Source: Patescibacteria group bacterium (GTDB taxonomy: Bacteria > Patescibacteriota > Microgenomatia > UBA8517). From it: a stretch of DNA of 64,000 bases. Made by a program: the position numbers and the translations under genes. How positions within the stretch are numbered: the stretch's first letter is position 1; the number at the start of each line of letters is the position of its first letter. The stretch covers positions 364,758 through 428,757 of the forward strand of contig JBGSJG010000004.1 of the NCBI GenBank assembly GCA_041742135.1, given 5' to 3'. The notes under the pieces are model-generated. The model saw only the letters and a program-made list of their open reading frames with translations. It searched no databases and was not told where the DNA came from. Below are positions 1 through 64,000 of the stretch, one piece after another.

Positions 1-1267
1 TTCTAAAATGTGAGCACGTTTTTTGGCGTTTGTAAGCTCGAATATTGTTCTTCTGGTAATGACCCTTTGCCTATGAAGAATATACTCAACAAGAATTTGC
101 TTAAGATTTACCGTGTGTGGCGTGCCGTCTACCAAGGCCACAAAATTTGCTGGGAAGCTTGACTGTAATTTGGTGTGCTTGTAGAGGTTGTTAAGAATGG
201 ATTTAGGTTTGCCATCGCGCTTAAGCTCGATAACCACACTCATTCCGTCCTTGTCGGATTCGTCGCGGAGTGCGGCGATGCCACCAAGCTTCTTGTCCCG
301 TACAAGCTCAGCGATGTGAGCCACCAAGAGGCTTTTGTTAACTTGGTACGGAAGCTCAGTAATTTCAATTATTGATCTTTTACCTTTTTCCTTAATTTCG
401 GCTATTCCTCGAACCACAATTTTCCCGCGGCCTGTGCTATAAATCTCATCCATATTTGAAGCGCCGTAAATGGCTCCTCCTGTAGGAAAGTCAGGCCCCG
501 GGACGATTTCGACTAGTTCGGGGATTGTAACGTCGCTTTCAAATTCGGTTTTGATGCTGGCTATTTCGCTTTCCGAAAGTTCTTTGGATCGCCCTGCTGC
601 CACAGATTCAATTTTAACGACCAATCCGTCCACCCAACTTCCAAGCTCATCAGCCTTTGTAAGTGGTCTGCCTTTTTTGATCGCAGCTATTGTAGCGTCA
701 ACTACCTCAGTTAAGTTGTGCGGCGGGATTTTCGTCGCCATTCCCACAGCGATTCCTTCGGATCCCATCAAAAGCAAATTTGGTAGAAGTGCTGGCAAAA
801 AGACTGGTTCTTTCAGGGTTCCGTCAAAATTATCTACAAAGTCGACTGTTGCTTTGTCAATCTCGCGAAGCATATAGTCGGCAATTGATGAAAGCTTTGC
901 CTCGGTATAACGCATAGCAGCAGGCGGATCGCCATCGACTGAGCCAAAATTTCCCTGACCTTTGACCAGTGGATAGCGAAGAGAAAAATCTTGTGCCAAG
1001 CGCACCATCGCTTCGTAAACTGGACTGTCTCCGTGTGGATGGTATTTACCCAGAACTTCACCGACAACCTTGGCGCTTTTGGTAAATCGAGATTTACTGT
1101 CAAGCCCCATGAGATACATTGCATAAAGAATTCGTCTATGAACGGGTTTTAAACCATCGCGAATATCAGGAAGTGCGCGAGCTACAATCACGCTCATCGC
1201 ATAATCTAAATAACTTTTTGAAAGTTCGGCAGAAATCTCTGTAGGGATTACATTACTTGGGTTCATG
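1..1267 (-). CDS. gyrA: DNA gyrase subunit A, N-terminal ~420 aa; the gene runs off the window start
   Basis: Manual reverse-complement translation from the ATG at 1267 reads [50 protein letters not shown]...HPHGD...[10 protein letters not shown]...RAHILE without a stop down to position 1. These are classic GyrA motifs, including the active-site Tyr region. The gene is not in the ORF track because it is open at the window edge. Confidence 0.85.
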
Positions 1268-1322
1268 TTTGTGTCGTGCGTAAGCTAATCATTTTAGCCT
1301 TCCAGCAGCCAATTGGCAAGAA

Positions 1323-1556
1323 TTAATGGAGATTTCGGTATATCTCAATGATAACTAGGAAAAATACTGCAATTGCCAAAGCACTAGTAAAAGGTAGATA
1401 TAAAACGCTTTCTCCGATATTTATTACAACATCGCCAGGAAATGTTCGAAATTCATGTCTACCAAAGAAAGTTACTAGCAAAAAGAATGCTAAAGCATAA
1501 AAAATTGCAAACTTGATACCGTAAACAGATATAAATTTTTTTATATTTATGTTCAT
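1323..1556 (-). CDS. hypothetical small membrane protein (77 aa)
   Basis: ORF track entry with two hydrophobic segments and no recognisable motif. Confidence 0.3.
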   Translation of the reverse strand: MNINIKKFISVYGIKFAIFYALAFFLLVTFFGRHEFRTFPGDVVINIGESVLYLPFTSALAIAVFFLVIIEIYRNLH

Positions 1557-1735
1557 TTTTCCATCATCTCGTATGGGGTAGGGCTGGGCGTAGCTTGTGC
1601 GGCATTGCTTACGGTGGCTCTACTTGAATTGTTTGCTAATGAAAAAAGCGGAATCATCATCACAAACAACGCAAAAACTGCGAGTGACATAACTGGTGTC
1701 ATTGTTAAATTTGTTTTCTTTGCCAAGCTAATCAC
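1553..1735 (-). CDS. hypothetical small membrane protein (60 aa)
   Basis: ORF track entry, hydrophobic, with a 4-nt overlap with the downstream ORF. Confidence 0.25.
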   Translation of the reverse strand: MISLAKKTNLTMTPVMSLAVFALFVMMIPLFSLANNSSRATVSNAAQATPSPTPYEMMEK

Positions 1736-1783
1736 CTCCTAATTATTAAATATAGCATAGATTTTCATTATGCAATATGCCAC

Positions 1784-2002
1784 TCATCTTTTGGTTTTAT
1801 TAACCTTAGTTTTTTCTGGTTCTAAAATCACCGCAGCCAATATGTATAAAAAAACTCCCGGAACAAACCCTGTAAATGCCATTAAAGCTAGATAAAAGAT
1901 GCGAATTATCGTCGCATCGATGTTTGTGTAATTGGCAAATCCAGAAAGCACCCCGGAGATTATTTTGTTGTCCAAACTTTTCTTAAGCTGTTTTTTGGCC
2001 AT
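1784..2002 (-). CDS. PspC-domain membrane protein
   Basis: KKSLDNKIISGVLSGFANYTNIDATIIRIFYLAL followed by a transmembrane segment matches the PspC-domain signature (K-x-L-x-R-x-x-x-x-K-x-I-x-G-V-x-x-G-x-A...DPT). Confidence 0.55.
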   Translation of the reverse strand: MAKKQLKKSLDNKIISGVLSGFANYTNIDATIIRIFYLALMAFTGFVPGVFLYILAAVILEPEKTKVNKTKR

Positions 2003-2342
2003 TGTCCTCCTTTGCTTTAATAACGATTGGGCGAAGTAAATAAGTCCCTAGTGAGGCAATCTTTCCACCTGCCGTAACCATAAAACCCATTAAAAACAAA
2101 TGCGCTGTTGTGTTTGCTGGAGCATTTAATGTGTCTGCTGGAAAAAGTTCAACCTCGGGCATATTAGCTGAATTAGGAACTTCCGCCATCAGTGAACTGA
2201 CCGGGATAGATATTGCTGGAAAATTAAATAGTGGTACAGGTTCTTGCTTGTTGGTAAACACCGCGTAAACACTTAAGGCCGCCAGTAGGATTGCAACAAG
2301 GCCTGTAAGTGGCAGTGAGTACCCGATCATTTTTTCGCTCAT
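1983..2342 (-). CDS. hypothetical membrane protein (119 aa)
   Basis: ORF track entry with an N-terminal transmembrane helix and no motif recognised. Confidence 0.4.
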   Translation of the reverse strand: MSEKMIGYSLPLTGLVAILLAALSVYAVFTNKQEPVPLFNFPAISIPVSSLMAEVPNSANMPEVELFPADTLNAPANTTAHLFLMGFMVTAGGKIASLGTYLLRPIVIKAKEDNGQKTA

Positions 2343-2386
2343 GCTTCATAATATATAAAGTTATAGTTGACATCAAGAATGTTTAG

Positions 2387-3253
2387 TTGGTAATTTTAAT
2401 TGTGACAACCAATCGTGTTCTTTTAGGTGTTTTACTTTTTGGAACTTTTCTTCTTTTGTCTCTTCCCTCGCCAAAATCTGCCCTTTCAGCTTTTAACAAT
2501 GTCGTTATAAATGAAGTTCAGATTGCTGGAAGTGTGGCTGAGGATGAGTTTGTAGAGCTTTATAATCCTACTGGCAACCCGGTGGACATATCCGGCTGGA
2601 GACTTACTAGAAATACAGAATCAGGACAAAGCGAGTCAAATCTTGTACTGAATCTCTCGGGAACTGTACCCGCTGGCGGTTACTTTTTAGTGGCTAATGA
2701 TGATTTTACCGGACCAACTCCCGATCAACTTTATTCGGCACTTAGTAATAATATTGCAAATAATAATTCAGTGACGCTTTATAGCGACGCTGGAGTTACG
2801 GTCGTGGATAGAGTTGGTTTTGGCAGTTCTACTTTGTTTGAAGGGGCAGCTTTTCCTACAAATCCACCTGCGCTTGGAAGTATTCAAAGAACCGCAGACA
2901 CAGAGAACAATGCAAATGACTTCGAGCTTTTAGAAGTTTCAACTCCAATGAATTCTGGTTCGTCCCCAACTCCTTCACCAACGCCAACTCAGACAGCTAC
3001 TGCTACGCCTGAACCATCAGTAACACCCACACCAACTCCCACAGCTACACCTACAGTATCCCCGACTGCAACTCCAACCTCTACGCCATCCGTAACCCCT
3101 GCGCCAACATCAACACCCAAACCAAGTGTTGATTTTTCAGTCGGAACATTTTACACCGCTAGTTCAAAAGTTGAATGTAAGTTGACTATCAGAAGATTTG
3201 GGTTTTTCCGAATGATTGTCCCTCAGTGCACTCGAAGCTTGTTGACTAAATAA
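2387..3253 (+). CDS. secreted lamin-tail-domain (LTD) protein with Pro/Thr-rich linker; TTG start
   Basis: Signal peptide, then VVINEVQIAGSVAEDEFVELYNPTGNPVDISGWRL, the LTD hallmark (INE...DEFVELYN...SGW). A C-terminal SPTPSPTPTQTATATPEPSVTPTPTPTATP... linker follows. The last ~40 aa overlap the convergent gene and may be a spurious read-through. Confidence 0.6.
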   Translation: MVILIVTTNRVLLGVLLFGTFLLLSLPSPKSALSAFNNVVINEVQIAGSVAEDEFVELYNPTGNPVDISGWRLTRNTESGQSESNLVLNLSGTVPAGGYFLVANDDFTGPTPDQLYSALSNNIANNNSVTLYSDAGVTVVDRVGFGSSTLFEGAAFPTNPPALGSIQRTADTENNANDFELLEVSTPMNSGSSPTPSPTPTQTATATPEPSVTPTPTPTATPTVSPTATPTSTPSVTPAPTSTPKPSVDFSVGTFYTASSKVECKLTIRRFGFFRMIVPQCTRSLLTK

Positions 3254-4067
3254 CGTAAATATCTTGATTGTAATTACTCACTCCAACGAGTTTTCCTTTG
3301 CCTTTTGAAATCTCTTCAAGGGGCACGCAGTATCGACAGCCATTTTGTGGACACTTAAAGTGATCCAACTGCCTGGCAAGTTTCATCCTTTTGGCAACCG
3401 AGAGTACTTGGTCTTCGCTTGCCTTTAAATCCGGAAGATTTACGAGCGTGGGAGAATCGTCTGTTAATAAGTACCAGTAGCTTGCGGCTGAGACGTGCCT
3501 AGACTGCGTGTTTTCGACCAAAAGACAGTAGATAGGTAGCTGAAGTGAGTCGTCGTGTTCTTTGTTCTTGCCGGTCTTGAAATCGACTACATGAACCGAG
3601 TCAGTCTCTTCCACAAACGAGAGCCAGTCTACTTTGCCGCATAGGATAATATTTTCCTCTTCGCTTATATAATAGTGAGGAAGCTCCTGCTTAATTTTGA
3701 TTGCCTTTTGAGTGATGGGGCCCGGGTTATCCATGATTCGCTGAAGCATTGTTTGGCCCTTTTGTTTATACTCTGCTTCCTGTTCTTTTGAGGTAAAACC
3801 GCCTCTTTCTCCGCTTATTTTCTCCCACTCTGTATCGAGTTTTTTAAGAAGCGAAATTTTAAGCCTGTCTTCTGTTGGGAGAGTTGACAGTGAATCAATA
3901 ACATCATGAACCACTTGCCCCAAAGCCAAAGGTGGCTCAATTCTGGTGATTTTATGACCCGTTAGCGGGTCTTTATAGACATTCCGGAGGTAGTAAAGAC
4001 GAGGACAATTTAGAAAATCTGCGATGGAGCTGTGGGAAACCCAGATTGCCGAATACTTATCGCTCAT
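3246..4067 (-). CDS. PD-(D/E)XK nuclease, Cas4/RecB-family-like with 4-Cys cluster
   Basis: N-terminal Cys (FLNCPRLYYL), the RecB motifs VDWLSF...VVDFKTGK and QLPIYCLL (Q-x-x-x-Y), and a C-terminal CPQNGCRYC. No CRISPR array is nearby. Confidence 0.6.
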   Translation of the reverse strand: MSDKYSAIWVSHSSIADFLNCPRLYYLRNVYKDPLTGHKITRIEPPLALGQVVHDVIDSLSTLPTEDRLKISLLKKLDTEWEKISGERGGFTSKEQEAEYKQKGQTMLQRIMDNPGPITQKAIKIKQELPHYYISEEENIILCGKVDWLSFVEETDSVHVVDFKTGKNKEHDDSLQLPIYCLLVENTQSRHVSAASYWYLLTDDSPTLVNLPDLKASEDQVLSVAKRMKLARQLDHFKCPQNGCRYCVPLEEISKGKGKLVGVSNYNQDIYVI

Positions 4068-4134
4068 TGAAACAAGTATATACTAAAAGCGGCTAACGCA
4101 CCGCCTAAAAGGGCAACAAAAAATAAAAATAGGA

Positions 4135-6105
4135 TTAAAACTCCAAGTTTGATACTTCCTCCCAATTACTCATGTTAAGCACAACTACTTCTTGCTCGCC
4201 AATGATGTATAGGTAATTATCGATATAAAGTGCCCTTTTGGCAGTAACATCACTCACTGCCCGCCTAAGCGCTAAAGTATCCGCATAATCGAAAATGTAG
4301 CCGTTTCCACCTGCTGGTATGAAGAAAACTTTGTTGTCAGGATCTGCCAAAAATGCGTGATGGTTGTTTTGGAATTCTGTCCAGAATTCGTCTAACAAAT
4401 ATTTGTCTACCTCTGTGGGGTTTTGAGCATTTGATACGTCAAAAACCGACAATTTAACTTGCGAGTTTTCCTGCCCAACACCCAAGATGCGATTGTCGCT
4501 AAGTGGGTGCAAATATGAAGAAAAGCCTGGAATTTTAAGCTCGCCCGCAACACGCGGATTTGATGAATCTGATAAATCAATAACGAAAAACGGATCTATT
4601 TGTTTGAATGTCACCAAATAAGCTCTCTCCCCTATAAATCTGGCTGAGTATATCCTCTCCCCTAGTGCCAAGCCTTGAATCTGACCTTTTACTTTTAGGC
4701 TTGAGTCCAGCACATATAAATCATTGGCTGATTCCCCTCGCCCAAACATGGTTGAAGCGGAAAGTGTGGTAGCAACACGAAGCTCACCGTTATATTCATC
4801 CAGAGAAAACTGATTTAAGGGAGCTCCGGGCACATCTCCAGTTGCCACAACTTCTAGATCTTTGTTGATTTTTACAATCTTTGTCGTTTGAAGTTCGCGC
4901 CCATGGTTCACCAGATAGTCGTTCATTCGGTTTGACAGTTCACTTTCCACTCGTGTGCGCTCGTCGTTGCTTAATGTTGCTAAAAATCTTTGGATAATTA
5001 CGTTGAGTTCGTTATTTTTTGATTCTTGGCTAATATCAAGTGATACCAAGTTGTTAATCTTAAGAACAACGCTGCTGGGGATTAAATCCTGATTTTCTGA
5101 GAGAAAATTTGCAGTAAAGGCCAACATGTTGGGGTACATTGTGAAGCTGGCATAAATAGCATCGGGTGAGACGTAAATAACACTATTGTTACCACCTACG
5201 AATGTTGTAGTTTTTTCTACATTTCCCGTTGAGGGATCTAGTTTAATAACCGAGTATACCGAGTCAGTCGAGATTGGCTGGCTGGGGCGATAAATATCCG
5301 TACAAGCGATTGTTAGTCCGCCATCAAAAAGCGGCACCGGGCATGGAAAATCAAAGTTGGCATAACGTCTAGCAATTACGTAGGCTTTCCCGTCAAGAAG
5401 CCGTGCTGTCAGATATCCAAAATTCTCATCAAATTTCTCTTCCCAGCTAAGCGTTGGGTTTTTGGGGTCTGATACGTCAAAAGCCTTTACTCGGTCATAG
5501 CTAAAAACCAGTAGTTTGTCGTTTGCTAGAAGAAGTTCCCCGTTCGCTTCTACCTCGCTAGCCAGTGATATCGCTGTAGGTGGCAAAGCATTGACTACCT
5601 TTGTGTTTGGCGCCTGATAAGTAGGTGGTACGAATCCGGGCTCGGTAGGCATCATCTTTTGCTCAAGAATTAAAGGTTCGACTGGAAGGTCGTAATAAAC
5701 CATATTTTCTGAAGAGAAAAATATGTTCTGGCCGTCGGTTTTAACAATGTCTGGCTCGTCAATTCCTGTAACCTGCACATTGGTTTCAGAAACCCTTTTG
5801 GAGTCAAGCGAGGGAGCAAGTACTTCTTGGGCAGACGTTTCCATGTTAATGGCTAAATCGCGAGCACCACCAAAGCCAGCAAAGCCGTAATTTTGTGCCG
5901 AATTTGCAATGTACTCCCTAAGCTCAGTTTCACTTGCGAACTTTTTAAAATCGGTGTCTGCGGGTTTAAAGCCGTTGTCGTTGTTAATAAAAATTAATCC
6001 AAAAACTCCAAGTAATACAAAAACAAACGCGGAAATAATTGTAAAAATGAGCGCTGGTTTTATGTGTTGATTTTTTTGAGGCTCTGATTCTTGGTTCGGA
6101 AGCAT
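4135..6105 (-). CDS. membrane-anchored secreted protein, beta-propeller-like (656 aa), function unknown
   Basis: N-terminal transmembrane helix, then a long beta-rich sequence with repeated aromatic/Gly/Asp patterns. The resemblance to the Beta_propel family was judged by eye only. Confidence 0.4.
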   Translation of the reverse strand: MLPNQESEPQKNQHIKPALIFTIISAFVFVLLGVFGLIFINNDNGFKPADTDFKKFASETELREYIANSAQNYGFAGFGGARDLAINMETSAQEVLAPSLDSKRVSETNVQVTGIDEPDIVKTDGQNIFFSSENMVYYDLPVEPLILEQKMMPTEPGFVPPTYQAPNTKVVNALPPTAISLASEVEANGELLLANDKLLVFSYDRVKAFDVSDPKNPTLSWEEKFDENFGYLTARLLDGKAYVIARRYANFDFPCPVPLFDGGLTIACTDIYRPSQPISTDSVYSVIKLDPSTGNVEKTTTFVGGNNSVIYVSPDAIYASFTMYPNMLAFTANFLSENQDLIPSSVVLKINNLVSLDISQESKNNELNVIIQRFLATLSNDERTRVESELSNRMNDYLVNHGRELQTTKIVKINKDLEVVATGDVPGAPLNQFSLDEYNGELRVATTLSASTMFGRGESANDLYVLDSSLKVKGQIQGLALGERIYSARFIGERAYLVTFKQIDPFFVIDLSDSSNPRVAGELKIPGFSSYLHPLSDNRILGVGQENSQVKLSVFDVSNAQNPTEVDKYLLDEFWTEFQNNHHAFLADPDNKVFFIPAGGNGYIFDYADTLALRRAVSDVTAKRALYIDNYLYIIGEQEVVVLNMSNWEEVSNLEF

Positions 6106-6107
6106 AG

Positions 6108-7445
6108 CTACATTTTATATGTTTCTTCAAGCTTTGGCAAAAGGATTTCTACTGATTTGCTCTCTAAAATTTTGTTTTTTAGGGCTTCCCTTGGGCCGTC
6201 TTCGCCGTGCACTAAAAATACTTTTGAGACGTTTTTGATATGATTAAGCCAGTCCGTAAGAATCGGCTGATCTGCATGAGCACTCATTGAATGAATCGAT
6301 GTCACATTGGCCTTAACATTCACTTTTTGCCCATATATTTGGACTTCTTTAGCACCCTCTTCGAGAGCGCGTCCTACTGTATGTTCCGCTTGAAAACCTA
6401 CTATCAGAAGTCTTGTGTTGTCACGAGGCAGGAGTCTAAGTGCGTGCTCTAAAATTCTGCCCCCTGTCATCATTCCGCTTCCCGCGATAATAATTCTAGG
6501 GCCGTTTAAGGCGCTAACGCGTTGGCTCTCGCGCCGATCCGAAACTATTTGTAAGCCCGAAAACATAAATGGGTCACCGGCCTTTGTGTCTCCCCTAAGC
6601 TCCTCTCCGTAAAGATCTGGAAATTTTTTGTAAATTTCTGTGACAGTCTCGCCCATCGGACTATCGAGGTAAACCGGCGTTCCTTTTTTCATTCTGCCAT
6701 CACCTTTGAAATGTTTGAGTTTGTGTAGTAGAACCTGGGTTCTCTCAACTGAAAAAGAAGGAATAAGAAGGGTGCCGTTTGTTTGCTCAACTGTGTTTAT
6801 TTCAGATTGGATTAATTGGTCTGGGTTGTCATTTGGATGAATTGTGTCCCCATAAGTAGATTCCATGACGACGGTATCTGCACTGTCAATAAATTCAATT
6901 GGTTTTACCAAGTCTTCGGGGGAGTTGCCTAGGTCCCCGCTAAATGCATATGTTTTGTTTTCGTCTAAGTTTTTGATAATTATGCTGGCTGAGCCTAAAA
7001 TGTGCCCAGCATCTTTATAGATAATTTCAAATCCCGGGATACTAATCACTTCATCATATGAAACAGGTTTAAAAAGATTTAAAGTTCCTAAAACCTGCTC
7101 TTTAGTGTATAAAACTGGCTTGTCATCATCCCCTGCCATTATGTGAGCGGCGTCTAGAAGAACCGCTTCTGCAATTTCGCGTGTGGCGGCTGTGGCATAA
7201 ATATTACCGCGAAAACCATTTTTATAAAGTATGGGAAGTCTGCCGCAGTGATCCAGATGCGCGTGGGTTAAAAAAACCGCGGAAAGTTCTGGAGCAGAAA
7301 GCGGCAACGGGCGTTGGTTTAACGACTCTGTTTCATAGTCTCCTTGAAACATTCCCAAGTCCACTAAAAGTTTTACTTTATCGCTCGAAAGCAAATATGA
7401 TGAGCCAGTAACCATCCCGGCTGCACCTAAAAATGTTATGTCCAC
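6108..7445 (-). CDS. MBL-fold beta-CASP ribonuclease (RNase J / CPSF-like)
   Basis: MDITFLGAAGMVTGSSYLL...LTHAHLDHCGRLP (HxHxDH motif) with C-terminal beta-CASP-like motifs. Confidence 0.7.
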   Translation of the reverse strand: MDITFLGAAGMVTGSSYLLSSDKVKLLVDLGMFQGDYETESLNQRPLPLSAPELSAVFLTHAHLDHCGRLPILYKNGFRGNIYATAATREIAEAVLLDAAHIMAGDDDKPVLYTKEQVLGTLNLFKPVSYDEVISIPGFEIIYKDAGHILGSASIIIKNLDENKTYAFSGDLGNSPEDLVKPIEFIDSADTVVMESTYGDTIHPNDNPDQLIQSEINTVEQTNGTLLIPSFSVERTQVLLHKLKHFKGDGRMKKGTPVYLDSPMGETVTEIYKKFPDLYGEELRGDTKAGDPFMFSGLQIVSDRRESQRVSALNGPRIIIAGSGMMTGGRILEHALRLLPRDNTRLLIVGFQAEHTVGRALEEGAKEVQIYGQKVNVKANVTSIHSMSAHADQPILTDWLNHIKNVSKVFLVHGEDGPREALKNKILESKSVEILLPKLEETYKM

Positions 7446-7477
7446 GAAGTCAGTTTACCAAGATATTAAAGTTTTTC

Positions 7478-8548
7478 CTAGTTCTGTCTTTCCATCTGAT
7501 GCATCGCAACAATAAACAGGCTCTCGCTCCAGCCTAGAGGAGTATTGTCGTTATAGCTGGCGGAGTTTGAAAAATACAATTCCGGTAGTCCCTCAGGGGT
7601 GTCCACTGCGATTAGGTCCTTAATAAGCTCATGGGCTTTAGTGCGATTGCCAAGTTGTTCATATATAATCGCGAGCCAAGCGAGCCCGAAAGTCCACTCG
7701 GCTTCCTCGGAAAAACCATCCGCGTTTTTGTTGTAATAGTGGTCGCCTTTGTAGCGGATAACTCCCCGCTCGCGCCTAAGATGATATTCGATGTTGGCAA
7801 GAATTTCATCTCTTTGTTCAACGTTGACAACTTCGTACGGCCAAATTAAAGACAGAAGCGCCAAGTCGACAAATTTTCGAGATGATTCGCGAGGTAAAAG
7901 TCCACTTAGGCTTCGCTGCCCGCGGCGAACAAGCTGATACGGTACTTGGGCAAACGGCAGACGCATAATTGACTTTAAGCCTGCTACACAAGCTCCGACA
8001 GAGCTCGCATGAAGTTCTTCGTCTTCTTCCCACATGCCAGAATCGGGATCATGCCAGTACTCAATCGACTCCAGATACCTTACAAGTTTGTTTACAATTC
8101 TTTCGTGATCTGGTGTTTTGACAATTGAGCGTTTGAGCCGAGATTCCAGCTCTCCCAAGCGAAACAAGATACAGCCCACTGCGTCGTTTTGTTTATTTCC
8201 CCATTCTTCCCAAAATTCACTAAACGTTTCTGGGTCAAACCTTGCGTGAATATACTGATAGCTATGAGTTGGCTTGTTGGCAATTGCCCAATCAATCTTG
8301 TCCTCGTGTGCTAGAAAAATTTCAAGAATTGCTTTGTAAGTCTTTTCGACAGTTTCCCAGTCCCCCGTTACTTCAAAGGCTAAGGTTTCATAAAAATTAT
8401 CACGCAACCAAGATTTGTTGTAACCAGTTGTGACACTGGCATCAGATGCTAGAAACAGCCCTGTGGGAGTTTTGAGTGATTCGAGGATTGCGACGTGCTT
8501 TGCGATAAGTTCACTGTAAGTCAATTTAGGCATACCTAAGATTATCAC
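7478..8548 (-). CDS. glucoamylase-like (GH15-type alpha/alpha-toroid) glycoside hydrolase family protein
   Basis: GYNKSWLRDNFY (the W-x-RD motif typical of GH15 and related glucoamylase/glucodextranase folds). Size is consistent with a catalytic domain only. Confidence 0.45.
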   Translation of the reverse strand: MIILGMPKLTYSELIAKHVAILESLKTPTGLFLASDASVTTGYNKSWLRDNFYETLAFEVTGDWETVEKTYKAILEIFLAHEDKIDWAIANKPTHSYQYIHARFDPETFSEFWEEWGNKQNDAVGCILFRLGELESRLKRSIVKTPDHERIVNKLVRYLESIEYWHDPDSGMWEEDEELHASSVGACVAGLKSIMRLPFAQVPYQLVRRGQRSLSGLLPRESSRKFVDLALLSLIWPYEVVNVEQRDEILANIEYHLRRERGVIRYKGDHYYNKNADGFSEEAEWTFGLAWLAIIYEQLGNRTKAHELIKDLIAVDTPEGLPELYFSNSASYNDNTPLGWSESLFIVAMHQMERQN

Positions 8549-8553
8549 AAAAT

Positions 8554-9996
8554 ATGTGTGCTATTATTTTGTACATGACCAAACTTCCCCGAGTATTCGC
8601 GTTTATTGATACCGAAACTACGGGCTTAAGCCCATTTCGCGATAGGGTTATTGAGATTGGGATTATAAGAGTTGAAAATGGCGAGATTACAGGAGAACTT
8701 AACAGTGTTGTTCGGCCAAATATGTTTGTGCCACCCGAGATTTTTGCACTTACTGGAATTTCGGATAACGAGATTCAGATAGCCCCAGAGTTTAGCGAAA
8801 TCAGCTCTCGCGTTCGCGAGCTTTTAGATGGCGCGGTTTTTACGGCACATAACGCTCGGTTTGATTATGCATTTTTAAAACACGAGTTTACCCGTATGGG
8901 TGATCCTTACCAGTCCCGCGTGCTGTGTACAGTAAGGTTAGCAAGATTACTTTTTCCAAAGGCTTCGCACTACTCTTTATCTCACCTTATCGACTATTTT
9001 GGCATCAAGCCTTCTGCTCGGCACAGAGCTTATGCAGATGCCGAGGTCTTGCACGAAATTTATAAGATTGCCTTAAGACATCATGGCGAGGCTAAGGTTA
9101 ACGAGGTAATTGACTTAATTCTTAAGTCTTCCTCATTGCCTTCAAAGCTAACATCAAGCCAAGTAGAGAATCTTCCGGATTCGCCGGGAATTTATATGTT
9201 TTTTGGTGAAGGTTCGTCACTTCCTCTTTACGTGGGCAAAAGCATCAACATAAAAGAACGCGTAAAAAGTCATTTTGCGGGTGATCACAGAGTTGCGGTA
9301 GATCTTGCCTTGTCATCGCAAATTGCGCGCATAGAATCGGTTTCCACTGCGGGAGAGATTGGTGCCTTGATTCGTGAGGCGGATGCGATTAAAGCTCTTT
9401 TGCCAATTTATAATAAACAGCTTCGCCGCCGGCGTGACCTGTGGGTCGCAGTTCGGGGAAAGAAAAGAAAATACAGTTCGGTTGAACTTATTACTGCAGA
9501 ATCTACCAAGCTAGCGCCTGATAATATTCTAGCGGTTTTTAAAAGCAAGAAAATGGCGACTGAGACCCTACACTCTTTGTGCCGGGAGTGTCACCTGTGC
9601 CCAAAGCTTTTAGGAATCGAAAAAGGTAGCGGAGCCTGTTTTATGAGCCAGATTGGCATCTGCCCCGGCGCTTGTACGGGTAACGCAGACCCTAAAGCCT
9701 ACAATGCACACTTTGAAGAGGCCTTTGATAAGACCAAGGTGCAGGAGTGGCCGTATGCCGGTGCAATTGCAATTACTGAGCAAAACTTTGACGGTATGAT
9801 TGAAGTTCACGTAGTCGACAGATGGGTATATATGGGAAGCGTAGCTTACAAATATGACGACATGACTGAGATTAAGAAGGAAAAATACACACCAAGGTTC
9901 GACTGGGATATATACAAGATTTTAGCCAAAAGGGTTCTTAACCCAAAAAAGATTCGCGTACTCACAAGGGCACAAGTAGAAGAGTTTCTTAATTAA
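8554..9996 (+). CDS. DnaQ-like 3'-5' exonuclease fused to GIY-YIG nuclease domain (Cho-like)
   Basis: N-terminal FIDTETTGLSP...IEIGII and HNARFDYAFL (DEDDh exonuclease motifs), then PDSPGIYMFFGEGSSLPLYVGKSINIKERVKSHF (GIY-YIG). Confidence 0.7.
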   Translation: MCAIILYMTKLPRVFAFIDTETTGLSPFRDRVIEIGIIRVENGEITGELNSVVRPNMFVPPEIFALTGISDNEIQIAPEFSEISSRVRELLDGAVFTAHNARFDYAFLKHEFTRMGDPYQSRVLCTVRLARLLFPKASHYSLSHLIDYFGIKPSARHRAYADAEVLHEIYKIALRHHGEAKVNEVIDLILKSSSLPSKLTSSQVENLPDSPGIYMFFGEGSSLPLYVGKSINIKERVKSHFAGDHRVAVDLALSSQIARIESVSTAGEIGALIREADAIKALLPIYNKQLRRRRDLWVAVRGKKRKYSSVELITAESTKLAPDNILAVFKSKKMATETLHSLCRECHLCPKLLGIEKGSGACFMSQIGICPGACTGNADPKAYNAHFEEAFDKTKVQEWPYAGAIAITEQNFDGMIEVHVVDRWVYMGSVAYKYDDMTEIKKEKYTPRFDWDIYKILAKRVLNPKKIRVLTRAQVEEFLN

Positions 9997-10663
9997 CTGA
10001 AAGCGCGGCTAGGGCTTTTTGAGAACACACAGGCCAAGCGTTGTAGCCATCTCTGCCCATTTTAAACGCAGCAGTTTTAATAGCTTCCTCAGCATCGAAC
10101 ATTAAAGCTGGGCTTTCATCCTCGCCCATGGCTCGTCTGTTTGATTGCCAGGTAGATGTAACAAACTGGAACATGCCTTTGTACGCCCCAGAAGGAGAAA
10201 TCGCGTTTTCGTTAAAGCCACTTTCACAGCGGGCAATGGCAATCATCATATCAGCTTCAGCTCCGTACTGTGCGGCATATTTGTTGATAAGGCCAACAAT
10301 ATCTACATTGTCCTCGCTTTTTTCAACTTGAGGTGGCAATGCGCGATTGATCGTATCAATAAAGACTTCGTTGTGATCTTGGGCGCTAGCCACTCTTTGC
10401 TCGGTTTTTACCTCATTTACATCAGGCTCGGGATTAGCTTCGGCGATTTGAGGCTCCTCTGGAGAGGTTTTGAGTTCACGCTCCAAAAGCTCAGTTGAGC
10501 TTGGATAGTCAATCACTATTGCGGCTAATTGAGGCTGCAAAGTCACTTTGAGGCCAAGATTGGGTTTTTGCAGCAAAAGCCCTGCTGTTGCCGTAAGAAG
10601 TACAGCGGCCAGGACAGGATTTGTAAGTTTGTTTTGTAACATTTGACCCGTATAAACGGGCAA
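9989..10663 (-). CDS. secreted Rpf-like transglycosylase-domain protein
   Basis: Signal peptide, an acidic linker, then IARCESGFNENAISPSGAYKGMFQFVTSTWQ. This matches the transglycosylase-like (Rpf family) core CESG...GA.GLFQF..STW. Confidence 0.6.
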   Translation of the reverse strand: MPVYTGQMLQNKLTNPVLAAVLLTATAGLLLQKPNLGLKVTLQPQLAAIVIDYPSSTELLERELKTSPEEPQIAEANPEPDVNEVKTEQRVASAQDHNEVFIDTINRALPPQVEKSEDNVDIVGLINKYAAQYGAEADMMIAIARCESGFNENAISPSGAYKGMFQFVTSTWQSNRRAMGEDESPALMFDAEEAIKTAAFKMGRDGYNAWPVCSQKALAALSVN

Positions 10664-10696
10664 AAATCCAGAACGTGTGTAGTATAGCTTAAATGA

Positions 10697-11455
10697 TCAA
10701 AAAAGCAAATTTTCAAGGTTGAGGTAGTCGATTATCGCTTTTGAAATTGCATTGGCAGCTACTTCTGGCGTGTTGATTAGAAGTCTTTGGTCGCTCCTGT
10801 TTGTCAGAAAGCCCGTTTCTGCAATCACCGACGTTGTCATCGGATGAACCGCATGTTCATATCGCCACCAAGAAAAAGTATAATAACCACGCATGTTGCG
10901 TGTGATATTTTCATCACGGGCAAGGCCAGTTGCCACTTCATACTCTTCTTCAAGAATTGACACTAAAGTTTTGGATTTTCCAGTTAGATCCCGCCAAGGA
11001 CCTGCAAATTTGTATCCTGATTTTAAGCTGTCCAAGCTCCCGTCAGCATGAATTGCGATAAAAACATCAGCCCAGTATCTTGGAGGAACAGTTGCCGGTA
11101 ATATGTCTACTGAAACACCGGCACTTTCAAGCGTGCGGCCTATGCGCGTTGCAATATCATGATTTACTTCCCATTCCCATTTTCCGCCTCCGCTTGAGCC
11201 TGTGTTGTTTCTAAGTTTAACAAGCTCTTCTGGCAGCTCGCTACTATTCCAATGCCCCACTTGGATACCAACTTTGGGTGGCCCATCTGGCCGCACCCAA
11301 TTGCGAGCAATTTCAAAAGGCGTAACTGGAACATCTTCCTCCGGCTCACCGTAAGGTGGAGCACCGCTAATGTTTGCTTCGTTCGGTCGAGAAAAGAAAA
11401 ACACACCAAGAACTCCAAATACCAAGATGAGAACGAGCGTAATATTTTTAAGCAC
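10697..11455 (-). CDS. N-acetylmuramoyl-L-alanine amidase (Amidase_3 family)
   Basis: N-terminal transmembrane/signal segment, DVFIAIHADGS (the IHAD motif) and a downstream ETGFLTN motif. Confidence 0.6.
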   Translation of the reverse strand: MLKNITLVLILVFGVLGVFFFSRPNEANISGAPPYGEPEEDVPVTPFEIARNWVRPDGPPKVGIQVGHWNSSELPEELVKLRNNTGSSGGGKWEWEVNHDIATRIGRTLESAGVSVDILPATVPPRYWADVFIAIHADGSLDSLKSGYKFAGPWRDLTGKSKTLVSILEEEYEVATGLARDENITRNMRGYYTFSWWRYEHAVHPMTTSVIAETGFLTNRSDQRLLINTPEVAANAISKAIIDYLNLENLLF

Positions 11456-11496
11456 GAAAATAAATTTTATAAGAGATACCTGAGGGAAAGCTTAAA

Positions 11497-12138
11497 TTAG
11501 CAACCAAGTGCTGATCTGCACTGTGCTTGGGATTCTTCTGGAAGCGAATCGCAAATCCCGCATGTGTTAGTGTCACCTGAGCCTGATTCTGTTGATTCTT
11601 CCATGTTCATATTAAACATTGCCGAAAAATCATTAAATTCGATGTCTGGAAGGTCGAACTTGGAATTATCAACATTCCAGCCTGTGCACTCGTAATCAAC
11701 CTTTTGATTTAGGTCAACCGACTGAGTTTCGCCTGACATGTTATCTTCTGGCTCTCCAGCTTCGATAATTGACATTTTAAGGCCAGTGTCTAAGCCGTCT
11801 GTCCACATATATAAATTCTCAGTGTCGGAAATCATGTGAGACGAGATGGTCTGGCCTTCTGCAGTTACTTCAAAATCACCCCGGACTTTTCCCCCACTTA
11901 CGAAAATCTCGCCGCTGCTACCTGTTTCCGTGTCACTAAATGTACAACGTTGGTTATTGGCCAGTGCCATCAATTCACGAAGAGATGACTTGCCGTCTCC
12001 GTTTGAGCCTTCAAGAGCATTTTCCACTTTGTCTGAGGCCATATTGTTACTCGCTGGTTTGGCTTGGGTTAAAACAAAACCAATAACCGCTATTGCAGCA
12101 ACAACTACGACAATGGCGCCGATTAAAACTTTGCTCAT
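11497..12138 (-). CDS. secreted hypothetical protein with Cys-rich C-terminus
   Basis: N-terminal transmembrane/signal segment, an acidic sequence and a C-terminal TNTCGICDSLPEESQAQCRSALGC. No motif recognised. Confidence 0.4.
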   Translation of the reverse strand: MSKVLIGAIVVVVAAIAVIGFVLTQAKPASNNMASDKVENALEGSNGDGKSSLRELMALANNQRCTFSDTETGSSGEIFVSGGKVRGDFEVTAEGQTISSHMISDTENLYMWTDGLDTGLKMSIIEAGEPEDNMSGETQSVDLNQKVDYECTGWNVDNSKFDLPDIEFNDFSAMFNMNMEESTESGSGDTNTCGICDSLPEESQAQCRSALGC

Positions 12139-12206
12139 GGCTTATTATATTAAGTTTTCAATCAATAGCAACAGCAAAATTAAGCAGACTTGTGTTACCA
12201 TGGCTT

Positions 12207-12944
12207 ATGGATAGCACTAAAAAACGAGTAAATATTCCCTCGTACAAAACTGACAACCCTGTCTTGACCGTTGACGAGCTGCATGAGGTTTCTTGCCAAC
12301 TTCCCCAGGATGATGGAAGGCTTAACTTAATTACGGAAGAATTCAGGCGTGGGTTGGCGTTTATTAAAAGATACCCACGAGCTATTAGTTTTTATGGCTC
12401 CGCCAGACTTGATTCTGAGCACCCCGCATATAAAAAGGCGTACGACCTCGCTTTTCGCATTTCCAAAGAGCTTGGTTATTCTATTGTTACTGGAGGCGGC
12501 CCGGGGATTATGGAGGCGGCCAATAAGGGAGCTTTTGATGCTGGCGGAGATTCACTGGGTCTTAACATCGAATTGCCTCGGGAACAAATTGTAAATCCTT
12601 ATGTTAAGGACTCAGAAGAGTTTTATTACTTTTTCTCGCGCAAAGTTGCACTGTCATTTTCAGCAAACGCATACATTATTTTCCCTGGGGGCTTTGGCAC
12701 TCTTGATGAGTTTTCTGAAATTCTCGAGCTTCTTCAAACTAAGAAAATTCCTCCAGTTCCGCTTGTATTGGTCGACAGCCAGTTTTGGCGCCCGTTAGAT
12801 ATGTATTTTAAAAATACTTTTTATGGTGACTATAAGACTATAAATCTAGAAGACACCGAGCTTTACAAAATTACGGACGATGACGAAGAAATTATGGAAA
12901 TAATTAAAAACGCTCCCAAAAAACAACTCGAACCACGCTATTAA
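12207..12944 (+). CDS. LOG family protein (cytokinin riboside 5'-monophosphate phosphoribohydrolase-like)
   Basis: ISFYGSARL...TGGGPGIMEAANKGA...IIFPGGFGTLDEF, the hallmark LOG/TIGR00730 motifs. The track ORF starts at 12093 and overlaps the convergent gene, so the in-frame ATG at 12207 was chosen. Confidence 0.7.
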   Translation: MDSTKKRVNIPSYKTDNPVLTVDELHEVSCQLPQDDGRLNLITEEFRRGLAFIKRYPRAISFYGSARLDSEHPAYKKAYDLAFRISKELGYSIVTGGGPGIMEAANKGAFDAGGDSLGLNIELPREQIVNPYVKDSEEFYYFFSRKVALSFSANAYIIFPGGFGTLDEFSEILELLQTKKIPPVPLVLVDSQFWRPLDMYFKNTFYGDYKTINLEDTELYKITDDDEEIMEIIKNAPKKQLEPRY

Positions 12945-12954
12945 GGTATAATTA

Positions 12955-13722
12955 GTGATGAGAAAGTTCATGTTTCTGGCTTTAATTCTTGTTTTGGCTG
13001 CAGTAGTAATATCTCGGCTTTCAAATCAAAACAAGCGAGTTTTGGGAGATGAAGTAGTCAACACAAAGTCTCCCTCTTTGGTGGTCAATAAAACCTTACT
13101 TCCCTACCAAGAAGGGGCCCTCACGGCACATTGGGCGGAAGTTGAACCAGACAATGTGATTCTCTTGCCAAATTTTGACGAAAGACTGGCGGCAAGCGAG
13201 CTACTCACCAAGAACGATTGCGAGCTTTTAATCAATGGCGGGTTTTACTCAAAACAAAACGAGCCAATCGGACTTTTTGTCCATGAAAAAAATAAACTGT
13301 CTCCTTATGTTAGTAACCAACTTTTTGATGGGATTTTAAGCGTTAACGATTTTGGTGTGGCAAGAATACTTAGAAATAATGAAGAAGACGCGCGCTTTGC
13401 ACTTCAAAGCGGTCCGATACTCAAAGAAAACGGAGTATGTCAAAGCATAAGTTTGGTTCGTGATGAGCCAGCCAGAAGATCAGTTGCCGCGGTTAGTGCG
13501 GACAACAAATTAATTTTTGTCATTTTCTATAATCCTGATTCAGTGTTTTTGGGACCTTGGCTTTCAGATTTGCCTGAAGTTCTCAAGAGTTTTGAAGAAG
13601 CTGCGGATATAGCGTTGGCTGATGCAGTTAATTTGGATGGAGGCGCTGCTTCTGCTTTTTACACTCAAGGGGTGGGAGTTTCTGAAATCTCTCCGATTGG
13701 TAGCTTCTTTTGCGCTAAGTAA
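12955..13722 (+). CDS. secreted protein, possibly phosphodiester glycosidase-like (DUF2233)
   Basis: Signal peptide and an LINGGFYSKQNEPIGLFVHE motif resembling the NAGPA/DUF2233 family. The match is weak. Confidence 0.35.
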   Translation: MMRKFMFLALILVLAAVVISRLSNQNKRVLGDEVVNTKSPSLVVNKTLLPYQEGALTAHWAEVEPDNVILLPNFDERLAASELLTKNDCELLINGGFYSKQNEPIGLFVHEKNKLSPYVSNQLFDGILSVNDFGVARILRNNEEDARFALQSGPILKENGVCQSISLVRDEPARRSVAAVSADNKLIFVIFYNPDSVFLGPWLSDLPEVLKSFEEAADIALADAVNLDGGAASAFYTQGVGVSEISPIGSFFCAK

Positions 13723-14331
13723 TATCTTTTAATAAAAAACTCTCTCCGTGTCCTGGGTAAACAATCGTATCGGAGGGAAGCTTGAGAATTTTTTGAATTG
13801 ATTTTCCCAAGTCTTTGACACTTGAATATACATGGCTAGTTCTGCCCGTACTTCCATCTGCAAAAATCACATCGCCAACAAACAACTTGTCATTTGCCAA
13901 AACACTTACGCTTCCCGGAGTGTGGCCGGGAGTGCTTATAATTTTCAATTTACAGTTTTCCCTGCCTGCGCAGGCAGGAATTTTTAATTCAGAATCCGGG
14001 CGAAGATCAAAATCTATCTTAGGAGGTGGGCCCGGATCAAAACCAGCAAAGTGCTTCGTGCTTGCTCGCATGCGAGAAAGCAAAAACTCGTCTTTTTTGT
14101 TCATATAAAAAGGAATGCCAAACGCAAGCTTAAGCTCAAGTGCGGCAAGAATGTGGTCAAAATGTCCGTGGGTAGCCAGGATTGCCTGAGGTTTTAGATC
14201 CATATCAAGGATCTTTTGAATTATGAACTCCCCGTCGTCACCCGGATCAACAATCACACAGTTGTTTGAGTTGTCTTGTAGTAAATAACAGTTGGAGCTC
14301 ATTTGGCCCACTGCCAAAGTGGTAACCTGCA

Positions 14332-14332
<1 letters not shown>
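13715..14332 (-). CDS. MBL-fold metallo-hydrolase (glyoxalase II-like)
   Basis: VIVDPGDD...ILATHGHFDHILAA (HxHxDH) and a C-terminal ...TPGHTPGS. Confidence 0.65.
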
Positions 14333-16320
<1,988 letters not shown>

Positions 16321-16325
16321 TTACT

Positions 16326-16577
16326 TCAAGGAAACTTGCCAGTTGCGGCTTTATTGGATGCTTCGGACAGCAGCATTCTAAACAAAATAAAAAAGGTAAT
16401 TACCAGTATTAACAATATAGGCCAGACAATTGAAGCCCAAATTAGGTAAAATTCCAAATTTGTAGCCATCCCGAGTTCAAGTTGTATTGATATGTTGGCA
16501 AGAAAGCTAATAGCTATGCCCGTAAGTAAGGATGATAATAAAAGTGACCAAAAGGCTGGCAGTATTTTATTATGCAT
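16326..16577 (-). CDS. hypothetical small membrane protein (83 aa)
   Basis: ORF track entry with two or three transmembrane helices. Confidence 0.35.
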   Translation of the reverse strand: MHNKILPAFWSLLLSSLLTGIAISFLANISIQLELGMATNLEFYLIWASIVWPILLILVITFFILFRMLLSEASNKAATGKFP

Positions 16578-17166
16578 TGCTTATTGCTAGAATTAATCGT
16601 GTAAGTTGGAGTGTCGAATTTGCGTTTTTGTTAAGTCGACTTAACGCCTCATCGGCTTCAGCGAGAAGTTTTGCGTTTTCAGGGTGGGTAGCCAGATCTT
16701 TGTGGATTTGAGTTATCAAACTTTTGAGAAATGCCACGGCGTCTTCTCTCTTGTTTAGACTTGAGATAATTTTTAATTTTTCACTTTGGTTTGCCTCAAC
16801 AAAGTTGCCTATCAAGCTCGCATCAGGAGTGTCACTACTGTCGTTAAGCCGGATTAGCTGACACCGTGAGGAAATCGTGGGTAAAACGCTCTCTTCGTTT
16901 TTAACATGCAGTACAAAGGAAAGGTTTTTTTGAGGCTCTTCAAGCCTTTTTAAGAATGAGTTTTGAGCTTCAATCGACGCATTTTCAAAATGCTCTAAGA
17001 CGTAGCAAGTTTTTGCAGGAACCGAAGTGTTCGTTATTTTAATAAGCTGCCTAGTGTCGTCGATCTTTTCGATTTTATAAGGCAAAATCCACTTGGCACC
17101 AGTGAGTTCTTGAGCCTTTTGCAACACAGGATCAAAGTCTCGCGACACTACGATAAATGCATGCAT
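16570..17166 (-). CDS. holB: short DNA polymerase III delta-prime-like protein (198 aa)
   Basis: NSFLKRLEEPQKNLSFVLHVKNEESVLPTISSRCQLIRL matches the delta-prime box (NALLKTLEEPP...LPTIxSRCQ). It is much shorter than canonical HolB. Confidence 0.5.
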   Translation of the reverse strand: MHAFIVVSRDFDPVLQKAQELTGAKWILPYKIEKIDDTRQLIKITNTSVPAKTCYVLEHFENASIEAQNSFLKRLEEPQKNLSFVLHVKNEESVLPTISSRCQLIRLNDSSDTPDASLIGNFVEANQSEKLKIISSLNKREDAVAFLKSLITQIHKDLATHPENAKLLAEADEALSRLNKNANSTLQLTRLILAISNA

Positions 17167-18913
17167 GGTCTATGTTATCATGAAGTGTATGCCTGCCCAG
17201 CAAAATCAGCCTCAGAATAATTCCGTAGTAGACATCTTGGTTTCCCAGGGAGACTTGTCAGCTGAGCGAGCTGAACAGGTAAAGTTTGCCGAAGTTCAAA
17301 CAGGTAAGCCCCTGGAAGATATCTTGCGTGAGCAAAAAATTGTTCCAGAAAGCGCTCTGGCCAAAGCCAAAGCTACTTTTTACAACGTACCATTTATTGA
17401 TCTTGAGAACACTCCAGTAAACCCTGCGGCATTGTCGATAATATCTCAAGAGATAGCTAAAAAGTTTCGAGTATTTCCTCTAAATGCTGACGCTTCACGC
17501 AAAGAGCTTTCGCTTGCTATGGCAGATCCTTTGGATTTGACTGCAATCGAATTTATTGAACAAAAATCCGGTTACCACGTACGCCCGTTGGCGGCAGTGC
17601 CTGATGCAATCGATGAGTTTGTGGCCAAAAGATATTCAACCACGCTTTCTCAAGAAGTTACTGCTGCCTTAAAAGAGGTCTCGGGCCAGGGCGAGGTGCG
17701 GGTTTTGGATGCAAGGATGCAGCAAGGAGGCTTGATTCGCCAGGAGAGAATTTCTGAAGTAGTAACGCATATTTTGGACTTTGCAGTTCGGGCGCGCGCT
17801 TCTGATATTCACATCGAGCCTTTGGAGCGCTCCACTCGCGTTCGCTATAGAATTGATGGAATTCTTCAAGAAAAACTAACTATTCCACACGAGTTGCATG
17901 ATTCTTTGGTTTCAAGAATCAAGATCTTATCTGGAATGAAGATCGATGAAAAAAGAGTCCCACAAGATGGTCGTTTTAACTTTAAAAACCTTTTGGAGGA
18001 GGTTGATCTTCGTGTGTCAACGCTTCCCACAAGCTGGGGCGAGAAAGTTGTTATGCGACTTCTCAAAAAAACCGGTGGTGTTCCCGAGCTCCCCGAGCTT
18101 GGGCTTCGAGGGCGCGCGCTTAAAAATTTGGAAGACTCGATTCTTCGACCGCACGGAATCATCACAATCTGCGGACCGACAGGCTCAGGAAAAACTACTA
18201 CTTTATATTCGATTATCCAAAAGCTTAATACTCCAAAAGTGAATATTATGACTTTGGAGGATCCGGTTGAGTATCGCATTGACGGCGTAAACCAAGTTCA
18301 AGTAAACGCTCAAGTGGGTTTAACTTTTGCTTCAGGTCTTCGGTCGTTTTTAAGGCAGGACCCCAACATTATTCTTGTTGGTGAAATTCGTGATCGAGAA
18401 ACTGCTGAACTTGCTGTTCAGGCTTCGCTGACGGGGCATTTGGTGTTTGCAACGCTTCACACCAACGACGCTGCAGGTGCGCTTCCTAGGCTTTTAGACA
18501 TGGGTGCCGAGCCATTTCTTCTCGCCAGCTCAATGACAGCAATTGTGGCTCAGCGCGTGCTTCGAAAAATTGATGATCGGTTTAAAGAAGCATACGACCC
18601 AGACCCAAAAATCTTGGAAGAAATGCGTGTCGTTTTGGGGCCACTCTTTCCTGCGACGGGGCAAATCAAGTTTTACCGCGGCAGGCCGGCTCCAGAAAAC
18701 AACAACTCGGGGTATCATGGCCGAGTGGGAATTTTTGAAGTGATATCTGTAACGGAAAGCATCGCGTCTTTGATTCTAAAAAGAAGCCCAGCAAGCGAAA
18801 TCGAAGCTGTCGCTAAAAAGGAAGGCATGATTAGCCTGAAACAAGACGGTTACCTTAAGGTTTTGGAAGGGCTTACTACTATTGAAGAAGTGTTGCGAGT
18901 CGCTCAGGAATAA
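17165..18913 (+). CDS. pilB: type IV pilus assembly ATPase PilB (GspE family)
   Basis: N-terminal GSPII_E_N-like region, Walker A GPTGSGKTTT, Asp/His boxes and a C-terminal domain. The start codon overlaps the divergent holB-like start, so the true start may be one of the downstream Met codons at 17180 or 17189. Confidence 0.85.
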   Translation: MVYVIMKCMPAQQNQPQNNSVVDILVSQGDLSAERAEQVKFAEVQTGKPLEDILREQKIVPESALAKAKATFYNVPFIDLENTPVNPAALSIISQEIAKKFRVFPLNADASRKELSLAMADPLDLTAIEFIEQKSGYHVRPLAAVPDAIDEFVAKRYSTTLSQEVTAALKEVSGQGEVRVLDARMQQGGLIRQERISEVVTHILDFAVRARASDIHIEPLERSTRVRYRIDGILQEKLTIPHELHDSLVSRIKILSGMKIDEKRVPQDGRFNFKNLLEEVDLRVSTLPTSWGEKVVMRLLKKTGGVPELPELGLRGRALKNLEDSILRPHGIITICGPTGSGKTTTLYSIIQKLNTPKVNIMTLEDPVEYRIDGVNQVQVNAQVGLTFASGLRSFLRQDPNIILVGEIRDRETAELAVQASLTGHLVFATLHTNDAAGALPRLLDMGAEPFLLASSMTAIVAQRVLRKIDDRFKEAYDPDPKILEEMRVVLGPLFPATGQIKFYRGRPAPENNNSGYHGRVGIFEVISVTESIASLILKRSPASEIEAVAKKEGMISLKQDGYLKVLEGLTTIEEVLRVAQE

Positions 18914-18927
18914 TACATACTGAAAGC

Positions 18928-19986
18928 ATGGAACTAAATCAAATGTTGGACTTGGTTATTGCGCGAAATGCGTCTGATTTGCATTTGATTGCGGGCGTGC
19001 CGCCGACCTTACGTATTGATGGTGAACTTGTACCGATTCCCTCAGAAGCCCCGTTAAGTCCTGAAAAAATCGAGAAACTTTTGCGCTCTACCCTGACCGC
19101 TGAGCAAGCAGAGCAATTGATTGTAAACAAAGAATTGGATTTCTCGCTTTCTTTTTCAGAGCGTGCTCGTTTTCGTGTCAATGCGTATACTCAAAAGCAG
19201 TCCTTGGCTGCAGCTTTTAGATCTATTCCTTTGGAGATTCCTACAATTGATTCCTTGGGCCTTCCCCCTTCGATTCATCAGTTCACCTCTCTCAAGCAGG
19301 GTTTGGTTTTGATAACTGGTCCTACAGGTCACGGTAAATCCACAACTTTGGCGGCAATTCTTGATGAAATAAATGCGAACTTCACGCAGCACATAGTGAC
19401 AATTGAGGATCCGATAGAATTTGTGATCCGCCCAAAGCGCTCGATTATTTCTCAGCGAGAGATGAATAATGATACGCACTCGTGGTCAGTGGCTTTGCGA
19501 TCTGTTCTTCGTGAAGATCCGGATGTGGTTCTTGTAGGTGAAATGCGAGATTACGAAACTATCGCGGCGGCCCTAACTGTCGCTGAAACTGGCCATTTGG
19601 TTTTTGCAACACTGCATACAAACTCCGCGAGCCAAACGGTGGATCGTATTGTGGACGTCTTCCCTAGCGAACAACAGGATCAGGTAAAACTGCAGTTTTC
19701 AAATGTATTGGAAGCTGTTGTCTCTCAGCGCTTAATCCCTGCAATTAGCGGAGGCCGGCTTGTGGCTCATGAGCTTATGATGTCTACTACCGCGATTAAG
19801 ACCGCAATCCGAGAAGGCAAGACTCACCAGATTGACTCAATCATTCAAACTTCTTCCGAGACAGGAATGAATACATTAGAAGCCTCGCTCGCGATTTTGG
19901 TCCGTGACGGCAAGATTACCATGGAAACTGCAAAGACTTATGCCGTGCGACCTGAACAGCTGGCTCGAATGGTTCATAGAGAGTAG
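18928..19986 (+). CDS. pilT: twitching motility ATPase PilT
   Basis: MELNQMLDLVIARNASDLHLIAGVPPTLRIDGEL, GPTGHGKSTT and VLVGEMRDYETI. About 350 aa, as is typical of PilT. Confidence 0.85.
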   Translation: MELNQMLDLVIARNASDLHLIAGVPPTLRIDGELVPIPSEAPLSPEKIEKLLRSTLTAEQAEQLIVNKELDFSLSFSERARFRVNAYTQKQSLAAAFRSIPLEIPTIDSLGLPPSIHQFTSLKQGLVLITGPTGHGKSTTLAAILDEINANFTQHIVTIEDPIEFVIRPKRSIISQREMNNDTHSWSVALRSVLREDPDVVLVGEMRDYETIAAALTVAETGHLVFATLHTNSASQTVDRIVDVFPSEQQDQVKLQFSNVLEAVVSQRLIPAISGGRLVAHELMMSTTAIKTAIREGKTHQIDSIIQTSSETGMNTLEASLAILVRDGKITMETAKTYAVRPEQLARMVHRE

Positions 19987-19995
19987 CTTCAACTT

Positions 19996-21198
19996 ATGAA
20001 AAAATACAGATATACTGCCCGAGACAGGAACGGAAAGTCGGTTACAGGTGAGGTGGAGGCTTCAACAGAACAAGTCGCCGCGAGGTTAATACGGGAGCGT
20101 GGCTACATCTTAATAAAGTTAAAATTAAGCGGTGGCTTTTTTGGATTGGGCGCAAAACTTAAAGGCCACGTTTCAGGCAAAGACGTATCCGCCTTTACGA
20201 GGCAGCTGGCAACTATGATAAATGCCGGCCTTCCCGTAACTGAGTCTCTTCAGATATTGCGTCTTCAGTCTACCGCTGGCTTAAAAGAAGTATCCACGCA
20301 AATATTGGCAGATGTTGAGTCTGGTGAAAGTCTATCCAAGGCTTTTGAAAAACACCCAAAGGTATTTTCGAGTACCTATATAGCTTTGGTTCGAGCTGGT
20401 GAGGCAGGAGGAGTTTTGGACAAGGTGCTCAATCGCTTAGCGGATGACTTGGAAAAATCTCAGGAGTTTCGAGGCCGTGTCAAAGGCGCCATGATTTACC
20501 CTGCTATTATCGTGATCGGAATGGTTGCAGTTTCTTTGATTATGGTGGTTTTTATAATGCCGCGCTTGACGGATCTTTATTCACAATTTGGCGCAGAGCT
20601 TCCCATAACGACTCGAATGCTGACCGGCTTTAGTGGCTTCCTTATTAATTTTTGGTACATAGTACTGGTACTGCTTGCTATCGCTTTTTTTGGCTTTCAG
20701 GCTTATGCAAAGACACCCAAGGGTAAGCATAAAATTGCAGAGATCATGTTTAAAATTCCAATTGTTGGACCGCTGCAGAAGGAAGTTATCTTAACCGAGC
20801 TTACACGAACACTTGCCTTGATGGTTGGCTCGGGTGTGGCAATTCTTGATGGGCTTGGTATTACTTCTCGCGTGGTGGGGAACGTAATAATTTCCGACGC
20901 CTTGGTAGGAGCGGCCAAAAATGTGGAAAAAGGTTTTCCAATTTCTTACTCGTTCGCGCAGTACCCCGATGCATTTCCTTATATTTTGGCTCAAATGGTT
21001 GCTGTCGGCGAGGAGACGGGAAAGATGGAAGAAGTCTTGGTAAAAGTCTCGCATGTTTTTGAAGTGGATAGTGAGCAGAAAGTTAAAGCCTTAACAGCAG
21101 CTATTGAGCCTATCATTATGATTGTTTTGGGTATTGGAGTGGCGTTTTTGGTGGTTTCGGTGATACTGCCGATTTATAACTTGACAACATCTATTTAA
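19996..21198 (+). CDS. pilC: type IV pilus platform protein PilC (GspF family)
   Basis: 400 aa with two GspF repeats and three transmembrane segments (LADDLEKSQEFRGRVKGAMIYPA...). Confidence 0.85.
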   Translation: MKKYRYTARDRNGKSVTGEVEASTEQVAARLIRERGYILIKLKLSGGFFGLGAKLKGHVSGKDVSAFTRQLATMINAGLPVTESLQILRLQSTAGLKEVSTQILADVESGESLSKAFEKHPKVFSSTYIALVRAGEAGGVLDKVLNRLADDLEKSQEFRGRVKGAMIYPAIIVIGMVAVSLIMVVFIMPRLTDLYSQFGAELPITTRMLTGFSGFLINFWYIVLVLLAIAFFGFQAYAKTPKGKHKIAEIMFKIPIVGPLQKEVILTELTRTLALMVGSGVAILDGLGITSRVVGNVIISDALVGAAKNVEKGFPISYSFAQYPDAFPYILAQMVAVGEETGKMEEVLVKVSHVFEVDSEQKVKALTAAIEPIIMIVLGIGVAFLVVSVILPIYNLTTSI

Positions 21199-21240
21199 TA
21201 AGTTGATACTGAAATATATGCGATTGGAGGTGATAACAAT

Positions 21241-21816
21241 ATGACTATTAGAAATAATAAAGGATTTACGCTTGTTGAGCTCTTGATTGTTATCGCCATT
21301 TTGGGCACGCTCGCTGTGGTAGTTCTAATTGCACTTAATCCAGTTCAACAGCTGGCTAGAACTAGAGACGCAGGCCGCCTTTCAACCATTACACAGCTTG
21401 GGCATACAATGCAGGCTTTGGCTACTGGTAGAAATGGTGTCTATCCTACTAACGGTGGAGCAGGCGATTGTGAATATGGAGAAACTTCAGGTGCAGCCTG
21501 GATAGACAACTGTCTGGTGACTGCAGGAGAGCTCAATTCATTGCCGGTGAATCCTTCGTATAGCGCATTGGCGGGCAGTGCATTTCCAGGCTGTGGTGTT
21601 AGCGCTACTGCACAAGGCGACTGGTGTTACAGAAGCACGGCTTCGAGTGCTGCGATTTACACTCGTCCTGAATCAAATAGCAACATAAATATTTGTCCCG
21701 GCGGTAGTACTGCGTGGCTATTGTATTCCACTACTGCGGGTAAAGGTGGTGTTTGGTGTGGTGGTGCCGACCCTGGAGCAGCTATTACAGGAGCTGACAC
21801 AGGTTGGATCGACTAA
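21241..21816 (+). CDS. pilA: type IV pilin, candidate major pilin (prepilin N-terminal methylation motif)
   Basis: NNKGFTLVELLIVIAILGTLAVVVLIAL has Gly at -1, Phe at +1 and Glu at +5. The C-terminus is Cys-containing, and a strong terminator lies immediately downstream. Confidence 0.75.
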   Translation: MTIRNNKGFTLVELLIVIAILGTLAVVVLIALNPVQQLARTRDAGRLSTITQLGHTMQALATGRNGVYPTNGGAGDCEYGETSGAAWIDNCLVTAGELNSLPVNPSYSALAGSAFPGCGVSATAQGDWCYRSTASSAAIYTRPESNSNINICPGGSTAWLLYSTTAGKGGVWCGGADPGAAITGADTGWID

Positions 21817-21829
21817 GGTTCACAGTTTA

Positions 21830-21862
21830 AACGTCCCGATGGAAACACCGGGACGTTTTATT
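21830..21862 (+). terminator. rho-independent terminator after the major pilin gene
   Basis: ACGTCCCG-ATGGAAACAC-CGGGACGT hairpin followed by TTTATTGTTG. Confidence 0.6.
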
Positions 21863-21877
21863 GTTGTAAAATAAGAC

Positions 21878-22276
21878 ATGAAGATAATTAAAATTCTTTT
21901 ACCCTTTTTGCTCCTTACTCCTTTAGTCGTTTTGGGCTATCGGGTTTACGATCCCTCAGAGCGAGCCGAACTCGCCTCAGACCGTGATGCTCAGGGTACA
22001 GTAGGCTATATGGCCCGCACTATTGAAGCAGCAGCATTGGCTGCTCAGCCTGTCCCCTTTCAAGCTGATGAGCTGGGTTGCGCAAAAGTTGATGGCTATT
22101 GTTATGTGGCAAACGACGAAGGTTTTATTGTTTATACCCTCGCCAAGTCTTTAACTTGGAAGGAATACTGTCACCAAAATACTACTTACATTCTTCATTC
22201 CTCGGTTGATAATTTTAATGGCATTGTGTGCGTTGACCCTCCAAAGCCCGGTAAGCAAAAATTTATTAATTCGTAA
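21878..22276 (+). CDS. secreted hypothetical protein (132 aa) with conserved Cys, inside the pilus locus
   Basis: Signal peptide MKIIKILLPFLLLTPLVVLG and Cys residues (GCAKVDGYCY...CHQ...CVDPP). No motif recognised. Confidence 0.4.
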   Translation: MKIIKILLPFLLLTPLVVLGYRVYDPSERAELASDRDAQGTVGYMARTIEAAALAAQPVPFQADELGCAKVDGYCYVANDEGFIVYTLAKSLTWKEYCHQNTTYILHSSVDNFNGIVCVDPPKPGKQKFINS

Positions 22277-22520
22277 GTTGCTCTTCGATTTTGACTATTC
22301 GATCTTCATGGTCCGTTACGCGGTTTACTATGATAACTTTCTCGTCATCATGATCGGATAACTTTTTATATATTCTAGAAGTCACTTCGTAAAACTCCTC
22401 TTTAGTTGGAAGGTGACTGATATCTGCTTTGCGCACAAAATCAACCGACTCCTCTTTGAATATTTGTCGTATCAAATTGCCAAGTGCCTGAAATTGATCT
22501 TCACTGAAGGATTTAATCAT
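22266..22520 (-). CDS. hypothetical small cytoplasmic protein (84 aa), antisense to the pilus operon
   Basis: ORF track entry. It is charged, without a transmembrane segment, and is the only minus-strand ORF between pilA and pilD. Confidence 0.35.
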   Translation of the reverse strand: MIKSFSEDQFQALGNLIRQIFKEESVDFVRKADISHLPTKEEFYEVTSRIYKKLSDHDDEKVIIVNRVTDHEDRIVKIEEQLTN

Positions 22521-22554
22521 GCATGCATGTTAGCACATTTGTTACAATGGACTA

Positions 22555-23334
22555 ATGGAGCTTCTTTTGCTTTTTGTAGCGGGTTCAGTCGCGGGATCTT
22601 TCTTGGGAGCTTTGACTTGGCGAGCTCCAAGAAATATTTCCATAGCTGCGGGAAGGAGCTTTTGCCCTCACTGCAAGCACGCTATCAGGTGGTTCGACAA
22701 CATCCCAATAGTTTCATATATAGTCTTGGGAGGAAAATGCAGGGATTGCAAAGCCGCCATACCTAGGCGAGACTGGTTTATCGAGTTGGCCATTGCGCTT
22801 TCTTTCCCAGTTATTTATTTGGCGCAAAACAGTCTTACTCAAAACATTACTTGGCTTTATGGTGTCAACGGACTGGTCCAGTTAGCAATACTGTTGTTTT
22901 TGCTTCTGTTGTCAGCTGGAATTTTTATAATCGATATTGAGCATCAATATATTCCCGACACTATGGTTTTTGTGATGTTAGCTATTGTGATACTTTCGAT
23001 GCTTGGGTTTTCGAGCCCTCAGCTTTTTGTTCACATCGCCTCCGGCCTTGGCGCAGCTGTTTTTTTACTACTGATTCATCTGGCCACTTTGGGCCGGGGT
23101 ATGGGCCTTGGGGATGTTAAGCTTGTATTGGCATTGGGCATGGTATTGGGTTTTCCTCTGACGGTAGTTTTTATGTTTCTGGCTTTTTCGATAGGTTCAA
23201 TTGTTGGGCTTGTGTTTATTATTTTAGGCAAAGCGAAGCTTAAACAAAAAATCGCTTTTGGCCCTTTTTTGATTCTGGGCTTTTGGCTTGCAGCAATTTA
23301 CGGGAATAACTTTTTGACAATATTTTATATATGA
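22555..23334 (+). CDS. pilD: prepilin peptidase PilD (A24 family)
   Basis: CPHCKHAIRWFDNIPIVSYIVLGGKCRDCKAAIP (N-terminal zinc-binding tetracysteine), multiple transmembrane segments and GLGDVKLVLALG. Confidence 0.8.
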   Translation: MELLLLFVAGSVAGSFLGALTWRAPRNISIAAGRSFCPHCKHAIRWFDNIPIVSYIVLGGKCRDCKAAIPRRDWFIELAIALSFPVIYLAQNSLTQNITWLYGVNGLVQLAILLFLLLLSAGIFIIDIEHQYIPDTMVFVMLAIVILSMLGFSSPQLFVHIASGLGAAVFLLLIHLATLGRGMGLGDVKLVLALGMVLGFPLTVVFMFLAFSIGSIVGLVFIILGKAKLKQKIAFGPFLILGFWLAAIYGNNFLTIFYI

Positions 23335-23885
23335 GGATATTAGGCTTTAAAAAAATAGAATTTATCTGGGTATTTGTGGTTTTGGTAGCAATTGGTTTTG
23401 CTACTTATACTAATTTGCAAATTTCGCTTCGCCGCGGCCGCGATGTTCAGCGAAAAAGTGACATTAAAGTCATCCATGATGCACTACTTTCTTACTTTGT
23501 GGATGAATCCTCTTTCCCTCAAGCCTTTGAAGGCAAAATCGTTGCATGTTTTGGCGGAGTGGATGCACAAGGCATTGCCCAACCTACTGCGTGCGACTGG
23601 TCTCGCGACAGTTTGACAAACATCTGGTCAAACGCGGTTTATCTCCCCCACTTGCCCACAGACCCACACCATAATGATGGCGCACGGTATTACTATATTT
23701 CAAACGGCAGATACTTCCAGCTTTACGCCGCTCTTGAGAGCTCAAGTGAGGCAGAATATGACAAGTCAATTGTCGCCCGCAACATAATGTGCGGAGATCG
23801 GGTGTGCAACTTTGGGCTTGCTTCCTACGGCGCTCCCCTTGATAAATCTATCGAAGAATATGAGAATGAATTAAGGATGAAATGA
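23331..23885 (+). CDS. prepilin-like (pseudopilin) protein
   Basis: LGFKKIEFIWVFVVLVAIG has Gly at -1, Phe at +1 and Glu at +5. It is followed by RRGRDVQRKSDIKVIHDALLSYF, paralogous to the downstream pilins. Confidence 0.5.
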   Translation: MRILGFKKIEFIWVFVVLVAIGFATYTNLQISLRRGRDVQRKSDIKVIHDALLSYFVDESSFPQAFEGKIVACFGGVDAQGIAQPTACDWSRDSLTNIWSNAVYLPHLPTDPHHNDGARYYYISNGRYFQLYAALESSSEAEYDKSIVARNIMCGDRVCNFGLASYGAPLDKSIEEYENELRMK

Positions 23886-24328
23886 AAAAAGGTTTTACAC
23901 TGATTGAACTATTAATTGTTGTCGCAGTTTTGGGTGTTTTGGGATCAATTGTCGTAATCAGTTTTAACGGCTCTCAGGCTTCGGCTCGTGATGCAAGGCG
24001 AGCTTCAGACGTTCGGCAATATGCAGTGGCGCTTGAGTCTTACTCAAACTCTCACAGTGGCAACTACCCCAGTGGAGACTTAACAATTAGTAGCTCAGCC
24101 GTGCTTTGCCCAACTATTAATGTTGGCAATTGTGCACTAGATCCCAAAAACACCTCGCCATATCAATATAGGTACAATTCTAATGGCGCGACTTACGCTC
24201 TTTGGGCGCGCCTTGAGAGAAACGCCGGAGCCACGGCGCAATATTTTGTTCTTTGCTCTGATGGAAAAGTTGGTAAAACTACTAATGATCCAGCCGGTGG
24301 GTGTGGCAGCGTGACAATAATTCCATGA
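23882..24328 (+). CDS. type IV pilin paralog
   Basis: MKKGFTLIELLIVVAVLGVLGSIVVISF and QASARDARRASDVRQYAVALESYSN. ATGA overlap with the upstream gene. Confidence 0.7.
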   Translation: MKKGFTLIELLIVVAVLGVLGSIVVISFNGSQASARDARRASDVRQYAVALESYSNSHSGNYPSGDLTISSSAVLCPTINVGNCALDPKNTSPYQYRYNSNGATYALWARLERNAGATAQYFVLCSDGKVGKTTNDPAGGCGSVTIIP

Positions 24329-24804
24329 GAGTAAACAGATCTGGTTTTACTTTGATCGAACTTTTGGTTGTTATGATAATAATTATGGCACTCGGAACAA
24401 TTGCAGTTATCACATTTACCGGGGCGCAGGCCTCGGCTCGTGACGCTAGGCGTATTTCTGATTTGAAAGAGTACCAAACTGCTTTGGAATTGTACTCAAA
24501 CGGTAATGATTTTTATTATCCAAGGCACCCATCGTGTTCTTCTTTTTTCTGTCTATTAAGCCCTCAGCCATACGATGCTGTGGGTTTATGTAGTCGTTTG
24601 GGGCTAGCTAACTGCGCGCGCGACCCTAAAGTTGCTGATAGCTGGCAGGACTATAAATATATTACGAACGCTTTGCTAGAGCGATATGTTTTGTGGGCGC
24701 GTCTTGAAAAGACTGACGAATATTTTGTGGTATGTTCTAACGGAAAAAGCGGGAAAGAACCTGTCAGTGGTTTTAGTGCATATGCAGCAAATTGCCCAAT
24801 TTAA
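24325..24804 (+). CDS. type IV pilin paralog
   Basis: MRVNRSGFTLIELLVVMIIIMALGTIAVITF and QASARDARRISDLKEYQTALELYSN. The track ORF starts at 24301, but the ATG at 24325 gives an ATGA overlap with the upstream stop. Confidence 0.7.
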   Translation: MRVNRSGFTLIELLVVMIIIMALGTIAVITFTGAQASARDARRISDLKEYQTALELYSNGNDFYYPRHPSCSSFFCLLSPQPYDAVGLCSRLGLANCARDPKVADSWQDYKYITNALLERYVLWARLEKTDEYFVVCSNGKSGKEPVSGFSAYAANCPI

Positions 24805-25238
24805 TGATCAAAAATAAAGGTTTTACACTTATTGAGCTTTTGGTGACAATATCCATAATTGGATTGTTGGCCTCCATTGCCACTTTTGCTCTGACTAATG
24901 CCCAAAAAAGCGCTCGAGATGGAAAGAGAAAGGCGGATTTGGAAAATGTTGCAATCGGGCTTGAGTTGTATCGTTCTGATTGTGGCGCGTATCCAAGCGG
25001 TGTGTCTTTTGGAGGAACTTTGATGGGCAGTGGTTCTTGTAACGGTGTTACTTATATTTCAGACGTTCCAAATGATCCAAAAGCACCTAGAGTTTATAGA
25101 TACTACTCGGTTGCTCCGTTTGTGTCTTACAAGCTCTGTGCCCTGCTCGAAGAGACGCCGGGAACTACTTATAATGTTACAGGGTGCCTCGACTGCGAAA
25201 CTGGTGTAAGTTGCAATTATTCAATTTCTAGGCCATGA
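24804..25238 (+). CDS. type IV pilin paralog
   Basis: MIKNKGFTLIELLVTISIIGLLASIA and QKSARDGKRKADLENVAIGLELY. The track ORF starts at 24792, and the ATG at 24804 gives a TAATG overlap with the upstream stop. Confidence 0.7.
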   Translation: MIKNKGFTLIELLVTISIIGLLASIATFALTNAQKSARDGKRKADLENVAIGLELYRSDCGAYPSGVSFGGTLMGSGSCNGVTYISDVPNDPKAPRVYRYYSVAPFVSYKLCALLEETPGTTYNVTGCLDCETGVSCNYSISRP

Positions 25239-25741
25239 AGAGAGGTTTCTCGCTTATCGAGCTTTTGGTGGTAATTAGCATTATGGGCCTGCTTCTTATT
25301 GGCGGTGTGATTGGTTATCGCGAGTACGCCAGACGACAGGAAACGCAGAATGTAAAACGGCAAATTATTACTGATCTTCGAGAGGCACAGTCTAATGCTT
25401 CAAATGGCTACAAACCGTCAGGATGTGCTGGTACACTTTTGGGTTATGGTTTTGAGGTCACAAGCCCCAGTAGTATCCTCCCCCCCGGAAGTTACGAAGT
25501 TTATGCTGAGTGCGAGACCGGCCCCGGAACTTCGGCACGCTACAACATAATTGAGAGGAATTACAATTCGATATTAGTCACACGTCCTGCCACCAACCCG
25601 ATCATCTTTGAGCCTTTGGATCTTGGTACCAACTTGGGTTCGGCGGTATCGATTAGTGCTGTAAATTTTAACGACTGGCTTGATTTTGGTGATGATTACA
25701 CTTTGACCGTTTCTGTAAGCCCTGTGGGTGAAATAAGATGA
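25235..25741 (+). CDS. type IV pilin paralog
   Basis: MKRGFSLIELLVVISIMGLLLIGGVIGY. ATGA overlap with the upstream gene. Confidence 0.7.
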   Translation: MKRGFSLIELLVVISIMGLLLIGGVIGYREYARRQETQNVKRQIITDLREAQSNASNGYKPSGCAGTLLGYGFEVTSPSSILPPGSYEVYAECETGPGTSARYNIIERNYNSILVTRPATNPIIFEPLDLGTNLGSAVSISAVNFNDWLDFGDDYTLTVSVSPVGEIR

Positions 25742-26178
25742 TAAAAAACACCAAAGGCCAATCAATGTTTGAGCTTTTGGTTGCTGTGTTTGTAGTTGCT
25801 GTGACGTTAGTGGCACTACTTGGGCTTGTGACTGGGGCAATTGGAAACTCAACCTTTGCCGGCGAGAGGACACAAGCTGCGAAATATACTCAGCAAGCAG
25901 TTGAGTGGTTGCGCGCGCAAAGGGATGCTGATTGGGCAGTTTTTTCCGGCCGCGGAAGCGAAGCAGGAACAACATACTGCCTAAATGGGCTGGACTGGAA
26001 CACAGGAGGCTGTAGTAGCGCTGAACTGATTGACGCCAAATTCAAGCGCGAAGTAGTTTTGATTTATGATTCGGCAGCTGAATCAGTAGAAGCCCAGATC
26101 ATTACAAGCTGGAGTGACGCCTCGGGGCTACATGAGTCGAAAGCAACGACTAATTTTACCAATTGGAGGACAAGATGA
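25738..26178 (+). CDS. minor pilin-like protein (PilV/PilW-like)
   Basis: KGQSMFELLVAVFVVAVTLVALLGL, a prepilin-type N-terminus with Glu at +5. ATGA overlap with the upstream gene. Confidence 0.5.
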   Translation: MIKNTKGQSMFELLVAVFVVAVTLVALLGLVTGAIGNSTFAGERTQAAKYTQQAVEWLRAQRDADWAVFSGRGSEAGTTYCLNGLDWNTGGCSSAELIDAKFKREVVLIYDSAAESVEAQIITSWSDASGLHESKATTNFTNWRTR

Positions 26179-26684
26179 AAAAAGGATTCTCGCTTATTGA
26201 GACACTAGTTGTTATCGGGCTTTTTGCGTTAATTGCGACAGTTGTCGCTCGCTCGACCGCATTTAGCTTGTCAGGATCGAGAAAATCTGACACGTCATCA
26301 ATGGTTCGTGAAGAGCTTGAGAACGCTGTTGGAGTTGTTGAGCGGCATTTGCGATCAGCTAAAAGTATAGACGCAACCAGCTGTACAGGCTTGGAGATGT
26401 CGTCAATAAATTACATCGACCAGTCTGGAGCAGCAGCGACCTTTACTTGTGTGGAAGATGGTGACTGTTCGGGCACACCTGATTCGCAAATTGCGTGGAG
26501 TGGTTCAAGGCTCACGAGCCAGCAAAATATCTGTCTTAGGCAGTGCAAGTTTACTTGCACACAGGCCGTCGGCAATCTGCCGCCGACAGTAAAAATTTTG
26601 GTTGAAGGTGTTGCTAAAGGAACAACTGGGGTTGAGGGCTCTGCAATAACAGTCGAAACGAGCGTAACTCTTAGGGCTTATTGA
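26175..26684 (+). CDS. minor pilin-like protein
   Basis: MKKGFSLIETLVVIGLFALIATVVA. The track ORF starts at 26163, and the ATG at 26175 gives an ATGA overlap. Confidence 0.6.
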   Translation: MKKGFSLIETLVVIGLFALIATVVARSTAFSLSGSRKSDTSSMVREELENAVGVVERHLRSAKSIDATSCTGLEMSSINYIDQSGAAATFTCVEDGDCSGTPDSQIAWSGSRLTSQQNICLRQCKFTCTQAVGNLPPTVKILVEGVAKGTTGVEGSAITVETSVTLRAY

Positions 26685-26714
26685 CTGGTGTAAGTAGTCC
26701 CTCTAAACTGAAAC

Positions 26715-27614
26715 ATGGAGTCAACTATGCAAAAAAACAATTCCGGACAGGTTCTTCTTTTGGTTCTTTTGGCTATGGCCGCTGTAGCCACAATGGCGCT
26801 TTCTGTGGTTTCACGGTCTATTACAGGCGTGACAGTTTCCACCCGTGACGAGGAATCTTTAAGGGCCTTTTCTGCTGCTGAAGCAGGGGTTGAACAAGCG
26901 CTTGTTACCGGAACTCAACAAGGTATTATTGATGGTAGTGTGGACCCCATTGTGCAAACTTTCCCCGCCGCGGACGGAACATCGCTCGTAAGTAGTTTCA
27001 CAGCAAACATTGAGCGTTATCCGCCCAATGCCTCTCAGTTTAATTACCCTTTCGAACTTGAAAGCGGTGAATCCGGCTCTGTTTGGCTTGCTACAAAAAG
27101 TGGCAGTGAGGTTTTGGATTGTAGTGGCCCTGGTTCTGGTGAGTGTTTTTCTGGTGCAAGTTTAAATCTTTGTTGGGGAAAGGTAGGATCAGATTTGTCA
27201 GCTGTTATGGTTAATATTTTGTACAAAGACGCTACTGACCAGTATGCTACTCGCCCAGTTGGGTACGATCCAGATCCAAGCCGTAGAAGCACCAATAATT
27301 TTTTGGCTACAGGAAGCGCTACTGCCATAGACATAGATGGTCAGGCTTATGCTGCGTGTGCTAATTTGAATCTCGATGCTCTTATTGGCGCATCGAGTAC
27401 CCCAATTCTCATGCGTGTGACGAGTCTTTATAACACTGTGCCACAAATCTTTGGCGTTAGTGCATCAAGTAACTTACCAATTCAAGGCCGCAAAGTTAGT
27501 TCTACTGGAGTATCAGGAGACTCGAGCCGTAAAATTGATGCATTTTTACTTAACCCTGAAGTACCATTTATTTTTGATGCTGCCGTTTATTCAGAGGGAG
27601 GACTTACAAAATGA
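26715..27614 (+). CDS. PilX-like pilus-associated protein
   Basis: NNSGQVLLLVLLAMAAVATMALSVVSRS...RAFSAAEAGVEQAL resembles the PilX N-terminal domain. Confidence 0.5.
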   Translation: MESTMQKNNSGQVLLLVLLAMAAVATMALSVVSRSITGVTVSTRDEESLRAFSAAEAGVEQALVTGTQQGIIDGSVDPIVQTFPAADGTSLVSSFTANIERYPPNASQFNYPFELESGESGSVWLATKSGSEVLDCSGPGSGECFSGASLNLCWGKVGSDLSAVMVNILYKDATDQYATRPVGYDPDPSRRSTNNFLATGSATAIDIDGQAYAACANLNLDALIGASSTPILMRVTSLYNTVPQIFGVSASSNLPIQGRKVSSTGVSGDSSRKIDAFLLNPEVPFIFDAAVYSEGGLTK

Positions 27615-28630
27615 GTATAGGACTAGACATTGGATCAAAATCAATTAAGGTAGTCGAGCTTGCTCGTGAGGGCAAAGAGTGGGCTCTTCGGTCTGCGGGC
27701 GCCGTGGGATATGCCGGGCCAGTGATTGACGCATCTTTTAGCGATGAAAAAGCGATTGCTGAAATTGCTGGGGTTATTAAAAAATTACTCAAAGACGCAA
27801 GGATCAATGGCCGAGACATTTCAATATCTCTTCCAGAGACTCAGGTTTTTACTCGTGTGATGCAATTTCCCCTTCTGACCGATGCTGAGATTGCCTCGGC
27901 AGTAAAATGGGAAGCTGAGGAATACATTCCAATACCAATCAAGGACGCAATAATTGAGCATCAAGTTATTGAGCGAGTAGAAAACGCAAACCCTCCACAA
28001 GTTTTGGTTTTGTTGGTGGCCGCACTTCGTAGTTTGGTCGAAACCTATGTAAATATTTGTAGTAAAGCTGGCTTAAATGTTGTTGGCGTGGAAACCGAGC
28101 TTGTATCGATGATCCGAAGCTTGGCTCAGCCTGAAAAGGCCGTCTTGATCGTCGATTTTGGAGCTCACTCGACAGACATTGCCATCACTAAAAACGAACA
28201 GCTTTATTTTTCCCGTTCTATCCCCACAGCAGGTGACGCATTTACGCGCGCTGTGGCTCAGTCGCTTGGGGTTACAATCCAGCAGGCAGAAGAATATAAG
28301 CGAACATACGGACTAAGCGAGGATCAACTCGAAGGCAAAGTTGGGCAATCTTTGGAACCAATAATCAAAATGGTGGTAACTGAAATCAAAAAAGCCATCC
28401 ATTACTATCAGCTCAACATCAAAGGAGAAAGCCCAAATTCGATAATTCTTGCTGGGGGCTCCGCTGGGTTGCCCGGTGTTGCACCTATTTTAACAAGTAA
28501 TTTGGGAATAGAAGTAGTTATTGGCTCAGCTTTTGGCAAGGTGAAAGTAGATCCAAACATTGCTAAAAGCTTGGCTAACTATGCTCCCCTTTATGCTGTC
28601 GCGGCAGGTTTAGCTATGAGAGGAGACTAA
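27611..28630 (+). CDS. pilM: type IV pilus assembly protein PilM (actin-like ATPase)
   Basis: MSIGLDIGSKSIKVVEL at the N-terminus. About 340 aa with an ASKHA fold pattern. Confidence 0.8.
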   Translation: MSIGLDIGSKSIKVVELAREGKEWALRSAGAVGYAGPVIDASFSDEKAIAEIAGVIKKLLKDARINGRDISISLPETQVFTRVMQFPLLTDAEIASAVKWEAEEYIPIPIKDAIIEHQVIERVENANPPQVLVLLVAALRSLVETYVNICSKAGLNVVGVETELVSMIRSLAQPEKAVLIVDFGAHSTDIAITKNEQLYFSRSIPTAGDAFTRAVAQSLGVTIQQAEEYKRTYGLSEDQLEGKVGQSLEPIIKMVVTEIKKAIHYYQLNIKGESPNSIILAGGSAGLPGVAPILTSNLGIEVVIGSAFGKVKVDPNIAKSLANYAPLYAVAAGLAMRGD

Positions 28631-28631
28631 A

Positions 28632-29156
28632 ATGGTTAGTATCAACCTTCTACCCAAAGACTCGGCTCCAAGTAAAAATGAGCTAAGGTTTGCTAGCGCT
28701 ATCAATAAAATCGCGATGTTTTCGGTCGCAGTTTTCCTACTTATTTGTGTTTTTGGAGGTGGGGCATATTTTATTCTTGCGCGGCAATTGCAAAGCGCAA
28801 ACGACGATGCCCAGCGACTATCAACTAGTGTACAGAGCTTGCAGTCAAGTGAATCTAGTTTAATTTTGATACGCGACCGCGTTCAAAAAGCTCAAGCTGC
28901 GCTTAATTCACGAATTAGTGAGGGCTATTTTGATAAACATCAAAAAATATTATCTCTGGATATTCCTGGCATCAGTTTTGTAAGTAGCACTGTTGATTCT
29001 GGAAAGTCTGTTATAGAGCTTGAAATTTCAGGCTCGGCGAGTATGGCTTCTCTTTTTTCAACGCTCTTGGCAGATAGCCAATTTTCATCATTGATATTGG
29101 AAAAATTGTCATATAACTCTCTTACCGGATACGATGTGACACTGCAAGTATATTAG
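28632..29156 (+). CDS. pilN: type IV pilus assembly protein PilN
   Basis: MVSINLLPKD (the INLLP motif), followed by a transmembrane segment and a coiled coil. Confidence 0.65.
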   Translation: MVSINLLPKDSAPSKNELRFASAINKIAMFSVAVFLLICVFGGGAYFILARQLQSANDDAQRLSTSVQSLQSSESSLILIRDRVQKAQAALNSRISEGYFDKHQKILSLDIPGISFVSSTVDSGKSVIELEISGSASMASLFSTLLADSQFSSLILEKLSYNSLTGYDVTLQVY

Positions 29157-29158
29157 CT

Positions 29159-29848
29159 ATGAAGTACAATAAATATCGCAAACTAGTTTTGCCCGCCGGA
29201 GTGGCACTTTTTATGATAGTAGGAAGTGTGTTTTTGGCAAATTTTTTGTACACCAGAATAACGCAGATTTTGGCAGAGACCGCGCAGCAAGACACAAAAA
29301 ACAACATTCTTGAGGGCAGACTCGCAACTCTTCAGGCATTGTCGGAAGACATCAAAGAAGGTGCTAATGCTGTAACGTTTGCAATTCCTGACAAAAACCC
29401 TTCAGTTTTAATCCTGAATCAACTCAAGAGTTTAGCAGGTGACAATAACATACTTCTTGAAAATATTTCAATTTCTTCACAGCCATTGGCCGAAGAAACT
29501 GGACTTGTATCTTATACAATTAGTTTTGAAGCTCAGGCTTCCAGCACTCAAATTCTTATAGATTTTGTCGACGGACTATCTAGCGTAACACCCATTATAA
29601 ATATTTCGACTCTAGAGATTAAAAGCGGCCTTGCTTCTGATGTCACGGCTACCTTGGGCCTTATGGCATATTCTGCGCCATTTCCCGAGCAATTGCCTGC
29701 TTTAGAAGAGCCTTTGGTAGGTTTATCCCCTGAGGAGCAGTCAGTTCTTGATACAATTCAGACATTTACGCGACCTGAAGTTTTTACCTCGGGCGATCCA
29801 GCCACGCAAGTAGTACCGAGGGAAAATCCATTCTTCTTGGAATTTTAG
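29159..29848 (+). CDS. PilO-like pilus assembly protein
   Basis: Single transmembrane segment plus a coiled-coil and periplasmic domain, positioned after pilN. Confidence 0.5.
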   Translation: MKYNKYRKLVLPAGVALFMIVGSVFLANFLYTRITQILAETAQQDTKNNILEGRLATLQALSEDIKEGANAVTFAIPDKNPSVLILNQLKSLAGDNNILLENISISSQPLAEETGLVSYTISFEAQASSTQILIDFVDGLSSVTPIINISTLEIKSGLASDVTATLGLMAYSAPFPEQLPALEEPLVGLSPEEQSVLDTIQTFTRPEVFTSGDPATQVVPRENPFFLEF

Positions 29849-29849
29849 T

Positions 29850-30089
29850 TTAAGCTTCTTTTGGGGAGACGTTGATGTTCACTGCAACGCGTTCTTTGGT
29901 AGCCTTAATGCTTAAGATCTTTCGGATGTTTTTGATTGTCTTGCCTTCACGGCCAATAATTAAGCCAATTATGTTTGGATCTGCAACAACTTCAAAGTTG
30001 ACTACGTTTTCTTCTGGATTTTGCTCTTCAATTGTAAAGTCTGAGCTTCCAGTTATTGACTGGAGGATATACTCTAGTGCATTTTTCAT
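29850..30089 (-). CDS. KH-domain RNA-binding protein (UPF0109 family)
   Basis: IIGLIIGREGKTIKNIRKIL, the KH GxxG motif. Conserved position upstream of rpsP. Confidence 0.7.
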   Translation of the reverse strand: MKNALEYILQSITGSSDFTIEEQNPEENVVNFEVVADPNIIGLIIGREGKTIKNIRKILSIKATKERVAVNINVSPKEA

Positions 30090-30093
30090 GGGT

Positions 30094-30312
30094 TTATTCT
30101 AAAAGTTTCGAGACTGTCGGGCTAACAAGTGCACCTTGGGATACATATTTATCGACTGTTTTTTTGTCAATCTTGATCACATTCGCTCGAGGGTTCCAAA
30201 AACCAAGTATTGCCAAAGGCTCACCATCTCTTTTCTTAGAAGAATCTATAGCAACAACACGATAGAAGGGGTCGTTCTTTTTTCCTTGCCTAGCTAGTCT
30301 GATTTTAATCAT
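30094..30312 (-). CDS. rpsP: 30S ribosomal protein S16
   Basis: [41 protein letters not shown]. Confidence 0.9.
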
Positions 30313-30320
30313 ACGTTATT

Positions 30321-31022
30321 TTACCTTTTTACCTCAAAATTTACAAGCCCAACTGCAGCTGCTGCTTTTTCGGCGCGAGATTTACTTTTACCCGACCCAA
30401 CCGCAATTTGTTTTCCGTTTACGCTAACTTCCACGATAAACACCTTGTTGTGATCTGGTCCAGATTCGCTCACCACTCCATACTTGGGTGTTCCCATGCC
30501 TTGAGCTTGGAGCACCTCTTGAAGCCTACTCTTACTGTCTTTAAGGGGCATTTTTAGTGTCTCGTCAACGTTAGTCAGTAAGCAATTATCTATAAAATTC
30601 TTAGCTGACTTTAGCCCTCCGTCAATATACATTGCGCCAATTATCGCCTCTACAGTATCAGCCAAAAGCGACTCATTTTTTCGGCCTCCACCCTGCTCTT
30701 CGCCTTTTGAAAGCTTGAGATGTTGCCCAAGCTCAAGTTTTTCGGCGAGCATTCCCAGGTTCTGAGTATTTACAATGTTGGCTCGAAGAGCAGTCAAGAA
30801 ACCTTCTTCTTTTGTAGGAAATTTGCGGTACAAGTAGGCTGATACTACAAATTCCAGTATTGCGTCCCCTAGAAATTCAAGTCTTTCGTTATTTCCATCA
30901 TGGATTGAGTTTTCATTTATCCAGGAGCGGTGAGTCAAAGCCCGCTCTAAAAGTAATGCATCCGAAAAACTGTCACGAATGTCGTCAATGTTTTTGTATA
31001 ATTTTTTATAAGATTTCATCAT
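30321..31022 (-). CDS. rnc: ribonuclease III
   Basis: ERLEFLGDAILEFVVSAYLY (RNase III signature) plus a C-terminal dsRBD. Confidence 0.9.
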   Translation of the reverse strand: MMKSYKKLYKNIDDIRDSFSDALLLERALTHRSWINENSIHDGNNERLEFLGDAILEFVVSAYLYRKFPTKEEGFLTALRANIVNTQNLGMLAEKLELGQHLKLSKGEEQGGGRKNESLLADTVEAIIGAMYIDGGLKSAKNFIDNCLLTNVDETLKMPLKDSKSRLQEVLQAQGMGTPKYGVVSESGPDHNKVFIVEVSVNGKQIAVGSGKSKSRAEKAAAAVGLVNFEVKR

Positions 31023-31365
31023 GTCTTTTTAGAATATCCCCTAAAACACCGTTTACAAACGACGGGGAGTTCTCGCCGCCGTATTCTTTTGCCAGCTCCA
31101 CCGCTTCGTCTACGATAACTTTGCTTGGCGTTTTTGTAAAAAGCAGCTCATAAATTGCTAGGCGCAACATTGCGAGATCAATTCTGTTGAGCTTTTCTGG
31201 CGGCCACTGGGGCGCGCTCTCGGCAATTTCCAGATCAATCTTTTCGCTTTGTGCCATAACTTCACGCGCAAGCGGGCCTATTTTTTGATCGTTATACGAG
31301 AATGCAAAAAGGTCTTTTATGGCTTCTCTTCGCCTTTTATGCCTGGGGTCCAGCCGAGACTTCAT
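31006..31365 (-). CDS. nusB: transcription antitermination factor NusB
   Basis: RRREAIKDLFAF...LAMLRLAIYELLF...VIVDEAVELAKEYGGENSPSFVNGVLGDI. Confidence 0.7.
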   Translation of the reverse strand: MKSRLDPRHKRRREAIKDLFAFSYNDQKIGPLAREVMAQSEKIDLEIAESAPQWPPEKLNRIDLAMLRLAIYELLFTKTPSKVIVDEAVELAKEYGGENSPSFVNGVLGDILKRHDEIL

Positions 31366-31581
31366 CGCTTAAGTTATTTCTTCCCGCAAGATGGGCAGAC
31401 TCTATGATTAATCTTTTTCGCGCCACAATGGCGGCAAATAACAAGATTTGGAAACTCTAATTTAAACTTGCCTCGCCTCTTGCCAGTCCTGGCTTTTGTA
31501 TGTTTCTTCTTCGGTAATGGTGTCATAGGCGTATTTTAGCTTATCAAACGCAGAAAGTAAATTGAATCAACTTGCGCACAT

Positions 31582-33594
31582 TTAATTTGGGGATACTTGT
31601 TTTTTTCTATAGTAACTTATTATCTTTTTGTACTTTTCTTGATCGTGGACGACTTCATGAGCCAGCTCGCGCGACAGCTTAATTAGCTCGTAATCATTCC
31701 AGTGTGCAATCTTAAGCTCGGCAGCTCCATGCTGGCGAAGGCCAAGTATTTCTCCGGGGCCTCGTATCTCAAGGTCCATTTCTGCCAACTCTTTGCCGCT
31801 TGTCGACTTAGTAAGCGCTTGGAGTCTTTTTTTGGCTATTTTTGATTTGGTATCGGAAAACAGCAAGCAATAAGATTGTTTGGCACTTCTTCCTACGCGG
31901 CCGCGAAGCTGGTGAAGCTGCGCCAATCCAAAGCGCTCGGCAGCTTCAATTACGATAATGGTAGCATCAGCGATATCAATACCAACCTCAATTACCGGTG
32001 TGGTCACGAGTATGTCGTATTTTTTATCTTTAAAATCTGAAATGATTTGGTTTTTTTCTTTCGCTTTCATTCTGCCGTGCAAAAGCGCCAAAGAATATTT
32101 TGAAAAAACCTTAGATAAACGCTTAAACTCCACAGTTGCAGCTTTAACAGTCGAAAGCGATTCGGCTTCCGATTCTTCGATTAGGGGGCAGACCACAAAC
32201 ACCTGTGCTCCATTTTTCTCAATTTGCTCCGCAATCCATTTTTGTGCTGATTCTCTTTTGCTTGATGGCACTACCCAAGTTTTGGTTTTTAGTCTTCCGT
32301 GAGGAAGCTCGTGAAGGGTGGAAAGCTCCAAGTCACCATAGATTGTAAGAGCTATGGTTCTGGGGATTGGAGTGGCAGTCATGGTGAGAATATGCGGATT
32401 GGCTTTTCCTCTTGATGCAAGCTTGGCAATTTTTGCCCGCTGCCCCACTCCAAAGCGGTGTTGCTCATCAATTACTAAAAATGCGGCATCTTTTACAATA
32501 TCTTCGTGATAAAGCAGTGCATGTGTGCCCACCACAATATCGTGACTGCCAAGCCCTGAGACCATTCCTTCCGATGTAATTAATGAAATTCTTGCATTAA
32601 AGCCGCCGAGCACTCGAGTTAGCGTTTCGTAATGTTGCTGGGCAAGTATCTGCGTTGGAGCTAGAAACACGGCCTTTTTCTCGTTAACAAAGGTCGCGTA
32701 AGCCCCCGTTGCTGCCACAACCGTCTTGCCCGAGCCAACGTCTCCTTCTAAAAGCCTATTCATAGGCACCGGCTTGTCAATGTCTGCCCTTACTTCGTTA
32801 ATTGCTGCGACTTGGCTTTGGGTCAAGCTAAAAGGAAGGCTTTTGATAAACTGGTCCAAGTGTGATTCGGTAAGAGTAAGTTTGTGAGATTTTGAGTTCT
32901 CGCTCCACCAGAGTTTTTTAAAAGCCCATTGTATTTGCATTAACAGAAGCTCGTTAAAAGCAAGACGCTTAATGCCAACTGCAAAATCCTCGATGTTTTC
33001 GGGCTTGTGAACTTTTTGCAGTGCTGTCTGGTAATTTACAAAACTGAAAGAACCGAGAATTGACTCGTCAACAAAATCGTTAAGTTGAGTGTTGTGAAGT
33101 ACTTCTGCAACTTTTTTTCTAAACCACTTAGAGTTTACTCCTGCGGTTTCGGGATAAACGGGAACTAGTCTTCCTGTATGAATTGTCTCTTCAGAAAATT
33201 TTTCAAATACAGGAAATACAAAAGCTCTTTTTTTACCCCAAAAGGACAGTTTTCCTGACAGTGAGATAAAGCTTCCCGGAGGCAATATTTTAGGTAAATA
33301 TGGCTGGCGCATCCAAATCGCATCTACTTCATGTTCCCCATCAGATATCTTTGCAAGCTGGATATTTTTGCCGTTTTTGGTAAACACGTTATCTATCGAG
33401 ACGACTTGCCCGGCGATTGTTACATCTTCACCAATTTTGAGCTCAGAAATGGCCACTTTATTTCGAAAGTCTATGTGTCTTGAAGGTACATGTAAAAGGA
33501 GATCTTCAATGGTGTTTATTCCTAGGCTCTTCAGTTTTTGCGCAAAACTTGGGCCTACTCCAGAGAGGATGCCAACAGGGTCATCTGCATTCAT
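31582..33594 (-). CDS. recG: ATP-dependent DNA helicase RecG
   Basis: N-terminal wedge domain, GDVGSGKT Walker A, DEQHRFGVGQR and the helicase C-terminal motifs. Confidence 0.9.
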   Translation of the reverse strand: MNADDPVGILSGVGPSFAQKLKSLGINTIEDLLLHVPSRHIDFRNKVAISELKIGEDVTIAGQVVSIDNVFTKNGKNIQLAKISDGEHEVDAIWMRQPYLPKILPPGSFISLSGKLSFWGKKRAFVFPVFEKFSEETIHTGRLVPVYPETAGVNSKWFRKKVAEVLHNTQLNDFVDESILGSFSFVNYQTALQKVHKPENIEDFAVGIKRLAFNELLLMQIQWAFKKLWWSENSKSHKLTLTESHLDQFIKSLPFSLTQSQVAAINEVRADIDKPVPMNRLLEGDVGSGKTVVAATGAYATFVNEKKAVFLAPTQILAQQHYETLTRVLGGFNARISLITSEGMVSGLGSHDIVVGTHALLYHEDIVKDAAFLVIDEQHRFGVGQRAKIAKLASRGKANPHILTMTATPIPRTIALTIYGDLELSTLHELPHGRLKTKTWVVPSSKRESAQKWIAEQIEKNGAQVFVVCPLIEESEAESLSTVKAATVEFKRLSKVFSKYSLALLHGRMKAKEKNQIISDFKDKKYDILVTTPVIEVGIDIADATIIVIEAAERFGLAQLHQLRGRVGRSAKQSYCLLFSDTKSKIAKKRLQALTKSTSGKELAEMDLEIRGPGEILGLRQHGAAELKIAHWNDYELIKLSRELAHEVVHDQEKYKKIISYYRKKQVSPN

Positions 33595-33717
33595 CTAAGC
33601 CAATTTACATTAATACGCTCAGAAAGGGAAGGAACGTGGAAAAAATCAAGCCAATAGTCGCAATAATTATAATTAATTTTACGAAAAACTGCTTTTTATT
33701 TTTAAATTTAATTCCCA

Positions 33718-34881
33718 TTAGACTAATTCTATAAACTTTCGTTTGCCAATTTTTAGTCTTTGCCCAATCTGTGTTTCAAAATTAGCGTCATCGACAGTTT
33801 GTTCATTAACATCCACTGATTTTTGTTTGATGAGTCTTTTAGCCTCTGACATACTTAATTCTAGTGCCCCTGCTACTACTTCCGCAAGTGATTTGCAGTC
33901 AGCTAGTGAAAAACTTTCAAAATCAGGAGTGTGCTCTTGAAAGCTTTTTTTAAAGTGCTCCTTTGCCTTACGCGCGGCCTCAAGGCTATAATGCTCGCCA
34001 ACTATAGCCTCGGCCAAAATTAATTTAAGATCCATCGGATTTTTGCCGCTATCCAACTCTTGTTTGTAAGCTTCAACTTCACCAAGTGGTACCTCGGTGG
34101 CCAGAGTGAAGTACTGGATAATAAGCTCGTCGCGGATCGACATGATTTTGCCAAACATTTCCTCTGGGTTATCTGTAAGCCAGATAGCGTTGCCCCAAGA
34201 TTTACTCATTTTGCGGCCATCGGTACCTGTCAAGTAATCAGTAACGAGCACAAACGAATCTTTGTCAGCTAAATCTTTCAAAAGCGTGCGCCCAGCTTGC
34301 ATATTAAAGGTTTGGTCAGCCGCACCTACCTGAACGTCTGTGTCTAAATGAAATGAGTCATAGCCTTGCATCACGGGATAGAGCGTCTCGTGAAGACCAA
34401 CTGGCTTTTTGTCGCTTAAGCGCTTTTGAATTAGTTCTCGGCCAACAAAATCCCCTACCGAAAAGTGCTGGCAAAGCTTGATAATGTCCTCAAAGCGAAG
34501 GGGGCGAAGCCACTCACTGTTGTGCACCACTTTAACGCTCGAAAAATCCAAAATCTTTTCTGCTTGTTCTTTGTAAGTTTTTAGATTCTCCGCAATCTCA
34601 TCTGGGGTTAACCTTGGCCTCTCAGTATCTTTGTCAGAGGTGTCGCCGATAAGAGCTGTGAAGTCCCCTATTAAAAATGTTACAAAGTGCCCAAGCTCGA
34701 CAAAAGCCTTTAGTTTGCGTAGTGGGACCGCGTGCCCCAAATGGATGCGGGTCGCGGTAGGGTCGATTCCGAAAAAGATATTTAGCTTGTCACCTGAGTT
34801 AAGCCTTTCGATAAGCTTTTCTCGGCTTGGGATAACGTTAACCACACCGCGAGTAACTAAATCCAAAATTTTCTCTTCCAT
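33718..34881 (-). CDS. tyrS: tyrosyl-tRNA synthetase
   Basis: GIDPTATRIHLGHAVPL (HIGH motif), KMSKS and a C-terminal S4-like domain. Confidence 0.9.
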   Translation of the reverse strand: MEEKILDLVTRGVVNVIPSREKLIERLNSGDKLNIFFGIDPTATRIHLGHAVPLRKLKAFVELGHFVTFLIGDFTALIGDTSDKDTERPRLTPDEIAENLKTYKEQAEKILDFSSVKVVHNSEWLRPLRFEDIIKLCQHFSVGDFVGRELIQKRLSDKKPVGLHETLYPVMQGYDSFHLDTDVQVGAADQTFNMQAGRTLLKDLADKDSFVLVTDYLTGTDGRKMSKSWGNAIWLTDNPEEMFGKIMSIRDELIIQYFTLATEVPLGEVEAYKQELDSGKNPMDLKLILAEAIVGEHYSLEAARKAKEHFKKSFQEHTPDFESFSLADCKSLAEVVAGALELSMSEAKRLIKQKSVDVNEQTVDDANFETQIGQRLKIGKRKFIELV

Positions 34882-34957
34882 AGTGCTAGTTTATAGCAAG
34901 TTTGTTTTGTTATCCAGTTTCGTGACTTTGCTACATGAATTTTGCTAAAATGTACTA

Positions 34958-37558
34958 ATGTCTAATTGGCAAAGCCGTCTACGTGAGCGAAAGAGAGGAA
35001 AATCTTCCTTTAGGCTTCCCAAGTTTAGTATCCCCAACGACAAAAAGAAGTTTGCAAAGCTGGCGAAATTTGCTTTTGTAGGTGTTCTTTTGGCCAGCCT
35101 AGCGGGCTTTGTAGCCATCCCCTTGCTAAGTTTGACCCTGCCTTCTCCAGACAAGATCGTCCGCCGAGATGGTTTTTCGACCAAAATTTTGGATCGAAAT
35201 GGTGAAGTTTTGTACGACATTTTTGTTGACCAAAGACGTACTCCAGTTGAAAAGATCGACGATATTCCAACTTACCTGCGGCAGGCTACGGTCGCTGTGG
35301 AGGATCGTAATTTTTATAACCATCAAGGTTTTGACCCTACAGGTTATGCTCGAGCGATTTATAACATAATTTTCAAGCGCAAGCTTCAAGGAGGCTCAAC
35401 CCTTACGCAACAGTTGGTTAAGAATGTTTTACTGACTTCGGAGCGCACTATCATCCGTAAAATCAAAGAATTTGTTTTGACTCTCCAGATTGAGCAGCGT
35501 TATTCCAAGGACGATATTTTGCTTTTGTATCTCAATGAAGTTCCGTATGGTGGCACGGCTTACGGTGTGGAGGCAGCTTCAGAAACTTATTTCGGCAAAA
35601 GTGTAAAAGATCTGAATCTCATTGAATCTGCGATTTTGGCAGGGCTTCCTCAAAGTCCTTCTCGATATTCGCCATATTCCAGTACGCCAGATGCGTATAT
35701 CAATCGGACAACACAGGTGCTTCGAAGAATGCGCGAGGATGGCTATATAACTCCCGAGCAAGAGGAAGAAGCCCAAAAAATGTTGCCCGATGTAGAGTTT
35801 CAGCCTCGAGGCGCGTCTTTCCGAGCACCGCATTTCGTGCAGTATGTGCAAGAAATTTTAGAGGAACGCTATGGCGCCGCGGCAGTTGAATCTGGAGGAA
35901 TGGTTGTTACAACTTCGCTTGACTACAATATTCAAGAAGAAGCTCAAAAGATTGTTGCTGAAGAAATCGAGAAAGTTGAAAGCTTAAACATCACAAATGG
36001 CGCAGCCGTTGTTATCGACCCCGAAACCACTGAGATTTTAGCGATGGTTGGGTCGAAAGACTTTAATGCCGAGGATTACGATGGCCAGGTAAACGTAACA
36101 ACAAGGCCCCGCCAGCCTGGTAGCGCTATTAAGCCGATTACATACGTCACTGCTTTGAAGGAGGGCTACACAGCCTCCACACTTCTTATGGACGTGCCTA
36201 CAATTTTTCCGGGAGGCATTGGTCAACCTGATTATGAACCTGTAAATTACGATGGTACGTACCGAGGGCCGGTTCAGTTGCGCTTTGCCTTGGCAAACTC
36301 ACTTAATGTGCCAGCGGTCAAGATGATTGCCATGGTTGGAATAAGAGACGTATTGCAAACTGCATACGACATGGGAATTTCCAGTCTTGAGCCTACAAGC
36401 GAAACAATGAGCCGTGTGGGCCTTTCACTTACGTTGGGTGGCGGTGAAGTAAAACTTTTGGAACTAGCTAGCGCTTACGGAGCTTTTATGAATGGTGGTA
36501 ACAAGGTGGTACCAACAGCGATTCTTAAAATTGAAGATCACAATGGTAATGTGCTTGAAGAAGTTAAACCTAAGAAAGGTGAACAGGTGTTAAGTGCCGA
36601 GGAAGCATTTATAATTGCCGACATTCTTTCAGACAACAATGCAAGATCAGCAACCTTTGGCACTAATTCGCTACTTAACATTCCGGGCCGTGAAGTTGCG
36701 GTTAAAACAGGTACAACTAACGATCTTCGAGACAACTGGGCAGTGGGCGGAAATGCGCAAGCCTTAGTTGGGGTGTGGGTGGGAAATAATGACAATTCAA
36801 AAATGAAAGCAGTGGCTTCGGGCGTTTCTGGTGCTACACCGATTTGGAGGAAGGTTTTGCTTGCCTCTCTTGAAGGCAAGCCCAATTCCACGTTTGAGCC
36901 ACCAGAGGGCGTGGTAAGTGCTTCTGTCGATGTTGTCTCGGGATATCGTGAGCACGATGGCTTTCCTTCGAGAAGCGAGTTTTTCATCAAAGGAACTGAG
37001 CCGGGAGAAGATCCGGTTCACAAAATGCTTGAAGTATGCCGAGGAGACAACAATAAGCTTGCAACTGCTCCTGACATAGCTCGTGGAACGTATGATCTTA
37101 AAGAGTATTTTGTCTTTCGCGAGGACGACCCAACGAGCGAGCCGGGAGGGGTTAATCGCTTTATGGAAGGCATTAATAAGTGGTTGGAAACTCAAAGTGA
37201 ACCTAAATATCACCCACCCACTGAGTACTGTAATTCAGGCAGTACCGCGCCAATAAACATAGATTTTATTGAGCCACGCGACACAAATAGTGATTTGAAT
37301 AATGAAGTAAAAGTTCGATTTGTAATCGATTTTATCCATGAAATTACCGAAGCTTGGCTCGAGGTAGATGGCACTCGCGTTCGCACGTTCACAAGCGGCC
37401 CGTATGAACATACGGTGAATTTGCCAAACGGCCCGCACACCTTGCGTGCAGCAGCAAAGGATTCAGAGGGTAACGAGAGCGAGCGAGTGATTAGAATTGG
37501 AGTAAAATCAAGCTGGGAAACGCCTACTCCTTCCCCATCCCCCACGCCAACACCATAA
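34958..37558 (+). CDS. class A penicillin-binding protein (PBP1A: transglycosylase plus transpeptidase) with C-terminal Ig-like domain and Pro/Thr tail
   Basis: N-terminal transmembrane segment, the GT51 motifs EDRNFYNHQGFD and GGSTLTQQLVKN, the transpeptidase SAIKP and KTGT motifs, and a C-terminal ~150-aa beta-rich domain ending TPTPSPSPTPTP. Confidence 0.85.
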   Translation: MSNWQSRLRERKRGKSSFRLPKFSIPNDKKKFAKLAKFAFVGVLLASLAGFVAIPLLSLTLPSPDKIVRRDGFSTKILDRNGEVLYDIFVDQRRTPVEKIDDIPTYLRQATVAVEDRNFYNHQGFDPTGYARAIYNIIFKRKLQGGSTLTQQLVKNVLLTSERTIIRKIKEFVLTLQIEQRYSKDDILLLYLNEVPYGGTAYGVEAASETYFGKSVKDLNLIESAILAGLPQSPSRYSPYSSTPDAYINRTTQVLRRMREDGYITPEQEEEAQKMLPDVEFQPRGASFRAPHFVQYVQEILEERYGAAAVESGGMVVTTSLDYNIQEEAQKIVAEEIEKVESLNITNGAAVVIDPETTEILAMVGSKDFNAEDYDGQVNVTTRPRQPGSAIKPITYVTALKEGYTASTLLMDVPTIFPGGIGQPDYEPVNYDGTYRGPVQLRFALANSLNVPAVKMIAMVGIRDVLQTAYDMGISSLEPTSETMSRVGLSLTLGGGEVKLLELASAYGAFMNGGNKVVPTAILKIEDHNGNVLEEVKPKKGEQVLSAEEAFIIADILSDNNARSATFGTNSLLNIPGREVAVKTGTTNDLRDNWAVGGNAQALVGVWVGNNDNSKMKAVASGVSGATPIWRKVLLASLEGKPNSTFEPPEGVVSASVDVVSGYREHDGFPSRSEFFIKGTEPGEDPVHKMLEVCRGDNNKLATAPDIARGTYDLKEYFVFREDDPTSEPGGVNRFMEGINKWLETQSEPKYHPPTEYCNSGSTAPINIDFIEPRDTNSDLNNEVKVRFVIDFIHEITEAWLEVDGTRVRTFTSGPYEHTVNLPNGPHTLRAAAKDSEGNESERVIRIGVKSSWETPTPSPSPTPTP

Positions 37559-37586
37559 GGATTGATTGATGTGATAATATTTATTT

Positions 37587-38216
37587 ATGCCTCCTGAGGT
37601 TTTGGGTGAAGTTAATTGTGAATCGCCTTCTGAAACAGTGCCAAAAATGTATGCGATTATATCGGAACAGGCAGGTGTTCCTTCAGACTTGAAGCCAACT
37701 ATAGTTTTTTGCGATGATCCAATTGGTGACTGCTTGGCTCGAGCGGCGAGCGCGACAGCAGAAAGGCTGAATGCCTTAAATGATGTACTCGAGGTCAAGA
37801 GGCACGGGTTTCCTAGAACTGCCAGAGAAAGAAATAACATCGAAGCAAGCCAAGGCGTAGTAGTGCAGCTGTTGCGCGAGACGATCGAAATACTTAGGGG
37901 ACGAAAGGCTGGTGTGGTCAGGCTTGAAGTTGATTCGAAAGGGCAGTTTACTGGTCACACTGTTGTTGAAGCAATACCTTCTTCTCAAAAGCCAATTTGG
38001 GATGCAATTGTGGCTGCAAATGGCATCCTTCCAGAAGCTGCATTAAATTACATCGCAAATGCCTATGAGTTATGTAAGCCCGGGGGTGCAGGTCTTGGTG
38101 ATCAATTTAGCCTTGATTACAACGGTTTTCTCGATCTTCATGAAGACTACGTACCTCCGATGAGTGGTATAATCGCAGCAATTAGGAAGCAGTGGCTTTC
38201 TCAATCGCATTCCTAG
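37587..38216 (+). CDS. hypothetical protein (209 aa)
   Basis: ORF track entry with no motif recognised. Confidence 0.35.
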   Translation: MPPEVLGEVNCESPSETVPKMYAIISEQAGVPSDLKPTIVFCDDPIGDCLARAASATAERLNALNDVLEVKRHGFPRTARERNNIEASQGVVVQLLRETIEILRGRKAGVVRLEVDSKGQFTGHTVVEAIPSSQKPIWDAIVAANGILPEAALNYIANAYELCKPGGAGLGDQFSLDYNGFLDLHEDYVPPMSGIIAAIRKQWLSQSHS

Positions 38217-40032
38217 CTTCTTCCACTTCTTTGTCACTCAAAGTTTTACTTGAATCGTGATAAGAAATTCTAAAAGTATACTTTTGTTCAAAAACGTCAA
38301 CTAATTCAACAGATTGAACTAGCTTACTTGCCTGTTTGATTGACTGAATTATTTCAGAGACTGATTTTTCTTGAGGAATCACTATAGTCATGTCCTCTAT
38401 CTGTGGCGGGTATTTTGATATTGGTTTGTAAGTTTTTGGTTTTTTGCAATTTAGAAGCTCTAAGACCTCGAACTCATAATAATAATGCTGATCTACGATT
38501 TTTAATGTCACTGGATGTTTTATATTAAGGCTTACAAATAGCGCTTCGAGAATTCCTTTGGCAGCTCTAAAATCAAAATTACTAAATACTCCAGCCATCA
38601 TGGCCTTCTCTTCTGGCAAGCCATTTTTATTGGCTATATAAACATTGGCTAATTCAAATAGGTGAAAAGGCTTAGTATTTCCTGCATTTGTTTTTGCAGC
38701 CTGAATAAGAGAGTTTTCGAGTGTTGTGCGTAAATACTCAGTGTCCGTGCCTAGAGGATTTTTGACACGAAGTGATTTTGCCCCAGTCATCTCGCGGCTA
38801 ACAAGTGAAAGAGTATAGACCTCTACTCCGCCAAGTCCCGAGAGAATGTCTTTGATGTTGTTTTCAAATTCAAATACAGGATCAGTTTTTTCAAGTGGTA
38901 GCTCGCCGGGCATGATGACGCTGGGCAAATTTGAATAGCCGTAAATTCTCGCGATTTCTTCGATTAAGTCTTCGGCAATGTCGACCTCGTGTGCGCGGAA
39001 AGAAGGAACTGTTACTTTAATTTCTTGCTTAGAAATTGTTGCGCTAAAGCCAAGAGATTTAAGGATTGAAAGGATTTTTGTGGGCGGAATTTCAACGCCA
39101 ATTTTTTGGTTTATGAGATCCACTGAAATTGTCATCGTTTTGGCCTTGTAAGGGTTTGGGTAAAAGTCGTAAATTTTGCTCTCAGGCTTGCCACTTGCTA
39201 GATTTATATAAAGCTCAAGACCTCGCAAAAGCGCCGTTTTGCCAAGCTCTGGATCTACAGATTTTTCGTTAAGTTGAACTGCCACTGTTCGGATATTAAG
39301 TGCCAGGGAAGTTTTACGCATTAGGGCTGGGTCGTTATTGTCAATAAAGTAAATTATTCGTTTTGTCTTATCACTTACCACGCTATTGGCTGTGCCGATA
39401 ATGCCTGGAAGATCGATAATCTCCCCCGATTTACTGGCAATTACTATGTCGTTTCCGGGAAGAACATACTTTTTCTTGTCAAAACTTACTGCCGTTTCCC
39501 CTTTGCCCGAGAGCCTAAACCCCAAAAAATGATCGTCGATTTTGTCATAGTCAAAAACGTGGGTGGGGTGCCCTACTTCAAGCATTATGTAATTAGTAAT
39601 GTCGACTAAAATATTTTTACTGCGCATGCCTGAGGCTTCAAGCCTATCCACCATCCACTGTGGAGTTTCGTTTTGAGTGATTTCCAAAACAACGGCCATA
39701 ACTCGTTTGTTGAGTTTAGTGTCTGGCTTAACAGTTAAAGGCAGTAAATCCTTTGTAGCTAAGTTTTTGGCTTTTGTTTCAATATTTTTAAGCTCAGCCT
39801 TAATGCCAAATTGCGGCAAAATAGCTGACGCTTCGCGTGCAATGCCCACCACACTTGCCGAGTCGACTCTGTTTGTTGTTATTTCAATGTCGTAAACCCA
39901 ATCGTTTTTGCCAAATTTTGTTAAATGGTCAACGGATGGGCCACACAAAGACAGAAGCTCTGCGATTTTTTGTGGTGTTGCAGTAGTTTTTAGAAACTCT
40001 CTTAAGTGACTGTCTAGTATTTGTATATTCAT
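38182..40032 (-). CDS. pheT: phenylalanyl-tRNA synthetase beta subunit (short form)
   Basis: B3/B4 and B5 domain-like sequence. It lies directly downstream of pheS, with a 2-nt gap. Confidence 0.85.
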   Translation of the reverse strand: MNIQILDSHLREFLKTTATPQKIAELLSLCGPSVDHLTKFGKNDWVYDIEITTNRVDSASVVGIAREASAILPQFGIKAELKNIETKAKNLATKDLLPLTVKPDTKLNKRVMAVVLEITQNETPQWMVDRLEASGMRSKNILVDITNYIMLEVGHPTHVFDYDKIDDHFLGFRLSGKGETAVSFDKKKYVLPGNDIVIASKSGEIIDLPGIIGTANSVVSDKTKRIIYFIDNNDPALMRKTSLALNIRTVAVQLNEKSVDPELGKTALLRGLELYINLASGKPESKIYDFYPNPYKAKTMTISVDLINQKIGVEIPPTKILSILKSLGFSATISKQEIKVTVPSFRAHEVDIAEDLIEEIARIYGYSNLPSVIMPGELPLEKTDPVFEFENNIKDILSGLGGVEVYTLSLVSREMTGAKSLRVKNPLGTDTEYLRTTLENSLIQAAKTNAGNTKPFHLFELANVYIANKNGLPEEKAMMAGVFSNFDFRAAKGILEALFVSLNIKHPVTLKIVDQHYYYEFEVLELLNCKKPKTYKPISKYPPQIEDMTIVIPQEKSVSEIIQSIKQASKLVQSVELVDVFEQKYTFRISYHDSSKTLSDKEVEEARNAIEKATAS

Positions 40033-40033
40033 A

Positions 40034-41110
40034 TTAAAATTGCTCCAAATATCTTAAATCGGTACTGTATAGGACTCTTAAATCTGGAATATTTATGCCG
40101 CTTTTCATCATCGTGACGCGCTCCACTCCCCAACCAAATGCAAAGCCAGAATAAATTTCTGGATCAATTCCACCTGCGCGAAGAACGTTTGGGTGGACCA
40201 TGCCACTACCACCAAGCTCAAGCCAGCCGCCTTTGCATACACGGCAGCCTTTCCCGCCGCATAAGTCACAGCTTATGTCAACTTCAAAGCTGGGCTCGGT
40301 AAAGCGAAAGTTGTGTGGCCTAAGCCTTACTTTGCGATCTTCTCCAAAGAATGATTTGGCAAAATAATCTAGTGTACCTTTAAGATGAGTAATCGCGATA
40401 TTTTTGTCAATCACAAGGCCCTCAAACTGGTGAAACATCGGCGTGTGAGAAATGTCCGCTTGTCTTCTATAGGTTTTGCCAATATTAATCATGCGAATGG
40501 GTAATTTGCCACGCTGCATCTCCCTTACTTGACCATTTGAGGTGTGAGGCGTCAGTATCATTTCCCCGAGCTTGTTGTCAGATGGGGCATCCACGAAATA
40601 AGTTTCAAGAGTGTCCCAAGCTGGGTGATTCTTGGGAAAATTTAGCGATGTGAATGAATACCAATCCCACTCAACCTCAGGATATCTGCGGCGAACAAAC
40701 CCAAGCCCTGTAAATATCTTTTCAATTTCGCGAATAGACTGAGTAAGAAGATGCGTGTGGCCTACTGGCGGCAAAATTCCGGGAACTGAAGTGTCAAACT
40801 TTGGGGCAATATCGCGAAGCGTGGCCTCAGACGCTTGGAGCTCTTCTTCAATGCTAATTTTTGTCTGATTAATCAAAGCCCCAACTTCCGCTTTTTCGGA
40901 ACTTGCCAAGTCTTTGAGGTTTTTAGTGAGAAGATTAATTTTGCCGTTTCTTCCAAGATATGCAATTCTAAGCTCTTCAAGCTCTTGCTTGTTTTGCACA
41001 TCGCTTACCAAAGCCATGAACTCGTTTCGAATGTTTCTTATTTCATCCTGCATAATTTGTATTATACAGCAGAAATTATTTGGAGCTAAACGATTTTGCT
41101 TTTTCGGCAA
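40034..41110 (-). CDS. pheS: phenylalanyl-tRNA synthetase alpha subunit
   Basis: FPKNHPAWDTLETYFV and class II aaRS motifs 2 and 3 (FRFTEPSFEVD...GWGVERV). Confidence 0.9.
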   Translation of the reverse strand: MPKKQNRLAPNNFCCIIQIMQDEIRNIRNEFMALVSDVQNKQELEELRIAYLGRNGKINLLTKNLKDLASSEKAEVGALINQTKISIEEELQASEATLRDIAPKFDTSVPGILPPVGHTHLLTQSIREIEKIFTGLGFVRRRYPEVEWDWYSFTSLNFPKNHPAWDTLETYFVDAPSDNKLGEMILTPHTSNGQVREMQRGKLPIRMINIGKTYRRQADISHTPMFHQFEGLVIDKNIAITHLKGTLDYFAKSFFGEDRKVRLRPHNFRFTEPSFEVDISCDLCGGKGCRVCKGGWLELGGSGMVHPNVLRAGGIDPEIYSGFAFGWGVERVTMMKSGINIPDLRVLYSTDLRYLEQF

Positions 41111-41429
41111 TCGCTTTGAATGCTTCGGAGTCAGTCACTGCAATGTCGGACATGATCTTGCGGTCGACTTCAATTTTTGCCTTTTTGGCAAGTGCGATGA
41201 ATTTGCTGTAAGAAATTCCATGTTCGCGAACAGCTGCGTTTAAGCGCACAATCCAAAGCGAGCGCATATCGCTTTTGCGGTCTTTGCGGCCCACGTATGC
41301 ATATTGCCCAGCATGCATTAATGCTTCTTTTGCAACTTTGAGGCGGCTGCTTCTTGATTGCTTGAAGCCGCGCGCTGCGCTTTTAATCTTTCTGTGTCTT
41401 CGTGCGGATGGTGATTTAGATCTTGCCAT
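41076..41429 (-). CDS. rplT: 50S ribosomal protein L20
   Basis: MARSKSPSARRHRKIKSAARGFKQSR...YVGRKDRKSDMRSLWIVRLNAA. Confidence 0.9.
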   Translation of the reverse strand: MARSKSPSARRHRKIKSAARGFKQSRSSRLKVAKEALMHAGQYAYVGRKDRKSDMRSLWIVRLNAAVREHGISYSKFIALAKKAKIEVDRKIMSDIAVTDSEAFKAIAEKAKSFSSK

Positions 41430-41643
41430 TTTTTGGTTTTCTCTTTCTTATACCTAATGCTTTTTTAACTTTCTTAGCATATGCTCCCGTAACTAAAACA
41501 ACTCTTCTTTGAGACATTCTCTTTTGGCCCGATCTTTTTTCATTCAAATGGGATGTAAAAGCTCGTCCGCGCAAAACTTTGCCGTTTTTTGTAATTCTAA
41601 ATCTTCTTGTCGCGGATTTGCGAGTCTTTTGTCTTTTTGCCAT
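41416..41643 (-). CDS. rpmI: 50S ribosomal protein L35
   Basis: MAKRQKTRKSATRRFRITKNGKVLRGRAFTSHL. Confidence 0.9.
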   Translation of the reverse strand: MAKRQKTRKSATRRFRITKNGKVLRGRAFTSHLNEKRSGQKRMSQRRVVLVTGAYAKKVKKALGIRKRKPKNGKI

Positions 41644-41646
41644 AGG

Positions 41647-42204
41647 TCATGAAATTGTACTCGATTGAGCCGAATTGTCAAGCTTTTTTGAGTTTAAGGG
41701 CGATATAACCATTGCTAAATGACGACCTAAAAATTTTGGTTCCATATCAATATTTACATCATAGCCCAAGCGCTCCCTAATTTCTCTCAAAAGTTCGTAT
41801 CCTCTGCCTCGACTGTCCATATGTCTGCCCTTAAATACTATTACAAGCCGAACTTTATGTTTATTCTTCAAATAGCCATCAATTTTTCTGATACGAGTCA
41901 TGTAATCGCCTTCTGCGATAAACGGACTAAAGCGAACCTCTTTAAGCTCTGCGGGCTTACTTTTTTTCTTGTCAGCTCGCTCTTTCTTTTCATGAATGTA
42001 TTTTAGTTTCCCAAGTTCAATAATTTTAGCAACGGGCGGAGATGCATTGGGAGCGATCTCAATCAAGTCGCTTCCTGCCTCGCGAGCCTTAGATAGTGCC
42101 TCGTCTCGAGTAAGTACCGCAATTAACTTCCCGTCATCGCCTAAGACACGCAAACTTTCAGCCTTAATTTCTTCGTTGATGCGCCAGTTAAACTTTTTCT
42201 TCAA
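41647..42204 (-). CDS. infC: translation initiation factor IF-3
   Basis: INEEIKAESLRVLGDDGKLIAVLTRDEALSKAREAGSDLIEIAPNASPPVAKII. Conserved thrS-infC-rpmI-rplT order. Confidence 0.85.
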   Translation of the reverse strand: MKKKFNWRINEEIKAESLRVLGDDGKLIAVLTRDEALSKAREAGSDLIEIAPNASPPVAKIIELGKLKYIHEKKERADKKKSKPAELKEVRFSPFIAEGDYMTRIRKIDGYLKNKHKVRLVIVFKGRHMDSRGRGYELLREIRERLGYDVNIDMEPKFLGRHLAMVISPLNSKKLDNSAQSSTIS

Positions 42205-42287
42205 TTCAAAAAAAGTCAGCTTCTCTTGCCGACAGTGTAAATTTTAACAAATTAGCTTGGAGTTAGCAATCGCGTACAAGAAAATAT

Positions 42288-44039
42288 CTAGTCAAGTTCT
42301 TTTTCCTCAATTTCCTTTTTAATATATCCAATGAAAGTTTCAATTGAAAACGGTCCGTCTGCCTTCCCACTTCGGTGTCGCTCGGTTACGGTTTGATCTT
42401 TTTCTTCTTGATCTCCCAAAATTAACATGTATGGTACTTTTTCTGCTTGTGTGTCCCGAATTTTGGCTCCCAGTGTTTCGCTTCGCTCGTCAATCTCAAC
42501 TCTAATGCTATTCTCACGCAGTGTGTCAGCTACACTTTTTGCATATGCTAAGTTCCGATCGGTAATAGGTAGAATCTTGACCTGAACTGGCGAGAGCCAG
42601 ACTGGAAAAGCCCCTGCAAAGTGCTCAATTAAAATTCCGATAAACCTTTCAATTGATCCATAAATCACTCTGTGAACTACAACAGGGGTTTTCTCTATAC
42701 CATCCTTGTCGGTGTATTTGAGCTTAAATCTTGCTGGTTGCTGAAAATCGAGCTGTATTGTGCCCATTTGCCAATCGCGTCCTAGCGAATCTCTCATTAC
42801 GATGTCGATTTTTGGTCCGTAAAAGGCACCGTCCTTTTCGGCTACTAGGTAGTTGCCTTCCCCCACCGTATCATTTAGAATCTTTCGCAAACTGCTTTCT
42901 GCTTTGTTCCAAGTGTCGATATCGCCCAAGAAGCCATCGGGTCGCGTCCCCAGTCTTAATTTATATTGAAGCCCAAAGATGCCGTAAAAAAGCTCCGCGA
43001 TGTCTAGAATGTTTTTATATTCTTCTTCTATCTGATCTTCGGTAACAAAGTTGTGAGAATCATCTTGCCTAAATGAACGCACGCGAAGAAGTCCGTTTAA
43101 AGTTCCAGACATTTCATAACGATGAAGGACATCGCTATCTGAAAATCTTAGTGGCAGATCTCTATAACTTCTGTTTTTGCTTCCGAAAATAATCATCGCA
43201 TTTGGGCAATTCATTGCCTTAATGCCATATACTTCATTTTTTCCCATGTCAGCGATAAACATGTCGTTTTTATAGTGTTCCCAGTGTCCAGAAGTCTCCC
43301 ACAGTTCTTTCTTGTTAATTATTGGCGTAGCTGTTTCATGGTATCCGCGTTTGGCATGCTCTACTCTCCAAAATTCAAGCAAAGTATTTAACAGAATCAT
43401 TCCTTTTGGTAGCCAGTAAGGGCTTCCAGGGGAAGTTTCATGAAACATAAAAAGATCTAATTGCGGACCCAATTTTTTGTGGTCTCTTTTTTTGGCTTCT
43501 TCTAGCATATTCATATGGTCATCCAATTCTTGTTTTGTTGGGAATACTGTGCCGTAAATGCGCGTAAGCATGGTATTTTTCTCATCTCCCCTCCAATATG
43601 CTCCTGCGATGGACAATAACTTGAAGTGCTTAAGCTCGTCATCTGGGTGCATAACGTGCCCTCCGCGGCAGAGGTCCCAATAGTCTCCTGATTTGTAGAA
43701 AGTTAAAACTTCTCCCTTGCCTGCAAACTCGTCGATAAGCTCGTGCTTATAATTATTTCCGGGATATTCTTTTTTGGCGTCTTCGGCGGATAATTCGTGG
43801 CGTTCAAAACCTTTCCAGCTTTTAAGAATTTGGCGCATCGTATCCTCAATTTTGGGCAAATCTTCATCGGATATTTTGGTGTTACCAAAGTCAAAGTCAA
43901 AGTAAAAGCCATTATCGATTGCTGGGCCTATCGTGCGCTTCGCCCCTGGCCATAACTCCATTACAGCGGCCGCTAATAAATGCGCCGTTGAATGGCGAAG
44001 ATTGTCTAAGTATTCTTTTGATTTTTTGTCCGTACTCAT
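42288..44039 (-). CDS. thrS: threonyl-tRNA synthetase (lacks N-terminal TGS domain)
   Basis: HSTAHLLAAAVMELWPGAKRTIGPAIDNGFYFDFDF (N2 editing domain) with class II catalytic and anticodon-binding domains. The track ORF starts at 44108, but the ATG at 44039 (MSTDKKSKEYLDNLRH) fits ThrRS N-termini and leaves room for a leader. Confidence 0.85.
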   Translation of the reverse strand: MSTDKKSKEYLDNLRHSTAHLLAAAVMELWPGAKRTIGPAIDNGFYFDFDFGNTKISDEDLPKIEDTMRQILKSWKGFERHELSAEDAKKEYPGNNYKHELIDEFAGKGEVLTFYKSGDYWDLCRGGHVMHPDDELKHFKLLSIAGAYWRGDEKNTMLTRIYGTVFPTKQELDDHMNMLEEAKKRDHKKLGPQLDLFMFHETSPGSPYWLPKGMILLNTLLEFWRVEHAKRGYHETATPIINKKELWETSGHWEHYKNDMFIADMGKNEVYGIKAMNCPNAMIIFGSKNRSYRDLPLRFSDSDVLHRYEMSGTLNGLLRVRSFRQDDSHNFVTEDQIEEEYKNILDIAELFYGIFGLQYKLRLGTRPDGFLGDIDTWNKAESSLRKILNDTVGEGNYLVAEKDGAFYGPKIDIVMRDSLGRDWQMGTIQLDFQQPARFKLKYTDKDGIEKTPVVVHRVIYGSIERFIGILIEHFAGAFPVWLSPVQVKILPITDRNLAYAKSVADTLRENSIRVEIDERSETLGAKIRDTQAEKVPYMLILGDQEEKDQTVTERHRSGKADGPFSIETFIGYIKKEIEEKELD

Positions 44040-44181
44040 AAGTAATAATACCCTTATGAGAGGACGATTTGAAGAGCTCGCGATGAGCTTGTCGAATCGT
44101 GGTTCCACCCCCCTTAATTCTCTTTGATTCGTACGTGAATCACTCGTTTGCTCCCCAGTTGGTGAGTCTGGATCAAAGCTA
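44040..44181 (-). promoter_or_regulatory. putative ultrashort T-box leader (threonine specifier ACC) upstream of thrS
   Basis: Minus-strand leader carries a short hairpin CCAG-ACUCACCAA-CUGG with ACC followed by A in the loop, nested in a CUUUGAU/AUCAAAG stem. It also has AAUUAAGGGGGGUGGAACCACG, matching the T-box core AGGGUGGNACCGCG with the UGGNACC bulge, followed by the hairpin AGCUCAUCGCGAGCU. Confidence 0.4.
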
Positions 44182-44186
44182 TGTTT

Positions 44187-44214
44187 ATTATACAGCCGTA
44201 ATGTGAATTATCAA
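44187..44214 (-). promoter_or_regulatory. sigma70-like promoter for thrS leader (TTGATA, 16-nt spacer, TATAAT)
   Basis: Minus-strand reading: CTTGTCTTGATAATTCACATTACGGCTGTATAATAAACA. Confidence 0.45.
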
Positions 44215-44220
44215 GACAAG

Positions 44221-44568
44221 TTATGCGTCTGGGGGATCCCCTGCAGGACCGCCATCGGCCGTTTTAATTCCAACGATAACATCTTTTACTCCAGCCTCGC
44301 TTAATTTAGAAATAAGCGATTCTCTTGCCTCGTGAGATGTATCAAGAGGCAAATTGATAAACATTGGGGCATCTGGCATTCCTTCTTCGACTTTGTCGTT
44401 TTCGTAAACTACATTTTCGTAAGCGATTCCTGCTTCTTCAAGAATTATTGGCAACCCATGTTCCATATTTGGAATCATTACATTTCTAGCTACAAGGCTT
44501 TTTGGATCATTGACGTACTCATCAAGTTGTCTTCTTAATTCAAGGTAGTGTGCGGGTTCTTCTGGCAT
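44221..44568 (-). CDS. hypothetical protein (115 aa)
   Basis: ORF track entry. Acidic, with no motif. Confidence 0.35.
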   Translation of the reverse strand: MPEEPAHYLELRRQLDEYVNDPKSLVARNVMIPNMEHGLPIILEEAGIAYENVVYENDKVEEGMPDAPMFINLPLDTSHEARESLISKLSEAGVKDVIVGIKTADGGPAGDPPDA

Positions 44569-44600
44569 TTGTAAATTTTAACAGATCAACGAGGGAAATT

Positions 44601-44858
44601 CTACCTTCCTAAGGCATCTAGTGTAGCCTCCACTATAGAAGCAATCGCTGAGCCGATTATTGGTAACGTCTCAGCTTGTGATAATACAAAAACCAACACT
44701 GTAGTTACAATCGCAAAGCCAATGGACACTCCAATGGACCAGAAGATTCCTTTAACCATCCCCTCTTTTGCATAAGTCCAAAATTCTTTTTTGGTCATAC
44801 TTAATTCTAGACGATTTAGCTCCTCAGTGCCATAATCGGATGGAAGTAACTTGTGCAT
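44601..44858 (-). CDS. hypothetical small membrane protein (85 aa)
   Basis: ORF track entry with two transmembrane helices. Confidence 0.3.
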   Translation of the reverse strand: MHKLLPSDYGTEELNRLELSMTKKEFWTYAKEGMVKGIFWSIGVSIGFAIVTTVLVFVLSQAETLPIIGSAIASIVEATLDALGR

Positions 44859-44860
44859 AT

Positions 44861-45349
44861 ATGACAGAGACTCGAGATGATTCAGTAGAAATGCCTTTCC
44901 GCGACGCTATTCGCGCCGGGGTAGACATTTTTAAAGATGGAGATTTAGTGAAATTTGTAAGAATCGGCAGGATTGAAGCTGAACGTATGGCTTTACGCCA
45001 AGGTAAAAAATTGCCTGATGACTTGCCGGAAGGAGATATTATTCTTTTTGGTGATCAAAAAGCGTTTCATAAGGAAATTTTGGGATCCAATATTGGAATT
45101 AGACTTGAACACCCCGACGTGGTCCGTAGTATTAAATGTAAAGATGCTGGTTATTTAGTGAAACGACCAGACGGTTGTAAGGTATTTGCAACATCAGGCG
45201 AATTGGGTTTGGGTGAAGGCGGCGATTTTGCTTCTATGGCCAAAGAGGAGCGATACGCATTGCATGAACAAACAGCGCAAGTGCTTGAAAGAATATTTGA
45301 AGATACGGGCAAAGCGCAAAGTTTTAGTGCATTACACGATAAATTTTAA
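44861..45349 (+). CDS. hypothetical protein (162 aa from the ATG at 44861)
   Basis: The track ORF (TTG start at 44768) overlaps the convergent gene. The internal ATG at 44861 (MTETRDDSVEMPF) removes the overlap. Confidence 0.35.
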   Translation: MTETRDDSVEMPFRDAIRAGVDIFKDGDLVKFVRIGRIEAERMALRQGKKLPDDLPEGDIILFGDQKAFHKEILGSNIGIRLEHPDVVRSIKCKDAGYLVKRPDGCKVFATSGELGLGEGGDFASMAKEERYALHEQTAQVLERIFEDTGKAQSFSALHDKF

Positions 45350-45363
45350 TGGCTTACAAGGTG

Positions 45364-47091
45364 TTAATTGTTTGTCTGTAAATTCCAAAGATGTTTGTAA
45401 AGGCTTTTCTCTCGGCTAATTAGCTCCCCGTGTGTTCCGATTTCTTTAATCTTCCCCCGCTCAAGAACTACTATTTTGTCCGCTTTCATGACGGTACTGA
45501 GCCTATGCGCAATCACGATCGTAGTCTTGTTCTTTGCAGCTTTCCAAAATGCGTCCTGAATTAGCCTTTCTGATTCACTATCCAAGTGGCTTGTGGCCTC
45601 ATCAAAAATAATAATATCCGGATCAGCCAAAATCATTCGAGCAATTGCCACGCGCTGTTTTTGACCGCCTGAAAGCTTGATTCCACGTTCTCCCACATTT
45701 GTTTCGTACCCTTCTGACATGCTTTCAATAAACTCATGGATATTGGCCATCTTAGCTGCGGCAACTAGCTCTTCTCGACCACATTCTGGTTTTGCATATT
45801 TGATGTTATATCCAATGGTGTTATTGAATAAAATTGGTTCCTGGGGAAAGACACCCATGTGGCTTCGAAGATCTTGTTTGGTAAGGCGCGAAATATCAAT
45901 CCCGTCGATGGTAATTTTCCCTCGCTTTATATCGTAAAAGCGCATCAAAGCTTTTGTAAATGTAGTTTTTCCCGATCCACTTCGCCCAACTAAAGCGATA
46001 GATTGCCCCTGCCTGATATTCAAATTAATTCCGCGCAATGCATAATTTTGGCCGCCTTTGTAGCTAAAATAAACATCGTTAAATTCTATTTCCCCTCTCA
46101 CTTTAGTAAGTGAAACCGGTTTTAACGGATCTTTTACTTTAATTTCCTCGGCGATAATTTTGAAATACTTATCAATGTCAACAAAGTTTTTAAATATTTC
46201 TCGGAAGCCAAAAACTAGCTCAAACATCTGAGGATAAAAAGAAGCTGTGAACGCAGCGACCAAAACAAACTCACCAATATCTAGCTCTCCTGTTGCCGCG
46301 AGTCTGATCGAAACAAAAAGTGTCGAGAATATTCCTGCGGTCATTATCCCGCCGACGCCAATATCGATTACCCTATAAGACATTTCATACGCCCACAGGC
46401 GCTTCATCCATATTTTGAAGGCATCGCTTAATCGCTTTCTTTCCCAGTTTTCTTTGGCAAAGAGCTTCACAGTTTCGTAATTCATAAAATTATCAACGAT
46501 AACTCCTGAAACGTCATCCTCAGCATCATTAAATTCCGAGCGTTTTCTGATGTTGTAGCCTATGACGAGCTTGAGAATCGCGAACAAAGCCAAGACGGAT
46601 ACCACCATCGTGGCGCCTATTCGAAGATCAAGTGAAGACAAAAACGCGAGCATTACTAGAAATTCAATTAAGACGTTAATTATTCGAAAATGAATTGTGT
46701 GGAAAATATTAAAATATGCTCCATCTCCGCGCTTGACGGCGCTTATTAGCGAACCTGTGCTTTTACTTGTATGAAACGCAAAATCCAAATCTTGCACTCT
46801 TTTAAAAACCGCGGTTCGAGCATCCACTGCAGAGCCAAATACGACTTTGGCGCCTAATGTGTAAGAAATCATACTTACCACAAGCCCAGCTACTCTGACT
46901 GCAATATATATTCCTAGAATTTGCATCAGTTTTTGCCCATCAAGAGACGGTAGGGCGTCGACAAACAACTTGTAAAAATATGGCAAGATGCTTCCTAGAA
47001 GAGCTCCAGAAATTAAGGACACAATAAACAACCCAAAAAAAATCTTTTTTCGGGCCAAAAAGCCGTAATATGTTTTAAGAATATTTAGCAT
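45364..47091 (-). CDS. ABC transporter, fused permease/ATP-binding exporter (MsbA-like)
   Basis: Six-transmembrane N-terminal domain, Walker A GRSGSGKTT, the ABC signature LSGGQKQRVAIAR and Walker B IIIFDEATS. The start was moved to the ATG at 47091 (MLNILKTYY) because the track start at 47148 overlaps tRNA-Ala. Confidence 0.85.
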   Translation of the reverse strand: MLNILKTYYGFLARKKIFFGLFIVSLISGALLGSILPYFYKLFVDALPSLDGQKLMQILGIYIAVRVAGLVVSMISYTLGAKVVFGSAVDARTAVFKRVQDLDFAFHTSKSTGSLISAVKRGDGAYFNIFHTIHFRIINVLIEFLVMLAFLSSLDLRIGATMVVSVLALFAILKLVIGYNIRKRSEFNDAEDDVSGVIVDNFMNYETVKLFAKENWERKRLSDAFKIWMKRLWAYEMSYRVIDIGVGGIMTAGIFSTLFVSIRLAATGELDIGEFVLVAAFTASFYPQMFELVFGFREIFKNFVDIDKYFKIIAEEIKVKDPLKPVSLTKVRGEIEFNDVYFSYKGGQNYALRGINLNIRQGQSIALVGRSGSGKTTFTKALMRFYDIKRGKITIDGIDISRLTKQDLRSHMGVFPQEPILFNNTIGYNIKYAKPECGREELVAAAKMANIHEFIESMSEGYETNVGERGIKLSGGQKQRVAIARMILADPDIIIFDEATSHLDSESERLIQDAFWKAAKNKTTIVIAHRLSTVMKADKIVVLERGKIKEIGTHGELISREKSLYKHLWNLQTNN

Positions 47092-47116
47092 ATAAATAGA
47101 AAGGGAAGAATTATTG

Positions 47117-47188
47117 TGGACCCGGGGAGAATCGAACTCCCATCCCATGACTGCCAGCCACGTATCCTAGCCGTTGAACGACGGGCCC
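47117..47188 (-). tRNA. tRNA-Ala (anticodon GGC)
   Basis: Manual fold: acceptor GGGCCCG/CGGGTCC with the G3:U70 Ala identity pair, anticodon stem CGTGG/TCATG, loop CTGGCAG, T-arm GGGAG-TTCGATT-CTCCC and discriminator A. The CCA tail is not encoded. Confidence 0.8.
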
Positions 47189-47221
47189 AAAGTTATTTAT
47201 TTTATCACGCGATACCTGCTT

Positions 47222-47854
47222 TTACATTAAGGACAGAAGATGTTGGCGTGTTGCATGAATCAAAAGTCCTGCGGATGTTTTACAAGGCTCAACATGGAGG
47301 AATGTACTACCTGAGACCATCGACATTCTTTCGTGGGCATGTTCAGTAGATTCGCTACGGGGATTATGAGCTTGAGGTAAGCAATTTTCAGACGGAACCA
47401 TTGCTAATAGAAAATGGTTTCTTGCTCTGTTGTCGGATTTAACTGGAAGAAGGATCAATTCAGCCTCGTAGGTATGTCCACTCTCAGGTCTCATTAATCT
47501 AGCAAATACTCTGCCTTCAAGATCGCGTACAATCGAATATTCTCCATCGTCGATATCCAATTTACCTTCAACAATTTCTGTCGCGAGCCGCTTAAAAACC
47601 TCAGGTTCAGGTCTGGGATCGTTTATAATTACCTCCGGGACAAGTTGCGCTGACCGTCTACCGTCATCTAGTGTCCGTATTGTCCACGGGTTTCTGCGCG
47701 GTTGGGCATTAGGATCATTCTGAATTACCTCGATCTGGTCCTCGGGGCGTGATAAAAATCGCCTAACATAACAACTAGCGGAAACATACCGCTCCTCTGT
47801 TGTCAAAGGCTCTATCTCAGGGCCTTCTTCGAAGTAAGAAAAACGCTCACTCAT
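47222..47854 (-). CDS. hypothetical protein (210 aa)
   Basis: ORF track entry with no motif. The C-terminal 50 aa are low-complexity and may be an over-extension. Confidence 0.35.
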   Translation of the reverse strand: MSERFSYFEEGPEIEPLTTEERYVSASCYVRRFLSRPEDQIEVIQNDPNAQPRRNPWTIRTLDDGRRSAQLVPEVIINDPRPEPEVFKRLATEIVEGKLDIDDGEYSIVRDLEGRVFARLMRPESGHTYEAELILLPVKSDNRARNHFLLAMVPSENCLPQAHNPRSESTEHAHERMSMVSGSTFLHVEPCKTSAGLLIHATRQHLLSLM

Positions 47855-47891
47855 ATGTCCTATAGTAACATATTTTAGCTAAAAAATGAAT

Positions 47892-48299
47892 TTATTTTGT
47901 TAAAAACTTATTAGCTACAACTCCGGCAAGGCCAAAAGCGATAGCAGAAGCAATTGTATCTGTGGGGATAACTGCCAAGGGCCAAACTGGAAGCAGAAAA
48001 ACATTTGATAAACCAATGTGTAAAAACAAGATTCCTCCGAAAAATGCGCCTATGAGAAATGACTTTTTAGGATCTTTGTTGGGAGCAAGATTTTTGATTA
48101 AGTACAAAAGAGCTGCGTTAAGAATTAGATAATCCAGTAACATCGCTTGCATTGGCGGAACTCCTTCTCGGTTGGTAATTCCTGCAAGATGAGCATCATT
48201 CCAGCCTCGGAGCAAAAACCCATGAAGAATCATGTTGCCAAGAAATATTGCTACAAAAGTAACAAGATACGCCTTAACAGTTTTAGCCTCAAGCCTCAT
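47892..48299 (-). CDS. hypothetical membrane protein (135 aa, 4 TM)
   Basis: ORF track entry with hydrophobic segments. Confidence 0.4.
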   Translation of the reverse strand: MRLEAKTVKAYLVTFVAIFLGNMILHGFLLRGWNDAHLAGITNREGVPPMQAMLLDYLILNAALLYLIKNLAPNKDPKKSFLIGAFFGGILFLHIGLSNVFLLPVWPLAVIPTDTIASAIAFGLAGVVANKFLTK

Positions 48300-48343
48300 G
48301 CTTTATTGTAACATAAGTCACGAAGATAGTTGAGGGTTTAATG

Positions 48344-48417
48344 TGGACGCTAAGGGACTCGAACCCCTGACCCCTTTCACGTCAAGAAAGTGCTCTAGCC
48401 AACTGAGCTAAGCGTCC
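48344..48417 (-). tRNA. tRNA-Val (anticodon GAC)
   Basis: Manual fold: GGACGCT acceptor pairing with AGCGTCC, D-arm GCTC-AGTTGGCTA-GAGC, anticodon stem CTTTC/GAAAG with loop TTGACGT, and a GGTTCGAGTCC T-loop. Confidence 0.85.
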
Positions 48418-48453
48418 AGTACGTGCTATTATATAACACGTACAATTTAGGCG

Positions 48454-48699
48454 CTACTCCAACACATTAGTTGCATCGGTCGTTCGTCCAGCACCTTCTA
48501 CTCTCGGGTAGACTGGCCTGTACGAAGGTAATACAACTGGACGGTCGAATTGTCCTGGCACTGCTGCCGTTGGCTTGACTTCGGATTGTACTTTTCTCAA
48601 CTGAGTCTCTGGTAATGCAGCAACCACTCGCGGATCACCTCCGAACTCTTCTGTTACTAAATCGCTTATAAATTTTGCTTCAGCTGTCATATTTTTCAC
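48454..48699 (-). CDS. hypothetical small protein (81 aa)
   Basis: ORF track entry. Pro/Val-rich, with no motif. Confidence 0.3.
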   Translation of the reverse strand: MKNMTAEAKFISDLVTEEFGGDPRVVAALPETQLRKVQSEVKPTAAVPGQFDRPVVLPSYRPVYPRVEGAGRTTDATNVLE

Positions 48700-48741
48700 C
48701 CCCTTAAACCAATAAGCAAGCTTGTTGTCGCTTCGCTCAAA

Positions 48742-48779
48742 TAAAAAAACCTCTCTGACGAGAGGTTTTGGTCTTTTTG
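48742..48779. terminator. bidirectional rho-independent terminator
   Basis: AAAAAAA-CCTCTC-TGAC-GAGAGG-TTTTGGTCTTTTT: a stem flanked by an A-run and a T-run. Confidence 0.6.
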
Positions 48780-48796
48780 TTGTTTTGGCTTATGTT

Positions 48797-48894
48797 ATAT
48801 TTCTCTCATCAGATGAAAGCCCTCTCCTGTAAGGAGGAGGGTAATCATGATGATTGTGAGAGAAATATTTATCATGTTTGTGCGTGGATTATAG
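48797..48894 (+). other. structured inverted-repeat element with a strong Shine-Dalgarno and a 15-codon mini-ORF
   Basis: Perfect 12-bp inverted repeat ATATTTCTCTCA (48797-48808) and TGAGAGAAATAT (48857-48868), with an inner hairpin CCCTCTCC-TGTAA-GGAGGAGGG. The sequence GGAGGAGGGTAATC precedes ATGATGATTGTGAGAGAAATATTTATCATGTTTGTGCGTGGATTATAG (MMIVREIFIMFVRGL). Confidence 0.3.
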
Positions 48895-48895
48895 C

Positions 48896-49516
48896 TTAGC
48901 CTGCAGATCTTTGCAAATAATGCTCACCTGAAAGTAGATACTTGGCTCCGTGTTTTTTGTAATTTGCTCCCCACATGTTTTTCTTGGCAGCGCGCTTGTT
49001 GGCGCTGGCAAGCCACACACTAGCTTTCTCAATCTTTTTACGGTAAGACTTAATAAATTCAAAGATTCTCTCCAAAAAGTAAAGCTCGTATACTGACTCT
49101 GAGGCTGGAGCCTGAAACGAGGCAATTTTGACTTCCTCAGCTAAAGCGATGGTAGCTTTCGCTGCCTTTTGAATTTCCTCGTGAATAGCTTTAATTTGGA
49201 CACGAAGCTCGGCTGTTCTTCTGGCCACGAGCGTTTCATCTTCTTGTCTGAGCCTTCGCTCCAGCAGATACATTTTTTTAAGCTTGTCGTCTTCTGAAGC
49301 TTCACCGCTATAAACGCGTTTTAGCTCTACTGACTGGCCGGGCATTATCTCACCTGAGAAGTTCTTTTTAGCTCGAAGTTCGCGGCCAAAAACTTGTTTT
49401 ATGATCTCAGCAGGCATTGGCTCAAGCAGATCTTGTTTTGCTTGTTGGCCTGCATCACGCAATAGTTCAAGAGGATTCGCGAAAGGTTTTTTTTGGTTCT
49501 GCTTCGTAGAACTCAT
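48896..49516 (-). CDS. hypothetical protein (206 aa), charged/coiled-coil-like
   Basis: ORF track entry. It precedes the trigger factor gene. Confidence 0.4.
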   Translation of the reverse strand: MSSTKQNQKKPFANPLELLRDAGQQAKQDLLEPMPAEIIKQVFGRELRAKKNFSGEIMPGQSVELKRVYSGEASEDDKLKKMYLLERRLRQEDETLVARRTAELRVQIKAIHEEIQKAAKATIALAEEVKIASFQAPASESVYELYFLERIFEFIKSYRKKIEKASVWLASANKRAAKKNMWGANYKKHGAKYLLSGEHYLQRSAG

Positions 49517-50361
49517 ATTGATGCCAGTTTATCAAGAACTTTTCTTTTAATCAAAAAGGAATTAACTGTACTTTTTTGCTCAGCCGAAATGGATTTCGGG
49601 CTCGCCGCATTTGCTATTTTCATAAATTCATCAGCTTCGGCATCACTGACTTCCATCTTTTCTTTTTGGGCAATTGCACCCAGCACAATATCAATTCTAA
49701 TAGCACTTTCAGCTTGTGCGCCGTATTCTTCACGCAAGGCTTCGCTAGTTTTATTAATAGAGGCTAAGTAAGACTCTAAGCTTAAGCCCAGTTTCTCAAG
49801 CCTCTCCAAAAGCGAGGCTAGTCTTGAATTAACCTCTTCCTCGATTAGTATTTTGGGAATGGCAAAGGTGTAGGCTGTCTGAAGTGCTTCGAGTGCCAAA
49901 TTCTCTTTTTGTTCTGGTGCTGGTGCTTTTTCTTCTTTGGCGAATCTCTCTTTGATTACTTTTTGGTAATCTCCAAGTTCAAATTCAGGTAATTCTGCTG
50001 TAGTTGCTCGCACCTCCCAGTCTTCGTTTTCGTGAGCGTGCAGTAGCTCAAATTTGGGGTACATTGCAGGAGTTAATTTATTGGCAACAATCGCGTCCGC
50101 AAAAAGCTTGGGAAGTATCTTTGCCATTGTCTTTTCGATTACATATTGTGGGTCAAGCCGTTCGCGAGCTTTGTCCACTGGAGCCATGCCGCGTCTGAAG
50201 CCGGGAACTTCTACGTTTTTCGCCAACTCTTCAAGCGTTTCGTTCCTTTTAATGTCAATTTCGTCCCATGGGATTGTGAAAGTTAGCTGTAATGTGCCAC
50301 TACCATCCCGAGACAAAGGAGTTGTCTTTTGGGCGGATTTACCGGTCTTTTTGGTTGCCAT
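49513..50361 (-). CDS. tig: trigger factor, short form lacking PPIase domain
   Basis: LQLTFTIPWDEIDIKRNETLEELAKNVEVPGFRRGMAPVDKARERL matches the ribosome-binding N-domain, including the GFR(K/R)G motif. At 282 aa it is too short to include an FKBP domain. Confidence 0.65.
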   Translation of the reverse strand: MATKKTGKSAQKTTPLSRDGSGTLQLTFTIPWDEIDIKRNETLEELAKNVEVPGFRRGMAPVDKARERLDPQYVIEKTMAKILPKLFADAIVANKLTPAMYPKFELLHAHENEDWEVRATTAELPEFELGDYQKVIKERFAKEEKAPAPEQKENLALEALQTAYTFAIPKILIEEEVNSRLASLLERLEKLGLSLESYLASINKTSEALREEYGAQAESAIRIDIVLGAIAQKEKMEVSDAEADEFMKIANAASPKSISAEQKSTVNSFLIKRKVLDKLASI

Positions 50362-50545
50362 CGGGCAATTATATCATATTAGCCCTTGTGCTGGGTCTTG
50401 AAAGTGCTGGGGTTAAAGCCTGTTCTTGCTCCGCCACCTTTGAAGTTCTGGTTTTTGATAAAACTGCTAGTCCTAAAGCCTAAAATAGCACCCGGTTTGC
50501 TTTTACTTTTTGAATAACTTTGTGGTTCTTTTTTGTCACTCATGG

Positions 50546-50953
50546 CTATTTTGCAAGCTTGTGAAAAAACATATTAACTAAAGCCAGTAGAAGCGATGAG
50601 ATTGCAGCAGTTACAAAACTGTCGATTTCAAATCCAGGTACAATTTCTGCGGCCACCATCAAAAGCAAGACGTTTACAATAAAGGCAAAAATTCCGAGCG
50701 TAAGGACGGTAAGAGGCAGTGCAATAATTTGGACCACGGGGCGCACAAACATGTTAATTACTCCAAGGACTATCGCCGCGACGAGAGTTGCCCCGAGAGT
50801 TTCAAGAGTAAAGCCTTCAATTAGGTAATCGACCACTAAAAGAGCAATAACATTTGCACAAATCCTGCCAAAAAGCTTAATTAGGCGGTCGCTTTCATCA
50901 GGGAGGTCGTGATCATCCAAGCGCTTTAGATTTTCAATTTTTGACTTTGCCAT
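50546..50953 (-). CDS. holin-family-4 / YvlD-like membrane protein
   Basis: LGVINMFVRPVVQIIALPLTVLTLGIFAFIVNVLLLMVAAEIVPGFEIDSF resembles the Phage_holin_4_2 / DUF360 family. Confidence 0.5.
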   Translation of the reverse strand: MAKSKIENLKRLDDHDLPDESDRLIKLFGRICANVIALLVVDYLIEGFTLETLGATLVAAIVLGVINMFVRPVVQIIALPLTVLTLGIFAFIVNVLLLMVAAEIVPGFEIDSFVTAAISSLLLALVNMFFHKLAK

Positions 50954-50984
50954 ACCCCAATAATGAAGAATTCGTGTTCAAATG

Positions 50985-51992
50985 TCAATTGCTTGTGTAA
51001 CTTTCAAAAAATTCCAAATCGCGCGCTACAACTGTATTCCAATCTGGCCGCATATTGTGATCCGCGCCGGGATATTTATGATATGTAACGTCCAGCTCTA
51101 GTGCGCGAAGCTTTGCCACAAGCGAGTCGCTCCAGGAAACCGGAATCGCGTCGTCCGCGGTTCCCTGGTGTAGCTGAATTGGTGCAGCAATGCGATCAAG
51201 ATAATTCGTAAAAGAATACAAGTTAACGTCATATATTTCTTCGAATTGGGCCAGCTCGCGCCTGATGAATTTCCCGCCATCAGCAGACTCATCTGTATAG
51301 TAAAGAACCGAGTAAGGAAAAGGCTTGGTAACAGGAGCCCAAAGCGTTGTGGGAATTGCGCGTTTGGTGACCGATAGAAGCGTTAGGGCCACTTGCCCGC
51401 CGTTACTATGAGCCCAGATAAATACATTTTTGCCGTCCCATTTTTCAATTGAATCAAGAGAACTAAGCATGCTAAGCGCGGTAGTATAGGTTTGAAATCT
51501 TGTTTCAAAGATATCTCCAGATTCGCTGCTTGATCCCGCGTAACCCAAAAAATCTGGGGCAACTGTGATAAAACCATTGGAAGCAAAAACAGCCGCCGCA
51601 TTTTTAGTTCCTATGCCCGTTTCGTATAAGCTTTGATCTACATAGCCTCGAAACATCAAGACTAGCGGCAAATTGTTCCCCCCAGCGGGAATATTGATTT
51701 GGCCGGTAACAATTTTATTTTGAACATCTTCAAGAGTTGGATCAAAAGAATGTTCGAACAAATAGCTTGTATACTCATCTTCTTCAGTGATAACTTCGCG
51801 AATCTCAATTTCTCGCTGGGCAATGGTCTTACTCGCAAGAGCTTCTAGCTGATATTTGGCCAGAGGTGTTGGAATGGGAGTCGGAGAAGGCGCGAAGATA
51901 AAGCTTTCTGAAGGCGCTCTGGCGATTGCAAAGCCTATCCCCCCAGCAACAATCGCAGAAACAATAATTGATATGATTACCGATTTTCCCAT
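50985..51992 (-). CDS. secreted alpha/beta-hydrolase (esterase/peptidase S9-like)
   Basis: N-terminal transmembrane/signal segment, WAHSNGG (GxSxG nucleophile elbow) and GTADDAIP...H, indicating a catalytic Ser-Asp-His triad. Confidence 0.55.
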   Translation of the reverse strand: MGKSVIISIIVSAIVAGGIGFAIARAPSESFIFAPSPTPIPTPLAKYQLEALASKTIAQREIEIREVITEEDEYTSYLFEHSFDPTLEDVQNKIVTGQINIPAGGNNLPLVLMFRGYVDQSLYETGIGTKNAAAVFASNGFITVAPDFLGYAGSSSESGDIFETRFQTYTTALSMLSSLDSIEKWDGKNVFIWAHSNGGQVALTLLSVTKRAIPTTLWAPVTKPFPYSVLYYTDESADGGKFIRRELAQFEEIYDVNLYSFTNYLDRIAAPIQLHQGTADDAIPVSWSDSLVAKLRALELDVTYHKYPGADHNMRPDWNTVVARDLEFFESYTSN

Positions 51993-52023
51993 TCACACCT
52001 ATTGTACAACCTAGTGTATAATC

Positions 52024-52311
52024 TTGGCTGTGAAAGAAAGAGCCGAAATTAGAGAGCAACGTTATTTAGATATAACGTCATATTTACTAAATTACATCAA
52101 CGAATTCCAATGGCCTCCTACCATTGATGAAATATGTCAAGATGTTGGGATTAACTCAAAAAGTTTAGTAAGGGGTTATTTAAACAAATTGGCAAACCAA
52201 GGTGTGATCGAGCGTGGTGATGGAGCAAGAGAGATTCGTTTCACGCTCAGGCCACACCCTGTAGAGTTTCAATCTACCGCTAAAGGTTTGAAATCCGGTC
52301 CAGAAGAGTAA
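52024..52311 (+). CDS. LexA-like winged-helix DNA-binding protein (no peptidase domain)
   Basis: LTERQREIL-type N-terminus: PPTIDEICQDVGINSKSLVRGYLNKLANQGVIERGDGAREIRF resembles the LexA_DNA_bind domain. Only 95 aa. Confidence 0.45.
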   Translation: MAVKERAEIREQRYLDITSYLLNYINEFQWPPTIDEICQDVGINSKSLVRGYLNKLANQGVIERGDGAREIRFTLRPHPVEFQSTAKGLKSGPEE

Positions 52312-53677
52312 ATACCCCAAATCCTCCATAAAACAAAAATGCCGAGCCTACGGCAATTGTCCTGATTAGCGATGGCCTTAAAGGTTTGGGAAGAGCAGTA
52401 TGATTCATGACAAGCACAAGTCCTGAGTAAATAAACATCGAAATTGCGTTAAGTACTGCACCTGTAATCACTAGAGCTAAAGGCTCCGTAAATCCTGCGG
52501 CAAAAATTGCACACCCTGCTAGTATTTGAATCCATAAAAAGACGTAAAAATATCTTGGCGTATTTTTAGTTTTTACTGTCTCGCTCATGATATCCAGATT
52601 TTCCGTAGCAATGCGGGCATTACTACCCAAGACGGAAAACTGGGTTCCAAAAAGCATTATTCCAGCCATGAGAAGGAAAAATGTTCCAAGCTGGGGAATT
52701 GTTCGAGTAGCTATCGTTTCGGCCTCCAGAATCACAAAATTTATACTAGATACTGTATTTGGATTTCCATAAACAGTCGAGTAAGCCAAAAGGCTAAGCA
52801 TGATCATGGTCAAGGCTCCCGTTGCCCAGAATACGATTGCGTGTTCAGTATTGATCCTCCTCCACCAAACACGATAGTTTTTGAGATTCTTCTGGGTCAT
52901 ATCAAAAGTTGTCCCCGTCAAAGAAATGTTTTCTTTATTGCCACTGAATATTGAGGTTAGTCTTCCCGAAAACTTACCCATACCATAGCCTTTTTCTTTA
53001 ACATACAAAGATTGAGCGAGGTTTAAGTTTCCTCCTGCCCCTGCATACGCCAAAGCCGCCAGAAAAGTCGCAACAGGAAGGCCTGCAGGCAAAAACCAAA
53101 AGCCCTCGCCGCTTCCCACAAGGCCTTGGGCCAAGGCTCCCCAATCCGTTGGTTTGGCAAATAGTAAAGTGACAATAAAAATAAACGGCACTCCCAATAA
53201 AATAATGCCTTTTTGGATTGTTTCTTGAGTCTTATAGACGACTGATCCTAGGCTAAAAAGTACACCCATTGAAAGAAGAAGGGCAACACCTATTGTGCCC
53301 GAGTATTCAATTCCAAAAGCTGCCGCCAATACTGTTCCACTAGCAGCGGCAATCCCCGGCCACATCCACGGAAGAAGCGTGGTAAGAATAAACCAAGGTG
53401 GGGCAAATTTGCCGTATTTTCGGGTGAGTCCTACAAAAATGCTTTCTCCAGTGACAAGTGTGTAGCGCTCTATCTCCATATTAATAAAAAACTGAAAAGT
53501 GATGCCTACAAGTGCCGCCCAAGCAAGACCTAGGCCAAAATTTGAAGCTAGATATGGCCAAAGTATGAGTTCCCCACTTCCCAGTCCCACGCCAAGAATA
53601 ATAAAACTTGGGCCAATAAGCTTTCTAATCTTCAAAGGCGAAGGCATATCTGCCTTTTTAAGTGGATCAAGACTCAT
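52280..53677 (-). CDS. Nramp-family divalent metal transporter-like membrane protein
   Basis: 11-12 transmembrane segments. The N-terminal IGPSFIILGVGLGSGELILWPYLASNFGLGLAW resembles Nramp TM1-TM2 motifs. Confidence 0.45.
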   Translation of the reverse strand: MSLDPLKKADMPSPLKIRKLIGPSFIILGVGLGSGELILWPYLASNFGLGLAWAALVGITFQFFINMEIERYTLVTGESIFVGLTRKYGKFAPPWFILTTLLPWMWPGIAAASGTVLAAAFGIEYSGTIGVALLLSMGVLFSLGSVVYKTQETIQKGIILLGVPFIFIVTLLFAKPTDWGALAQGLVGSGEGFWFLPAGLPVATFLAALAYAGAGGNLNLAQSLYVKEKGYGMGKFSGRLTSIFSGNKENISLTGTTFDMTQKNLKNYRVWWRRINTEHAIVFWATGALTMIMLSLLAYSTVYGNPNTVSSINFVILEAETIATRTIPQLGTFFLLMAGIMLFGTQFSVLGSNARIATENLDIMSETVKTKNTPRYFYVFLWIQILAGCAIFAAGFTEPLALVITGAVLNAISMFIYSGLVLVMNHTALPKPLRPSLIRTIAVGSAFLFYGGFGVFTLLDRISNL

Positions 53678-53698
53678 TACTCAGTTTAGATATAAGAG

Positions 53699-54196
53699 TC
53701 AGTTTTGTAAATCTTTGGGCAAAATTACGGATGGAGTTATGGCAGTGGTGGTGATGAACACTTCTTTTCTTTCTATTTCTTGATCCTCGTTATCAAACAA
53801 AATGACCTCAAGGACGTCGCCGTCTTTTGTTGAGTCAGTAAGCGCAATTTCTAGATTTTTAACTTGATCTTCTGATTTTTCGCTTCTGGCCAGCCCTACT
53901 CCAAGTTTTTTCACAACTACATATCCGCCTTCGCCAAAATCGGCTCGCGCGATTTTAATTATATTTCCGGGCGGCTGGCTTGCTACTTCGAGTAATGAGG
54001 TTTCTTCTGGCGAGGGAGCTGGAGTTACTCTTTTTATCGAATAAGTTTGCCTAGGTGTTTCCAGTTGGGGTTTTTTGTTAATTTTAGGCAACAGTAAAAC
54101 GGTAATGATTACGACCACGATTGTGGCTAGGCTAAAGAAAGTTTTATAGTTTTTAGCTTCTTGACTTCGGGTTTTGTTTGGTATAGTCTGAGACAT
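53699..54196 (-). CDS. membrane-anchored hypothetical protein
   Basis: The track ORF starts at 54274. The internal Met at 54196 (MSQTIPNKTRSQEAKNYKTFFSLATIVVVIITVLLLP) removes the overlap with the divergent small ORF. Confidence 0.35.
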   Translation of the reverse strand: MSQTIPNKTRSQEAKNYKTFFSLATIVVVIITVLLLPKINKKPQLETPRQTYSIKRVTPAPSPEETSLLEVASQPPGNIIKIARADFGEGGYVVVKKLGVGLARSEKSEDQVKNLEIALTDSTKDGDVLEVILFDNEDQEIERKEVFITTTAITPSVILPKDLQN

Positions 54197-54455
54197 GGCC
54201 GATGAAATAAACGAACCAATTTCTGTTTCTTTGGTATATGATAGCAAAACCGGTAAAAGCATTCCTCGTAGCATTGTTTGGAAAAATAGGCTCTATCGAG
54301 TAAGTAAGCTTGGCCTTCACCATAGCTATCGCGAAGGGGATCTCTTGCTTCATGTTTTTTCTGTAGTTTGCGGAAGCGTTTTGTTTAAGTTAGTTTTTGA
54401 CACACGCTCGCTCAACTGGCGCTTGGGCGAGATCTCGGAAAGCTTTGCAGGTTGA
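54195..54455 (+). CDS. hypothetical small protein (86 aa)
   Basis: ORF track entry (MADEINEPISVSLVYDSKTGKSIPRSIVWKNRLYRVSKLGLHHSYREGDLLLHVF). The coding-like composition carries no motif. Confidence 0.3.
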   Translation: MADEINEPISVSLVYDSKTGKSIPRSIVWKNRLYRVSKLGLHHSYREGDLLLHVFSVVCGSVLFKLVFDTRSLNWRLGEISESFAG

Positions 54456-54489
54456 CGTTTACGGCGTGTTTTTGAGATAATACTCGACC

Positions 54490-54795
54490 ATGCAAGAACA
54501 GCAATCGGCTTGTAGAGATTGTGAAGACGAAATAATTAGGGCGCAGGTTAGTGTCGTTAAGCGCCAAGTTTACGATCTGTGCAACAGGCCAGAAACAAGA
54601 GATGTTACAAGAGATTGTCCGCTAAGGCAATCTTATCAGCCCGGGCTTACATTTATGGTTTCCTATGAACATCCCAGCAGAACGGAAATTGGAGACAGAA
54701 ATGAAATCACAGTAATTCATCCAGAAGTATGTAGAGCTGAGGTTATTCATCGATACGACGGGGACAAATTTTCAGGCAAAACTTGGAAATTGTAG
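54490..54795 (+). CDS. hypothetical small Cys-containing protein (101 aa)
   Basis: ORF track entry with CRDC...C...C, a possible zinc ribbon. Confidence 0.3.
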   Translation: MQEQQSACRDCEDEIIRAQVSVVKRQVYDLCNRPETRDVTRDCPLRQSYQPGLTFMVSYEHPSRTEIGDRNEITVIHPEVCRAEVIHRYDGDKFSGKTWKL

Positions 54796-55016
54796 ATGGA
54801 GTGCCTGCTTGTCGCGTGTGGATCGGCGAAGCAATAAAGGTGAGAACGAAAGCAGAACGCAGAAAGGATGATAGTGGTGTGGACATTGTCGAAAGTGAAC
54901 ATGGAATTGACGTAGTAAAGTCGGAAAGAGTTCCGGTTAGGGCAAGCATACTAAAAAGTTTTTCAAGTTTACTAGAAGAATCATTCACAATTGGCGGAGC
55001 AGAATTTGGAGATTAA
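54783..55016 (+). CDS. hypothetical small protein (77 aa)
   Basis: ORF track entry. It overlaps the previous ORF by 13 nt. Confidence 0.25.
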   Translation: MEIVDGVPACRVWIGEAIKVRTKAERRKDDSGVDIVESEHGIDVVKSERVPVRASILKSFSSLLEESFTIGGAEFGD

Positions 55017-55022
55017 GAATCC

Positions 55023-55322
55023 TTACTGAATAATATCTTTTCTATCCTTGGTTGGGATGTAAGTTGCATGTTTAGGATGATTCCCACCAAAACTTGTTCC
55101 GTGAACTCTCGAGGTTCGTAGTTGCCCTTTCGGACCCTCTTCCATCAGTGTGCCTCCTGTAATTTCAACTATTAAATCAGCAGTTGCTTGCACTGTTTCT
55201 GGACTATCAGCTTTGATCGCGTATTCACAAATCACACCATCTTGCATTGGGATGATTTCTCCCTGAGTCACTTCCGCGTGGTGAACTATAATTCCTCCTC
55301 TTTTTGGTAGTTCGGCTGTCAT
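55023..55322 (-). CDS. hypothetical protein (about 100 aa)
   Basis: The start was chosen at the ATG at 55322 (MTAELPKRGGIIVHHAEV), leaving an 80-bp divergent region before dinB. The track start at 55454 would overlap dinB. Confidence 0.35.
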   Translation of the reverse strand: MTAELPKRGGIIVHHAEVTQGEIIPMQDGVICEYAIKADSPETVQATADLIVEITGGTLMEEGPKGQLRTSRVHGTSFGGNHPKHATYIPTKDRKDIIQ

Positions 55323-55368
55323 GTGCCGCAAATATAGCACCACGTATTTTGCTTTGCAAGATCTACTC

Positions 55369-55396
55369 TTGACTTCGTGTTTTGTTTGGGTATATA
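55369..55396 (+). promoter_or_regulatory. sigma70-like promoter for dinB (TTGACT, 16-nt spacer, TATATA)
   Basis: TCTTGACTTCGTGTTTTGTTTGGGTATATAAAAAGCTATG. The -10 element ends only 7 nt before the annotated ATG. Confidence 0.35.
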
Positions 55397-55403
55397 AAAA
55401 GCT

Positions 55404-56645
55404 ATGGATACACGTATTCTTGGCTTTAATCCCGCAGAACCTTTGACAATGCACATAGACATCAATTCCTGCTTTGCAACCATTGAGCAGCAGGCAGACC
55501 CGCGCCTTCGTGGCCTCCCGATTGCGGTTGCTGCGTACGACTCGCCTCGGGGGTGTATCCTAGCGGCTTCTATTGAGGCTAAAAAATTAGGGATAAAAAC
55601 CGGCATGCTTGTGGGGCAAGGCAAAAGTATTTATCCAAAACTTATCGTCAAAACTCCGGACAGCCAAAAATATAGATTTATTCATCAGGCCCTAAAGAAT
55701 TTACTACTTGAGTATTCCCCGACTGTTTGTCCTAAATCTATTGATGAATTTGTGGTTAATTTTGAAAATCACGCAATTTTGGCCAAAGCGGGCTTGCTGA
55801 GCATTGCGCAAGAGATCAAAAATCGCATCCGATCTGAAATTGGTGAGTGGATTAGTGTGTCTATTGGTATTGGGCCAAACCGGTTCTTGGCAAAAACGGC
55901 GGCTGGGATGAAAAAGCCAGATGGCTTGGTTCAGATTACTAAAGAGAATTTTTACGAAGCTTATCAAACTCTTAGTTTGCGCGATCTTTGCGGTATAAAC
56001 TTTCGAAACGAGGCTAGGCTTAACTCTGTTGGAATTGGCTCGGTTTGTGAATTTTTCGCAAGCGACTTACCCCGCCTGCAAGCTGCCTTTCGCTCTGTAA
56101 ACGCTTATTACTGGTTCTTGCGGCTTCGTGGCTGGGAAGTGGATGGCGTTGAATTTGGCCGTAAGTCTTTTGGTAATTCTTATTCTATTCCTCAAAATTA
56201 CACTACAACTGCCGAACTCTCGCCTATTTTGGCCAAGCTTGTGAATAAATCAGCTAGCCGCATGAGGCGAGCCGGTATGAGCGCGTACGGTGTACACGTA
56301 TTTGCAAATTTTAAAGGTGGCGGGTTTTGGCATCACGGAGAGCGAACGGCCGAACCGATGTTTTACACAAGTGAAATTTTTTCTCGCGCAGTTGGCATTT
56401 TATCCAAAGCAAACATTTATTCGCCAGTTCATACGTTGGCGGTGAGTTGCTATGACTTGACAGACTCAAAGGCCTACCAACTTGCTTTGTTTGAAAACAG
56501 GACCAAGAAGAAATATTTGGCCGAAACTATGGATAAAGTAAACAACCACTTCGGAAGTTTTGTTTTAACTACGGCCAACATGCTGGGAGCCGAAAACGCG
56601 GTTCACGATCGAATTGGCTTTGGCAGAAGTGCTTTGGAAGTTTAA
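55404..56645 (+). CDS. dinB: Y-family DNA polymerase (DNA polymerase IV)
   Basis: MHIDINSCFATIEQQADPRLRGLPIAVAA...ILAASIEAKKLGIKTGM plus palm, finger and little-finger organisation. The start could alternatively be at the Met at 55452. Confidence 0.85.
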   Translation: MDTRILGFNPAEPLTMHIDINSCFATIEQQADPRLRGLPIAVAAYDSPRGCILAASIEAKKLGIKTGMLVGQGKSIYPKLIVKTPDSQKYRFIHQALKNLLLEYSPTVCPKSIDEFVVNFENHAILAKAGLLSIAQEIKNRIRSEIGEWISVSIGIGPNRFLAKTAAGMKKPDGLVQITKENFYEAYQTLSLRDLCGINFRNEARLNSVGIGSVCEFFASDLPRLQAAFRSVNAYYWFLRLRGWEVDGVEFGRKSFGNSYSIPQNYTTTAELSPILAKLVNKSASRMRRAGMSAYGVHVFANFKGGGFWHHGERTAEPMFYTSEIFSRAVGILSKANIYSPVHTLAVSCYDLTDSKAYQLALFENRTKKKYLAETMDKVNNHFGSFVLTTANMLGAENAVHDRIGFGRSALEV

Positions 56646-57160
56646 AAAATTACGCTATCGCCGACTTTTAACTCATGTTTTTGCACAAACCCCGCATTTA
56701 CTTCCAAGACCATATCTACAGGGTCATTTGGAATGTATTTTTTAAGTTCGTTATCAGCCACGCCCGGCTCGGGTACGGCATTTTCGGCAAAGCCAACTAT
56801 TTTGCCGTCGGCAATCCAGATGATATCAATTGGAAAAACCATCCCTTTCATCCAAAATACTACCGGACGAGGGCTTGAATATATAAACAACATGCCATTG
56901 TTCTCAGGTAGGCTTGAATATTTCGCAAGCCCGATACGCATAGGCTCCGGAGTATCAACTACTTCAACATTTATAGAAACCTCGCCGATTTGAAGTGACG
57001 GCATGGGCGTTGCTGTGGGAGTGCTTGGCACGATCACCCCGCCTTTTGGTTTAACAAAAAGTATAAAAAACGCTAAAGCTATTAAAGCAACTATAAAAAT
57101 AGTGAGAAGAACGCGTTTACTTGGCATTTTGGTGCGAAACCCCCATGACACTAGTTTCAA
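56642..57160 (-). CDS. DUF192-family protein (secreted)
   Basis: MRIGLAKYSSLPENNGMLFIY...VFWMKGMVFPIDIIWIADGKIVGF...MVLEVNAGFV matches the DUF192 pattern. Confidence 0.6.
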   Translation of the reverse strand: MKLVSWGFRTKMPSKRVLLTIFIVALIALAFFILFVKPKGGVIVPSTPTATPMPSLQIGEVSINVEVVDTPEPMRIGLAKYSSLPENNGMLFIYSSPRPVVFWMKGMVFPIDIIWIADGKIVGFAENAVPEPGVADNELKKYIPNDPVDMVLEVNAGFVQKHELKVGDSVIF

Positions 57161-57317
57161 GATCCAGAGTCGAAGCTGCTAATCGGTGATTGTAGGAGCT
57201 TACACTAAGGTAAACCAGAAGAACAAGCAAAAATACCATCCCAGGAATCATCAAGATTACGATCTTTCCAAGCTGGAAATCGTGAGCTTTAAGAATATGA
57301 ATATTGTGATCGTTCAC
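57117..57317 (-). CDS. hypothetical small membrane protein (66 aa)
   Basis: ORF track entry with one transmembrane segment. Confidence 0.25.
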   Translation of the reverse strand: MNDHNIHILKAHDFQLGKIVILMIPGMVFLLVLLVYLSVSSYNHRLAASTLDLETSVMGVSHQNAK

Positions 57318-57460
57318 AATTCATTCTAAAGCTAAAGTGCCCCTCGTTGCAATCGTGAGGATTCAGTTAGAAATGTTATTTAGTGTCGGTTTTGCCGAGA
57401 GTTTTGGTAAGCGATAAATTTGCCTCTTGCAAACACATACATGGGTAGTTAAATTTAATT

Positions 57461-58117
57461 ATGGCTTCAGGAAAAAGTAAAAAAGGTTTTAAATTAGGTT
57501 CTTGGTTCTTTCTTGCTGTTATTTTGTGTGGGCTTTTGATTGGATTGGTTCTTATTAATTCAGGCACGAGCCTTTTTGCTGGTGCTTCTTCGCAAAGTGC
57601 TTCCTCGACCATGATGAGGTATATGTCAAACAATCGCACCGCTAGCTCATGTAAGGCGCTTTTTGCAAGACTCCAAGCATCTTATGGCAAAAGCTGTCCA
57701 ACTGGAATACAACCCTTGAATGCTCCACAAGATGCCTATGACCCTATAGCTGATGTTAACAAAGACAAGACTGTTAACATTTACGATTTTAGCGATATTG
57801 CAAAGAATTACAGAAATGAGTCTTGGTGCAGCACTAAGCTAGCTGACACTACTAATCCTTGTGCACCAGCAGATACAAGAAGTATGGCTTGTAACGTCTT
57901 GTATTCTGCCCTCTCGACAAGTTTGGGGAAGTCGTGTGGACAAAGTGGTTACGACGACCGAGTCGATTTCAATAACGATAACAACGTAAATACTAGCGAC
58001 TTCAGCATTTATGCCGCAAACTTCCAGCAAAATGGCTGGTGCGAGAGGTATTACAGGCTTCCGTCTACTTGTTCAGTTACCAACTCAGGATCTGTTTCAG
58101 CTCCTAAGAATAGGTAA
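57461..58117 (+). CDS. secreted protein with two dockerin-like Ca-binding repeats and conserved Cys
   Basis: N-terminal transmembrane/signal segment. Two ~45-aa repeats, L..S.GKSC...D..DVNKDKTVNIYDFSDIAKNY....WC and ...DFNNDNNVNTSDFSIYAANF...WC, have Asp/Asn at loop positions 1, 3, 5, 9 and 12, as in dockerin EF-hand-like repeats. Confidence 0.5.
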   Translation: MASGKSKKGFKLGSWFFLAVILCGLLIGLVLINSGTSLFAGASSQSASSTMMRYMSNNRTASSCKALFARLQASYGKSCPTGIQPLNAPQDAYDPIADVNKDKTVNIYDFSDIAKNYRNESWCSTKLADTTNPCAPADTRSMACNVLYSALSTSLGKSCGQSGYDDRVDFNNDNNVNTSDFSIYAANFQQNGWCERYYRLPSTCSVTNSGSVSAPKNR

Positions 58118-58159
58118 CATCTTCATCTAATTTATCATTAAAATGTAGATTTTGTTGTG

Positions 58160-58245
58160 TGCCGAGGACAGGAGTCGAACCTGCACGAGGTATAAGCCCC
58201 ACATGGTCCTAAACCATGCGCGTCTGCCAGTTCCGCCACCTCGGC
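58160..58245 (-). tRNA. tRNA-Leu (anticodon TAG), long variable arm
   Basis: Manual fold: GCCGAGG acceptor pairing with CCTCGGC, anticodon stem CATGG/CCATG with loop TTTAGGA, a long variable arm and T-arm GCAGG-TTCGACT-CCTGT. Confidence 0.8.
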
Positions 58246-58287
58246 TCAATGTCAGCTATATTATACATTGTTTGATAGAATTTATGG

Positions 58288-59274
58288 GTGGAGCGGATAA
58301 AAGGTCCAGAAATTTCTGTTACTTCGGAAGCGGGTATGGTTCGTTTTTTGCCTGTCATGGATCAGCGAGGCACACCTGTGCCAACTGGTGAAGGTTCGTT
58401 TATGTTTTCTGAGACCCGCTTTTTAGGAGCCTTGCCCGCCATTCGCCAGCATCTTATCCACCTTTTGCCTGCTGGTAATTGGATAACCGTGAGAGGCAGT
58501 GTGATTGATGAAGGACCAACCGCCGTGCTTCGAATATTAGGCTCAAAATCGTTTCTACCTGATGCTATCCCCGTCGTGTACGAGGCAAACAATGATTGGA
58601 CAGTGCATGTTGGCCGTAACCCCGCTTTGCCGACTGAGGTTAACTTTGGGAAACCCGATCCTCTTGTTAAAGTCAAATTTACAGGGCATTCTGATCAGGT
58701 AGTTGCCCAGCTGGTCCACGGGGAAGTTACAGCCAGTCCAGATGAAAACCTAGTGGTTGAGACATCTGATGTTTTGATTCGTGATATGTTTAGCCAGCGC
58801 AGCGTCGTGGCTTGTAGCGAACCTCAAAGCATGCAAGTGACAAGTGGTGTTTACAACAACAAAACACACCGTGAGGAAAAATTCAGTTATAGGGCAACCT
58901 GCATGGTGATCGCAGAAGCCAGAGAGCTTAAAAAGGCTCGGCCTAAGGGTGGGTTTAAGACAAGACGTGACTCGGTAAGATTGTCTGTTGCAACAATTGC
59001 AGATTCAGATAACTTGTTAAGGATTTATCACGGGCAATGGCATTACGCCAGAAACTTGGACAAAAGCCAACGCAGAATGCTTTCGCTGCATTTGGCTAAG
59101 GGTGTTTTGGATGCGAACGGGACGGAGGTCATTAACCCTGATGATTATTTAAAGCAGTTAGACCTTGAAACGATTTGCGGAACTTTTAATGAGCCGCACG
59201 ATTCAAGCCTCAGACCCCTTGTCCGGGCTATTCACAAACGGATTTTTCCGTTGTCACAAAACCAGAAAAAGTAA
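58288..59274 (+). CDS. hypothetical protein (328 aa), higher GC than surroundings
   Basis: ORF track entry with no motif recognised. A strong terminator follows. Confidence 0.4.
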   Translation: MERIKGPEISVTSEAGMVRFLPVMDQRGTPVPTGEGSFMFSETRFLGALPAIRQHLIHLLPAGNWITVRGSVIDEGPTAVLRILGSKSFLPDAIPVVYEANNDWTVHVGRNPALPTEVNFGKPDPLVKVKFTGHSDQVVAQLVHGEVTASPDENLVVETSDVLIRDMFSQRSVVACSEPQSMQVTSGVYNNKTHREEKFSYRATCMVIAEARELKKARPKGGFKTRRDSVRLSVATIADSDNLLRIYHGQWHYARNLDKSQRRMLSLHLAKGVLDANGTEVINPDDYLKQLDLETICGTFNEPHDSSLRPLVRAIHKRIFPLSQNQKK

Positions 59275-59340
59275 TTTCGACATAGTTTGTTATATTGCCT
59301 AGAAGGCTGTTTTAGACTACACTTTCACAAATCTAACCAA

Positions 59341-59372
59341 CAAAAAACCCCGAGGTGAATCGGGGTCTTTTG
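59341..59372. terminator. bidirectional rho-independent terminator
   Basis: AAAAAA-CCCCGA-GGTGAA-TCGGGG-TCTTTT. Confidence 0.65.
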
Positions 59373-59463
59373 AGTCTAAATTCCGACGCTCAGACCCGAA
59401 AAACGGGCTTTGCCTCGAAACGTGTTGATACTATAGTCTATAGCTATAGGTTTGTCAAGTTTG

Positions 59464-60216
59464 TCAGCGTTTACGGGCTAATATGAAGATTGAAGGTCCA
59501 AAATTAATCTTCGCAAGAGGCTCTTGAGTCAACTTCTCCAAGCTCATTAGTATTGGCATAGGAGCAATGGACTTAAGTGCACTACTTCTTACGTTTGAAA
59601 CAGAACGTTTCTCGACTATTGTAAAGCCATGATCTTTAAGGCTTTTCTCTACAATATCTGGGTGATGGTTAAGAAAAAGTATGGAATTGTTTTTTATGTT
59701 TTTTTTGCTCCGCTTATCAAGAGGGAAAATATCAAGGGGAAAAGTGAAGTTGCCGTTTAGTAGGTTTTGCAGCATCGCCTTGCCATGAAGTTTGTTTGCA
59801 AACTCTACAATAAAATAACCGCCCTTATCAAGATGTCTGCTTGCGGCAGTTATCGCGTCATCGGGGTCTTTGATGTGGTGCATGACACGGACCAGCAAGA
59901 CCACATCGTATTTTTTAGCCTTGATTTTACTGTCCATGTTTTGAAGAGTGGAATTTACTAAATGAAGGTTTGCCTGCCCTTTTAGAGTCATTCTGGCACG
60001 GGTCAAAAGAGATCTGGATGGCTCGACTAAAGTTATGCTTTTGGCAAACTTCGAGTAAGTATTGGCAAGGCGGCCAAAACCTGCCCCGATATCAACAACA
60101 TTTTTTTTGTTGCCGATTTTTGTAAAAAAGCTCTCGACGGCGTGGACCTCGCTTAAGTGTTCGTAGTTTCTGGCGTCCCAGTAACTTGGGTAGTCGTAGC
60201 CGTCGTAAGCTGCCAT
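59464..60216 (-). CDS. class I SAM-dependent methyltransferase
   Basis: VVDIGAGFGRLANTY (motif I) and DVVLLVRVMHHI. The start was moved to the ATG at 60216 (MAAYDGYDY) to avoid a 50-nt overlap with the next gene. Confidence 0.65.
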   Translation of the reverse strand: MAAYDGYDYPSYWDARNYEHLSEVHAVESFFTKIGNKKNVVDIGAGFGRLANTYSKFAKSITLVEPSRSLLTRARMTLKGQANLHLVNSTLQNMDSKIKAKKYDVVLLVRVMHHIKDPDDAITAASRHLDKGGYFIVEFANKLHGKAMLQNLLNGNFTFPLDIFPLDKRSKKNIKNNSILFLNHHPDIVEKSLKDHGFTIVEKRSVSNVRSSALKSIAPMPILMSLEKLTQEPLAKINFGPSIFILARKR

Positions 60217-60217
60217 A

Positions 60218-60862
60218 TTACTCCATGTCCTCGATGAAGCTTCGGACACCAATAGCCCAAGAGCCATTTGATAGAGGCGTGTATTTGGACATTATGTCCT
60301 CTGGGGTGAGTAGCCCTTTGTTAATATATTCCTTCTTAAGCCCAGCTGAGACAACTTTGATTGCTTCTTCGAACGAGCTAAACCCGAGTGTTCCACGACT
60401 ATGTATTCCCCAGCCCCAGCAGTTAAAGCTCCCCTCTGGAATAAATTTACACAGATTACTCTCTTGCTGAGCAATTGCTGTAATTAGCCTGAAATCAATT
60501 TCCTCTTCGTCTGCTACTTGGACAATATAATCAGCGTGCGGGAGAAGAGTTGAATTGTATCTGTTTAAGTATTTTTTCACAATCTCAACTCGTGCGTCAT
60601 TTGTGCCTACGCGAGACTCGATGCTTGGCATCGTGTCGGGAAGTGCTGCGAAGATGTTTGCCCCAGATTTAGCACCAGTAGTATTTGCAGCCAATACCGC
60701 AGTTGGGCTTGTTGTTTGCTGGCTAGCTACAAAGATTAATGCAAAAACACTTACCAGTAAAGCAACTGGAGTTAATACCAAAAAAACTACCAAAAGTGAG
60801 AGTCCCTTAAACACAGAAAAACCACCGTTTTCCATCTGAGATAAGAATGCCATAGATGGCAA
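60218..60862 (-). CDS. membrane-anchored protein with lysozyme-like / SLT-like segment (weak)
   Basis: N-terminal transmembrane segment, and LITAIAQQESNLCKF...NCWGWGI loosely resembling the lytic transglycosylase ES-motif region. Confidence 0.3.
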   Translation of the reverse strand: MPSMAFLSQMENGGFSVFKGLSLLVVFLVLTPVALLVSVFALIFVASQQTTSPTAVLAANTTGAKSGANIFAALPDTMPSIESRVGTNDARVEIVKKYLNRYNSTLLPHADYIVQVADEEEIDFRLITAIAQQESNLCKFIPEGSFNCWGWGIHSRGTLGFSSFEEAIKVVSAGLKKEYINKGLLTPEDIMSKYTPLSNGSWAIGVRSFIEDME

Positions 60863-60885
60863 GTTGAGTCAAATTAGGGAGTAGC

Positions 60886-61620
60886 CTAATTTGATGAGTT
60901 TTCTTGTGCACTTGCATGTAAATCCCACACCTCACTGTAGCTAAGACTTCTCCCTCCGCTCGGGTTTTCAAACCTTGCCATGTCTCGCCACCATGTGGGA
61001 TAGTCGACTGGTTCTGTATCGGCACACACACTTGGGTCTGGCCCAATACAGATTTCGACCTCTTCAATTTTTTTGCTGTTGAGCCTATCAATTGAACCAT
61101 CCTCGTTTCTTACAATCCAGCCCCATCTGTTGGCTGTTTCAAAAGAGATTTCTATTGTTTCTTCAACGTGGTCGATCGAGCGAAACATGTGCTGACGGTT
61201 TGTTGTATCGATTGCAAGATAAGGGCCTTCCCATGCTTCGTTTCTAAAAATCCAAACAGTTTTGCCTACATCAGCCGGAGACATAACTGCTACCCCATCT
61301 AGTATTGGTGAACTTGGATCCATTGTGGAGAGCACAATGCCTTTATTGCCGGCAACTTCTTGCATCACCTCAGGGTTGTACCAAACCGCATTGCCTTCAT
61401 TGTGAATAGGAGCTGGCTCCATCCAAGTCTCGTAGGTAGGTAATCCTGGAATAAAAATTCCGCTTTGACAATAGCCATGTCTTAGCTCAGACAAATCACT
61501 TCTGTCCCAATTTCTTAGATCAAGATTTGCCTCGCAATCTTCTGCAGATACGTGGGATAGCCCGACGATAGCACTAAATCCCACAGCTACAGCTAATCGA
61601 CTAAAACCTTTTCTTTCCAT
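60886..61620 (-). CDS. secreted hypothetical protein (Cys-containing)
   Basis: The start was moved to the ATG at 61620 (MERKGFSRLAVAVGFSAIVGLSHVSA, a signal peptide) because the track start at 61731 overlaps tRNA-Lys. Confidence 0.4.
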   Translation of the reverse strand: MERKGFSRLAVAVGFSAIVGLSHVSAEDCEANLDLRNWDRSDLSELRHGYCQSGIFIPGLPTYETWMEPAPIHNEGNAVWYNPEVMQEVAGNKGIVLSTMDPSSPILDGVAVMSPADVGKTVWIFRNEAWEGPYLAIDTTNRQHMFRSIDHVEETIEISFETANRWGWIVRNEDGSIDRLNSKKIEEVEICIGPDPSVCADTEPVDYPTWWRDMARFENPSGGRSLSYSEVWDLHASAQENSSN

Positions 61621-61673
61621 AGGCAGAACAGTGAGCTTACGTGAAGATATTCTTACAATCAAGAAGGTAATTG

Positions 61674-61745
61674 TGATCCCGGGAGGGCTCGAACCTCCAA
61701 CCATTGCCTTAAGAGGGCACTGCTCTACCATTGAGCTACGGGACC
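61674..61745 (-). tRNA. tRNA-Lys (anticodon CTT)
   Basis: Manual fold: GGTCCCG acceptor pairing with CGGGATC, D-arm GCTC-AATGGTA-GAGC, anticodon loop CTCTTAA and T-arm GGAGG-TTCGAGC-CCTCC. Confidence 0.75.
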
Positions 61746-61750
61746 GCGAG

Positions 61751-61823
61751 TGACCCAGGAAGGACTCGAACCTTCAACCTAACGGTTAGAAACCGTTTGC
61801 TCTATCCATTGAGCTACTGGGCC
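61751..61823 (-). tRNA. tRNA-Arg (anticodon TCT)
   Basis: Manual fold: GGCCCAG acceptor pairing with CTGGGTC, anticodon stem AACGG/CCGTT with loop TTTCTAA, and T-arm GAAGG-TTCGAGT-CCTTC. Confidence 0.85.
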
Positions 61824-61857
61824 GTAATCGACCAGTTGCCAAGGGACAAGCTTGCCT

Positions 61858-61878
61858 TATCCATTGAGCTACTGGGCC
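61858..61878 (-). repeat. 21-nt perfect duplicate of the tRNA-Arg 5' end (acceptor stem plus D-arm); truncated pseudo-tRNA or repeat
   Basis: TATCCATTGAGCTACTGGGCC occurs at 61803-61823 and again at 61858-61878. No complete tRNA could be folded from the second copy. Confidence 0.5.
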
Positions 61879-61959
61879 TTATTTTAGCCTAAAACTGTTA
61901 TATTTTACATTCTTTGCCCATAAAATGAAAATCATGACAAAAAAGCCTATACTGAAATT

Positions 61960-62430
61960 GTGATTAGATTTTTAAAATTACTAGCTTCGGTTGCTGTTTG
62001 CCAAGCGACAGGGCTTCTGTCGACCCCATTTACGATTTCAGCAATTCCCACTTGGTATGCCTTTTTGAATAAGCCTTTTTTTGCACCTCCAAATTGGATT
62101 TTTGCTCCCGCCTGGACGATCCTTTACACCTTAATGGGAATTTCGCTATATATAATTTGGTCCAAAGGAATAAAAAAGAGGAAGGTAAAGCAGGCATTAG
62201 GGTTTTTCTTTGTGCAGCTAGGCTTAAATTTTTTGTGGTCCTATGTGTTTTTTGGACTGAAGTCGCCTGAATTGGCCTTATTAAATATTGCAGCAATGTG
62301 GGTGTTTATATTAATGACGCTTGTGAAATTTAGGCCGATTTCAAAACTCGCATTTTATCTTCTGATCCCTTACTTCCTGTGGGTGAGCTTTGCCTCACTT
62401 CTAAATGCTTCAATCGCCATTCTTAATTGA
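61960..62430 (+). CDS. tspO: TspO/MBR family tryptophan-rich sensory protein
   Basis: WYAFLNKPFFAPPNWIFAPAWTILYTLMGISLYIIW and five transmembrane helices with conserved Trp residues. Confidence 0.75.
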   Translation: MIRFLKLLASVAVCQATGLLSTPFTISAIPTWYAFLNKPFFAPPNWIFAPAWTILYTLMGISLYIIWSKGIKKRKVKQALGFFFVQLGLNFLWSYVFFGLKSPELALLNIAAMWVFILMTLVKFRPISKLAFYLLIPYFLWVSFASLLNASIAILN

Positions 62431-62652
62431 CATATTTTCAATGAATCCCCACGGGCTATGCCGCACAACATCATCTTTTCTGATCCCTAGCTGTCTAAAT
62501 TGATTGTAAGGGACGAATACTTGCGTTGGAGATAATGTTCCAAGTTCTTCTAGTTCAAGTTTTATAGCCCGGCCATTCCGGCAAAGATACATGGCTTCAA
62601 CTGTGGAGTATTTTCTCTGAAATATATAATCCGCCAAACGCTCTCGATTCAT
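62410..62652 (-). CDS. hypothetical small protein (80 aa)
   Basis: ORF track entry with no motif. Confidence 0.3.
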   Translation of the reverse strand: MNRERLADYIFQRKYSTVEAMYLCRNGRAIKLELEELGTLSPTQVFVPYNQFRQLGIRKDDVVRHSPWGFIENMSIKNGD

Positions 62653-62673
62653 GTTTTAACTGAGCAGGCTATG

Positions 62674-62745
62674 AGCGGGAGACGAGATTCGAACTCGCGA
62701 CCTCTTCCTTGGCAAGGAAGCGTACTACCACTGTACTACTCCCGC
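62674..62745 (-). tRNA. tRNA-Gly (anticodon GCC)
   Basis: Manual fold: GCGGGAG acceptor pairing with CTCCCGC, D-stem GTAC/GTAC, anticodon stem CTTCC/GGAAG with loop TTGCCAA, T-arm GCGAG-TTCGAAT-CTCGT and discriminator U. Confidence 0.85.
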
Positions 62746-62809
62746 CTACGCACTTCGTGCTTCGGCGGGCAGGCCCGCTTTGGGTCTACCGCCTCGCATC
62801 GGCGAAGGC

Positions 62810-62885
62810 TGGTGCTGGGAGCAGGGATCGAACCCGCATCTGACGCTCTTCAGGCGCCCGCCGTGACCAACTTGGCTATCCCAGC
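62810..62885 (-). tRNA. tRNA-Phe (anticodon GAA), CCA encoded
   Basis: Manual fold: GCTGGGA acceptor pairing with TCCCAGC, anticodon stem GGCGC/GCGTC with loop CTGAAGA, T-arm GCGGG-TTCGATC-CCTGC and an encoded ACCA 3' end. Confidence 0.85.
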
Positions 62886-62907
62886 GCGAACAAAGTGAGC
62901 GATGGAA

Positions 62908-62971
62908 CAACGTTCTTGCGTAGCAAGGTTGCTTACTGCGCTAGCAGCAACGTTCTTGCGAAGCAAGGTTG
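62908..62971. repeat. two tandem ~24-nt repeats (40-nt period), each containing the palindrome CTTGC-GNA-GCAAG
   Basis: CAACGTTCTTGCGTAGCAAGGTTG at 62908-62931 and CAACGTTCTTGCGAAGCAAGGTTG at 62948-62971. They lie upstream (5' on the minus strand) of tRNA-Phe. Confidence 0.5.
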
Positions 62972-63030
62972 TTATCCCAGCATTCAATACTTGGTGTATT
63001 CTACCAGTTTTTTGTTATCTAAAAAAGTCT

Positions 63031-63624
63031 TTAGTAATTTGTGGGGGTTTCTGCTTGCGGTTGCTCGGCTACAGGAGGCATTTGAGCTAAAGTATCATTG
63101 AAAGACGTAGGCTGGTTTTGAGCTAGAGGTGGGTTTTGCACAGGAGCTGCAAACGGTGTGTAGGCTTGTGTTTGAGGTTGTTGTACTGCCATGGGCTGGC
63201 TAACAATCGGCTGTTGGGGTTGTAGCTGTACGACTGGAGCTTGAGGTTGAATGATGGTTGGCGCTTGAGGTTGCACATAAGTCGGCTGCGGTGCACTTGG
63301 GGTAACCGCGGAAGAAGGCATCTTTGGCTTAACCACCGCACCTTCAAAATATTTTGTAAGCTGCAATAAAATAAAGCCTGTCACTCCGTAGACGATCATC
63401 CCAAGAACTGTTGCAAGCTCCAAAGAAAAACTGGCAACCGTGAAAGTAGGAAAAACTCCTTGAAATGGAAATACCAAAGGATCTGTGGCTCCGTAAACCC
63501 AATTGCTAAATTGTGCCGTACTACTGGCGGCCAAAAGCATGAAGATAAACCTAAAACCTAGAAGTACTTCAACCAGACCGATAAAAAATAGAATTATTCC
63601 TGATGCAACTTTTCCAATATCCAT
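63031..63624 (-). CDS. membrane protein with Gln/Pro-rich C-terminal tail
   Basis: The start was moved to the ATG at 63624 (MDIGKVASGIILFFIGLVEVLLGF) because the track start at 63723 lies inside tRNA-Val. Three transmembrane segments, then a QPQAPTIIQPQAPVVQLQPQQP low-complexity tail. Confidence 0.45.
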   Translation of the reverse strand: MDIGKVASGIILFFIGLVEVLLGFRFIFMLLAASSTAQFSNWVYGATDPLVFPFQGVFPTFTVASFSLELATVLGMIVYGVTGFILLQLTKYFEGAVVKPKMPSSAVTPSAPQPTYVQPQAPTIIQPQAPVVQLQPQQPIVSQPMAVQQPQTQAYTPFAAPVQNPPLAQNQPTSFNDTLAQMPPVAEQPQAETPTNY

Positions 63625-63664
63625 GTATTTACAATAGCAATTGTGATGAGCAAAAACAACAGTG

Positions 63665-63738
63665 TGGTCGCACAAGGACTCGAACCTTGGACCTTTCGGA
63701 TGTAAACCGAACGCTCTAACCAACTGAGCTATGCGACC
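63665..63738 (-). tRNA. tRNA-Val (anticodon TAC)
   Basis: Manual fold: GGTCGCA acceptor pairing with TGCGACC, D-arm GCTC-AGTTGGTTA-GAGC, anticodon stem TTCGG/CCGAA with loop TTTACAT, and T-arm CAAGG-TTCGAGT-CCTTG. Confidence 0.85.
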
Positions 63739-63843
63739 GCGGGTGCGGAGGACGATTCTTATTTTGAACCGCTCTCCGACAATTACCTAGTGCATTTTAC
63801 CAGGTTAATGGAACTGTATCAATCGAAGTCGGAGGAGGATTTA

Positions 63844-64000
63844 CATGATTAAAAACTCCTTGCACGACGAAAAAACCTTCTACCCTCACTTTCTCTCTGA
63901 TTTGGAGCAAAGCCAGAATGAGGTGATTATTGAAAGTCCATTTATCACAATAGCCAGAATGAAGACATTTTGGCCAGTGTTTCGACGTTTGGTTGGGCGC
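63844..64000 (+). CDS. partial gene at the window end, N-terminal 52 codons. A possible PLD-like (HKD) nuclease N-terminus is speculative.
   Basis: ATG at 63844. MIKNSLHDEKTFYPHFLSDLEQSQNEVIIESPFITIARMKTFWPVFRRLVGR is open to the window end. The IIESPFIT segment resembles the start of PLD-like domains. Confidence 0.3.

Follow-up and report, generated by a model that had tools for sequence, protein, structure and literature searches.

Among the structures by which ultrasmall CPR bacteria might find their hosts, hold on to them, and exploit them, type IV pili (T4P) are the leading candidates. To our knowledge, one of the CPR groups, the Woesebacteria, has no cultured representative. Comparable pilus loci have already been published for CPR, Microgenomates among them: co-localized genes for PilB, PilT, PilC, PilM, PilN, PilO, and PilD together with pilins, in the absence of PilQ, are widespread (Meheust et al. 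2019, PMC6744442), and a Microgenomates genome with a single-locus T4P has been described (Kadnikov et al. 2020, PMC7143001). Nanosynbacter lyticus TM7x likewise carries PilC, PilB, PilT, PilM/N/O, PilD, and pilins in one locus, T4P-1, whose PilX1 protein lacks a PilD signal and contains a beta-jelly-roll domain (Grossman et al. 2024, PMC11623550). According to the same study, pilins of different CPR phyla can hardly be aligned with each other.

In the window, by which we mean the whole 64-kb stretch of DNA analyzed, positions 17165-29848 hold a complete retractable T4P gene cluster of a tiny-genome, Woesebacteria-like (CPR) bacterium, and its ORFs were confirmed at their coordinates (Table 1). 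The family assignments and a PilT score above the TIGR01420 cutoff bear out the original prediction of a complete locus with a retraction ATPase. We consider it very likely that the region is a single, chromosomally fixed T4P cluster (T4aP-like and secretin-less) of a Woesebacteria/Microgenomates (CPR) bacterium, and that its pilin array is old and vertically inherited. As in the single-locus T4P of CPR and Microgenomates (PMC6744442, PMC7143001), PilB, PilT, PilC, PilD, PilM/N/O, and major and minor pilins are present and PilQ is not; nothing essential differs, apart from one extra GspG-like pilin (p3) over the modal relative and an unrelated 84-aa minus-strand gene inserted between orf132 and pilD. 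Since the same cluster is found in the same chromosomal spot throughout the bacterial group and has already been described, the locus is an ordinary example that adds no new principle.

Best matches in the similarity search were Woesebacteria MAGs, with 83% identity for PilT. This supports the predicted CPR-like nature of the organism (CPR/Patescibacteria); the comparison that had been drawn with Saccharibacteria stands by analogy only: the closest matches lie elsewhere and, as judged from sequence similarity, the source organism is a Woesebacteria/Microgenomates relative and not a member of the Saccharibacteria. Using PilT similarity, we retrieved 80 related loci, all of which display the order pilB-pilT-pilC-pilA-pilD-pilins-PilX-pilMNO wherever the available DNA reaches far enough. 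Syntenic orthologous loci are present in MAGs of Woese-, Blackburn-, Curtiss-, and Gottesmanbacteria, and the window and the related loci share the position between gyrB-holB and KH-rpsP-rnc. The upstream flank contains holB in 68 and gyrB in 64 of the 80 loci; downstream, where the 10-kb flanks seldom extend, KH was seen in 16, rpsP in 17, and rnc in 14. Identities to the nearest relative amount to 86% for PilB, 83% for PilT, and 77% for PilM.

Table 1. Features of the T4P locus, with positions counted from the first letter of the window.
Feature	Position	Strand	Assignment	Evidence or remarks
pilB	17165..18913	+	extension ATPase (GspE/PilB family)	Pfam T2SSE 406 bits and MshEN
pilT	18928..19986	+	retraction ATPase	TIGR01420 PilT/PilU 447 bits (cutoff 319)
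pilC	19996..21198	+	inner-membrane platform protein	Pfam T2SSF (PF00482), two stretches, 203 bits
promoter-like site	21181-21210	+	TTGACA-18-GATACT, upstream of pilA	consensus scan, 10/12 matches; pattern match only
Shine-Dalgarno	21226-21230	+	GGAGG, upstream of pilA	upstream sequence read
pilA	21241..21816	+	candidate major pilin, 191 aa, KG|FTLVE	N_methyl 35 bits, TIGR02532 31 bits
terminator-like hairpin	21829..21858	+	intrinsic-terminator-like hairpin with U-rich tail, 3' of pilA	MFE -21.2 kcal/mol, z -3.18
orf132	21878..22276	+	membrane-anchored pilin-like protein without prepilin cleavage motif	TM helix
m84	22266..22520	-	84-aa gene	between orf132 and pilD; interloper, not a pilus component
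pilD	22555..23334	+	prepilin peptidase/N-methyltransferase	A24_N_bact (PF06750) 93 bits, Peptidase_A24 (PF01478) 52 bits
p1	23331..23885	+	GspG-like pilin-like protein, atypical signal LG|FKKIE, invariant acidic C-terminal tail	weak T2SSG/TIGR01710 matches
p2	23882..24328	+	GspG-like pilin, KG|FTLIE	N_methyl 30 bits, TIGR01710 36.5 bits
p3	24325..24804	+	GspG-like pilin, lineage-specific old duplicate of p2	N_methyl 29.5 bits; 51% identity to p2; NJ tree
p4	24804..25238	+	GspG-like pilin	N_methyl 34.8 bits, TIGR01710 49 bits, T2SSG 18 bits
p5	25235..25741	+	minor pilin, GspH/FimU-like	N_methyl 28 bits, TIGR01708 GspH 29.9 bits, PRK10506 33 bits
p6	25738..26178	+	minor pilin, PilV/GspI-like, KG|QSMFE	TIGR02523 PilV 34 bits (E 3e-8), XpsI 20 bits
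p7	26175..26684	+	minor pilin, GspJ/PilW-like	structural matches to GspJ/XcpW/EpsJ
x299	26715..27614	+	PilX-like large minor pilin, SG|Q without Glu+5, beta-sandwich domain	candidate tip subunit
pilM	27611..28630	+	actin-like cytoplasmic alignment protein	PilM_2 171 bits, TIGR01175 190 bits (cutoff 133)
pilN	28632..29156	+	bitopic alignment protein	directly after pilM; orthologue family matches
pilO	29159..29848	+	bitopic alignment protein	orthologue profile vs Myxococcus xanthus PilO; weak GspM match

PilB and PilC are divergent members of their families since their NCBIfam scores fall below the equivalog cutoffs: PilB reaches 538 bits with TIGR02538 (cutoff 676) and 546 bits with TIGR02533, while the PilC/GspF models give 300-348 bits for PilC. 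The Walker A sequence GPTGSGKT, the sequence DPNIILVGEIRD, and an Asp box are present in PilB, and inspection of its sequence did not reveal a C-terminal tetracysteine motif. PilT possesses the motifs GPTGHGKS, DPDVVLVGEMRD, and AIKTAIRE, the last of which we take to be a variant of the AIRNLIRE motif. In PilD, the CxxC...CxxC arrangement is in place, as are both catalytic Asp residues (Asp127 and the GLGD186 motif).

Pfam and NCBIfam searches recovered the anticipated Pil and pilin domains, but the window's own PilN, PilO, and PilX-like proteins gave no significant match; they are supported through their orthologues and through profiles. The Pfam PilN family (PF05137) is matched by two of 21 PilN orthologues (3.4e-8), and INLLP at the N-terminus of PilN is conserved almost without exception; a profile made from PilO orthologues matches the PilO protein of Myxococcus xanthus (3jc8) with E=8e-6 and 28.6 bits; and a PilX_N match was obtained through the orthologues of x299. 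Neither the secretin PilQ nor PilP was found by Pfam among the locus genes and the larger window ORFs, which is the monoderm-type variant to be expected, both being reported as missing from all CPR (PMC6744442); TsaP and PilY1 were not found in the window either. With the classical T4aP of diderm bacteria (Pseudomonas aeruginosa, Myxococcus xanthus), the locus shares the antagonistic ATPases PilB and PilT, PilC, PilD, and PilM-N-O; its four minor-pilin genes, which follow the order FimU-PilV-PilW-PilX, may correspond to the core minor-pilin operon of those systems. It differs from them by the four proteins just named, which were not found, and a PilB without tetracysteine motif, by the assembly of all genes in one locus, and by its additional GspG-like pilins.

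A six-frame scan of the 64 kb for the class III signal pattern (G-x4-E followed by a hydrophobic run) yielded exactly eight occurrences, all at the N-termini of locus genes, and no further prepilin motif outside them. N_methyl/TIGR02532 matches were obtained for pilA, p2, p3, p4, p5, and p7, and a weak one for p6; the ATG starts of p3, p4, and p7 agree with identical protein sequences recorded from a 453,693-bp NCBI contig. The pilin-like genes number nine in total: one major pilin, seven further ones (p1-p7), and the PilX-like gene, rather than one, eight, and PilX as predicted. Indirect evidence points to pilA, and not to p2-p4, as the major pilin. Its product has the highest Gly/Ala/Ser/Thr content in the locus (44%), and the gene has the terminator of its own that had been predicted as well as its own ribosome-binding site; similar hairpins follow 21 of 88 pilA copies among the relatives, including the nearest one.

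The array appears to match the gspG-H-I-J-K genes of T2SS in order and fold classes, with the GspG-like p1-p4, which make up three orthogroups (p1, p2/p3, and p4), followed by p5, p6, p7, and x299 as the H-, I-, J-, and K-like members. The p5 orthologue profile matches FimU (4ipu) weakly, over the full domain (E=0.22). No significant relative of x299 was detected among solved structures, and a function of this protein as adhesin is a guess. T4P-1 of TM7x shares with the window minor pilins that are like T2SS pseudopilins and a large PilX-type minor pilin whose signal is non-canonical and which includes a beta-sandwich/jelly-roll domain; however, it contains five pilins versus the nine pilin-like genes found here (ten with orf132), and TM7x belongs to a different class (Saccharimonadia versus Microgenomatia). 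From the comparison, the components of the Microgenomates pilus can be listed cleanly: a single major pilin, GspG-like proteins of three conserved orthogroups, a candidate set of minor pilins in H-I-J-K order whose last member is the PilX-like protein with its beta-sandwich, and PilMNO, with no secretin.

We rejected identification of the cluster as a T2SS, given that GspC, GspD, GspL, and GspM were not found, that PilT and PilMNO are present, and that all Gsp scores, those for GspE, GspF, and GspG included, are below their equivalog cutoffs. The same applies to a ComG competence pseudopilus: ComGA scored 257 bits (cutoff 300), ComGB 130 bits (cutoff 240), and the ComGC-GF models 14-26 bits (cutoffs 49-80). 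We know of no ComG system with the PilT and PilMNO proteins encoded here.

ATGA junctions connect pilD/p1, p1/p2, p2/p3, p4/p5, p5/p6, p6/p7, and x299/pilM, and the p3/p4 junction reads TAATG. Such start/stop overlaps are found at eight of the 15 co-directional junctions inside the locus but at just three of the 38 in the rest of the window (Fisher p=7.6e-4). The chain from pilD to p7, together with x299/pilM, argues for translational coupling, as had been proposed. The stretch at 23331-26684, said to comprise six pilin genes, contains seven, joined by six junctions.

Homology to studied T4P suggests how this apparatus may work. PilD would cut a short leader off the prepilins after the Gly residue. 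The tightly coupled minor pilins p5-p6-p7-x299, arranged in GspH-I-J-K or FimU-PilV-PilW-PilX order, could form a priming complex on the PilC/PilM-N-O platform, which would come to lie at the tip of the pilus and there expose the beta-sandwich domain of x299. Beneath this complex, PilB would then polymerize PilA, whose gene appears to be expressed separately and probably more strongly, and PilT would depolymerize the filament, the retraction serving attachment to hosts or surfaces, twitching, and/or DNA uptake. The p1-p4 proteins would be conserved accessory pilins, and through the ATGA/TAATG overlaps the minor pilins may be translated in a coupled manner and in nearly equimolar amounts.

The original prediction regarded the array as expanded by recent paralogs and possibly serving host-range or phase variation; taken further, this reading would have antigenic/phase variation arise via recombination among similar pilin genes. 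The copy number of GspG-like pilins does vary, and related genomes carry 2-9 pilins in the interval from pilD to the PilX-like gene; p2 and p3 are sisters inside the genome in the NJ tree; pilin sequences have changed more rapidly than those of the machinery (43-59% versus 77-86% identity to the nearest relative); and p5 contains a C7 run. However, p1, p2/p3, p4, p5, p6, p7, and x299 have one-to-one orthologues across Woesebacteria, and p1, p2/p3, and p4 are separate orthogroups common to Woesebacteria genomes in the same tree. The p2/p3 pair, the only in-genome sisters, is just 51% identical, which is about the divergence seen to the orthologues in the nearest relative. Nor is the number of pilins in the pilD to PilX-like interval unusual: the window has seven, 15 of the 28 complete related loci have six, and others have seven or nine. 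The core Q(A/K)SARD..., which five pilins had been thought to share, is full in p2, p3, and p4 but just partial in p1 and pilA; it is the general GspG/T2SSG-type alpha-1C motif, found in all these orthogroups and all relatives, and neither this common motif nor the position in the gene chain is evidence for recent expansion. DNA repeats among the pilin genes, all located in N-terminal coding parts, span 29-68 nt at 66-86% identity; even the longest one (68 nt, 75% identity) is too diverged to serve as a cassette for homologous recombination. Within the 64 kb, invertible-element repeats and silent partial pilin copies were not detected, and tandem or simple-sequence repeats were not found except for the C7 run, the sole possible slippage tract, findings that speak against phase variation. 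The reading of a recent expansion that supplies variation is largely refuted and, in our estimation, highly improbable; the array consists of old, distinct, vertically inherited orthogroups with one old duplication (p2/p3).

The function and number of the fibers invite two further explanations. The locus might primarily encode a competence pilus, with PilT retraction drawing DNA towards a ComEC channel whose gene lies elsewhere; this would agree with the presence of PilT and with the combination of T4P and ComEC that is widely reported in CPR, for whose pili a part in DNA uptake has been suggested (PMC6744442, PMC7143001). Yet a Pfam scan that covered part of the window's ORFs revealed no recognizable ComEA, ComEC, or DprA, the ComG scores given above stay below cutoff, and in TM7x the dispensable T4P-2 had no effect on transformation and T4P-1 is essential and linked to twitching (PMC11623550). 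Roles in DNA uptake and in attachment or motility are not mutually exclusive. We judge a primarily competence-related function rather unlikely. Quite improbable, by comparison, is a second T2SS-like pseudopilus or second filament type built from p1-p4 on the same machine, so that two fibers would result. The best NCBIfam matches of p1-p4 are to GspG, PilB and PilC score equally high on GspE/GspF and PilB/PilC models, and TM7x makes two distinct pili (PMC11623550), but the locus encodes just one set of ATPase, platform, and alignment proteins, the missing Gsp proteins are those listed above, and the GspG scores of 22-49 bits are far from the equivalog cutoff of 88.85. Moreover, p1-p4 have no promoter or terminator signals of their own and form one translational chain with the minor pilins, as would fit low-abundance subunits.

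Within the single secretin-less T4P favored here, the p1 family is an atypical component that deserves tests. Its 56 homologues show Gly-1 in 25, Phe+1 in 50, Lys/Arg+3 in 55, and Glu+5 in 53 cases, and the tail PLDKSIEEYENEL on the extracellular side does not vary among them. For orf132, no Pfam or NCBIfam family was matched; in its L001 homologue (33% identity), a TM helix is followed by the pilin-type motif ARD..R..D...L..Y....G.YP. There is a rather small chance, suggested by these sequence features, that p1 and orf132 could be uncleaved, membrane-retained pilin-like proteins, which might then provide a Microgenomates-specific base, anchor, or gate of the pilus instead of filament subunits.

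All pilus genes lie on the plus strand, as predicted, but m84 breaks the claimed co-directionality of the region. It has no Pfam family and is missing from all 80 related loci. m84 belongs to a real small-protein family, of which a search across 1.84 billion representatives found 66 homologues at E<=1e-3, and a sequence identical to its protein has been recorded from the same NCBI contig as those of p3, p4, and p7.

ORF listing of the 15-32 kb region gave plus-strand genes of 582, 352, and 400 aa, then of 191, 132, and 259 aa, followed by seven genes of 144-184 aa, one of 299 aa, and finally genes of 339, 174, and 229 aa. The genes named in the original prediction of a type IV pilus (T4P) locus are thus present as described; the locus is real and well above chance, and small corrections to its description are needed. 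Profile matches of the machinery proteins are compiled with the feature positions in the table. A motif check showed that both ATPases, PilB and PilT, possess the Walker A and Asp boxes; it also found the sequence AIKTAIRE in PilT, a variant of the PilT-specific AIRNLIRE motif, and both CxxC pairs, Asp127, and GLGD in PilD. A C-terminal tetracysteine zinc motif, as PilB/GspE proteins typically have, is missing from the PilB protein of the window, and at least four cysteines within the last 170 residues are present in only 24 of 74 PilB orthologues from related loci. The PilB protein has just two cysteines, at positions 8 and 336.

Pfam and NCBIfam scans yielded no significant family match for the window's own PilN, PilO, and PilX-like protein (x299). 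To test these three proteins, we built alignments of their orthologues from related loci. The PilO profile matches Myxococcus xanthus PilO (3jc8; E=8e-6), and the Pfam PilN family is matched by two of 21 PilN orthologues (3.4e-8). The sequence INLLP at the N-terminus of PilN, nearly invariant among the orthologues, is the peptide that binds PilM in the Thermus PilM-PilN structure. Pfam PilX_N is matched by 20 of 30 x299 orthologues (best 4.8e-7), and an AlphaFold2 model of x299 (pLDDT 89.8; 63-sequence alignment) predicts an N-terminal helix of 55 residues as well as a beta-sandwich domain. Profile searches of the PDB with PilN and with the PilX-like protein returned nothing meaningful, and Foldseek comparison of the x299 model with the PDB gave no match at E<1e-3. 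Assignment of the locus to the type II secretion systems (T2SS) or to ComG was rejected, since the locus contains PilT and PilMNO and the equivalog scores did not reach their cutoffs. Rfam revealed no regulatory RNA in the locus; only tRNAs were matched.

Features of the T4P locus and its surroundings (window positions; for L001, the locus of the nearest relative, positions within L001)
Feature	Position	Strand	Description
Lamin-tail-domain protein	2387-3253	plus	288 aa
Beta-propeller protein	4135-6105	minus	656 aa; full Beta_propel domain (PF09826, 369 bits)
holB	16570-17166	minus	DNA polymerase III delta'-like, 198 aa; start codon overlaps pilB start region on the opposite strand (17165/17166)
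T4P locus	17165-29848		
pilB	17165-18913	plus	PilB/GspE-type ATPase; T2SSE (406 bits) and MshEN (Pfam)
pilT		plus	TIGR01420, 447 bits, cutoff 319 (NCBIfam)
pilC		plus	two T2SSF domains (Pfam)
orf132	21878-22276	plus	TM helix, no cleavage motif, no family match
m84	22266-22520	minus	84 aa, between orf132 and pilD
pilD		plus	prepilin peptidase; A24_N_bact and Peptidase_A24 (Pfam)
Consecutive pilin genes	23331-26684	plus	
p1	23331-23885	plus	GspG-like family
p3, ATG start	24325	plus	
p4, ATG start	24804	plus	
Inverted repeat	25457-25474 / 25815-25832		18 nt, 94% complementary, arms 340 nt apart
C7 homopolymer	25480-25486		inside p5
p7, ATG start	26175	plus	
pilM		plus	TIGR01175, 190 bits, cutoff 133 (NCBIfam)
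L001 homologue of orf132	12919-13362		
L001 small ORF	13411-13710	plus	99 aa, same slot as m84

A PilT search with one genome per species retrieved 488 relatives; MAGs of Candidatus Woesebacteria ranked first (83% and 77% identity), ahead of Blackburn-, Curtiss-, and Gottesmanbacteria, which also belong to the Microgenomates. We called ORFs in 80 retrieved loci and compared them by BLAST with the window's proteins. As far as each locus sequence reaches, the order is pilB-pilT-pilC-pilA (1-3 copies)-pilD-pilins-PilX-like-pilM-pilN-pilO. Identity to L001 is high for PilB (86%), PilT (83%), PilC (77%), and PilM (77%), and amounts to 43-59% for the pilins, 40% for PilN, and 38% for PilO. Upstream, gyrB-holB is found in 64-68 of the 80 related loci; KH-rpsP-rnc lies downstream where seen (14-17 loci), the 10-kb flanks rarely extending that far. 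Judged from these comparisons, the T4P locus is a vertically inherited core locus. Its identification as that of a CPR bacterium was correct, and the nearest relatives point to Woesebacteria/Microgenomates as the lineage. The remark that housekeeping genes are shortened agrees with the short holB, whose match to the DNA_pol3_delta2 profile (161 positions) is limited to positions 82-159. About 11-15 kb upstream of the locus lie the genes for the beta-propeller and lamin-tail proteins.

The locus is another instance of already described CPR T4P loci. Genes for PilB, PilT, PilC, PilM, PilN, PilO, PilD, and pilins lie together in many CPR genomes, and PilQ is missing (Meheust et al., 2019; PMC6744442). 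In a complete Microgenomates genome, the T4P is encoded at one locus and comprises PilA, minor pilins of the PilE/GspJ/PilW type, PilD, PilB, PilT, PilC, and PilM, again with no PilQ (Kadnikov et al., 2020; PMC7143001). Two T4P have been dissected in the Saccharibacteria strain TM7x, and locus one, which we compared with the window via this published description alone, combines this machinery with five pilins (Grossman et al., 2024; PMC11623550).

Prepilin N-terminal methylation domains were recognized by Pfam/NCBIfam in pilA, the candidate major pilin, and, among the seven prepilin genes after pilD (p1-p7), in p2, p3, p4, p5, and p7, and weakly in p6. The class III signal pattern (Gly, hydrophobic or Gln, three residues, Glu, hydrophobic run) occurs exactly eight times in the six frames of the 64-kb window, and all eight matches are the N-termini of pilA and p1-p7. 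In x299, the site has an invariant Gly-Gln and lacks Glu+5. The locus therefore contains nine pilin-like genes, i.e., one major pilin, seven further prepilins, and one PilX-like gene; a total of nine had been announced before, together with a breakdown implying one, eight, and one, and the stretch of consecutive pilin genes stands with seven members, not six. T4aP of Neisseria and Pseudomonas employ 6-8 pilins, and nine pilin-like genes are not exceptional. Modest scores suggest that the array runs from four G-like pilins (p1-p4) to H-, I-, J-, and K/PilX-like ones, the order of gspG-K in T2SS and of fimU-pilV-pilW-pilX; PDB profile searches with p5, p6, and p7 gave matches only via the shared N-terminal helix. 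This G-H-I-J-K order would account for the translational coupling of the genes, since equimolar synthesis is of advantage to a priming/tip complex of fixed stoichiometry.

Is this array a product of recent paralog expansion, as was proposed from a core motif shared by the pilins, and does it serve host-range or phase variation? The motif, SARD..R.SD....ALE.Y, corresponds to the helix motif conserved in the T2SSG/GspG family and occurs in every relative. A neighbour-joining tree of GspG-like pilins from 17 genomes, computed without bootstrap support, separates three orthogroups (p1, p2/p3, and p4), all of which extend across the genomes and carry this motif. The p2 and p3 proteins of the window are long-branched sisters in this tree, which also contains independent duplications in other genomes, but even this pair is just 51% identical; p3/p4, p2/p4, and p1/p2 share 41%, 38%, and 32%, respectively. 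Pilin numbers between pilD and the PilX-like gene in the 28 loci complete from pilD to pilM were six in 15 loci, seven, as in the window, in five, nine in three, and 2-4 in five.

Variation by recombination or slippage finds as little in its favour. DNA repeats among the pilin genes are confined to pieces of 29-32 nt that encode N-terminal parts (66-86% identity) and to 68 nt shared by p2 and p3 (75%). TRF detected no relevant tandem repeats in the locus, the 13-kb region has no homopolymer apart from one C7, which may be prone to slippage, and neither TRF nor the repeat searches pointed to phase variation or to cassettes; none of these analyses gave evidence that the genes vary by recombination or slippage. 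Recent expansion, phase variation, and the link to host range are all unsupported. We instead regard the pilin array, on sequence grounds, as old and functionally differentiated. An 18-nt inverted repeat spans the p5/p6 junction and may be due to chance.

The chaining of the genes by overlapping start and stop codons was borne out. ATGA junctions connect pilD/p1, p1/p2, p2/p3, p4/p5, p5/p6, p6/p7, and x299/pilM, and p3/p4 is joined by TAATG, as read with ATG starts for p3, p4, and p7 whose proteins are the exact sequences on record from the 453,693-bp NCBI contig. Such overlaps occur at eight of 15 co-directional junctions in the locus versus three of the other 38 in the window (Fisher p=7.6e-4). 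In related loci, neighbouring genes from pilD onward overlap or lie no more than 20 nt apart at 345 of 431 junctions, which shows that the compact arrangement of this operon is conserved. Upstream of pilA are a Shine-Dalgarno sequence, GGAGG, and a TTGACA-18-GATACT site that resembles a promoter. Its predicted terminator was recovered by folding as a hairpin with a U-rich tail (-21.2 kcal/mol, z -3.2) that a consensus terminator scan had missed; among relatives, the nearest included, 21 of 88 pilA copies have a terminator-like hairpin behind them. The Gly/Ala/Ser/Thr content, a criterion for major pilins (PMC11623550), is highest in the locus for PilA (44%); the remaining pilin-like proteins reach 26-40%, and PilT, PilC, and PilM 29-31%.

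All genes had been described as co-directional, and this holds for all but m84 on the minus strand. An identical protein is recorded from the NCBI contig, and the idea that m84 is a spurious ORF was rejected, since 66 homologues (E<=1e-3) exist in a set of 1.84 billion representative proteins; m84 matches no Pfam family and was not found in any of the 80 related loci. In L001, the slot between orf132 and pilD is occupied by a different small ORF which, judged by eye from its sequence, resembles a GIY-YIG nuclease, so that small insertions seem to be tolerated here. The neighbouring orf132, which BLAST detected in just two of the 80 related loci, probably encodes a degenerate pilin-like protein and may account for the eighth prepilin of the earlier count: its L001 homologue has the pilin-type motif ARD..R..D...L..Y....G.YP after the TM helix, and no prepilin cleavage site was found in it.

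The p1 family is the most unusual detail of the locus. The p1 gene follows directly on pilD and is translationally coupled to it, and in many species its pilin-like product may escape cleavage. The signal of the family is atypical, Gly-1 being present in only 25 of 56 homologues. That the p1 family and orf132 are uncleaved pilin-like machine parts is speculative and rather improbable. Among the same homologues, Phe+1 occurs in 50, Lys/Arg+3 in 55, and Glu+5 in 53; the family has four conserved cysteines and an invariant acidic C-terminal tail, PLDKSIEEYENEL.

Follow-up and report, generated by a model that had tools for sequence, protein, structure and literature searches.

T-boxes of the RF00230 type that regulate threonyl-tRNA synthetase, such as the leaders of B. 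subtilis thrS and thrZ, are full-length elements that span about 220-300 nt and comprise a long Stem I, a Stem II, a pseudoknot and a terminator. According to published work, a long Stem I domain is required in T-boxes that act on transcription. Stable binding of tRNA is treated as requiring either an elbow-binding distal Stem I or the Stem II/IIA/B module (PMC11297988, PMC7583486). Accepted T-boxes that act on translation have no elbow platform (PMC7583486), and absence of Stem II and IIA/B is reported only for glycine T-boxes, which keep a long Stem I (PMC11297988, PMC7583486). The short forms nearest to the one discussed here are the translational ileS T-boxes of Actinobacteria (Mycobacterium and Nocardia), with a Stem I termed "ultrashort" (Sherwood et al. 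2015, as summarised in PMC7583486 and PMC11297988). TBDB applied its class II model in Actinobacteria only.

We have analysed the leader of the thrS gene in a stretch of 64,000 nucleotides from a Patescibacteria group bacterium, referred to below as the window, with positions counted from its first letter. Judged from the sequence and its relatives, this leader is very probably a minimal Thr-specific T-box riboswitch that controls thrS at initiation of translation.

Locus, promoter and leader

The thrS gene is the first of a series thrS-infC-rpmI-rplT-pheS-pheT on the minus strand, and is separated from a 115-aa ORF (stop at 44221) by a gap of 181 nt that houses both promoter and leader (Table 1). 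The near-consensus promoter described in an earlier sequence-only reading is indeed there, at 44214-44187. Relatives have GATAAT with a 17-nt spacer, and TTGACA-17-GATAAT is found at the same place in all 5 close relatives. The promoter match alone is not beyond chance, the window having 3 sites in which 11 or more of the 12 positions match, as against 2.0 expected from shuffles. The predicted transcription start, near 44180, would place about 141 nt of leader ahead of the ATG at 44039-44037, in agreement with the 140 nt or so of the earlier estimate. Attenuation by a leader peptide was considered and rejected, the leader having no ATG-initiated small ORF.

The database entry for the protein (P0001, 606 aa) begins at a GTG at 44108, which lies within the T-box. 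This start is likely to be a mis-annotation, with the ATG at 44039 the true start.

Table 1. Features of the thrS leader and their positions in the window
Feature	Positions	Strand	Details
-35 hexamer TTGATA	44209..44214	(-)	-35 element at the matching place in L163, L165, L166, L167 and L169
-10 hexamer TATAAT	44187..44192	(-)	16-nt spacer to the -35 hexamer; promoter scores 11/12
Ultrashort Stem I	44150..44179	(-)	possible K-turn-like base, helix P2, terminal specifier loop
Specifier codon ACC (Thr)	44161..44163	(-)	followed by conserved purine A44160
Stem III hairpin UGAUUC[ACGUAC]GAAUCA	44125..44142	(-)	aligned by Rfam to Stem III of RF00230
Purine-rich linker AAGAGAAUUAA	44114..44124	(-)	leads into RAG/T-box sequence; AGAG...AAG conserved in alignments
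Discriminator (putative antisequestrator)	44058..44113	(-)	A1, 7-nt bulge and A2; helices 3 and 4 92-97% paired
Sequestrator hairpin	44035..44060	(-)	CUCAUAAG (44060-44053) : CUUAUGAG (44042-44035); in the MFE structure
thrS coding sequence	42288..44039	(-)	583 aa (MSTDKK...); ATG 44039-44037; homologues begin at the equivalent Met

Relatives of the leader

Scans guided by the ThrRS protein gave 160 loci, with a best identity of 66%, mostly from Patescibacteria with some from Chloroflexi and a few from other lineages. In about 24 of the 160, thrS is preceded by TGGAACC with A1 and A2 helices on either side of it. Closer relatives came from a protein search: L163, with 77% ThrRS identity, and L165, L166, L167 and L169, with 66-68%. 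Of the thrS loci that have a leader these five are the closest, and all show the same short layout. In total a short leader was found upstream of thrS in about 30 of the 168 loci examined, mostly in CPR/Patescibacteria and in some Chloroflexi. The comparison with thrS leaders of related genomes that the sequence-only reading had proposed thus bears it out, as the ACC loop and the UGGNACC bulge recur, the latter flanked by covarying A1 and A2.

Stem I, specifier and Stem III

The specifier hairpin, CCAG[ACUCACCAA]CUGG at 44171-44155, consists of helix P2 (U-CCAG:CUGG-G) and a 9-nt terminal loop, ACUCACCAA; it is the compact stem-loop noticed before, with ACC (44163-44161) and then A (A44160) in its loop. 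P2, which is helix 1 of our alignments, covaries, being CCAG:CUGG in the window, CCGG:CCGG in L163, CUGG:CCAG in L169 and UUUGG:CCAAA in L167. The hairpin as a whole is CCGG[ACUCACCGA]CCGG in L163 and CCCAG[..]CUGaGG in both L165 and L166.

All of the short thrS leaders found have ACC without variation, and it is the only triplet common to all of the loops; as a Thr codon it fits the gene. The overlapping CCA is not invariant, as L163 reads ACCG, the next base being G in L163 and otherwise A. More distant members have a 7-nt loop, CUACCAA (L026, L087, L098 and L119) or CUACCAC (L067), which has the pyrimidine-U-NNN-A-A pattern of positions 32-38 in an anticodon loop and bears the codon. A generic test for a hairpin presenting ACC was found to be too permissive, with 29% of shuffles passing, and is not used as evidence.

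The base of Stem I in the window is GC / UUU / G-A, opposite G-A / GC. L169 and L163 clearly have a consensus K-turn, made up of C-stem, 3-nt bulge and tandem G-A/A-G. The window keeps the G-A/G-A core and the 3-nt bulge, with a C-stem of just 2-3 bp or so at the predicted 5' end, and may have a K-turn-like base of the same kind. The 9-nt specifier loop is the end of Stem I, which has no distal platform of interdigitated T-loops to contact the tRNA elbow. Between P2 and Stem III there are about 12 nt (GGAGCAAACGAG) in the window and 12-17 nt in relatives, part of which closes the Stem I base. Stem II, the S-turn and the IIA/B pseudoknot are all missing, the distance being only 12 nt.

Stem III is supported by double changes in 7/7 pairs (helix 2 of our alignments), the compensatory forms including UGUUAG:CUAACA in L163, GCUCG:CGGGC in L166, UUGAUUU:AAAUCAA in L169 and UGGUCC:GGACCA in L167. 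A 7-bp helix, CUUUGAU (44178-44172) : AUCAAAG (44128-44122), was first read as the base of a three-way junction, and was rejected as it is not conserved in L163, L165, L166 or L169 and competes with the covarying Stem III.

T-box core and probable sequestration of the start codon

Stem III is followed, 5' of A1, by the purine-rich (RAG) linker AAGAGAAUUAAG, the role of RAG being taken from PMC11297988, and the T-box core sequence AAUUAAGGGGGGUGGAACCACG is at 44119-44098. A1 is formed by GGGGGG (44113-44108) and CCUCUC (44063-44058), and the 7-nt bulge UGGAACC (44107-44101) lies between it and A2, which is formed by ACGAUU (44100-44095) and AAUCGU (44069-44064). A2 carries a 25-nt inserted hairpin (44094-44070), and translational T-boxes typically have insertions in this helix (PMC7583486). 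The antiterminator core with a UGGNACC bulge claimed from the sequence is present in full as GGGGGG/UGGAACC/ACGAUU...AAUCGU/CCUCUC, with compensatory changes in both A1 and A2; nearly all pairs of these two helices (helices 3 and 4) covary. The canonical T-box order is kept throughout: specifier hairpin, Stem III, RAG linker, A1/7-nt bulge/A2 and an overlapping sequestrator.

The sequestrator takes up the 3' strand of A1 together with the next five bases, and its partner CUUAUGAG contains the AUG, so that A1 and the CUCAUAAG:CUUAUGAG helix are mutually exclusive. Equivalent hairpins that occlude the AUG are CUCAUAG:CUAUGAG in L165 and L169, and CUCAUGG:CUAUGAG in L166. In L163 A1 is AUAGAAG:CUUCUAU and the sequestrator CGUCUUC:GAAGACG, so that the strand common to the two helices has changed along with its partner in each. 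In a local fold the OFF structure is the MFE, at -33.0 kcal/mol, as against -28.3 kcal/mol for the ON structure with A1 enforced, which makes OFF the default state, by about 5 kcal/mol. In a 167-nt fold ON and OFF are nearly isoenergetic (-41.9 and -41.1 kcal/mol respectively), with the ON value leaning on doubtful long-range pairs. Across the structure ensemble the start codon is for the most part paired.

No recognisable conserved Shine-Dalgarno sequence was seen in the leaders, and it is for this reason that we infer sequestration of the start codon itself, AUG occlusion being the one basis of the translational read-out. The sequence-only reading had taken the downstream hairpin without a U-tract as a sign of translational control, and this is supported by the absence of a terminator and by a conserved hairpin in which the start codon pairs with the 3' strand of A1. 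In L167 the same sensor ends in CCGUCUUUU...AAGAGACGG followed by U7, which is a canonical overlapping terminator. For the window, control of thrS is most likely translational, by sequestration of the start codon.

There are two alternatives in which the T-box origin of the leader is accepted and its present function is not as we propose, both of them improbable. The first, and by a little the better of the two, is that the leader is a degenerate relic that no longer binds tRNA productively and is now merely a constitutive, structured 5' UTR. Both accessory tRNA-binding modules, Stem II and the elbow platform, are indeed missing, and in the Mtb ileS T-box deletion of Stem II or of the pseudoknot abolishes binding (PMC11297988, PMC10651847). 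However many loci, mostly of CPR and with a ThrRS just 50-77% identical, have retained ACC, the UGGA bulge and the four helices with their covariation; A1 and the start-codon region co-evolve in L163; and the sensor has been re-joined to terminators in sibling lineages such as L167 and L087. The second, slightly less probable still, is a working T-box sensor with an output other than translation, such as Rho-dependent termination, decay of untranslated mRNA or weak intrinsic termination. The lack of a clear Shine-Dalgarno sequence and the use of transcription terminators by L167 and many other relatives fit such an output, but no terminator-like site was found between 43500 and 45000, and the alternative helix pairs specifically with the AUG, as it does in four relatives.

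The predicted tRNA partner

The bulge has UGGA in 27 thrS leaders and UGGG in one, that of L163, and both predict a tRNA-Thr with U73, through a G-U pair in the case of UGGG. Eight tRNA genes are present in the window, with tRNA-Thr not among them. Among 170 loci there are two tRNA-Thr genes: that of L056, the only one from CPR, ends ...CATCGGC-T-CCA and so has U73, and that of L054, which is alphaproteobacterial, has A73. In L167 the bulge of a full-length T-box is UGGU and the adjacent tRNA-Tyr gene has A73, which indicates that the rule relating bulge to discriminator base holds in this lineage. As far as it goes, the evidence on discriminator bases is consistent with the reading as a T-box.

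A quite different relation to tRNA-Thr would be that of the E. coli type of operator, in which a hairpin mimics the anticodon arm of tRNA-Thr and the synthetase represses its own translation. The gene is the same, control would be translational in both cases, and a loop of 7 to 9 nt on a short stem resembles an anticodon arm. However the loop bears the codon ACC and not a Thr anticodon (GGU, UGU or CGU), and the conserved UGGAACC bulge between A1 and A2 would be left unexplained; we consider an operator of this type highly improbable.

Rfam and covariance models

No match at gathering level to RF00230 was found anywhere in the 64-kb window. In E-value mode the leader scores 9.8 bits (E = 5.6) over model positions 159-216 only, as against a gathering cut-off of 93, and this partial alignment places Stem III and A1/bulge/A2 correctly. 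None of the short thrS leaders among L001, L002, L015, L026, L035, L041, L057, L058 and L080 reaches the RF00230 gathering score, and the model finds no match at E<=0.01 in those of L163, L165 and L167. Two full-length T-boxes in relatives also fall below the cut-off: one in L167 (19674-19957), upstream of tRNA-Tyr and tyrS, with 92.8 bits, and one in L153 (4989-5265), upstream of a DAHP-synthase-like ORF, with 85.8 bits. As the short leaders fail with RF00230 and even full-length CPR examples are below its cut-off, a low score is weak counter-evidence in this lineage. The gathering threshold is a curatorial criterion and not a mechanistic one.

By its own terms the sequence-only reading would have been refuted only by failure of both the Infernal scan and conservation of the ACC loop and UGGNACC element in orthologous thrS leaders. 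The first of these gave an insignificant score and the second strong conservation, and with the latter the reading stands. It had also held that a T-box in a CPR-like genome would be noteworthy, which needs some qualification since T-boxes are not rare there, the full-length ones in relatives being just under the Rfam cut-off.

Two covariance models were made. Model R1 was built from six sequences, those of the window and L163, L165, L166, L167 and L169, with our own annotation of structure. It finds, at E-values between 1e-8 and 1e-3, thrS leaders that were not in the seed, most of them from CPR and among them L057 (52 bits), L058 (43), L087 and L026 (both 34), and also L098, L059, L119 and L019. 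For model R2 the sequences were those of 15 relatives, leaving out the window sequence. Run against both strands of the 64-kb window (128 kb), R2 gives a single match, at 44056-44180 on the minus strand, with 72.7 bits and E = 4.8e-15.

The R2 matches across all loci are upstream of thrS in all but five cases, and every match of the short type is upstream of thrS. Two of the five are the full-length T-boxes of L167 and L153. The third, in L085, is between rplT and pheS and has a UGGUACC bulge and an overlapping terminator. The fourth is a weak and doubtful match in L001 (2114-2181), apparently within coding sequence, and the last is a weak match in L134 that is just upstream of thrS and leaves the pattern unbroken. 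In the window a possible second T-box at 34721-34732 was rejected as a chance match: it lies on the opposite strand, within tyrS coding sequence, and R2 is silent there.

Pairing was assessed in two alignments. In A3 (24 sequences) 93% of cells are paired and 22 of 23 pairs have double changes; in A4 (16 sequences) the figures are 92% and 21 of 23. For both, slid controls give 38-50% paired and 0 of 500 shuffles reach the observed value. Both alignments were fitted to the model, and their paired percentages are for that reason somewhat too high, with the margin over the controls large even so.

The remaining alternative, a chance likeness to T-box motifs in an AT-rich intergenic region, could draw on the noise-level Rfam score, on a promoter match that is not significant by itself and on the chance occurrence of the 12-mer T-box motif, with one mismatch, in tyrS at 34721, but is effectively refuted by the covariation and the single R2 match, the element being conserved and covarying in orthologous leaders.

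Proposed mechanism

The elements exist, are conserved and covary, the codon fits the gene, and only one of the two helices can form at a time. We suggest that they would act as follows. A promoter of the sigma-70 type would start the transcript about 8 nt before the short Stem I, the terminal loop of which would offer ACC and its 3' purine to the anticodon of tRNA-Thr(GGU). The UGGA of the T-box bulge, placed after Stem III and the purine-rich linker, would pair with the free 3' (U)CCA of uncharged tRNA-Thr, and this pairing would stabilise A1 (GGGGGG:CCUCUC). When there is no uncharged tRNA the CCUCUC strand and the AUAAG that follows it would pair with CUUAUGAG, burying the start codon, and this would be the default OFF state. 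The gap of about 5 kcal/mol between OFF and ON would have to be supplied by UGGA:UCCA pairing, stacking and the anticodon contact. Charged tRNA could not stabilise A1, and we propose that synthesis of ThrRS would for that reason rise only as charging of tRNA-Thr drops. Control probably extends to the whole thrS-infC-rpmI-rplT-pheST operon.

A wider interpretation, which we put forward tentatively and with slightly less than even confidence, is that the leader belongs to a hitherto undescribed class of minimal T-boxes, found at thrS mostly in CPR. Its members would be of about 125 nt, with a hairpin like an anticodon stem-loop and the discriminator domain as their only contacts with tRNA-Thr. 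On this interpretation, and at the same level of confidence, the class would have three outputs: sequestration of the AUG, a terminator of the canonical kind, and a "nested" one, as in L002, L058, L138 and others, with a helix that surrounds the antiterminator and does not overlap it.

Significance

If it is functional, we know of no smaller natural T-box architecture for any tRNA other than tRNA-Gly. In the T-box literature that we searched we found no description of the combined absence of both modules for a Thr or other non-glycine codon, and none of a short Stem I of this type joined to terminators. Nor did we find a report of T-boxes in Patescibacteria/CPR in the literature searched, which is no proof of novelty. 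As the short leaders appear to dispense with both modules, in translational and in transcriptional versions, they offer a direct test case for what is required for capture of tRNA.

The leader would also extend the tRNA-sensing riboswitches to Patescibacteria, a group in which native regulatory parts are wanted for genetic tools (PMC11665869). With regard to annotation, work based on Rfam misses the short thrS T-boxes and only just misses full-length ones of CPR (92.8 as against 93 bits). The likely mis-annotation of the thrS start (the 606-aa call) is corrected.

Comparison with known systems

The E. coli thrS operator and the leader in the window have in common that initiation of thrS translation is controlled, or would be controlled, by a structured RNA beside the start site. 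In E. coli the effector is the ThrRS protein, which binds mimics of the anticodon arm, whereas the leader in the window shows a codon in its loop together with a T-box bulge.

The B. subtilis thrS and thrZ leaders share with that in the window the regulated gene, the logic of the Thr specifier and the T-box sequence. They are full-length, whereas the element in the window is of about 125 nt and has 9.8 bits on RF00230.

The glyQS glycine T-boxes of Firmicutes resemble the leader in the window in having neither Stem II nor IIA/B, and in the order of Stem I, linker, Stem III and antiterminator. They differ in having a long Stem I with an elbow-docking distal platform, a codon-anticodon pair that is all G:C, and control by transcription termination.

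For the actinobacterial ileS T-boxes the comparison is limited to what is given in the summaries cited above. Both they and the leader in the window lack an elbow-binding distal Stem I and have the specifier near the apical loop. In the ileS Stem I the specifier is above a K-turn; the corresponding base in the window, with a C-stem of about 2-3 bp, may be K-turn-like. As described there, the actinobacterial class needs a Stem II of about 70 nt with an S-turn and the IIA/B pseudoknot, whereas the window has just 12 nt or so at that place. In the actinobacterial leaders the specifier is for Ile and it is the Shine-Dalgarno sequence that is sequestered; in the window the specifier is for Thr, the AUG itself would be sequestered, and the phylum is of the CPR. 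Sibling loci also join the short Stem I to terminators, unlike the actinobacterial class as summarised. What the two share is, in all likelihood, the output by sequestrator and antisequestrator, and further the insertion in A2 and the same discriminator core of Stem III, RAG, A1, UGGNACC bulge and A2.

Annotation of the thrS start

The database entry for the window ThrRS, P0001 (NCBI, 606 aa, identical in sequence), begins at GTG 44108 (-), a codon that straddles helix A1 (its last G) and the T-box bulge (UG); A1 and A2 are the helices flanking that bulge. Homologues of this ThrRS begin at an ATG equivalent to 44039 (-). The 23 additional N-terminal residues of P0001 are the putative riboswitch, translated (window 44040-44108 (-)).

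Other features of the window

There is perfect 7-bp complementarity, CUUUGAU:AUCAAAG, between window 44172-44178 and 44122-44128 (-), and the helix would bring together the leader's 5' end and the 3' strand of Stem III, the hairpin 5' of A1. The pairing is conserved in none of the relatives whose thrS leaders were compared, and may be due to chance or be an alternative fold specific to the window. A T-box-like 12-mer, AGTGGGACCGCG, is present at 34721-34732 (+), on the opposite strand within the tyrS coding region, and is a chance match rather than a second T-box. The gap upstream of tyrS is just 76 nt and carries no leader element.

With regard to the surroundings, a type IV pilus or T2SS-like cluster at 17165-28630 (+) includes genes for two T2SSE ATPases, T2SSF, an A24 prepilin peptidase, PilM and a prepilin with an N-methylation motif, and this cluster and a DUF5665 gene near thrS fit a Patescibacteria genome. 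Five tRNA genes (Lys-CTT, Arg-TCT, Gly-GCC, Phe-GAA and Val-TAC) lie together at 61673-63738 (-), in a cluster that runs in the direction of the window edge and may extend past 64000; a tRNA-Thr gene could be there.

Relatives with no T-box at thrS

Locus L164 is from a sister lineage with 70% identity in ThrRS and the same gene order as the window, and has no T-box at thrS. Its region 1129-1235 instead holds a small ORF, MHKIFVTTTTTFLFCEE*, with five consecutive Thr codons, and a segment identical to 1129-1235 is found in L170 at ~2688-2795. Downstream of the ORF, which overlaps a hairpin, ACAACUACUACUUUCCUC..GAGGAGUAGUUGU, comes a terminator, AACCUCCUCACAAGGAGGUUUUUUU, and CCUCCUC is an alternative pairing partner of GAGGAG. 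The L164/L170 leader has the appearance of a classical leader-peptide attenuator acting on thrS. In the relative L168 (ThrRS 68% identity) a Y1-type transposase gene is directly 5' of thrS (region 625-1410) and the T-box leader is absent upstream of thrS, apparently through loss or replacement.

T-boxes in relatives

Three relatives of the window genome, which ThrRS similarity and a common gene order place in CPR, have full-length T-boxes. The two scored with the Rfam model are narrowly under its gathering score of 93 bits, and would therefore go unannotated.

T-box features in loci from other genomes
Feature	Locus	Position	Context	Score (bits)	Bulge
Full-length T-box	L167	19674-19957	upstream of tRNA-Tyr(A73)/tyrS	92.8	UGGUACA
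Full-length T-box	L153	4989-5265	upstream of DAHP-synthase-like ORF	85.8	UGGUACA
Full-length T-box	L085	~6200-6440	between rplT and pheS		UGGUACC
Nested terminator	L002	~9806-9860	thrS T-box
Nested terminator	L058	~1920-1975	thrS T-box
Nested terminator	L083	~530-585	thrS T-box
Nested terminator	L105	~2850-2915	thrS T-box
Nested terminator	L138	~1784-1845	thrS T-box
Nested terminator	L035	~6224-6295	thrS T-box

In the thrS T-boxes with a nested terminator, the helix abutting the U-tract (for example CCACCUU...AAGGUGG, then U7) encloses the A1/bulge/A2 domain and does not overlap its 3' strand. The canonical competition between antiterminator and terminator does not explain this nested topology. 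In one possible model, Stem III would stack on A1 in a tRNA-dependent manner and so exclude the outer helix.

Follow-up and report, generated by a model that had tools for sequence, protein, structure and literature searches.

Results

Gene content and layout of the locus

The window analyzed here, a 64-kb stretch of Patescibacteria DNA, contains three small plus-strand open reading frames (ORF1, ORF2 and ORF3) ahead of a dinB gene for a Y-family DNA polymerase. An earlier, sequence-only reading had described them as a cassette of three tandem small ORFs convergent on a gene of 100 aa. All three lie at the coordinates it gave, with the 13-nt overlap of ORF2 and ORF3, and the convergent minus-strand ORF of 99/100 aa (P99) is also present, running from an ATG at 55322 to a stop at 55023. 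The features of the locus are as follows.

52024-52311, plus strand: 95-aa winged-helix protein resembling the LexA N terminus, without an S24 domain (Pfam LexA_DNA_bind, E 2e-10); context only
54159-54187, plus strand: ORF1 promoter/operator, with TTGACT (54161-54166), TTCGGGTTTTGTTTGGTA (54166-54183) and a -10 element TATAGT (54182-54187)
54195-54455, plus strand: ORF1, 86 aa, predicted ImuB-C-type small beta protein, accessory gene of the Y-family polymerase (tblastn, pN/pS, AF2, hhalign)
54452-54481, plus strand: TTGACG-18-GATAAT with TG, a sigma-70-like promoter for the ORF2/3 gene (promoter scan)
54490-54795, plus strand: ORF2, 101 aa, N-terminal part of a gene of about 175 aa, with about 96 native residues before a frameshift that ends it prematurely (alignment to L029)
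54776-54782, plus strand: frameshift site, lacking 1 nt that L029 has (DNA alignment)
54783-55016, plus strand: ORF3, 77 aa, TTG start, C-terminal part of the same gene of about 175 aa, residues ~99-175 (alignment to L029)
55023-55322, minus strand: P99, 99-aa orphan gene, part of an insertion of about 355 nt relative to L029 (codon log-odds 0.31)
55331-55359, minus strand: TTGCAA-17-TATATT with TG, a promoter-like sequence 8 nt ahead of the P99 start codon (promoter scan, consensus match only)
55367-55398, plus strand: second promoter/operator copy, serving dinB, with TTGACT (55369-55374), TTCGTGTTTTGTTTGGGT (55374-55391) and a -10 element TATATA/TATAAA
55404-56645, plus strand: dinB, Y-family DNA polymerase, 413 aa (Pfam IMS 7.7e-32, IMS_C 5.3e-11)

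The flanks proposed earlier, a LexA-like regulator on one side and dinB on the other, hold in part. The polymerase gene starts at 55404, and the 95-aa protein carries a LexA DNA-binding domain; it lies 1.9 kb away, however, on the far side of two minus-strand genes, and has no S24 peptidase domain. The operator matrix described below gives no site in front of it, and the 64-kb window encodes neither a full-length LexA nor RecA. The elevated GC content ascribed to the cassette is not borne out: 54195-55322 has a GC fraction of 0.429, which falls at the 41st percentile, and the mean over the whole window is 0.434 (sd 0.02 among stretches of equal size). What distinguishes this interval is the positive GC skew and purine richness of its plus strand, as expected of plus-strand coding.

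The ORFs are protein-coding

All three ORFs encode protein. Their codon log-odds in the annotated frames (0.17 for ORF1, 0.12 for ORF2 and 0.34 for ORF3) exceed the 99th percentile of non-coding frames (-0.035), the 5th percentile of true coding chunks being 0.12, and a public gene caller also calls all three on the Logan assembly L001. Compared with L029, the contig that carries the second-closest ORF1 homologue, pN/pS or omega is 0.15-0.29 across the three ORFs. ORF1 is conserved as a protein even in relatives with 31% identity, although its synonymous sites have reached saturation.

The sequence-only reading had also considered that 54.2-55.0 kb might be a structured non-coding RNA with accidental ORFs. 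Several frames are indeed open there, clear Shine-Dalgarno sites are absent and the GC skew is positive, but codon usage, dN/dS, Rfam and folding energy all contradict this idea. No Rfam 15 family reaches its gathering score in the window; within 53500-55700 the best match stands at E 4.4, with 14.8-16.7 bits against cut-offs of 49-81, and only chance matches appear even at E 10. Both strands fold no better than shuffled sequence (z of -0.18 and +0.51). An RNA at this position is accordingly so improbable that we set it aside.

ORF2 and ORF3 as halves of one frameshifted gene

L029 carries in one piece what the window carries in two. Its 174-aa ORF shares 55% identity with the window's products, ORF2 aligning to residues 1-98 and ORF3 to residues 99-174. 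At the junction, the window reads GGCAAAA-CTTGG where L029 reads GGCAGAACCTTAG, a difference that moves translation into the -1 frame, and the protein alignment runs straight across it (FSGKT/LEIVDGV, the slash marking the junction). In the intact gene, the codon that matches the TTG “start” of ORF3 is a Leu codon within the reading frame. The CxxC motif noted earlier in ORF2 consists of Cys8 and Cys11, with further cysteines at positions 31, 43 and 81; those conserved are Cys8, Cys11, Cys31 and Cys43 in ORF2, along with Cys108 in ORF3. ORF2 and ORF3 are a single gene of about 175 aa, split by a frameshift, and not two of three separate genes.

These results bear directly on the suggestion that three independent small-protein genes form a toxin-antitoxin-like or defense cassette. 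Small head-to-tail ORFs with a 13-nt overlap are typical of coupled pairs, and stress genes lie nearby. Set against this are the single continuous ORF of L029, which aligns through the junction, and the lack of matches to any toxin-antitoxin, defense or phage family; moreover, ORF1 goes with the polymerase, and most relatives have ORF1 followed by dinB with no middle gene. We consider such a cassette highly improbable, and the toxin-antitoxin proposal lacks support.

The split gene is most likely a recent pseudogene. Unlikely in our judgment is that it is no pseudogene, either because a programmed -1 frameshift or termination-reinitiation yields one or more functional products, or because the deletion is a sequencing or assembly error. 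Both halves are under purifying selection relative to L029 (omega of 0.15 for ORF2 and 0.29 for ORF3) and score well in codon usage, and the shift falls at a short A run, with a 13-nt overlap that contains an in-frame TTG. By inspection, however, GGC AAA ACT TGG holds no X XXY YYZ slippery heptamer, the A4 run is too short for transcriptional slippage, and the intact L029 copy, which has one extra base and is in frame, requires no programmed event. A very recent inactivation would likewise leave omega low. With respect to an assembly error, the NCBI-derived window and L001 are identical base for base over 6509 nt, including the 1-nt deletion, although the reads may be common to both and the frameshift rests on one read set.

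The gene that we read as a recent pseudogene is seen in just one other sequence. An exhaustive HMMER search of 1.84 billion proteins with ORF2 gave as accepted relatives only ORF2 itself and the L029 protein. Two extra matches, P0014 and P0015, are large repetitive proteins, the latter of insect-cuticle type, and were judged spurious. Pattern scans for ORF2/3 in JGI metagenome contigs and IMG/VR returned nothing, and comparisons with Pfam, PHROGs and PADLOC gave no matches. The AF2 model of the intact homologue has a pLDDT of 43.5 and is unusable.

ORF1 belongs to a polymerase-linked family of predicted ImuB-C type

ORF1 has a wider distribution. With tblastn, a homologue is found immediately upstream of the Y-family polymerase gene in 23 of 26 polymerase-anchored Patescibacteria loci, and the two genes overlap or are separated by at most 28 nt in 19 of those 23. 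A homologue also occurs in L028-L034, and the ORF1-anchored contigs L028, L030 and L034 share the arrangement. The co-oriented pair, which mostly abuts or overlaps in relatives, is about 950 nt apart in the window. Full-length LexA is encoded directly upstream of ORF1 in L017 and L021. Besides four true loci, the ORF1-anchored metagenome scan returned L035, a 714-aa repeat protein that has only “LHHSYKEGD” in common with ORF1 and was rejected as spurious. The full ORF1 alignment is too divergent for designing a search pattern. When ORF1 and ORF2 were each queried alone against 5.8 billion proteins, both returned matches.

Members of the ORF1 family are 76-99 aa long, and pN/pS of ORF1 against L029 is 0.18. 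The AF2 model (pLDDT 88.9) displays seven beta strands; a structural search with this fold gave no matches. Among 24 family sequences, Trp29 is invariant and Trp75 is conserved in at least 90%, while the columns of Arg32, Lys38 and Arg46 are basic in most sequences by inspection. ImuB-C has been described as a small globular, mainly beta unit of about 80 residues, unrelated to any solved fold, in which a C-terminal Trp is highly conserved and two or more basic residues are also kept (PMC3765255), and the ORF1 family agrees with that description in size, all-beta character, C-terminal Trp and basic positions.

Profile comparison points the same way. The ORF1 family matches an 84-aa protein of Geobacter anodireducens by hhalign at 97.4% (E 1.2e-11, 81 columns), whereas 30 shuffled controls peak at 1.6%. 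This protein is encoded on plasmid pSD in the order SRAP-LexA-84 aa-PolY, and the G. sulfurreducens genes GSU0040-0043 are given as SRAP, LexA, ImuBC and DinB, in that order, in the supplement of PMC3765255. From the matching gene order, the 84-aa gene would be the orthologue of GSU0042, a standalone ImuB-C, and the profile match to a gene in that position argues that ORF1 is of ImuB-C type. We therefore identify ORF1 as a predicted ImuB-C-type polymerase accessory protein through the Geobacter 84-aa gene, the GSU0042 link being made by gene order. A tblastn search of plasmids with ORF1 and the Geobacter ImuB-C found only a Pelobacter copy, which lies outside a polymerase context.

The small size and beta structure of ORF1, and its place ahead of a Y-family polymerase, would also fit a UmuD- or YolD-type (SH3-like) subunit, or a member of Pfam DUF6504 (PF20114). 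DUF6504 matches 6 of 24 family members weakly (best E 0.0021), ORF1 itself scoring 13.4 bits (E 0.094) against a gathering threshold of 24.2 bits, and YolD matches one of the 24 at E 0.11. Every one of these matches is below its gathering threshold, no S24 domain is found in the family, and the end-to-end match at 97.4% is to the gene in the Geobacter ImuB-C position, so we judge this assignment very unlikely. The Geobacter 84-aa protein also stays below Pfam thresholds, and the ImuB-C superfamily may include DUF6504 as one of its branches. A literature search for “DUF6504” found no mention of it.

The Y-family polymerase

The 413-aa product of dinB keeps, by inspection, the catalytic Asp and Asp-Glu residues (HIDINSCFATIEQ and SIDEF). 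Its C terminus ends in a DRIGFG tail, preceded by a QLxLF clamp motif and a candidate RecA-NT-like motif, and all three are conserved; GeoPolY-like enzymes have been described with such motifs (PMC6511836). The motif that follows QLxLF, L-x-x-A-h-D-x-h-N-x-x-F/W-G-x-F, is conserved in 23 loci and in Geobacter, and its likeness to the RecA N terminus was judged by eye. NCBIfam Pol IV models score the polymerase below their cut-offs, and its top-ranked plasmid match is polY of G. anodireducens pSD.

A direct-repeat operator precedes both ORF1 and dinB

In the promoters of both ORF1 and dinB, the spacer between the -35 and -10 elements holds the direct repeat TTCGGGT-N4-TTCGGGT, whose period is 11 nt. 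The dinB copy (matrix score 23.3) and the ORF1 copy share 96% identity across 23 nt, and this 23-nt repeat occurs only twice in the whole 64-kb window against 0 expected. In 22 of 27 related loci, sites scoring at least 17.5 precede the ORF1 homologue, and the majority stop 11-17 nt short of its ATG; the matrix was trained on most scored sites, six being independent of it (L012, L018, L019, L034, L027's second site and the dinB copy of L029). Comparable sites elsewhere in about 295 kb of locus sequence are few. L029 and L027 have a second copy before dinB, as in the window, and L012, which has no ORF1, carries the operator in front of dinB.

The -10 element TATAGT of ORF1 ends 7 nt before the ATG, a leaderless-type spacing. 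With promoters so close to the start codon, the ORF1 and dinB mRNAs are probably leaderless, which would account for the weak Shine-Dalgarno sequences noted earlier. The position of the operator is that expected for a repressor such as Patescibacteria LexA, and ORF1 and dinB would thereby stay co-regulated at a distance of 950 nt; LexA control of this candidate operator is inferred. Direct-repeat LexA-binding motifs are cited in PMC7739468 for Alphaproteobacteria (GTTC-N7-GTTC), Balneolaeota and Patescibacteria. The candidate operator in the window resembles them as a direct repeat of 11-nt period that overlaps the promoters of translesion polymerase genes.

The intergenic sequence between ORF1 and ORF2 is conserved with L029; the operator matrix finds no site of at least 9 over the sigma-70-like promoter of the ORF2/3 gene, leaving it sub-threshold. 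ORF1, the ORF2/3 gene, the reverse 99-aa gene and dinB each have a promoter-like sequence of their own, and the cluster is not one three-gene cassette. The proposal of a small-protein operon or stress module near SOS genes survives in spirit for ORF1 only, as a conserved accessory gene of the adjacent polymerase with a shared SOS-like operator.

P99 is a lineage-specific orphan

P99 is absent from L029, where 31 nt alone separate the 174-aa gene from dinB. It forms a singleton cluster, and searches of Pfam, NCBIfam, PHROGs, PADLOC, PDB, viral contigs (IMG/VR) and the related loci returned no matches. A weak 26-residue similarity to ORF2/3 was considered as possible homology and rejected (shuffle p of 0.005 for the window copy and 0.066 for the L029 copy; hhalign 4%). 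Unrelated small genes occur at the ORF1-dinB junction in other lineages: L002 has one of 133 aa, for a coiled-coil protein, and L027 has one of 84 aa.

Discussion

We propose, with considerable though not full confidence, that a damage-tolerance module of the ImuB-C/polY type, belonging to a Woesebacteria-like member of the Patescibacteria, has its front half in this region and was pulled apart by later gene insertions. In most relatives the ORF1 homologue lies in front of, or overlaps, the polymerase gene, which implies that the two products are made together. By analogy with the Geobacter lexA-imuB-C-polY operon and with the ImuB found in the ImuA-ImuB-DnaE2 mutasome, ORF1 would bind the polymerase, probably near the conserved C-terminal tail, past the clamp-binding and RecA-NT-like motifs. 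It would then act as a non-catalytic small subunit that aids loading or activation of the polymerase at lesions, in a putative complex with RecA. Two insertions would have separated the partners: (a) the Cys-containing gene of about 175 aa with its own promoter, and (b) the 99-aa orphan gene on the opposite strand.

The closest known counterpart is the G. sulfurreducens operon lexA-imuB-C (GSU0042)-polY (GSU0043), in which, according to PMC3765255 and PMC6511836, an all-beta protein of about 85 aa is encoded immediately upstream of a Y-family polymerase with catalytic residues. Like GeoPolY-like systems with a standalone ImuB-C (PMC6511836), the window polymerase has a C terminus with clamp and tail motifs and a candidate RecA-NT-like motif, judged by eye. 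As in Geobacter, imuA and dnaE2 are absent nearby; SOS-type control is predicted here, and lexA is adjacent in two Patescibacteria relatives. The differences are equally plain. The host is a member of the Patescibacteria, a group mentioned in neither PMC3765255 nor PMC6511836; the window cluster has no lexA or SRAP gene, only the truncated LexA-like winged-helix protein 1.9 kb off; the two genes are held about 950 nt apart by lineage-specific genes, each with its own operator copy; and the promoter spacer here contains the operator, in the form of a direct repeat.

The ImuA-ImuB-DnaE2 mutasome, found for example in Mycobacterium tuberculosis, is a damage-inducible, RecA/ImuA-dependent accessory polymerase system (PMC3765255, PMC6511836). 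It likewise sets an ImuB-C domain beside a Y-family fold, but in the window ImuB-C would be a separate protein, and the Y-family enzyme keeps its catalytic residues. Given that the window cluster contains neither ImuA nor DnaE2, the Y-family enzyme itself must carry out synthesis. Pol V (UmuD'2C) and the Bacillus YqjW-YqjX/YolD pairs follow the same logic, in that the gene for a small beta subunit immediately precedes the one for a Y-family polymerase, control is by the SOS response, and the tail of the polymerase contains a motif that binds RecA. Their small subunits, in contrast, are not homologous to ORF1, which has neither an S24 nor an SH3-like core, and an autoproteolytic activation step is not implied here.

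A more speculative idea, which we think improbable, is that the ORF1-dinB junction is a preferred landing site for new small partners or regulators of ImuB-C/PolY. The ORF2/3 protein would then be a previously unseen accessory factor, for instance one that senses metal or redox state, rather than a hitch-hiker, and P99, given its slight local resemblance to ORF2/3, may belong to the same set. The duplication of the operator in the window, L029 and L027 would, on that account, keep dinB under the same control.

The module of ImuB-C/polY type that we favor does not overturn current understanding; it is a further example of a known imuB-C/polY SOS module, here interrupted by lineage-specific genes. 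Public annotation is corrected in that two of the three “genes” are a single frameshifted one. More broadly, the predicted role of ORF1 offers a function-level label, ImuB-C-type polymerase accessory subunit, for “hypothetical proteins” of about 85 aa without a Pfam domain that are apparently widespread in Patescibacteria. It would also widen the range of the imuB-C/polY variant of the mutasome to the Candidate Phyla Radiation, whose members have minimal repair repertoires. The candidate SOS operator TTCGGGT-N4-TTCGGGT is sharply delimited within the spacer of a leaderless-type promoter, and it could serve as a guide to the genes of the damage regulon in these uncultured organisms.

Coding potential of the small ORFs

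Three tandem plus-strand ORFs lie exactly where the sequence-only reading had placed them, and the convergent minus-strand ORF that it described is also present, at 99 aa (P99).

54195-54455, plus strand: ORF1, 86 aa
54490-54795, plus strand: ORF2, 101 aa
54783-55016, plus strand: ORF3, 77 aa, TTG start
55023-55322, minus strand: P99, 99 aa, convergent with ORF1-ORF3

The last 13 nt of ORF2 are shared with ORF3. The elevated GC content ascribed to the region is not borne out: the window averages 0.434, and the region's 0.429 falls at the 41st percentile of stretches of the same size. The plus strand is unusual in its purine richness and positive GC skew.

A structured non-coding RNA mistaken for ORFs had been offered as another reading. 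In and around the region, no Rfam family reached gathering score in an Infernal search; at permissive settings the best E-values across 53500-55700 were 4.4-5.6. The folding energy of 54197-55025 was no better than that of dinucleotide shuffles on either strand (z of -0.18 and +0.51). The suggested codon-usage check, run with a log-odds model built from the 27 long ORFs of the window, gave positive scores for each ORF in its annotated frame only (ORF1, 0.17; ORF2, 0.12; ORF3, 0.34; P99, 0.31), the 99th percentile of non-coding frames being -0.035. Compared with L029, a contig carrying an intact counterpart of ORF2 and ORF3, ORF1 has a pN/pS of 0.18, and ORF2 and ORF3 have omega values of 0.15 and 0.29, similar to the 0.20 of the polymerase N-terminus. 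These codon and omega values show that the ORF1-ORF3 sequence is protein-coding, and the RNA reading falls away.

ORF1 is linked to a Y-family polymerase and resembles ImuB-C

A search of GTDB species genomes with the 413-aa DinB-like protein encoded downstream (dinB, 55404-56645, plus strand) supplied 26 loci. Labels of Woesebacteria, Microgenomates, WWE3, Saccharibacteria or Patescibacteria are common among them, and roughly one record title in three names uncultured Gammaproteobacteria or Pseudomonadales. An ORF1 homologue occurs in 23 of the 26 (tblastn, 31-70% identity), in every case co-directional with the polymerase gene and just in front of it; in 19 of the 23 it overlaps the polymerase start or ends within 28 nt of it. 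Three contigs anchored on ORF1 (L028, L030 and L034) share this arrangement. Trp29 and His53 are invariant in the ORF1 family alignment, and Trp75 is nearly so. ORF2, ORF3 and P99 have no counterpart in the 26 polymerase-anchored loci.

Pfam gives only sub-threshold matches for the ORF1 family (DUF6504 in 6 of 24 members, best E-value 0.0021). ImuB-C is a β-rich domain of ~80 residues with a conserved C-terminal Trp, typified by Geobacter sulfurreducens GSU0042 and most often encoded beside DinB and LexA (PMC3765255); a 2026 survey describes it as a novel β-barrel without PDB relatives (PMC12926913). The best-ranked plasmid match of the window polymerase is Geobacter anodireducens pSD, which encodes, in order, SRAP, full-length LexA, an 84-aa hypothetical protein and PolY. 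This is the order of GSU0040-0043, given as 'SRAP->LexA->ImuBC->DinB' in the supplement of PMC3765255, and the 84-aa gene is equated with GSU0042 by gene order. Alignment of the ORF1 family with the 84-aa protein by hhalign gives 97.4% probability (E-value 1.2e-11, 81 of 84 residues); in control runs none of 30 shuffled versions of the target exceeds 1.6%, and small proteins unrelated to it stay below 1%. By profile comparison, then, ORF1 is assigned as a standalone ImuB-C protein, through the GSU0042-position gene of Geobacter.

Two Patescibacteria relatives, L017 and L021, show the canonical lexA-imuB-C-polY order, with a full-length lexA homologue (368-745 and 4998-5546, respectively) adjoining the ORF1 homologue on its upstream side. 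On pSD, the SRAP gene and the polymerase (854-1524 and 2489-3717 of locus L036) are each split into two overlapping ORFs by apparent frameshifts, and the polymerase lacks annotation in the record.

The window polymerase contains IMS and IMS_C domains and retains the catalytic Asp and Asp-Glu. Because it scores under the NCBIfam Pol IV cut-offs, we regard it as a divergent Y-family enzyme. Its C-terminus (56440-56642) carries a QLxLF clamp-binding motif, then a segment assigned by eye as RecA-N-terminus-like (KKYLAETMDKVNNHFGSFVL), then a DRIGFG tail, which reads DRIAFG in most relatives. All three elements are conserved across the polymerases of the 23 loci and in the Geobacter enzyme. An active polymerase with a RecA-NT-like motif has been described for lexA-imuB-C-polY operons (PMC6511836).

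A shared operator precedes ORF1 and dinB

The window holds just two copies of a 23-nt sequence, one before ORF1 (54159-54181) and the other before dinB (55367-55389); they are 96% identical, with none expected. The same element lies upstream of ORF1 in relatives (consensus cTTGAC-TTCGGGTTTTATTCGGGT), forming a direct repeat of 11-nt period between the -35 and -10 boxes and ending 11-17 nt before the ATG in most loci. Few other positions in ~295 kb of locus sequence score comparably with a matrix derived from these sites. The matrix also detects sites absent from its training set: those in L012, L018, L019 and L034, the copy before dinB in L029, and a second site in L027, likewise before dinB. 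The L012 site precedes dinB at a locus where ORF1 is absent, and in the window, L029 and L027, where dinB is separated from ORF1, dinB has its own operator copy. The locus comparison as a whole shows that an imuB-C-type gene and a predicted-active Y-family polymerase are genetically coupled across Patescibacteria, with one operator common to both. Since the -10 box sits ~7 nt from the ATG, its position suggests that the mRNAs are leaderless.

In PMC7739468 the LexA motif of Patescibacteria is cited among those that are direct repeats. Neither a full-length LexA nor RecA is encoded in the 64-kb window, which contains a LexA-like gene upstream of the module.

52024-52311, plus strand: LexA-N-terminal-like winged helix-turn-helix protein, 95 aa (Pfam 2e-10)

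This protein consists of the LexA-type DNA-binding domain only; it lacks an S24 autopeptidase domain, for which there is no space, and no TTCGG operator precedes its gene. L017 and L021 are among the few loci without a TTCGG-type site scoring at least 12 in front of ORF1, suggesting that these two use a different operator.

A minus-strand membrane-protein gene (53699-54196, 165 aa, ATG at 54196) begins 2 nt inside the ORF1 ATG. Read on the opposite strand, the ORF1 promoter/operator supplies the opening ~13 codons of this gene (MSQTIPNKTRSQE), so 54158-54196 does triple duty as operator, promoter and coding sequence of a divergent gene. The L002 homologue overlaps the operator in the same way (MQTKPE...).

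ORF2 and ORF3 are parts of one gene

L029 carries the second-closest ORF1 homologue found (74% identity) and has the order ORF1, 34 nt, a single 174-aa ORF, 31 nt, dinB. The 174-aa ORF aligns end to end with ORF2 and then ORF3 (55% identity), through the junction FSGKT|LEIVDGV, and the DNA alignment places a 1-nt deletion in the window relative to L029 at ~54776-54782. Judged by this alignment, ORF2 and ORF3 are one gene (ORF2/3); the proposed set of three tandem ORFs keeps its coordinates and loses one gene. The shift site contains no slippery heptamer, so the split is most simply read as a plain frameshift, and ORF2/3 in the window is most likely a recent pseudogene. The same ORFs are called in an independent public assembly (Logan SRR28170474), which has 6509 nt identical to the window; an error in a shared read set, or reinitiation at work, is a possible account of the split.

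ORF2/3 has five conserved cysteines (Cys8, Cys11, Cys31, Cys43 and Cys108) and its own conserved sigma-70-like promoter, without the operator. It has no match in Pfam, PHROGs, PADLOC or PDB, its predicted structure is unusable (pLDDT 43.5), and L029 holds its only counterpart among the compared loci. Searched exhaustively with HMMER against 1.84 billion representatives, ORF2 matched itself, the L029 protein and two repetitive proteins, the last two being rejected as spurious.

P99 and a variable junction

Relative to L029, the window has ~355 extra nt (about 55014-55368) that hold P99 and a promoter-like site. P99 has good codon statistics and forms a singleton cluster, with no homologue in Pfam, NCBIfam, PHROGs, PADLOC, PDB, viral contigs or related loci. 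Its residues 4-29 (55236-55313, ELPKRGGIIVHHAEVTQGEIIPMQDG) show weak local similarity to ORF2 residues 66-91 (54685-54762, EIGDRNEITVIHPEVCRAEVIHRYDG). Shuffling gives p = 0.005 for the window copy of ORF2/3 and p = 0.066 for that of L029, and the hhalign value is 4%; the similarity is probably due to chance and could be a remnant of shared origin.

Contents of the ORF1-dinB junction at four comparison loci
L002, 5603-6004, opposite strand: 133-aa coiled-coil gene
L027, 5654-5908, reverse strand: 84-aa gene
L017, 1114-1600: PD-(D/E)XK (PDDEXK_3) nuclease-family gene, Pfam 3.5e-22
L023, 5902-6005: 98-nt palindromic repeat element

These contents are unrelated between lineages, and the junction may be an insertion hotspot.

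In the public gene call, neither of two plus-strand ORFs downstream of the module, at 57461-58117 (218 aa, faint dockerin match only) and 58288-59274 (328 aa), is given a confident Pfam domain. An 86-nt long-arm tRNA (58160-58245, minus strand) lies between them. Eight tRNA genes lie between 47117 and 63738, all on the minus strand, five of them clustered at 61.7-63.7 kb.

Proposed function of the module

By analogy with the named families, ORF1 would act as a non-catalytic small subunit that docks onto the C-terminal region of the polymerase. Until damage occurs, ORF1 and dinB would be held off by a LexA-type repressor bound to the direct repeat; thereafter RecA on the RecA-NT-like motif, the clamp on QLxLF and ORF1 would together support damage-induced translesion synthesis. 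We read ORF2/3 and P99 as later insertions, with ORF2/3 probably now decaying in the window. This analysis extends the already known imuB-C/polY module to Patescibacteria hosts, gives an annotation to a protein family that had no assigned domain, and corrects two mis-called genes.
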